A stretch of 16,786 nucleotides of DNA from Candidatus Auribacterota bacterium. Lineage in GTDB: Bacteria > Auribacterota > UBA6266. The stretch covers positions 1-16,786 of the forward strand of contig JAGLRQ010000039.1 in NCBI GenBank assembly GCA_023136205.1, read 5' to 3'. Position 1 is the first letter of the stretch; each line of letters opens with the position of its first letter. This document shows positions 1-16,786 of the stretch, piece after piece. The notes beneath the pieces are model-generated. The model worked only from the letters and a program-made list of their open reading frames with translations. It was not told where the DNA came from and made no database searches. The position numbers were made by a program, and so were the translations under genes.

Positions 1-474
1 GCCGGGCTTATAGGAAATGTTGTTGCCATGTTAACGGTTATGAAAGGCCTCCCGATGACATATAACCGTGACATGCAGGAGGATAAAAAACTTCTTTTTG
101 ATTCTGTCGATACGGTTACTCAAATGCTTGAAATTACGGCAGAATTTGTAAATGGCATAACTTTAAATAAAAAGGTTATAAATAATTTGGTAAATAAAGA
201 TTTGGGGCTTTTTGCGACAGATATTGCGGAATATCTGGTTAAGAAAGGCCTTCCATTCAGGGATGCTCATCATGTGGTGGGCGAAATAATGGCCTCAAAC
301 ATTGCGAAGAAAAAACCGGAGGAGGTTAATTTAAAGGCTCTTAAGGTTTTTTCGAGTAAATTCAGCTCCGATGTTATTAAAATTTTAAATGCTGAAAATT
401 CTGTTAAGTTGAAGAAATCTTCAGGGAGCCCTGCTCCGTCTAAAGTAAAAGAAGAACTGAAGAAGTGGATTTAA
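1..474 (+). CDS. argH: argininosuccinate lyase, C-terminal fragment (5' end outside window)
   Basis: Frame 1 is open from base 1 (AGLIGNVVAMLTVMKGLPMTYNRDMQEDK...). The KGLP-x-x-YN-x-D-x-QEDK block is typical of the C-terminal half of argininosuccinate lyase. Stop codon TAA at 472-474. Confidence 0.85.
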   Translation, partial: AGLIGNVVAMLTVMKGLPMTYNRDMQEDKKLLFDSVDTVTQMLEITAEFVNGITLNKKVINNLVNKDLGLFATDIAEYLVKKGLPFRDAHHVVGEIMASNIAKKKPEEVNLKALKVFSSKFSSDVIKILNAENSVKLKKSSGSPAPSKVKEELKKWI

Positions 475-519
475 AAAGCGGCGAATCGTGAATCGTATAT
501 AGTCAATAAAGGACACAAG

Positions 520-1767
520 ATGGAGTCTTTCGAATACCGAAGCGGTGAATTATTTTGTGAGGAAGTAAAGGTAAGCGAATTAATTAAAAAATTCGCGACG
601 CCTCTGTATGTTTACAGCAAGAAGTCTTTTATTGAAAAATTTAACTCCCTTAAAATAGCGTTTTCGGCGATTGATCATTTGATCTGTTATTCCATAAAAT
701 CGTGTTCGAATTTGGCAATATTGAGGATTTTAAAAGATATGGGAAGCGGGTTTGATGTGGTATCCGGAGGAGAGCTTTTCAGGGCTGAAGAGATTGGTTC
801 TGATATGTCCCGGATTGTATTTGCCGGGGTAGGTAAGACAGAAGACGAGATAGAATATGGCCTTGAGCAGGAAATATTGATGTTTAATGTCGAATCGAAA
901 CAGGAGCTTGAGAGGATAAATAAAATTGCCGGAACTATGGGAATTAAGGGCTCCGTGGCCATAAGGATTAATCCCGATGTTGATCCCAAAACCCATAAAT
1001 ATATAACTACCGGAAAAAGTGAAAATAAGTTTGGCGTGGATATTAAGGAGGGTTTGAATCTCTATAAATATGCTTCAACTTTGAAAAACATTGAGATAAA
1101 AGGAATCCAGATGCATATAGGATCCCAGATTACAGATACGTTTCCTTATGTCAACGCTATAAGAAAAATAAAGCCGTTGATTAATGATATAAAATCCGCG
1201 GGTATCAAGCTTGAGAATATTGATATTGGCGGCGGGTTGGGAATTAATTATAAAGAGGAAGTGACATTTGACGCGAAAACATTTGCTGACGCGGTTTTGC
1301 CGGAACTGGAAGGGTTAGGGCTTAAATTAATAATCGAACCGGGCAGATTTATCGCGGGAAACAGCGGTATTTTGCTAACCCGGGTTCAGTATGTTAAAAA
1401 ATCGCCGGTAAAGAATTTTGTGATTATCGATGCGGGTATGAATGATTTGTTGAGGCCGAGCCTTTATGGAGCTTATCACTCTATAATGCCGGTTATAGAG
1501 AAGGAAGAAAAGGAAAAAACTGTTTGTGATATTGTGGGCCCGGTTTGTGAATCAGGGGATTTTTTCGCGAAGGATAGGGAAATCGAAAAGCTCAAACAGG
1601 GAGATTGTCTTGCCGTATTCAGTGCTGGAGCCTATGGTTTTGTCATGAGCAGCAATTATAATTCCAGGCCTCACCCCGCGGAAATACTTATTGATGGCAG
1701 CTCGGTGCATCTCATAAGAAAAAGAGAAGAGTATGTCGATCTTATTAGATTAGAGGATGTAAATTGA
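520..1767 (+). CDS. lysA: diaminopimelate decarboxylase
   Basis: 415 aa with motifs TPLYVYS, a PLP-lysine context (YSIKSCSN), GGGLGI and GPVCESGDFF, all typical of LysA. Sits in a dap gene context. Confidence 0.93.
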   Translation: MESFEYRSGELFCEEVKVSELIKKFATPLYVYSKKSFIEKFNSLKIAFSAIDHLICYSIKSCSNLAILRILKDMGSGFDVVSGGELFRAEEIGSDMSRIVFAGVGKTEDEIEYGLEQEILMFNVESKQELERINKIAGTMGIKGSVAIRINPDVDPKTHKYITTGKSENKFGVDIKEGLNLYKYASTLKNIEIKGIQMHIGSQITDTFPYVNAIRKIKPLINDIKSAGIKLENIDIGGGLGINYKEEVTFDAKTFADAVLPELEGLGLKLIIEPGRFIAGNSGILLTRVQYVKKSPVKNFVIIDAGMNDLLRPSLYGAYHSIMPVIEKEEKEKTVCDIVGPVCESGDFFAKDREIEKLKQGDCLAVFSAGAYGFVMSSNYNSRPHPAEILIDGSSVHLIRKREEYVDLIRLEDVN

Positions 1768-2573
1768 AAACGAGACTGCAATTTACAAAAATAGAAGGCG
1801 CCGGAAATGATTTTGTAGTTATAGATGACAGGGATGGTGTGTTTCCCGTTCCTGAATCTAATATGGCCCTTGAATTATGTGCCAGAAAAAAATCTGTTGG
1901 TGCCGACGGGGTTATCCTTCTTCAAAAATCAAATTCTGCTGATTTTAAAATGAGGATTTTTAATCCCGATGGAGGGGAACCGGAAATGTGCGGTAATGGA
2001 GCACGGTGCATTGCCAGGTTTGCCTATGTCAACAGGATAGCGCCTGAGAAAATGAAAATTGAAACCGGGGCCGGTGTTCTTGAAGCTAATATACTCGGTG
2101 AAAATGTCAGGGTTCTGATGAGCAATCCTTCTGATTTTAGAAAAGATATTAACGTATCTTTGCCTGAAAGAACCTTGACTGTTGATTTTATTAATACGGG
2201 AGTTCCTCATGTAGTAATTTTTGTTGATGATATTGAAAAAACGGATGTTGCATCAATTGGTAAAGCTATAAGATATGCTTCCGAATTTAGCCCCGCGGGT
2301 ACTAATGTAAATTTTGTTTGTGTAACAGGCAAAAAAGAAATAAAAGTAAGGACATATGAAAGAGGGGTTGAGGCGGAAACACTTGCCTGTGGTACCGGTA
2401 TGGTAGCGTCATGTATCCTTGCGAGCGAGCTGAAAGGGGTTGTTTCTCCCGTGAAAGCTGTTGCCGGAAGCGGAGATGAAATAACTGTTGAATACGGTAA
2501 AGAGAGCGGCTCTTTTGAAAAAGTATACATGACAGGCCCCGCGCGGATTATATATACCGGTAAATTATTTTAA
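1764..2573 (+). CDS. dapF: diaminopimelate epimerase
   Basis: TTG start overlaps the lysA stop by 4 nt (TTGA). N-terminal GAGNDFVVID and two catalytic-Cys motifs (MCGNGARC, LACGTG). Confidence 0.93.
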   Translation: MKTRLQFTKIEGAGNDFVVIDDRDGVFPVPESNMALELCARKKSVGADGVILLQKSNSADFKMRIFNPDGGEPEMCGNGARCIARFAYVNRIAPEKMKIETGAGVLEANILGENVRVLMSNPSDFRKDINVSLPERTLTVDFINTGVPHVVIFVDDIEKTDVASIGKAIRYASEFSPAGTNVNFVCVTGKKEIKVRTYERGVEAETLACGTGMVASCILASELKGVVSPVKAVAGSGDEITVEYGKESGSFEKVYMTGPARIIYTGKLF

Positions 2574-2656
2574 AGACCGTATACTAAATACTACATAGTG
2601 CGGAACGCAGTGTAGCCTCCCCAGAGGGGACTACATACTAAAACACGGAGGTACAT

Positions 2657-3523
2657 ATGTTTGCAGGTTCTCTTGTAGCAATTGTTACCCCATTTAAAGA
2701 TGGGGAGGTGGATGAAGATTGTTTGAGAAGCCTGGTTCGAATGCATATCGAAGAAGGCACATCGGGTATAGTTCCCTGTGGGACAACCGGTGAATCTCCA
2801 ACACTCAACCCCGAAGAGCATAAAAAGGTTATTGAAATAGTTATAGATGAGGTAAAGAAGAAAGTGCCGGTAATCGCCGGAACAGGATCAAATAATACGG
2901 CAGAGGCAATAGAATATACCAGACATGCTTATGAAGCCGGTGCTGATGGCGCGCTTGTGATTACCCCTTACTATAACAAACCCACGCAGGAAGGATTATA
3001 CAGCCACTTCAAAGCAATTGCCGGAGAAGTTTCTATTCCGATAGTAATTTATAATGTTCCCGGCAGAACTGGAATTTCCATTGAGCCTGAAACCGTAGCG
3101 AGATTGTCGGAATTGAGCAATATAGTGGCGATAAAAGAAGCCAGTGGTAAAATGGATCAGGTTACTAAAATAATATCTCTGTGTGGAATAACTGTATTAT
3201 CCGGTGATGATTCAATGACAATGCCCATAATGGCTGTTGGCGGAACCGGTGTAATTTCTGTTGTGGCTAATATAGTTCCTTCTGATGTACGTGCTTTAAC
3301 GGCGGCAATGGAAGAAGGTAATTGTGAACGTGCTAGGGAGCTGCATTATAAGCTTTTTAACCTGTGTAAAGTTATGTTTATTGAGACAAATCCGATTCCG
3401 ATTAAAACAGCAATGGCTATGAAGGGGTTGATTAAAGAGGAATTCAGACTGCCGTTGGTAAGCCCTTCCGAAAAATCCAGGGCTATAATAAAAGCTCAGA
3501 TTGAAGAATACGGAATACTTTAA
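2657..3523 (+). CDS. dapA: 4-hydroxy-tetrahydrodipicolinate synthase
   Basis: GGAGG Shine-Dalgarno at 2647-2651. Motifs GTTGESPTL, YNVPGRTG and the Schiff-base lysine context AIKEASG. Confidence 0.95.
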   Translation: MFAGSLVAIVTPFKDGEVDEDCLRSLVRMHIEEGTSGIVPCGTTGESPTLNPEEHKKVIEIVIDEVKKKVPVIAGTGSNNTAEAIEYTRHAYEAGADGALVITPYYNKPTQEGLYSHFKAIAGEVSIPIVIYNVPGRTGISIEPETVARLSELSNIVAIKEASGKMDQVTKIISLCGITVLSGDDSMTMPIMAVGGTGVISVVANIVPSDVRALTAAMEEGNCERARELHYKLFNLCKVMFIETNPIPIKTAMAMKGLIKEEFRLPLVSPSEKSRAIIKAQIEEYGIL

Positions 3524-3546
3524 AGTAGTAAATGGGAGTGGATTAT

Positions 3547-4353
3547 ATGATCAATATAGCTGTAAGCGGAGCCGCGGGAAGAATGGGAAAAAGAATCATA
3601 AATGTAATTCTTTCCCATACAGAAACGAAACTTGTTGGAGCCTGTGAAGCAAAAGGCCATGGCATGGTTGGCAGGGATGCGGGGGAAGTCGCGGGAGCTG
3701 GGCCCGCGGAAATAAAAATTGTGGATTCAATTAGTGAGATTTTGGAAAATGCCGATGTTCTCATAGATTTTTCCGCGAAAGAAGCTTCAATGAACAATAT
3801 TCAGGAGGCCTCCGAAAATAAGGTAGCTGTTGTAGTCGGGACAACCGGCCTTGCCGATGATGATCTTGAAAAACTTTCAATTTATGCTAAGGTAATTCCT
3901 CTTCTTATATCTTCAAATATGAGTGTTGGTATAAATCTTCTGCTCCAGTTTGTTGGAAAAGTAGGAGTTTTGCTCGGAAAGGAATATGATATCGAAATAA
4001 TAGAAACACATCATAAATTCAAAAAAGATGCGCCTTCAGGAACAGCCAAATCTCTTGCTGATACGATTAAAGATTCTTTAAGGGAAGAAAGTAATAGAAA
4101 AACCAATTTTGTTTATGGCCGGGAAGGAATGGTTGGTGAAAAACCTGAAAATGAAATTGGGGTTCACGCCGTTAGAACAGGTGATGTGATAGGAGAGCAT
4201 ACGGTGGTTTACTCAGGCGCCGGTGAAAGAATAGAGATTACTCATAAAGCGCACACAAGGGACACTTTTGCCAGAGGAGCTGTTCGGGCAGCCATATGGA
4301 TTAAGGATAAACCGGCAGGAGCTTATACGATGAAAGATGTACTTTTTGGCTGA
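3547..4353 (+). CDS. dapB: 4-hydroxy-tetrahydrodipicolinate reductase
   Basis: GAAGRMG dinucleotide-binding motif and EIIETHHKFKKDAPSGTA signature. I prefer the ATG at 3547 (MINIAVSGAAGRMG, GGGAG about 8 nt upstream) over the ORF-track start at 3532. Confidence 0.92.
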   Translation: MINIAVSGAAGRMGKRIINVILSHTETKLVGACEAKGHGMVGRDAGEVAGAGPAEIKIVDSISEILENADVLIDFSAKEASMNNIQEASENKVAVVVGTTGLADDDLEKLSIYAKVIPLLISSNMSVGINLLLQFVGKVGVLLGKEYDIEIIETHHKFKKDAPSGTAKSLADTIKDSLREESNRKTNFVYGREGMVGEKPENEIGVHAVRTGDVIGEHTVVYSGAGERIEITHKAHTRDTFARGAVRAAIWIKDKPAGAYTMKDVLFG

Positions 4354-4374
4354 TTACTAAGTAAGGAGAATAAA

Positions 4375-5547
4375 ATGCCGATAGAAATAAAATTATCAGA
4401 AAGATTGAAAAAACTGCCGCCATATTTATTCGCGGAAATAGATAAGACGAAAAGGAGCCTGCAGAGTGAAGGAAAAGATGTAATTGATCTTGGCGTCGGA
4501 GATCCGGACATGCCGACCCCCGGGCACATAATTGAAAAACTTTATAAGGCAGTTCAGGATCCCCAAAACCATAAGTATGCTCTTGACGCGGGGATGCCTG
4601 AGTTCCGTGAAGCTATCGCGGCCTGGTATAAAAAAAGGTTTAATGTAAAGCTCGATCCCCAAAAAGAAATTTTGCCTTTAATCGGTTCAAAAGAAGGAAT
4701 TGCCCATATTCCTCTTGCTCTTATAAATCCGGGGGATGTGGTTCTTATCCCGGAACCGGGATACCCCGTTTATTATTCCGCGACAGTGTTTGCCGGCGGC
4801 GACCCTTATTTTATGCCTCTTCTTGAAAAAAATAATTACCTTCCTGATCTTCATGCTATTGATTCCCAGGAACTCGCGAAAGCGAAAATGATGTATCTCA
4901 ATTATCCTAATAATCCGACTTCCGCGACGTGCGATTTAGGCTTTTTTAAAAAGGTGGTGCAATTTGCCGAGAATAATAACATTATGGTTTGCCATGATGC
5001 CGCTTATACGGAGATTTTTTTTGATGGAAAAAAACAGCCAAGTTTTCTCCAGGCGGATAAAGCCAAAAGTGTAGGCATTGAATTTCATTCCCTTTCAAAG
5101 ACATTTTGTATGACTGGCTGGCGGGTCGGTTTTGCTGTGGGGAATGCTGATATGATTACCGGGCTTTCCAAAGTGAAAGCCAATATTGATTCTGGTATAT
5201 TTCAGGCTATTCAGATTGCCGGTATAGAAGCTCTTGAAATGGGAGAAGCAGACACGAAGAGATTTAACAGGATATACCAGGAAAGGCGGGATATTTTTGC
5301 CGAAGGTTTGAATAAAATGGGGTGGAGTGTAAAAAAGCCTGAAGCTGCTTTCTATATATGGCTTAGGGTTCCGCCTGGTTATACGTCGTCAGAACTTGTA
5401 ATGCTTCTGCTAAAAAAATGTAATATAGTTTGCACTCCCGGAAACGGATTTGGCGAAGATGGAGAAGGTTATGTGAGGTTTGCTCTTACAAAAGATAAGG
5501 AACAAATAATTAAAGCTCTTGAGAGAATAGAGAAGTTGCATGAGTAG
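4375..5547 (+). CDS. dapL: LL-diaminopimelate aminotransferase (DapL-type class I aminotransferase)
   Basis: 390 aa with N-terminal LPPYLFAEID...DLGVGDPD and the PLP-lysine motif SLSKTFCMTGWRVG. Lies between dapB and the rest of the cluster, and no dapD/dapE is present in the block. Family membership is clear; the DapL specificity is inferred from context. Confidence 0.78.
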   Translation: MPIEIKLSERLKKLPPYLFAEIDKTKRSLQSEGKDVIDLGVGDPDMPTPGHIIEKLYKAVQDPQNHKYALDAGMPEFREAIAAWYKKRFNVKLDPQKEILPLIGSKEGIAHIPLALINPGDVVLIPEPGYPVYYSATVFAGGDPYFMPLLEKNNYLPDLHAIDSQELAKAKMMYLNYPNNPTSATCDLGFFKKVVQFAENNNIMVCHDAAYTEIFFDGKKQPSFLQADKAKSVGIEFHSLSKTFCMTGWRVGFAVGNADMITGLSKVKANIDSGIFQAIQIAGIEALEMGEADTKRFNRIYQERRDIFAEGLNKMGWSVKKPEAAFYIWLRVPPGYTSSELVMLLLKKCNIVCTPGNGFGEDGEGYVRFALTKDKEQIIKALERIEKLHE

Positions 5548-6031
5548 TGAAGTTTATATCGGGATAGGCTCAAATTTAGGCAGCAGATTTGAAAATATTG
5601 ATAGTGCGGTAAGTTTTTTAAAGAAAGAAAGAGGAATAGAATCAGTTTTTCAAGCATCTTTTTATGAATCGGCCCCTGTTGATATTTCTTCTAAGAATTT
5701 TTTTTTAAACACTGCTGTAAAAATTAAGACTGAGTTGAGCCCCTTTGAGCTCCTTGAAAGACTAAAACATATTGAAAAAGTTCTTGGGAGGAAGCAAACA
5801 AAATCCGGAGACAGGATTATAGACCTGGATATACTTCTTTATAAAGATGAAGTTGTAGATGGCCCGGTTTTAAAAATACCTCATCCGAAGTTTCATGAAA
5901 GGCTTTTTGTATTGGTTCCGTTAACGGAAATAAGCGGTGATATTAAACACCCTTTGCGTGGAGAAAAGCTTAGTTGTTTTATCGAAAGTTTAAAAGATTC
6001 AAAGCAATTTGTTAAGAGAGTGGAGCGATGA
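5540..6031 (+). CDS. folK: 2-amino-4-hydroxy-6-hydroxymethyldihydropteridine diphosphokinase (HPPK)
   Basis: Motifs IGIGSNLG, RIIDLDILLY and IPHPKFHERLFVLVPL. Overlaps the dapL stop. Confidence 0.9.
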   Translation: MSSEVYIGIGSNLGSRFENIDSAVSFLKKERGIESVFQASFYESAPVDISSKNFFLNTAVKIKTELSPFELLERLKHIEKVLGRKQTKSGDRIIDLDILLYKDEVVDGPVLKIPHPKFHERLFVLVPLTEISGDIKHPLRGEKLSCFIESLKDSKQFVKRVER

Positions 6032-6828
6032 AAGATAAATTAACCCCGGAAAACATAAAAAAACTTAAACACGGCAAAAGAAAGATTGTCGCGATAACCG
6101 CCTATGACTGGGCTACCGCGGCCCTTAGTGAAGAAGCTTCCCCTGAAATTGTGCTTGTAGGTGATTCTTTGTCAATGGTTGCCCTGGGATATGAGAATAC
6201 ACTGCCTGTAACAATGGATGAGATGATACATCACACAAAGGCGGTCGTCCGCGCCGGCCTCAAGTCTCTTATTGTCGCGGATATGCCTTTCATGTCATGT
6301 GGTGTTTCTGTTGAAGATACCGTATTTAACGCGGGCAAATTTATTAAAAAAGCCGGGGCCGGAGCCGTAAAAATTGAATGGAGAAAGAACATAGTTTCTA
6401 CCGTCAGAGAACTTGTCGGCCACGGCATTCCTGTTATGGGGCATATCGGGCTTACACCCCAGGATATTCTGGTTATGGGCGGTTACAAAGTTCAGGGCAA
6501 AACGCCTGAAAAGGTAGAAAAACTTCTGGATAACGCGAAAGAATTAGAAGATGCCGGGGTTTTTTCTATTGTTGTGGAATGTGTCCCAACCTCCGTAGGA
6601 AAAAAGATTACCGAATCGGTTAATGTCCCTACTATAGGTATAGGCGCGGGGCCTTACTGTGACGGACAGATAATGGTGTTCAGCGATATAGCAGGGCTTT
6701 ATGACAAGAAAAAACCTAAATTTGTAAAGGTATATGCTGAAGCCGGAAAATTGATAAGAAACGCGTTAGCGTCATACGCGCGGGAGGTTCGGGAAGGCAA
6801 ATTTCCTGATGAGGAACATTCATATTGA
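6028..6828 (+). CDS. panB: 3-methyl-2-oxobutanoate hydroxymethyltransferase
   Basis: ITAYDWATA and VGDSLSMVALGYENTLPVTMDEMIHHTKAV are typical of PanB. 4-nt ATGA overlap with folK. Confidence 0.93.
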   Translation: MKDKLTPENIKKLKHGKRKIVAITAYDWATAALSEEASPEIVLVGDSLSMVALGYENTLPVTMDEMIHHTKAVVRAGLKSLIVADMPFMSCGVSVEDTVFNAGKFIKKAGAGAVKIEWRKNIVSTVRELVGHGIPVMGHIGLTPQDILVMGGYKVQGKTPEKVEKLLDNAKELEDAGVFSIVVECVPTSVGKKITESVNVPTIGIGAGPYCDGQIMVFSDIAGLYDKKKPKFVKVYAEAGKLIRNALASYAREVREGKFPDEEHSY

Positions 6829-6834
6829 AATTTC

Positions 6835-6860
6835 GTATTGAGTATTGAGTATTGTGTATT
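6835..6860. repeat. short tandem heptamer repeat (GTATTGA x about 3.7)
   Basis: GTATTGA GTATTGA GTATTGT GTATT lies directly after the panB stop, followed by ACGCAC-A-ACGCAC at about 6865-6877. Confidence 0.6.
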
Positions 6861-6960
6861 TTTTACGCACAACGCACGACAAAATATGCAACTATAGAAT
6901 GCAATATTCCTATGTTTACCATATGAAAAGGGGTGCAGGGTTGTTGGATAGGGTAAAAGT

Positions 6961-7812
6961 GTGCGTATAATAAAAAAAATTGATGTGATGAGGAAATTTT
7001 CTCTGGCCGAGAAGAAGAAAGGCAGGACAATAGGATTTGTTCCGACCATGGGCTTTCTTCATGCCGGTCATTTAAGCCTTATAAAGAAGGCCGGGAAGAG
7101 AAATGATATTGTAGTAGTAAGTATTTTTGTTAATCCCGCGCAGTTTTTGCCGAACGAAGATTTTAGCGCGTATCCAAAAGACTTTAGAAAGGACGCTTTA
7201 ATCTGCCGGGAGGAAAGCGTTGATGTTCTTTTTTACCCCGGAAGAAAAGATATCTATCCGGCAGGGTTTTCGACTTATGTGGAAGAAACTTCCCTTAGCA
7301 AAAGCCTTTGCGGCGGGTCGCGCCCTGGACATTTTAAGGGGGTAACCACTGTAGTCGCGAAACTGTTTAATATTGTTGTACCGAACACGGTGTATTTTGG
7401 ACAGAAAGATGCCCAGCAGTCATATATAATAAAGAGAATGGTTTCAGATCTTAATATGCCTGTGGAAATAAAGGTTGCGCCGATTGTGAGGGAGCCTGAC
7501 GGCCTTGCATTAAGTTCGAGAAATAAATATCTTACGAAAGGCCAGAGAGCGAAGGCCTGTTTTATATATAAAGCGCTTAAAATTGCGGAAAAGAGGGTTA
7601 AAAAGGGTGAAAGAAGTTCTGCTAAAATTAAGGCGGCTATAAGACACGTTATAGAAGCAAATCTCCGAGGGGAGATAGATTATATTGATATAGTGGATAC
7701 AGAAAACCTGAAACCATTGAAAAAGCTCAAACGTAAAGTTCTTATGGCTGTTGCGGTAAATGTAGGAAAAGCAAGGCTGATTGATAATATTATACTAAAA
7801 CCAGGCAGGTAG
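6961..7812 (+). CDS. panC: pantoate--beta-alanine ligase
   Basis: GTG start. Motifs GFVPTMGFLHAGHLSL and FGQKDAQQ. Confidence 0.93.
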   Translation: MRIIKKIDVMRKFSLAEKKKGRTIGFVPTMGFLHAGHLSLIKKAGKRNDIVVVSIFVNPAQFLPNEDFSAYPKDFRKDALICREESVDVLFYPGRKDIYPAGFSTYVEETSLSKSLCGGSRPGHFKGVTTVVAKLFNIVVPNTVYFGQKDAQQSYIIKRMVSDLNMPVEIKVAPIVREPDGLALSSRNKYLTKGQRAKACFIYKALKIAEKRVKKGERSSAKIKAAIRHVIEANLRGEIDYIDIVDTENLKPLKKLKRKVLMAVAVNVGKARLIDNIILKPGR

Positions 7813-7829
7813 TAAGGAGGTAGTGAATT

Positions 7830-8183
7830 ATGCATAGAATGATGTGTAAATCTAAAATACACAGGGTTACTGTTACAGAGAAAGCTTTATCTTATGAAGG
7901 AAGCATAACAATTGATCCGGAACTTATGGAAGCCGCCAATCTTATAGTATATGAAGTTGTAAAAGTTGCGAACCTTAATAATGGAGCAAGATTTCAGACA
8001 TATGTTATCGAGGGAAAAAGGGGTTCAGGAGAGATTGTCCTTAACGGGGCGGCTTCCCGTCTTGGAGAAACAGGAGACCAGCTTATTATAATGTGCTTCT
8101 GTTCGGTTCCTGAAGAAGATGTGAAAAATTTTAAGCCTGCGTTTATAAAAGTTGATGGTAAAAATAAGATCCTTCAAGGATAG
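7830..8183 (+). CDS. panD: aspartate 1-decarboxylase proenzyme
   Basis: KSKIHRVTVTE...LSYEGSITID carries the Gly-Ser self-processing site. AAGGAGG lies upstream. Confidence 0.93.
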   Translation: MHRMMCKSKIHRVTVTEKALSYEGSITIDPELMEAANLIVYEVVKVANLNNGARFQTYVIEGKRGSGEIVLNGAASRLGETGDQLIIMCFCSVPEEDVKNFKPAFIKVDGKNKILQG

Positions 8184-8185
8184 TT

Positions 8186-9775
8186 ATGAATCCCCGGTAT
8201 CTTGTAAATTTCAAGCTTTCTGAATTATCCAGGATAAAAACAGATGTTGTCGTGGTAGGTTCAGGTTCTGCCGGTTTGGTCGCGTCTTTAGAAGCGGCCA
8301 GGTATGGGAAAGTTATCATTGTTACCAAGTCCGGGGTTGAGGAAAGCAATACTTACCATGCGCAGGGAGGAATAGCTGTATCCCTTTCTAAGAATGATAC
8401 CTGGAAGAAGCATTTTGAAGACACCATCTTTGCGGGCGCGGGGTTATGCAATAAAACCGCGGTTAAAATCCTGGTGCGGGAGGGTGTGGAGAGAGTAAGG
8501 GAAATAATGGCTCTTGGAGCGAAATTTGATAAGGATAAAGAAGGTCTCCTGTTTGGGAGAGAAGGTGCTCACAGCGAAAACAGAATAATTCACGCGAATG
8601 GTGACAATACAGGTGAAGAAATAGAGAAAACACTGATTCGAGCCGTTAAGAAAAATCCTAACATAAGAATCCTTGAGAAACATTTTGTTATTGATTTATT
8701 GCATTATAAATCAAGATGTTATGGGGTTATTGTTTTTGATAATCGTTCAGGCAGACAATTTGCGGTTGTTGCTTCTTCAACAATTGTCGCGACAGGAGGC
8801 GCGGGGCAGATTTACAGGGAGACAACAAATCCTGAGATTGCTACTGCCGATGGAATGGCTTTCGCTTTCAGAGCGGGGGCTGCATTAATGGATATGGAGT
8901 TTATGCAGTTTCATCCGACAACATTATATCTTGCCGGAGCTCCTAGATTTCTGATTTCGGAGGCCGTGAGGGGTGAAGGAGGTATTCTGGTTGACAAGAG
9001 AAACAAGCATTTTATGAAGGGGTACCATTACCTTAAAGATTTGGCTCCGCGCGATATTGTAAGCAGGGCAATCGTAGAGCAGATGAAAAAAACCAGGTCT
9101 AACTGTGTTTATCTGGATCTTTCAAAAATGTCTGCCGCAAAGGTTTCAAGAAGGTTCCCGAGTATAAAAAAGATTTGTAAGGAGTATGGGATTAATATAC
9201 CAAAAGATAAAATACCTGTGAGGCCCAGCGCTCATTATATGATGGGTGGGATTAAAACTGATATCAACGGCTGTACAAATATTGACGGGCTTTTTGCGTG
9301 CGGGGAAGTATCATGCTCCGGTGTTCAGGGAGCAAACAGGCTGGCAAGCAATTCTTTACTTGAGTCACTTGTTTTTGGCGCGAGAGCTGGAAAAACTGCC
9401 GCTTTGCATTCAAATAAAAACAAAAAACCCGTTCCCGATATAAAATATTATAAGGAACGGAAGTTATTTAATGCTCTGGATGTGGATGATGTTAAAAGAT
9501 CTCTGCAGAGTGTTATGTGGATGTGTATAGGCCTTGAGAGGAATAAAGAAACCCTTGAAGAAGCTTTAAATATTATAAGTTTCTGGGAGAAGTATACCCT
9601 TTCAGCCTGTGTTAAATATGTAGATGGTTTTGAGCTTCAGGATATGCTTATGATAGCCAGGATTATGATCTCAGCGGCAATTAAGAGAAAAGAAAGCCGG
9701 GGAGCTCATTTTCGCACTGACTTTCCCAAACAAAGTGATAAATGGAAGAGGCATATTACTTTTAGGTTGAAATAA
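8186..9775 (+). CDS. nadB: L-aspartate oxidase
   Basis: FAD-binding motif DVVVVGSGSAGL, plus RPSAHYMMGGI and GLFACGEV...GANRLASNSLLE. Confidence 0.93.
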   Translation: MNPRYLVNFKLSELSRIKTDVVVVGSGSAGLVASLEAARYGKVIIVTKSGVEESNTYHAQGGIAVSLSKNDTWKKHFEDTIFAGAGLCNKTAVKILVREGVERVREIMALGAKFDKDKEGLLFGREGAHSENRIIHANGDNTGEEIEKTLIRAVKKNPNIRILEKHFVIDLLHYKSRCYGVIVFDNRSGRQFAVVASSTIVATGGAGQIYRETTNPEIATADGMAFAFRAGAALMDMEFMQFHPTTLYLAGAPRFLISEAVRGEGGILVDKRNKHFMKGYHYLKDLAPRDIVSRAIVEQMKKTRSNCVYLDLSKMSAAKVSRRFPSIKKICKEYGINIPKDKIPVRPSAHYMMGGIKTDINGCTNIDGLFACGEVSCSGVQGANRLASNSLLESLVFGARAGKTAALHSNKNKKPVPDIKYYKERKLFNALDVDDVKRSLQSVMWMCIGLERNKETLEEALNIISFWEKYTLSACVKYVDGFELQDMLMIARIMISAAIKRKESRGAHFRTDFPKQSDKWKRHITFRLK

Positions 9776-9798
9776 AATTCTATTTCCGTTCTCCGCGT

Positions 9799-10104
9799 CT
9801 AGTTAGATTTTTCCTTATTTAATTGCCAAAGCGAAGGATTGGTTTCTCTGCCAATATTATTAACTGTTGGTTCTGCGGAAGACAATTCAGTAATCTCCAA
9901 TTCTATTTCATTGCGTTTTAATACCCGGCCAAAATTAGCGTTGAATGACTTAGATGGCGGAGTGTTAGTGTTGTTGAAATATCCCCCCTGGTATTTTTGA
10001 AGCACCTCAGTTGTTGATACTTTGGTCAATCCTTCATTCCTAAAATCACCCAAAATTGTTTTGACTTTTTCAAGATTTACCAATATTATCTCGCTCATAG
10101 GCAC
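9799..10104 (-). CDS. hypothetical 101-aa protein (no recognisable domain)
   Basis: Open frame with a GTG start at 10104 preceded by GGGAGG (5 nt spacer). An in-frame ATG at 10098 is an alternative start. Convergent with nadB, with only 23 nt between the two stops. No motif I can name. Confidence 0.5.
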   Translation of the reverse strand: MPMSEIILVNLEKVKTILGDFRNEGLTKVSTTEVLQKYQGGYFNNTNTPPSKSFNANFGRVLKRNEIELEITELSSAEPTVNNIGRETNPSLWQLNKEKSN

Positions 10105-10260
10105 TTTTTCCTCCCGGTAACTCCACGGTTAATTAGGAACACTTCCACTTTTTTAAATCATACTATAATTATAATATTTCTCCTAATTTTTTATCTATTT
10201 TTTTTGTCCAATTTATTACAGTATCTAATATCTCGTGAATTGTAGGGGGTTAGAGCATGT

Positions 10261-11409
10261 TTATGGGGTGGAATCAAGAGGGATGAAAGGACGGCCGTCA
10301 CCAATTGTTTTTCTATTTACATAAAACATTTTTCCTAATTCAGTGTTGGTGAAATCAGTTATGTTTTTCCCATTAGCTTTCAGATATGCTTTAATCAGAA
10401 GAACGAACTTGGTGCTTTGGCCTTGGGCAGAAAGGAATGATGGTTCAAAAAACCCGCGTTTAAGAGAAAAAGTTTCACCTGAAATATCAATCAATTTTAT
10501 CTTTGCCGCCCGGGCATATTTAAATTGGACATCTATAAGTCCGTATCTACTTTTAAGCTTTCTTAAAGACTTTATCACTTGTCTGCGCAAAGCTGAAGCA
10601 TCCCAGTCTTGAGGGAAGTTTAATTGGCCCGCGAGCTTTTCAAGAGAAATATAGAATTCTTTTGATTTTCGGCGTTGGGACTCTGCTATGAGTAATAGAT
10701 AAAGATCCATCGCCCGGTTATCTCGTTTACTGAGCATTCCGGGAAAATAACGTTTGTTGTTCATCAGCGCCCCTGGCAGTTCAATCAGTTCAGGAAGCGG
10801 ATATATTTTCTTCAGGCTAATCTGCGCGGGCCCCCTTAAATCTTCTCCCTGAAGATGAATGGTTTTCATCCGCCGAAGGCGCTCTTTTGCCAGTACCGGG
10901 GAATCTATGAGAACTGATGATTCAAGGTTGCGAGTTAAAGCGCTTACGCTCCAGTTGGTACTGCCGATAACGACATAGCGGTTGTCAACTATAATCATCT
11001 TGTCATGAAGCATATATCGTGGATTAGCCAGGCAGATTCGACCGCCTTTTTGGCGCAATGTATCAAATATCTCTCCTTTGCCAACTTCGGTGAGATAACG
11101 GCTGCTCTTGTCTATTTTTGTGTTAAGGTATATATCAACACTCACGCCTCTTTCTAAGGCCTCTTCCAGGTCTTTCATCAAACGGTTGATGGTATGCCTG
11201 GCATCTGTGCCCGGTTTCATTATGAACATTGAGATTGTAATGGAGTCCCGGGCGTTATCTAAAAGATGTATAACAGCTTTTTCATAGGCTTGGTCGGATA
11301 TGTCCTTTATCCTCGCGGGATAGAGGCCTTCATCAGCCGCCTTCAGCGGAGCTGAAATAAGGCATAGCAGAAATAGGAAAAGAATGGTAAAGATTGTTTT
11401 TTTGCTCAT
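10261..11409 (-). CDS. exported single-HKD phospholipase D / Nuc-like nuclease-family protein with a C-terminal helix-rich (wHTH-like) extension
   Basis: N-terminus MSKKTIFTILFLFLLCLISAPLKA|ADEG looks like a signal peptide. One HxK(x4)D(x6)GSxN motif, HDKMIIVDNRYVVIGSTNW, at residues 135-153. About 200 extra C-terminal residues (RAMDLYLLLIAESQ...SLRKLKSRYGLIDV). Confidence 0.8.
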   Translation of the reverse strand: MSKKTIFTILFLFLLCLISAPLKAADEGLYPARIKDISDQAYEKAVIHLLDNARDSITISMFIMKPGTDARHTINRLMKDLEEALERGVSVDIYLNTKIDKSSRYLTEVGKGEIFDTLRQKGGRICLANPRYMLHDKMIIVDNRYVVIGSTNWSVSALTRNLESSVLIDSPVLAKERLRRMKTIHLQGEDLRGPAQISLKKIYPLPELIELPGALMNNKRYFPGMLSKRDNRAMDLYLLLIAESQRRKSKEFYISLEKLAGQLNFPQDWDASALRRQVIKSLRKLKSRYGLIDVQFKYARAAKIKLIDISGETFSLKRGFFEPSFLSAQGQSTKFVLLIKAYLKANGKNITDFTNTELGKMFYVNRKTIGDGRPFIPLDSTP

Positions 11410-11453
11410 AGTTAGACGCGGATGTACACTGATTTAAAATACAGATTCACACG

Positions 11454-11517
11454 GATAAAGAAAGAGTGGATACCATTAAAATCATCTTGATTTAACAGCA
11501 AAACCACTCTTTTTATC
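11454..11517. other. imperfect inverted repeat (16/14 nt arms, 34-nt loop): possible degenerate terminal attC or a terminator
   Basis: GATAAAGAAAGAGTGG (11454-11469) faces CCACTCTTTTTATC (11504-11517). A core-like GTTATAT lies at 11534-11540 and GTTAGAC at 11411-11417, but the two cores are direct rather than inverted. Confidence 0.3.
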
Positions 11518-11550
11518 ATTTTTTCATACCTTTGTTATATGCTTTTTCTG

Positions 11551-11820
11551 TCATTCGTAATGTGTCCACATTCGAATTACTTTCACAGCTCTACTTTTCT
11601 TGAGAACCTGATAGACCAACCTATGGTGAATATTAATACGTCGAGAGTATGCTCTTGTTATATCTCCGACTAATTTTTCAAAAGATGGAGGTTGTTGAAA
11701 AGGGTCTTTTTCAAGAATTTCCAGAAGTTTTTCCGCTTTTGAACGTAATCCCGACGCCGCAATCTTTTTAGCATCTTTTTGGGCTTGGTTTGTATAAACT
11801 AATTGCCATTTCTTCACCAC
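11551..11820 (-). CDS. yoeB: YoeB/Txe-family mRNA interferase toxin
   Basis: 89 aa ending ...YSRRINIHHRLVYQV...VIRMWTHYE, typical of YoeB. The GTG start overlaps the yefM stop (GTGGTGA). Confidence 0.9.
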   Translation of the reverse strand: MVKKWQLVYTNQAQKDAKKIAASGLRSKAEKLLEILEKDPFQQPPSFEKLVGDITRAYSRRINIHHRLVYQVLKKSRAVKVIRMWTHYE

Positions 11821-12056
11821 TTCAAATCCTTACTGCATTTTTTCACAGGAGTTTTAAGCCCTTCACGTATGGATTTCCTCATTCCGGGGATAGATAGAAG
11901 ATAAAGAGTTTCTTTCACTGCTGCCCAGTCATCTGCCGAAACGAGAATAGCATTTGTCCTCTTTCCGGTAATTTGGATTGGTTCATGAGAAGAAGCAGTT
12001 TCATCCAATAGTTTGTATAGTTGTGTTCTTGCTTCAGTTGCCGTTAATGTTTTCAT
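11814..12056 (-). CDS. yefM: Phd/YefM-family antitoxin
   Basis: MKTLTATEARTQLYKLLDE...PIQITGKR..AILVS..DW..VKETLYLL. I prefer the ATG at 12056 (GAGGTG 6 nt upstream) over the track's GTG at 12065. Confidence 0.9.
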   Translation of the reverse strand: MKTLTATEARTQLYKLLDETASSHEPIQITGKRTNAILVSADDWAAVKETLYLLSIPGMRKSIREGLKTPVKKCSKDLKW

Positions 12057-12074
12057 AATAATCACCTCAAATAT

Positions 12075-12103
12075 ACTGTACGCTATTACGTACGGATTGT
12101 CAA
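12075..12103 (-). promoter_or_regulatory. yefM-yoeB promoter with paired GTAC operator cores
   Basis: Minus strand reads TTGACA (12103-12098), a 17-nt spacer, then TACAGT (12080-12075). GTAC cores at 12078-12081 and 12090-12093 are 12 bp centre to centre and overlap the spacer and the -10. Confidence 0.55.
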
Positions 12104-12132
12104 GGATTAAATTTCCCCATTATCTCTTCATA

Positions 12133-12236
12133 TAATAACGATAAAAATCAGTGGTGTTGCGCACACGTGGAAATCAAAAAAACTTGTTTTTTTGCGCCGA
12201 CGCTTATACAACATCCACTGGATTGTTTGGTTATAA
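12133..12236 (-). repeat. integron attC site, family A (104 bp)
   Basis: Plus strand reads TAATAAC...GTTATAA. Arms are AACgataaaaatCAGTGG-TGTTG and CAACA-t-CCACTGgattgtttgGTT. The spacer next to the cores is mismatched and T12214 is unpaired. About 85-90% identical by eye to the copies at 15198 and 15891. Confidence 0.85.
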
Positions 12237-12245
12237 GTTTGCCTA

Positions 12246-12476
12246 CTATTTTGCGATGGCTTCTCCTAACCGTTCCGCAACCCAAACTTTGATAATAGAC
12301 TGACGAGGAACCCCGAGGCGTTTGGCTTCTTTATCAAGCGAATGAACCATCCAAATAGGAAAATCGACATTTATTCTCTTTTGTTCCTGCTCCGGCCTTC
12401 TGGCTTTTGAGAGATCTAAATACTTCTTAATGTTTTTCCCTTCATTAAATTTTTTATCAAATTCTTTAGCTTTCAT
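12246..12476 (-). CDS. brnA: BrnA-type ribbon-helix-helix antitoxin
   Basis: 76 aa. The C-terminal half (INVDFPIWMVHSLDKEAKRLGVPRQSIIKVWVAERL) is RHH/BrnA-like. Overlaps brnT by 11 nt. Confidence 0.85.
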   Translation of the reverse strand: MKAKEFDKKFNEGKNIKKYLDLSKARRPEQEQKRINVDFPIWMVHSLDKEAKRLGVPRQSIIKVWVAERLGEAIAK

Positions 12477-12726
12477 ACATTTCCACCTCCTCTGGCCTAG
12501 AACGACGCACAGAGATAATTCTTAATTTTTCGTTACGATAAACAATAATTCCCGACCAACATTTTTCCTCAATCTTGCCAACAACCAAAAATCTTGGTTC
12601 ATCTACCGTCTTGGCAGGAATTTCAATTAAATCAGGATCATCCCATAATTTTTGGGCTTCAACAAAGCAAATCCCATGCTTTTTTTTATTGCGTTCACTT
12701 TTGTTTTTATCAAACTCAAAGTTCAT
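12466..12726 (-). CDS. brnT: BrnT-family (DUF497) ribonuclease toxin
   Basis: F-x-D-x-x-K-x-x-x-N-x-x-KHG-x-x-F-x-EA...RIISVRR, the typical BrnT pattern. The toxin-first gene order is typical of brnTA. Confidence 0.88.
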   Translation of the reverse strand: MNFEFDKNKSERNKKKHGICFVEAQKLWDDPDLIEIPAKTVDEPRFLVVGKIEEKCWSGIIVYRNEKLRIISVRRSRPEEVEMYES

Positions 12727-12735
12727 GATATAAAT

Positions 12736-12763
12736 AGTATACCATGTAGGTATAAATATGCAA
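12736..12763 (-). promoter_or_regulatory. candidate brnTA promoter with an overlapping inverted repeat
   Basis: Minus strand reads TTGCAT (12763-12758), a 16-nt spacer, then TATACT (12741-12736). Inverted repeat TATACC-n5-GGTATA at 12738-12754. Only about 9 nt separate the -10 from the ATG, and there is no Shine-Dalgarno. Confidence 0.4.
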
Positions 12764-12786
12764 CCTTTAAATAATGTGTATTTTAC

Positions 12787-12978
12787 TTATAACGTTAAAA
12801 ATCAGTGGTGTTGTGCATACGCAGAAATCAAAAATTTCTAATTTTTGCGCAAGCGCCTATTCAACAGCTTGCCCGCCCCGAGGAATTCGTAGAATTCCCG
12901 GGACTAAAGTCCTTGGAATCTTTCAGATTCCTGAGGGCCTATGCTTTGTGGCGGGTCCACTGAAGCGGGTTGTTAGAA
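12787..12978 (-). repeat. integron attC site, family A, interrupted by an 89-bp insertion (192 bp total)
   Basis: The left arm TTATAACgttaaaaatCAGTGGTGTTG is intact. The right arm is split: ...TATTCAACA | 89 bp | TCCACTGaagcgggttGTTAGAA. Confidence 0.8.
12867..12955. other. 89-bp self-complementary structured insertion inside an attC (unknown element or ncRNA)
   Basis: Closing stem CCCGCC (12872-12877) / GGCGGG (12950-12955). It encloses three hairpins: GGAATTC-gta-GAATTCC (12882-12898), GGAC-taaa-GTCC (12901-12912) and GGAATC-tttca-GATTCC (12915-12931). The other three family-A copies lack this segment. Confidence 0.7.
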
Positions 12979-12999
12979 ATTATTTCTTTTGCAATTTCT

Positions 13000-13656
13000 T
13001 TAACATGTTTGTTCTTCTTGTGTTGTTTTATCTGCTAACTTGAAACCCGCCATGCAGAAAACCACAAAACCCAGATATATTAGACCAAAGCTCATTGCAC
13101 TACCCCATAAAAGATATTTAAAGGAATAAAAATCCTTCAAAATATGCAGAGCAAAATATGGGAAAAATAACAACTTGATAACTACTGTGCTAAAGGCTAA
13201 TAACATCACCGGTATACTGTTTTGAAGGTTTTTAAATAAATAATTTAAACCAGCTTGAATAGTGGGCAGTCCTTTTCCGGTTAGATAAATAAGCGGGAAA
13301 ATATAAATAGATAAAACTACAATAATAGCCTGTAAGGAGAAATTAACTATCATATTCGGAATAAGATTGAAGAGACGTCCAAGGAAAAGAGGTAAAAACA
13401 AGATAAAACATACCACGATATAGTTTATCCAATTACGATTAAATATGTTTTTTGCAAGATCTTTCGGTGCCCCAGTTATTTGCTCAATAAAACGCCCATA
13501 TATAACTATTGAGATTGGAAATGTTACAATCAATTTCAACAATAAAAACAGAATACCTCCATCTTTTAGATTAATCGCTGAAATTATTGCTAACAGGAAT
13601 ACATAGAATGTTTTCTGATTTACAAGTTGAATTGATAACGAAAAATATTTTTTCAT
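13000..13656 (-). CDS. hypothetical integral membrane protein (about 6 TM segments)
   Basis: 218 aa, strongly hydrophobic and periodic. The ATG lies 11 nt downstream of the attC core at 13667-13673, and the stop is 22 nt before the next attC. Confidence 0.7.
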   Translation of the reverse strand: MKKYFSLSIQLVNQKTFYVFLLAIISAINLKDGGILFLLLKLIVTFPISIVIYGRFIEQITGAPKDLAKNIFNRNWINYIVVCFILFLPLFLGRLFNLIPNMIVNFSLQAIIVVLSIYIFPLIYLTGKGLPTIQAGLNYLFKNLQNSIPVMLLAFSTVVIKLLFFPYFALHILKDFYSFKYLLWGSAMSFGLIYLGFVVFCMAGFKLADKTTQEEQTC

Positions 13657-13666
13657 TTTCTACACT

Positions 13667-13753
13667 TTCTAACGCAAAAATCAGCGACGAGCCGTTAGGG
13701 TAGTATACGCGCGCCAGCGCGGATACCGCGTTCACGGCATTGCCTGGTTAGGA
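13667..13753 (-). repeat. integron attC site, atypical (87 bp; family-C-like stop-proximal arm, family-A-like distal arm)
   Basis: Plus strand reads TTCTAAC...GTTAGGA. Central stem GTATACGCGC-gcca-GCGCGGATAC shares the GCCAGCGCG core with the site at 16284. The left arm AACGcaAAAAATCAGcGacG resembles family A. The arms pair asymmetrically, leaving an unpaired bulge of about 13 nt. Confidence 0.65.
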
Positions 13754-14125
13754 GTTCTTATTGATTGCGTCATCGCTACCTGGACGTATAGTTTGACATT
13801 TCCAACATTTGGTAAATTGGTCTTCGATATCCTCTCCGCAACTTGGGCAAGTCCATAAATCCGCTTGCGATTTTTCCTGCGGGGAATCTGATCCTTTTGA
13901 TGACATTTCCATAACTATAGCCTTGGCTCTGCTCACATTAGACTCGGCAACAGCGATCTTAACAGCACCAACACCGCCAGGAGAGGCTATGTGCGGAGCC
14001 CATCTTCCCAAGCTCTCATCTTTCAAATATGATTTGATCCCATTAGTTTCGAGTACATTTTTAATTAAGTCAACCTCAGTGATATTCCCAGTCGTAATAG
14101 TTACAATTTTTTGATCTTGATCCAT
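13748..14125 (-). CDS. DUF2007-like (putative signal-transducing, PII-like) domain protein with a C-terminal CxxC...CxxC zinc ribbon
   Basis: The N-terminal ITEVDLIKNVLETNGIKSYLKDE...VKIAVAESNVSRAKAIV pattern resembles DUF2007. The C-terminus reads WTCPSCGEDIEDQFTKCWKCQ. I prefer the second ATG (14125), 7 nt after the AGGAG contributed by the attC core GTTAGGAG. The TAA stop lies inside the core TCCTAAC. Confidence 0.72.
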   Translation of the reverse strand: MDQDQKIVTITTGNITEVDLIKNVLETNGIKSYLKDESLGRWAPHIASPGGVGAVKIAVAESNVSRAKAIVMEMSSKGSDSPQEKSQADLWTCPSCGEDIEDQFTKCWKCQTIRPGSDDAINKNS

Positions 14126-14133
14126 TATCATAC

Positions 14134-14232
14134 TCCTAACGTCTTGTGTAACCAGCGTGGCGCATGCGGAGAATCAAACTATGTTTGTCACCAGAGCCGA
14201 AATTCCACGCCTGGTTAACGCTATTGTTAGGT
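14134..14232 (-). repeat. integron attC site, family B (99 bp)
   Basis: Plus strand reads TCCTAAC gtcttgtg TAACCAGCGTGG ... CCACGCcTGGTTA acgctatt GTTAGGT. One C (14210/14211) is unpaired. The left 27 nt match the partial site at 16759 at 24 of 27 positions. Confidence 0.85.
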
Positions 14233-14275
14233 ATTTTTATTCTACACCCTTTGACTTTTAGCCTAAAGGGAGTGA

Positions 14276-14782
14276 TTAGAATTTTCCTTTCTGTCTCTTA
14301 AAATCTCTCAAACCTCGCACTGATGCAACATCATTTAAGACAGTATCTTGCCACCCTGATTTGACATCTTCCCTTGAATCGAACCTTTGTATGTATGGTT
14401 TGATGTCAAGTAAAGGTGTGCCATCCAATATATCAAGATCTCTGACATAAAGAATATTATCTTCAATTCTATCCAATCGCACAAGACTCATCCCTAATTT
14501 ATTGGGACGGTGTGGAGCGCGTGTAGCAAAAATACCATGTTCATAGTCTGACAGATATGGCTTTAAACGTAAACACGTTTTCTGTGAATGATCGAAATAA
14601 TAGAACAAATAGATATGAGAAAATCCTTGCAAATCTTTCAATCCGTCAGCATATTTATTATTCAATATAATTGTACCTTCAATGTCATTACAAAAAACAG
14701 GTTGTATCGGGATTTTGGAAATTTCTTTATGCGGAGAATGGATAATTCCTATCGATTGGAATACAAATTTGTTATCTTTCAT
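14276..14782 (-). CDS. TsaA/TrmO-family (UPF0066) putative tRNA methyltransferase
   Basis: GFSHIYLFYYF, TRAPHRPNKLGMSLVRL and LDILDGTPLLDIKPYI are hallmark blocks of the YaeB/TsaA/TrmO fold. Confidence 0.87.
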   Translation of the reverse strand: MKDNKFVFQSIGIIHSPHKEISKIPIQPVFCNDIEGTIILNNKYADGLKDLQGFSHIYLFYYFDHSQKTCLRLKPYLSDYEHGIFATRAPHRPNKLGMSLVRLDRIEDNILYVRDLDILDGTPLLDIKPYIQRFDSREDVKSGWQDTVLNDVASVRGLRDFKRQKGKF

Positions 14783-14821
14783 GAAATACTCTCTTATTAA
14801 TTTTTCTATACATTTATTTTG

Positions 14822-15178
14822 TTAGAAAGTAAGTATTTTTTCGCAATCGACTACCCATTCGGCTAATTCTGGCATTGTAGCTTTCTGAGCACCTTCAAAA
14901 TAAGGCTGATTTTTGTGAATTCCACAACGCACCATACATGTTCCACACACTTTGACTGATACGCCCTTGGCAATTAAATCTTTTAACATTTGAGATAAAT
15001 CTTGATCGTATCCTTCTGGTGGATTACACACTTCACGTGCCATATCAACAGAATCATTCATCAAAAATATTTTTACTTCTTGCTCTGTCTCCAGCAATTT
15101 TCCCGCAAGACGTAATCCATTCCATGTGACATCCGTGTTATCATAAGGTTGACGATTGAAGATAATTAGTATTTTCAT
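14822..15178 (-). CDS. DsrE/DsrF/YchN-like small sulfur-relay-fold protein
   Basis: 118 aa: MKILIIFN.QPYD....NGLRLA......V.IFLM.D.V....., with a conserved Cys region VKVCGTCMVRCGI. AAGGGGA Shine-Dalgarno. The TAA stop lies inside an orphan TTCTAAC core (14821-14827). Confidence 0.78.
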   Translation of the reverse strand: MKILIIFNRQPYDNTDVTWNGLRLAGKLLETEQEVKIFLMNDSVDMAREVCNPPEGYDQDLSQMLKDLIAKGVSVKVCGTCMVRCGIHKNQPYFEGAQKATMPELAEWVVDCEKILTF

Positions 15179-15197
15179 TATTTCCCCTTTTATTTAT

Positions 15198-15300
15198 AGC
15201 TAACGTTAAAAATCAGTGGTGTTGCACACACGAGAAAATCAAAAAATATTATTTTTTGCGCCAACGCTTATTCAACATCCACTGAATTGTCTTGTTCGAT
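15198..15300 (-). repeat. integron attC site, family A (103 bp)
   Basis: Plus strand reads AGCTAACgttaaaaatCAGTGGTGTTG...CAACA-t-CCACTGaattgtcttGTTCGAT, with T15278 unpaired. The upstream cassette ORF ends 30 nt inside this site (stop at 15268-15270). Confidence 0.85.
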
Positions 15301-15879
15301 GTTGTATTTGCTATTTATTGTTTTTAACCCTTTTGGTATTGTCGATATCTCTTCCCCTGGCAAATTGAGGAAGATGCCTGTTAGAGCACATTGAAAATCA
15401 TAATTTGACCTATGCACCGATATCCAAGGTTTTCGAGGGAGCTCTTTTCCCATTGCATCAGTAAAATAGTAGTACCATATACTGGTATCCTTACCAACCC
15501 TGTAGCCATAAAATTTCAAAAAGATTGTTTTGTTTTTAAACACTTCCAAATCTGGGCCAAACTCTCGTAGAAATGCTATGAGCGATTTGCCAAGAGTTTC
15601 ATTTTTTTCTACGTGACCAATTTCCTCAATCATTTTTTCCGTAAATCCTTGTTTGCAAAGAAATATTGAATATTGTGCTATATGATGAGGATTCTTTTTG
15701 TGTGGGTTTTCAAGACCGTCAACTTTCAAAACCTTGCCAAAGCAGAAAAAATCTGAATCCGGTAGAATTTCTTCTGCCATAAGGAAGATGGGTGACAAAA
15801 GAAAAAGAATTAAGAACGCAAAAGCTACAACTCCTATGCCATTACATAGAACCTTTCGACATTTAGCTTTAATTTTCAC
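15268..15879 (-). CDS. hypothetical exported or membrane-anchored protein (about 203 aa), unknown function
   Basis: This is the in-frame portion of the 324-aa track ORF that lies downstream of attC 15891-15994. The GTG at 15879 gives a signal/anchor-like N-terminus (KIKAKCRK-VLCNGIGVVAFAFLILFLLSPIFLMA-EE). An alternative ATG lies at 15780. The start is uncertain. Confidence 0.55.
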   Translation of the reverse strand: MKIKAKCRKVLCNGIGVVAFAFLILFLLSPIFLMAEEILPDSDFFCFGKVLKVDGLENPHKKNPHHIAQYSIFLCKQGFTEKMIEEIGHVEKNETLGKSLIAFLREFGPDLEVFKNKTIFLKFYGYRVGKDTSIWYYYFTDAMGKELPRKPWISVHRSNYDFQCALTGIFLNLPGEEISTIPKGLKTINSKYNIEQDNSVDVE

Positions 15880-15890
15880 TGTATTTTCCC

Positions 15891-15994
15891 ATCGAACGTT
15901 AAAAATCAGTGGTGTTGCGGACACGTAGAAATCAAAAAAACTTGTTTTTTTGCGCAGGCGCCTATTCAACATCCACTGGATTGCATTGTTATAT
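15891..15994 (-). repeat. integron attC site, family A (104 bp)
   Basis: Plus strand reads ATCGAACgttaaaaatCAGTGGTGTTG...CAACA-t-CCACTGgattgcattGTTATAT, with T15972 unpaired. It lies inside the 324-aa track ORF. Confidence 0.85.
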
Positions 15995-16059
15995 TTCCAG
16001 TTAATAGTTCGAAGCCAATCTGCCGATATTATAACACAAAAAGCTGAGGTATGAGTAAA

Positions 16060-16088
16060 ATTATAGCACCGGATTATACGCTGGACAA
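16060..16088 (-). promoter_or_regulatory. candidate sigma70-type promoter inside the ORF-less cassette, firing toward attC 15891-15994 and the next cassette
   Basis: Minus strand reads TTGTCC (16088-16083), a 17-nt spacer ending in TGC, then TATAAT (16065-16060), giving an extended -10 TGCTATAAT. A second TGTTATAAT is at 16028-16036 and a further TATAAT at 16071-16076. Confidence 0.4.
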
Positions 16089-16098
16089 AGTTAATCCG

Positions 16099-16199
16099 AA
16101 TGTTTTTCAACATTGCCGATAGTCCCAGATTCCGTACCAAGTACGGAATGACAAGGATAAGAAACATTTTTAAAAATGTCTTTCCTGCGAAGGCAGGAA
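16099..16199. repeat. cluster of four short palindromes/hairpins (REP-like) in the ORF-less cassette
   Basis: AATGTT-tttc-AACATT (16099-16114). ATTCCGTAC-caa-GTACGGAAT (16129-16149). A perfect 16-bp palindrome ACATTTTTAAAAATGT (16164-16179). TTCCTGC-gaag-GCAGGAA (16182-16199). The last translates to the IPAFAGK-type peptide often seen when palindromic repeats are mis-called as ORFs. Confidence 0.6.
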
Positions 16200-16283
16200 T
16201 CCAGGAGACAATTAGATATTTATAACCGGAACAAATTTTCAAAAAGGGAAGAATACTTCACTAAAGTCTTATTGGTTTTTAAA

Positions 16284-16377
16284 ATATAACGGTTGAACTA
16301 AGCCGCGTGTATACTACAACATAATCGCGAAGCGCCGCCAGCGCGTGTTCCACGTCGGCTTCAGTGATTTGTTAGGC
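16284..16377 (-). repeat. integron attC site, family C (94 bp)
   Basis: Plus strand reads ATATAAC ggttgaact AAGCCGCGTG ... CACGtCGGCTT cagtgattt GTTAGGC, with T16355 unpaired. The TAA stop of ORF 16372-16749 lies within the GCCTAAC core. Confidence 0.85.
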
Positions 16378-16749
16378 TGTCCCGCCTTTCTTAAATTTTA
16401 AAAAAACGTATAGAGTCAAGTAAGAAAGATATATAAAAAACATTTCTCCAAAAAATGACAGTATTGTAAATATTTGAGTCTCTGGATCTTTTAGAACATA
16501 ATTATATCCTGCATCTATAGTATAATATACTGAACGACTTACTGTAGTTATAATAATCAAAAACAATGGTATGGTATGTTTCAAAATCAACTTTTGTCTT
16601 ATAGAAATAAATGAGGCAAGACAACCTAAGATAAGAGGATAAAATATTATGGTTAGTATGGCATCAGGAATTGACCTGCCAGATTGCCAATGAAAACCAG
16701 AAATAATGCTAAAAAGTAATGTTATGGTTATTAAAATTTTTCGACGCAT
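16372..16749 (-). CDS. hypothetical small membrane protein (about 4 TM segments)
   Basis: 125 aa, hydrophobic throughout. The ATG is 10 nt downstream of the attC core at 16759-16765, and the stop lies inside the next attC core. Confidence 0.65.
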   Translation of the reverse strand: MRRKILITITLLFSIISGFHWQSGRSIPDAILTIIFYPLILGCLASFISIRQKLILKHTIPLFLIIITTVSRSVYYTIDAGYNYVLKDPETQIFTILSFFGEMFFIYLSYLTLYVFLKFKKGGTA

Positions 16750-16758
16750 TTTTTTAGT

Positions 16759-16786
16759 CGCCTAACGTCCTGCGTAACCAGCGTGG
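16759..16786 (-). repeat. integron attC site, family B, partial (cut by the window edge)
   Basis: GCCTAACGTCCTGCGTAACCAGCGTGG matches 14134-14160 at 24 of 27 positions. Confidence 0.75.

Follow-up and report, generated by a model that had tools for sequence, protein, structure and literature searches.

The window analysed here, a stretch of 16786 nt from an uncultured bacterium, probably Candidatus Auribacterota to judge by one marker (nadB), joins about 11 kb of housekeeping DNA to a series of small minus-strand ORFs separated by imperfect palindromes. Among the housekeeping genes, panD is the ORF at 7830-8183, named through the Asp_decarbox match of its counterpart in an overlapping contig (L102), and the chromosomal setting is completed by ribosomal protein genes and arginine genes farther to the left, outside the window. 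The features are listed below, with bit scores and E-values from R1, a covariance model trained on only 16 attC sites of clinical class 1 integrons taken from PLSDB plasmids.

1-11409, chromosomal flank without attC: lysA, dapF, dapA, dapB, an aminotransferase gene, folK, panB, panC, panD and nadB (plus strand) and a PLD-like gene (minus strand)
11551-12065, minus strand: Phd/YefM antitoxin and YoeB/ParE-type toxin genes (Pfam), beyond the last attC
12133-12236, minus strand: last attC of the array, family A (27.2 bits, E 5.7e-5), with the crossover point between 12138 and 12139
12246-12726, minus strand: toxin-antitoxin cassette with attC on both sides, BrnT at 12466-12726 and a CopG/BrnA-type antitoxin at 12246-12476
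12787-12978, minus strand: attC, family A, 192 nt (14.7 bits, E 0.076)
13000-13656, minus strand: cassette ORF of 218 aa, hydrophobic by sequence, no family match
13667-13753, minus strand: singleton attC, 87 nt (20.8 bits, E 0.0022), its R'-proximal arm like family A
13748-14131, minus strand: cassette ORF of 127 aa with family profile matches to DUF2007 and a zinc ribbon
14134-14232, minus strand: attC, family B (18.9 bits, E 0.0069)
14276-15178, minus strand: two-gene cassette, DsrE/TusD-like at 14822-15178 and TrmO/TsaA-like at 14276-14782 (Pfam, TIGR00104)
15198-15300, minus strand: attC, family A (20.9 bits, E 0.0021)
15268-15879, minus strand: cassette ORF of 203 aa with GTG start and hydrophobic N terminus, no credible family match, its end overlapping the attC by 33 nt
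15891-15994, minus strand: attC, family A (27.9 bits, E 3.8e-5)
15995-16283, minus strand: ORF-less cassette, 289 nt, no ORF stopping before the next attC
16284-16377, minus strand: attC, family C, 94 nt (46.9 bits, E 6.7e-10)
16372-16749, minus strand: cassette ORF of 125 aa, hydrophobic by sequence, no family match, its TAA stop inside the R'' core GCCTAAC
16760-16786, minus strand: attC, family B, truncated at the window edge, with its R' core GTTAGGC at 16766-16760, and matching the start of the site at 14135 with 92% identity over 26 nt

The cassette ORFs all run on the minus strand and fall between sites, as the first-pass annotation had described. The recognisable genes match DsrE (4e-19), TrmO_N (1e-39) and BrnT (5e-23) in Pfam and TIGR00104 (3e-38), with CopG_antitoxin (7e-6) falling just below Pfam's cutoff. 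Three ORFs had been said to stop at a TAA within a core, and this holds for the real cores at 13748 and 16372; the third, at the DsrE stop (14822, minus strand), is an orphan TTCTAAC heptamer, and R1 finds no attC match between the DsrE and TrmO genes. The ORF-less cassette has an RNA fold z-score of -1.7, zero Rfam match and a promoter-like site at 16088-16060 (minus strand) in a region not enriched for such sites; promoter and terminator scans gave no enrichment. Immediately inside its second extrahelical base, the 192-nt site holds about 90 nt of inserted, self-complementary sequence (12866-12956), found at this locus only among the loci compared. We also considered whether this insertion and the hairpins of the ORF-less cassette form one repeat family, and rejected the idea, the alignment score being within the shuffled range.

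Model R1, which is independent of this locus, finds the seven complete sites at the coordinates first proposed for them, every one on the minus strand, with scores between 46.9 and 14.7 bits (E 6.7e-10 to 0.076), so that a model of established attC sites recognises 7/7 at E <= 0.076. The next-best matches in the window are noise (E 2.7 and 5.4). The eighth proposed site is cut by the window edge and is complete in overlapping contigs (L001 915-1013, 30.8 bits; L102 46-144). There are zero R1 matches in window positions 1-11400, in a further 21 kb of the same organism's chromosome or in 1.27 Mb of unrelated loci. In a repeat search of the window, copies of family A come up at 12136, 12790, 15201 and 15894, and those of family B at 14135 and 16761. 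No exact copy of the family A pattern occurs in 185,579 GTDB species genomes or in JGI metagenomes, so neither relatives nor an integrase were found by that route, and Rfam gave zero matches at gathering or E-value thresholds. At 192 nt and about 190 nt, two sites are longer than attC sites usually are, and the second of them is missed by R1.

The array continues beyond the right edge. Exact-protein look-up leads from the 125-aa cassette protein to contig L001, and from a 126-aa protein to contig L116, and these overlapping contigs add at least 9.6 kb of the same polarity, in which there are nine additional cassette genes, all co-oriented, and another six attC sites; one of these sites scores 49.5 bits (R1, in L116). 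This bears out the proposal that the window holds the distal end of the array, and brings the whole to at least 15 attC sites over about 15 kb, with family A present four times and families B and C three times each. Cassettes in the extension match PDC-M02A/B, PDC-S15, PDC-S50 and NsnA/GmrSD-HNH, and AbiV weakly; in the stretch adjoining the window, 6 of 10 genes (5 of about nine cassettes) have matches to defence families, known or candidate. A partial HNH protein had zero exact matches. One cassette protein has a 77% homologue in another organism, where it lies among four attC sites. Two contigs of one sample, L001 and L107 (both ERZ23498485), diverge right after the TrmO gene, so two variants of the array exist in it.

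An attC site forms an imperfect hairpin from its bottom strand (the plus strand in this case): R'' pairs with R' and L'' with L', and the strand is marked by extrahelical bases. The R''-L''...L'-R' architecture that had been assigned to these palindromes is upheld by covariation and by the independent covariance model, and likewise by the geometry of the extrahelical bases and the complementarity at the junctions. Across 15 distinct sites, 92.8% of modelled cells are paired, compared with at most 41% when the partners are slid, and compensatory double changes occur in 10 of 16 pairs. The covariation score is 0.525 against 0.167 for shuffled alignments, with 0/500 shuffles as high, although the alignment was fitted to the model, which biases it toward pairing. 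In the same model-fitted alignment the L''/L' helix has 97.8% of cells paired and 7 of 9 pairs changing on both sides; the R helix is 86% paired, and AAC and GTT are invariant in 15/15 distinct sites. Outer core bases are often off the R/Y pattern, as in TTATAAC, a departure that is common outside mobile integrons. Sites within families are 84-90% alike (83-87% in a count of the family A copies), and the three families and several singletons, unlike one another in sequence, share one common structure with compensatory changes.

A single unpaired base in the right-hand arm had been described for each alignable site. T12214 is indeed unpaired in the DNA fold, as is the matching T in folds of 15195-15304 and 15888-15998, but that arm, the top-strand 5' arm, carries two extra bases, spaced 6 bp apart, in family A (except its insertion-bearing member), families B and C and three singletons. 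The aadA1 and VIM-2 attC sites have two extra bases at the same 6-bp spacing when aligned arm against arm. Folding energies of single sites add little: z-scores run from -0.1 to -2.5, with -4.3 for the 192-nt site alone, and such weak MFE z-scores are not the main evidence.

The strongest evidence for the integron reading comes from the junctions. The IntI tyrosine recombinase cuts the bottom-strand AAC between C and AA, equivalent to G|TT in the top strand. If circular cassettes insert independently, the six bases that follow each G should therefore be complementary to the core of the attC that the downstream cassette carries, and we find that the variable bases of every GTTnnnn core are complementary to the core of the next downstream site and not to that of their own site. 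When each R' is compared with the reverse complement of the next R'', 27/28 variable positions agree in the window, the best of all orderings (p = 2e-4). In the extended array 49/56 positions agree (p < 1e-5), compared with 38/56 for the R'' of the same site. This pattern is the footprint of crossover at G|TT. Each R' fits the next R'' with the minus strand as the cassette top strand, the orientation already proposed and the one in which every model match falls.

The left boundary of the array had been put at 11411, and we move it to 12133, there being no attC after the Phd/YoeB pair (best 3.4 bits in 11380-11620). No R'' to the left matches GTTATTA, the R' of the last attC. A terminal attC after the YoeB-type toxin gene was considered and set aside: the only candidate is a 51-nt relic-like AUAUAAC...GUUAAAU of 3.4 bits, which is not significant. 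By sequence, the pair at 11551-12065 is not demonstrably a cassette. In relatives at 65-68% PLD identity, synteny comparison in JGI shows no attC within 10 kb of the PLD gene and no integrase.

Taken from sequence evidence, the segment 12133-16786 is very probably the distal, integrase-far end of a chromosomal integron gene-cassette array, an element of a familiar kind that has a new host here. Each unit would be a mobile cassette, with usually one gene and sometimes two or none, followed by its attC recombination site. The attI site and intI would sit to the right of the 9.6-kb extension, and the cassettes would remain mobilisable. Recombination of these sites by IntI as folded single-stranded DNA is predicted here by analogy, being established for integrons generally.

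The explanation that comes closest to rivalling this is that the array is a CALIN, an attC cluster left by the loss of intI or split off by an insertion sequence or rearrangement, whose cassettes would be silent or movable only in trans. As seen in the window and L116, the array fits that operational class, defined in IntegronFinder (PMC4889954), with two or more attC sites spaced by less than 4 kb and no intI nearby. No integrase, attI or Pc is seen in the window or the added 9.6 kb, nor any intI in the 15 kb of array. A third look-up led no further, since every contig breaks at one point, 75-113 nt upstream of where the first gene of L116 lies. A repeated element would have this effect, so the array may be interrupted or parted from its integrase, and the attC-free locus of the relatives points the same way. 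CALINs are also common, and about half are in genomes without IntI (PMC4889954). However, 83% of CALINs have fewer than 6 sites (PMC4889954), making this array of at least 15 much larger than is typical, and because of the contig ends the class may be an assembly artefact. The 27/28 junction fit and the intact AAC and GTT of all 15 sites argue against long decay, array variants coexist in one sample, and absence from fragmented metagenome contigs is weak evidence. We consider a CALIN unlikely, if a reading to be taken seriously.

REP- or MITE-like repeats between genes, or transcription terminators, with a chance resemblance to attC are a very improbable reading of the palindromes. Imperfect palindromes between co-oriented genes, 83-87% alike within family A, are what such elements would look like, but they would hardly score up to 46.9 bits (49.5 in L116) with the correct polarity under a clinical attC model, nor would unrelated families and singletons share one compensated structure, and the fit of each R' to the next R'' would have no explanation. 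Genome-wide scatter, which the first-pass annotation had named as grounds for abandoning the integron reading, is not seen in about 32 kb of flanking chromosome, where there are zero attC sites; the family A motif is absent from the genome and metagenome collections searched, and the terminator scan lacks enrichment. Movement of the modules by another site-specific system, such as Xer/dif, is more implausible still: gene modules bounded by short recombination sites are known elsewhere, but the sites here are structured palindromes of 60-190 nt with AAC...GTT cores, strand-specific extra bases and one orientation, not 28-nt dif-like sequences.

As a chromosomal integron, the array resembles the sedentary examples, such as the Vibrio cholerae superintegron and those of Xanthomonas and the Pseudomonas stutzeri group, in its flanking core genes, its length of at least 15 co-oriented cassettes and its recurring, related attC families, as well as in its toxin-antitoxin cassette, its defence genes and the predominance of genes of no known family. 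It differs in its host, of a candidate PVC-group phylum, in having three attC families about equally common rather than one dominant, in that integrase, attI and Pc are not seen, and in the absence of the locus from relatives at 65-68% identity. The earlier suggestion of a sedentary chromosomal integron thus stands as regards the setting, whereas its division into a native family A and foreign families is not supported by the 4, 3 and 3 copies of A, B and C in the extended array.

The comparison with class 1 cassettes (aadA1, aadA2 and aadB) is closest for family C and a 60-nt site at L116 1896-1955. These have the same arrangement of boxes as the class 1 sites and the same two extra bases at a 6-bp spacing, and they share much of the arm sequence, CTAACAA.TC...AAGCCGAC / GCGGCTTA...GTTA (42.9-49.5 bits), and by our own count the arms of the site at 16284-16377 are about 80% identical to those of the aadA1 attC. 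The two groups differ in that their central regions are unrelated, that the present host is no proteobacterium, and that the cassette genes here have no resistance-family match in Pfam, NCBIfam and PADLOC scans.

Our literature search found no paper joining integrons and Auribacterota. That this is the first described Auribacterota integron, with three equally common attC types, one of them near the aadA type, with cassette traffic and with possible new adaptive functions in unannotated cassettes, is a tentative proposal, and as a whole a doubtful one. If it is true, the aadA-like attC type would point to cassettes passing between an uncultured PVC-group lineage and the pool from which mobile integrons draw. 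The array leaves the understanding of integrons unchanged and extends them to one more uncultured lineage, and the rule that R' complements the next R'' is a cheap check that needs no integrase and can be reused in other scans. New small defence genes are being discovered in arrays of this type (bioRxiv 10.1101/2024.07.02.601719; PMC12614218), and here a compact set of uncharacterised cassettes adjoins recognisable defence cassettes. If the proposal holds, the hydrophobic proteins of 218, 203 and 125 aa, the DUF2007-zinc ribbon protein and the ORF-less cassette could include new antiphage or other adaptive functions.

The array in the window belongs to the sedentary chromosomal type of integron cassette array; its integrase is unseen. 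This interpretation, already put forward in the first-pass annotation, is supported by a covariance model, by the structure of the attC sites and by the bases at their junctions. The annotation had described eight imperfect palindromes at 12133-16786, set among co-oriented ORFs of the minus strand, as attC sites and predicted the integrase past the right edge. The minus strand carries all credible ORFs between 11551 and the right end of the window.

Genes and cassettes of the window, left to right (panD takes its name from its counterpart in L102, a further contig, which matches Asp_decarbox)
1-10104, plus strand: lysA, dapF, dapA, dapB, aminotransferase, folK, panB, panC, panD, nadB
10261-11409, minus strand: PLD-like gene
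Right of the PLD-like gene, from 11551, minus strand: YoeB/ParE-type toxin and Phd/YefM antitoxin
Next to the right of the Phd/YoeB pair, minus strand: CopG/BrnA-type antitoxin and BrnT
Right of BrnT, minus strand: 218-aa hydrophobic protein
Right of the 218-aa ORF, minus strand: DUF2007-zinc ribbon protein
Right of the DUF2007 ORF, minus strand: TrmO-like protein, then DsrE-like protein
Right of the DsrE-like ORF, minus strand: 203-aa protein
15995-16283, right of the 203-aa ORF: 289-nt stretch with no credible ORF
Rightmost ORF, minus strand: 125-aa hydrophobic protein

The palindromes of the window have no match in Rfam, so we built our own attC covariance model from class 1 integrons. These were located in PLSDB plasmids by tblastn with IntI1, 16 regions were retrieved, and 16 different attC sites were cut from 12 of them (arr-3, aacA4, aac(6')-29a, VIM-2, aadB, aadA2, dfrA5, gcuD, aadA5, dfrA12, estX, psp, cmlA1, dfrA1, aadA1 and dfrA27). 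The structure given to the model is that of a textbook attC, in which R'' and R' pair over 7 bp and L'' and L' over 3+6 bp with a single bulge in the 5' arm; no window sequence contributed to the model. An unfiltered scan of the window gave seven matches, all on the minus strand, scoring 46.9 to 14.7 bits (E 6.7e-10 to 0.076); the next-best matches are noise of 18 and 27 nt (E 2.7 and 5.4).

attC matches of the covariance model in the window
16284-16377, minus strand
15891-15994, minus strand
12133-12236, minus strand
15198-15300, minus strand
13667-13753, minus strand
14134-14232, minus strand
12787-12978, minus strand

These are the exact coordinates of seven of the eight palindromes that had been read as attC sites, and the eighth, severed by the window edge, is whole in overlapping contigs, where it scores 30.8 bits; the observation is confirmed. 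The control of 80 nadB-centred loci from diverse bacteria (1.27 Mb, default filters) gave no model match at E <= 10, and 21 kb of chromosome from the same organism gave only the same two noise matches. A repeat search recovered both the four copies of family A and the two of family B that had been described. The pattern at the junctions is unexpected from repeats or terminators, which are disfavoured as the identity of the sites.

In the cassette model, crossover takes place between the G and the TT of R', so the six bases after the G come from the next cassette and are expected to complement that cassette's own R''. When the variable R' bases in the window (four each) are compared with the reverse complement of the next downstream R'', 27 of 28 match, six of seven junctions are perfect, and the observed order is the best among all orderings (p = 2e-4). 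Across the extended array, R' matches the next R'' at 49 of 56 positions (p < 1e-5), versus 38 of 56 for the R'' of its own site and 31 of 56 for that of the previous site. The polarity follows from this pattern alone, with the minus strand as the top strand of the cassettes, as had been proposed; all seven model matches are on that strand.

The alignment to the model comprised 15 distinct sites of the window and of the contigs that extend it. Such a fitted alignment favours pairing, and the slid controls share it: standard pairs fill 92.8% of pair cells, versus 21-41% with partners slid by one to three columns. Both sides change in 10 of the 16 pairs, the covariation score is 0.525 versus 0.167 for shuffled alignments (none of 500 shuffles as high), and AAC and GTT are invariant. 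Families A (except A2, the site with an insertion), B and C and three singletons have two extra bases, 6 bp apart, in the top-strand 5' arm relative to its 3'-arm complement, the same pattern as in the attC sites of aadA1 and VIM-2. The unpaired base noted earlier in the window sites (T12214 and its equivalents) is real in the folds; it is the inner of these two and not the sole extra base. Folding z-scores of single sites range from -0.1 to -2.5, and folding energy by itself is poor evidence for attC. The A2 site (12787-12978) is 192 nt long through a ~90-nt self-complementary insertion at 12866-12956, directly inside the second extrahelical base, with ends CCCGCC...GGCGGG and two internal hairpins; the insertion is single-copy among all loci compared.

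The left end of the array was revised. The last attC is 12133-12236, none was found beyond the Phd/YoeB pair (best 3.4 bits), and the R' of that last attC, GTTATTA, is matched by no R'' to its left, so the Phd/YoeB genes are old flanking DNA or else a cassette with a decayed site. The array starts at 12133, and not at 11411 as first placed. The PLD-like protein beside the array (10261-11409) is hydrophobic at its N terminus, its C-terminal 200 aa match nothing, and its PLDc_2 domain is also hit by the DrmC models of PADLOC. None of the cassette proteins in the window has a PADLOC match. DsrE and TrmO form one cassette, with a gap of 39 nt separating the genes. An orphan TTCTAAC heptamer at the DsrE stop (region 14783-14824, gap and stop included) may be left over from an attC whose loss fused two cassettes. 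The ORF-less cassette (15995-16283) has two strong hairpins (fold z-score only -1.7), no Rfam match, and a promoter-like site, TTGTCC-17-TATAAT with TG (16088-16060, minus strand), directed at the next cassette.

Walking rightward by exact-protein look-up led to contig L001 and then to L116 (9076 nt), which together add ~9.6 kb, 8.6 kb of it from L116 alone. The extension carries nine more co-oriented cassette genes, besides a 126-aa gene of L001. L116 has six new attC sites, its site at 8984 being the one at the window edge, and six of its ten proteins match known or candidate antiphage families.

attC matches of the covariance model in L116, all in one orientation (start positions)
648
1896
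3919
4575
6288
6868
8984

PADLOC matches in L116
PDC-S50: Schlafen/AlbA_2
PDC-S15: FRG
AbiV: weak
PDC-M02A and PDC-M02B: in the same cassette
NsnA/GmrSD-like protein: with HNH domain

The remaining four proteins (187, 141, 132 and 126 aa) have no match. A further candidate attC of ~190 nt at L001 318-535 (about 8390-8590 of L116; R'' ATCCAAC, R' GTTAGAT) has pairing ends and agrees with the junction rule; it went undetected by the class 1 model and has a fold z-score of -0.9. The extended array holds four family A, three family B and three family C sites plus singletons, and gives no support to the earlier suggestion of a native family A joined by foreign ones. Family C sites and a 60-nt singleton have the top class 1 model scores (41-49.5 bits). 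Their arms are ~80% identical to clinical aadA-type attC arms (window 16284-16377; L116 648-741, 1896-1955 and 6868-6962). No integrase was found in the ~9.6-kb extension. All six contigs with the first L116 gene end 75-113 nt upstream of it, at a point where the array may be broken by a repeated element. The sequence at the break (L116 1-77; 1-112 of another contig, L123) resembles the end of an ORF (...LRPLAWGRPKKKK, then a stop), and the ATG is not preceded by a GTT core.

As its sequence stands, the array falls into the CALIN class of IntegronFinder (PMC4889954). The phylum Auribacterota belongs to the PVC group, integrons are already known in the PVC-group phylum Planctomycetes, defence cassettes are known in integrons, and our literature search found no paper linking integrons with Auribacterota. 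The 126-aa cassette protein has a 77% homologue in another organism, amid four attC sites (L131 5022-6860) that sit between housekeeping genes on an 8.5-kb contig with no integrase.

Two array variants occur together in one sample, L001 and a further contig, L107, which matches the window. L001 is identical to the window through DsrE, ~5% apart in TrmO and then wholly divergent (L001 3400-3741 against window 14134-14300): where the window has the family B site and the DUF2007 cassette, L001 has a different attC, of 67 nt, and a small zinc-ribbon cassette. As to the host, the nadB of the window shares 95% identity with that of one MAG, 69% with that of a MAG of Candidatus Auribacterota and 68% with that of UBP3 UBA6266. 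In relatives whose PLD gene is 65-68% identical, the genes within 10 kb of it are ordinary and there is no attC, and the integron at this locus is thus lineage-specific.

Follow-up and report, generated by a model that had tools for sequence, protein, structure and literature searches.

The attC sites of integron cassettes act as folded single strands, in which extrahelical bases steer the integrase. In canonical attC sites, the extrahelical bulges lie on the gene-proximal arm. The VCR attC has a second extrahelical base, G20'', that is contacted by the integrase in trans, and the spacing and identity of the extrahelical bases influence excision (PMC3053210). Two kinds of element are known to interrupt attC sites: IS1111-attC elements and group IIC-attC introns are autonomous, kilobase-sized, protein-coding and attC-specific, and insert near the attC 5' end (PMC3001079). 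Nesting of one hairpin-forming repeat in another has been described in T. roseum, where GTAG-23 REPs lie inside small palindromes of the form CCGSSCC(n3,4)GGSSCGG (PMC3733652). Here we analyse an 89-bp insert within an attC site of a Candidatus Auribacterota (Aureabacteria) metagenome-assembled genome (MAG), in a stretch of 16,786 nucleotides that is referred to below as the window. The insert is made of two nested parts, a GC hairpin shell of ~27 nt and a 62-nt core that occupies the shell loop. Literature searches turned up no description of the core repeat family, nor of an element of this kind within an attC.

In its behaviour the element resembles REP/REPIN repeats or miniature derivatives of IS200/IS605, yet it lacks the features that define REPs and MITEs. 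Like REPs and REPINs, the core repeat is short, extragenic, multi-copy, hairpin-forming and non-autonomous, occurs in either orientation, produces no target duplication and, as with the T. roseum GTAG-23 REPs (PMC3733652), is nested in other palindromes. It differs from them in having no conserved GTAG or CGTC tag (GTAG is confined to the window copy's variable loop, a position where others have GAA, AAA, GGA, etc.), in consisting of two direct bulged hairpins with a connector rather than a single palindrome or an inverted doublet, and in forming a family that spans several candidate phyla without a linked RAYT. Some of the hairpin scaffolds that host the core are themselves REPIN-like, such as the long hairpin of locus L055. 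Miniature elements derived from IS200/IS605 (PATEs) share with the core subterminal imperfect hairpins that have a bulged base near both ends, the absence of terminal inverted repeats and target duplication, and a single-stranded DNA logic. The two main hairpins of the core (hairpins A and 3) lie ≤5 nt from its ends with a one-base bulge each, as expected for IS200/IS605 subterminal hairpins. The core is much smaller than PATEs (62 nt), however, with hairpins nearly at its ends, no linked TnpA and no demonstrated conserved tetra- or pentanucleotide target. Resemblance to MITEs and to the Correia, ERIC, BOX and RUP elements lies in size (~60–150 bp), dispersal, structure and, as for BOX, modularity. 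The insert differs from MITEs in having neither a target-site duplication nor a known parent insertion sequence; its sole terminal inverted repeat is the 6-bp closing stem, and the combination of terminal inverted repeats with target duplication was not found. With IS1111-attC elements and group IIC-attC introns it has in common that an attC is interrupted at a defined position and that attC sequence or its stem-loop is exploited, but the insert is 89 bp long, non-coding and not attC-specific. A group IIC-attC intron (a ~2-kb ribozyme with domains I–VI and an RT ORF) had already been set aside in a first-pass annotation of this DNA, rightly so given the 89-bp length, the lack of an ORF and the lack of an Rfam group II match at E ≤ 10. 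An IS1111-attC element (~1.3–1.5 kb with a DEDD transposase) was rejected because the insert is 89 bp and non-coding.

An integron-type cassette array makes up the right half of the window (~11.5–16.8 kb), with its genes on the minus strand (Table 1). An integron integrase gene is absent from the window, where a 382-aa ORF at 10261–11409 is PLD-like instead; the array continues past the end of the window, and an integrase gene may follow there. The brnTA cassette is found behind at least five different upstream attCs, always with AAC joined directly to GTTATAAG; among them is a family-A-like attC of the same MAG that has no interruption (locus L143). A sigma-70 promoter that had been picked by eye upstream of brnT (TTGCAT-16-TATACT) was dropped after it failed a promoter scan.

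Table 1. Positions of the insert, its substructures, the host attC and neighbouring cassette features within the window.
Feature	Position	Strand	Description and basis
Insert (89 bp)	12867–12955	+	GC hairpin shell with nested 62-nt core; missing from three paralogous attCs and from the L139 orthologue
Shell, 5' half	12867–12877	+	Unpaired GCTTG, then closing-stem strand CCCGCC (12872–12877), which forms 6 bp with GGCGGG 12950–12955; common to L025 (CTTGCCCGCC)
Core (62 nt)	12876–12937	+	CCCCG...TGAGGG; covariance-model match, >45 homologues, covariation
Hairpin A	12877–12902	+	Base CCCG/CGGG, bulged A12881, 7-bp stem GGAATTC (12882–12888) with GAATTCC (12892–12898), loop GTA 12889–12891; alignment, covariation
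Connector mini-hairpin	12901–12912	+	GGAC-TAAA-GTCC, 4-bp stem GGAC (12901–12904) with GTCC (12909–12912); conserved as GGGAC-N3-4-GTCC, variants GGGAT...ATCCC
Hairpin 3	12911–12936	+	Base CCTT/GAGG, bulged T12932, 6–7-bp stem GGAATC(T) (12915–12921) with (A)GATTCC (12925–12931), loop TTC 12922–12924; covariation
Shell, 3' half	12938–12955	+	Loop remnant CCTATGCTTTGT (12938–12949), then strand GGCGGG (12950–12955); common to L140 (CCTATGCTTTGTGGCGGA), partly to L025
Family-A attC of the membrane-protein cassette	12787–12978	+	Aligns with three other family-A attCs; imperfect hairpin fold
attC R-box halves	12790–12793, 12972–12975	+	TAAC and GTTA; sequence
5' arm of attC L-box stem	12802–12813	+	TCAGTGG (12802–12808) and TGTTG (12809–12813), pairing with CCACTGA 12957–12963 and CAACA 12862–12866; single-stranded DNA folds of intact and in-silico excised copies
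CAACA, final attC bases 5' of the insertion	12862–12866	+	Alignment, fold
Bulged (extrahelical) T of the attC bottom strand	12956	+	Directly 3' of the insert; unpaired in 4/4 folds
CCACTGA, 3' arm of lower L-box stem	12957–12963	+	Fold with the insert keeps its pairing to TCAGTGG
Gene for 218-aa predicted membrane protein	13000–13656	-	Cassette that owns the interrupted attC
brnT/brnA toxin-antitoxin cassette	12246–12726	-	Pfam BrnT_toxin and CopG_antitoxin; downstream of the interrupted attC
Intact family-A attC, paralogous empty site	12137–12235	+	Alignment, single-stranded DNA fold
Intact family-A attC, paralogous empty site	15201–15299	+	Alignment, single-stranded DNA fold
Intact family-A attC, paralogous empty site	15895–15993	+	Alignment, single-stranded DNA fold

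The host site has the inverted R''/R' core sites of an integron attC (RYYYAAC, GTTRRRY) with cassette junctions between G and TT, and folding predicts an imperfect hairpin for its bottom strand, in which the extrahelical bases belong to the gene-proximal arm. In a MAFFT alignment, the four family-A attCs of the window are colinear on both sides, and only the copy at 12787–12978 has 89 extra bases, which fall between ...TATTCAACA and T-CCACTG. Alignment and direct reading reveal no target-site duplication; the insert is flanked by CAACA on its left and by TCCACTG on its right. Single-stranded DNA folding pairs TCAGTGG-TGTTG with CAACA, a bulged T and CCACTGA in the three intact copies and in the copy from which the insert was excised in silico. 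The insert abuts the bulged T12956, because the excised and intact folds leave this T single and unpaired. The cassette genes are on the minus strand, so the plus strand is the attC bottom (recombinogenic) strand and the bulge is on the gene-proximal arm. A second bulge (G) occurs 6 nt closer to the R box in the predicted folds of two of the four family-A copies, and T12956 thus matches by position the second extrahelical base (G20'' of VCR). The first-pass annotation had placed an 89-bp insertion exactly at the extrahelical T, with no target-site duplication and no terminal inverted repeat past the closing stem. Both statements agree with the alignment, the folds, the flanking sequences and the empty orthologous site described below. 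It had also suggested that the attC stem could close around the insert, which applies to the lower stem: in the predicted fold with the insert, CAGTGG/CCACTG still closes, and the 5-bp TGTTG/CAACA stem is lost because GCTTGC of the insert (12867–12872) pairs with GCAAGC of the attC (12849–12854). A bulky branch at the point where the integrase contacts the second extrahelical base makes impairment of the site plausible. The insert may therefore weaken recombination at this attC, and co-inheritance of the membrane-protein and brnTA cassettes through an impaired attC is likewise plausible.

The insert has 55% G+C compared with 36% across the cassette array. Folded as DNA it has a z-score of −4.3, its complement folded as RNA has one of −4.2, and ≤1/200 shuffled sequences fold as well, in line with the earlier reading that it folds on itself. 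The closing GC stem and the hairpin stems of 7, 4 and 6 bp recognized in that reading were all located at the same positions. In the shell, the layout is GCTTG-CCCGCC...CCTATGCTTTGT-GGCGGG; the final one or two C of its 5' half can be assigned to shell or core. Two hairpins joined by GGAC-N4-GTCC form the core; in each of them a 4-bp base is followed by a bulge of one base and an upper stem of 6–10 bp. The connector mini-hairpin overlaps the bases of hairpins A and 3, and T12914 and G12933 form a wobble pair in the base of hairpin 3. ARAGORN detected no tRNA-like cloverleaf in the insert. Rfam 15 gave no match at E ≤ 10 on 12700–13100 and none at gathering score across the whole window, and no further insert copies with ≤3 mismatches occur in the window. 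The insert contains no ORF, and its six-frame translation matched no proteins in the protein database.

Covariation supports the core structure. In an alignment of 34 core sequences, 97.6% of cells are paired under the structure of two bulged hairpins plus connector, and compensatory changes occur at 11 pairs; the covariation score was reached by 0/500 shuffles, and the signal collapses when pair partners are slid by one column. Compensatory changes affect 7/11 pairs of hairpin 3 across the 34 sequences. Hairpin A looks invariant because the search pattern required it (an ascertainment bias), and compensatory variants of it exist at L129 (GAAAATC/GATTTTC) and L115 (GAAATTC/GAATTTC). The covariance model matches 12875–12937 with 80.1 bits (E = 1e-17) on the plus strand and with 61 bits on the minus strand; since both strands score well, the core is pseudo-symmetric. 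A four-way junction, with the 5' CCC of the core paired to its 3' GGG, was also considered. At the invariant G/C runs it is not separable from three hairpins in a row, and covariation at columns 40–76 and 41–75 favours the three hairpins in a row for hairpin 3.

Sister-strain contigs, reached via cluster members of the membrane protein, carry empty and alternative alleles of the same site. Contig L139 is 98.9% identical to the window over 1185 nt, and its attC is uninterrupted, with CAGTGGA followed directly by TGTTG (...GCAGTGGA^TGTTGTATAAGCGC..., where the caret marks the insertion point). Several further bases also distinguish this empty attC from that of the window, and it should be read as a diverged allele and not as a clean pre-insertion state. 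Contig L140 is 99.1% identical and carries the attC sequence of the window. At the same attC point it continues as TCCGCCACAAAGCATAGGCG-CCTGCCTGCCGGTAGGCAGG and then ends, with the left half beyond the contig. It has the final 19 nt of the insert in common with the window, followed by a 20-nt GC palindrome in place of the window's hairpins. The site is nested: the attC holds the shell, and the shell holds the core in the window allele or the palindrome in the L140 allele. The shell tail is common to both alleles, so a single insertion event is their probable origin.

At least three unrelated hairpin scaffolds have the core at their tip, and two of them exist without it as well. Without its core, L096 reads CCTGCCTG^CCGGCAGGCAGG, a perfect 20-nt palindrome, and L129 reads CCTGCCGG^TAGGCAGG, which is identical to the core-less L142:2338-2353. 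The 20-nt palindrome also occurs core-less in identical form, as CCTGCCTACCGGCAGGCAGG, at L092:3263 and at L142:1287, and its complement is found at the end of L140. Removal of the core from the window leaves a hairpin of ~27 nt, GCTTGCCCG(CC)^CCTATGCTTTGTGGCGGG, that resembles the TGCCCGCC-N8-9-GTGGCGGG hairpins in L072. The long hairpin repeat of L055 is present both in a core-less form with a plain 9-nt loop (~4190–4270) and with the core at its tip (3235–3414). L096 and L113, from one MAG, have near-identical cores with differing flanks, and at L025 shell and core recur together at a site that is not an attC. TCAAC precedes both shell copies (window and L025); other copies have no common preceding motif. 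Across 41 cores, flank complementarity is −16.1 kcal/mol, compared with −11.1 kcal/mol for mismatched flanks (P = 7e-5), and ~40% of these cores have no obvious host hairpin around them. The core-less hairpins could be deletion products instead of empty targets. Core placement recurs at positions predicted to be unpaired (loop centres, a loop edge and an attC bulge), and the evidence points to a broader preference of the repeats for unpaired positions of DNA hairpins, including loops and bulges.

The core belongs to a dispersed repeat family. An exact-pattern scan with hairpin A and four flanking bases (18 bases) of one genome per GTDB species returned at least 118 loci, at least 44 of them with the full downstream architecture, which can be written CCCC-G-A-[GGAATTC-N3-GAATTCC]-CGGGAC-N3-4-GTCC-YY-[variable hairpin]-N-RRGGG. 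More than 45 copies are present in MAGs labelled Omnitrophota, NPL-UPA2, Ratteibacteria, Planctomycetia, Nitrospirota/Thermodesulfovibrionia, Spirochaetes and unclassified bacteria; among the matches listed, Omnitrophota account for most of the MAGs with the core. A unique 89-mer free of covariation, which the first-pass annotation had named as a refuting outcome, is contradicted by these homologues and by the 11 compensatory pairs. Among the matches listed for the exact 18-base pattern, MAGs have at least 2–5 core copies each, all extragenic. The closest relatives of the window core among the matches listed are L025, L096, L113 and L129, which differ from it by 1–3 bases, a count that excludes the covaried hairpin A of L129. 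The host genome has one core copy in ~38 kb of reachable sequence, and the ~10 kb beyond the window contains no other. A metagenome scan with the shell and hairpin A pattern gave no matches and a second one returned a single locus, L129, with its covaried hairpin A. Two patterns found no matches in IMG/VR viral contigs, and BLAST of the 89-mer against plasmids and phages retrieved chance fragments only (E ≥ 0.8). Next to copies of the core lie tRNA genes, an rRNA operon and genes with housekeeping functions. The proteins encoded nearest to the copies, 76 in number, are housekeeping proteins and include no enriched family and no transposase.

Such a conserved, intergenically dispersed structure might function as a structured RNA (as a terminator, a small RNA or a 3' module that stabilises mRNA, for instance) that has been copied between genes and serves cassette transcripts; the first-pass annotation had proposed a structured RNA in the cassette 3' UTR. 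The strong covariation support for the fold is compatible with this, and most copies lie 30–150 nt downstream of a gene, between co-directional genes. One copy is ~80 nt past a 5S rRNA gene, others are beside tRNA genes, and a simple scan finds one terminator-like site within the insert. However, the 29/32 copies that lie between co-directional genes take both orientations relative to transcription (17 versus 12). Mismatches are balanced between G:T (14) and A:C (9), and the reverse complement fits the model nearly equally well. Conservation affects stems and not loops, and Rfam has no match for the insert even with the threshold set to E ≤ 10; in 18 related loci the elements gave none at gathering score, where the other matches are tRNA and rRNA genes. 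The core is, moreover, nested in DNA palindromes that differ in its presence or absence. An RNA function of this kind is therefore unlikely to be what explains the insert, and no evidence was found for a strand-specific RNA in the 3' UTR.

A second possibility is that no dedicated enzyme is involved, and that, after replication had stalled at the hairpin-prone attC, a stretch of DNA rich in hairpins was brought into its bulge from elsewhere by template switching or gene conversion. The absence of a target duplication and of a linked transposase would be expected, host site and insert are both strong hairpin formers, and GCTTGC of the insert is complementary to GCAAGC of the attC, with which it pairs in the predicted fold. 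On the other hand, the same 62-nt borders recur at many unrelated places, in different phyla and on different scaffolds, and repeated errors are unlikely to be so precise. Junctions between donor and recipient also have no clear microhomology. We consider replication error quite improbable as the source of the insert.

The exact position at the bulged T, together with the window and L140 alleles that are both filled at the same attC point, could alternatively indicate a parasite or regulator that is specialised for attC and recognises the folded site with its extrahelical base. This agrees poorly with the distribution of the repeat. None of the ~45 other inspected copies has an attC or cassette context, and no attC-like repeats were found near L025, the closest relative among the matches listed. 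Three other family-A attCs in the window and the family-A-like attC of L143 are uninterrupted, and the window and L140 alleles, with their common shell tail, probably record one event and not two. The core repeat is not attC-specific, and specialisation of the insert for attC is very unlikely. Of the earlier suggestion that a tiny mobile or structured element targets attC, the mobile or structured nature is upheld by homologues, covariation and empty and filled alleles, and the attC specificity is not. Lastly, an assembly artefact or the ordinary variable-loop sequence of a long attC can practically be dismissed: several contigs do end in or beside the insert, as they do at repeats, but 10 contigs, which come from several samples and were assembled by three sources (ENA, Logan and two NCBI MAGs), contain the insert in identical form, and it lies between the conserved CAACA and TCCACTG in the alignment and not in the variable terminal loop.

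With its exact borders, its membership of a dispersed family, its empty/filled polymorphism and its nesting in hairpins, the insertion is best explained as a nested pair of small, non-autonomous, hairpin-forming REP/MITE-like mobile repeats that favour unpaired positions of hairpins, and we regard this as probable. Such modules would move as single-stranded DNA and integrate at unpaired positions of folded DNA. Their mobilisation may depend on a trans-acting enzyme that recognises hairpins with a bulge, for which a RAYT or an IS200/IS605-type HUH transposase would be a model; as no transposase or other enzyme is linked to the family, this model is drawn by analogy. The attC would have been hit because its folded bottom strand exposes an unpaired extrahelical T. 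Self-folding of the insert would leave the lower stem of the attC able to form, and the branch at the integrase contact would probably weaken recombination. More tentatively, the core, perhaps with the shell and the 20-nt palindrome, might represent a new class of ultra-small mobile DNA that chooses its targets by structure, integrates at unpaired nucleotides such as the apical loops and bulges of single-stranded DNA hairpins, and is driven by a hairpin-recognising enzyme, which is possible rather than probable. On this reading, the landing on an extrahelical base of an attC would follow directly from the natural folding of attC sites as single strands.

The insert exposes, in poorly known phyla (Omnitrophota, Auribacterota and their neighbours), a repeat family that is absent from Rfam 15. 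Such repeats cause breaks in metagenome assemblies and may wrongly be taken for genes or RNAs. A natural attC with a self-folding branch, for which empty and differently filled alleles exist, is a ready test of how much structural load an attC tolerates, and the same set of alleles also tests whether such insertions fuse cassettes. If the more tentative reading, a new class of ultra-small mobile DNA, is true, it would link two single-strand DNA recombination systems and provide a natural way to fuse or freeze cassettes. If integration is directed by structure, the core would be among the smallest mobile units known and could lead to a new hairpin-recognising enzyme.

At its unpaired 5' end, the insert reads GCTTGC (window 12867-12872), the complement of GCAAGC (12849-12854), which lies 12 nt upstream in the variable region of the same attC; in the predicted fold, this pairing takes the place of the TGTTG/CAACA stem. 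Contig L055 has a long, REPIN-like hairpin repeat with an outer stem CCCCGCC/GGCGGGG, an inner stem N5AAAATT/AATTTTN5 and a 3' tail TAAATT. This repeat occurs in two states: one copy has a plain 9-nt loop, and the other carries the core, the 62-nt dispersed module of the insert, at its tip. Core-bearing relatives of the repeat are found in nine other contigs (L011, L039, L068, L078, L082, L088, L094, L109 and L124). Within the core, hairpin 3 has been exchanged for a longer unrelated palindrome, GCCCCAACGCTTTGC...GCAAAGCGAAGCAGTGGGGGC, in two of four otherwise near-identical copies (L047 and L070, compared with L038 and L108), all from one NPL-UPA2 MAG; this replacement is a further case of module swapping or nesting. 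Core copies also lie beside RNA genes: one, at the end of an rRNA operon, follows the 5S rRNA gene at a distance of ~80 nt (L094), and tRNA genes adjoin the core in L025 and L096.

A second dispersed repeat is a GC palindrome of 16-20 nt, CCTGCCTRCCGGYAGGCAGG. It has the same sequence across unrelated contigs, those of Omnitrophota and carriers of Auribacterota-type cassettes (brnTA, membrane protein), and it also hosts the 62-nt core. In contig L142, a degenerate IS110-family transposase is flanked by two copies of this palindrome (1287 and 2338), one of which is 12 nt upstream of the transposase start codon; its N-terminal fragment has a GIDLH motif and its C-terminal part corresponds to PF02371. 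REPs and attCs are known targets of IS110/IS1111 elements.

The array end in the window contains a PLD-like gene and a 101-aa ORF, followed by the housekeeping genes nadB, panBCD and dapAB; no integrase lies within the window. A weak inverted repeat there, AGAGTGG...CCACTCT, may be a decayed last attC. Beyond family A, the window has at least two attC families with two occurrences each, and attC types form a mosaic along the array. A 324-aa ORF from a mechanical ORF listing spans a family-A attC (15895-15993) end to end; at its position in sister contigs, gene callers give shorter genes (170-299 aa), and the 170-aa call, at least, ends before the attC. The 324-aa ORF is probably spurious.

Coordinates of repeats, genes and attC sites in the window and in compared contigs (L-numbers)
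Feature	Location	Strand
Long hairpin repeat, plain loop	L055:4163-4302	
Long hairpin repeat, core at tip	L055:3235-3414	
Core copies, hairpin 3 replaced	L047:6881-6964; L070:69-133	
Core copy near 5S rRNA gene	L094:5833-5900	
GC palindrome copies	L092:3263-3282; L142:1287-1306; L142:2338-2353; L140:1360-1379	
GC palindrome variants	L082:6803-6822; L129:5517-5536	
IS110-family transposase, degenerate	L142:1651-2326	-
N-terminal fragment	L142:2162-2326	
C-terminal part	L142:1651-2121	
Array end	window 9799-11540	
PLD-like gene	window 10261-11409	-
Weak inverted repeat	window ~11467-11512	
First non-A attC family	window 13664-13752; 16290-16375	
Second non-A attC family	window 14135-14232; 16761-16786	
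324-aa ORF	window 15268-16242	-
brnTA cassette	window 12246-12726	-
Locus of the membrane-protein gene variant	L137:318-1199	

A variant of the membrane-protein gene (214 aa, 98% nucleotide identity) occurs in contig L137 of GCA_023143585.1, a MAG whose Pacearchaeota (archaeal) label is probably a binning error. Its 3' end differs, it has ~95 additional non-coding bases and an attC from another family, and different cassettes follow it. The brnTA toxin-antitoxin cassette, also present in L141, L142, L143 and L145, carries a conserved leader of ~70 nt. In different samples, it follows at least five distinct attCs, and its junction is invariably AAC|GTTATAAG, which marks brnTA as a highly mobile cassette.
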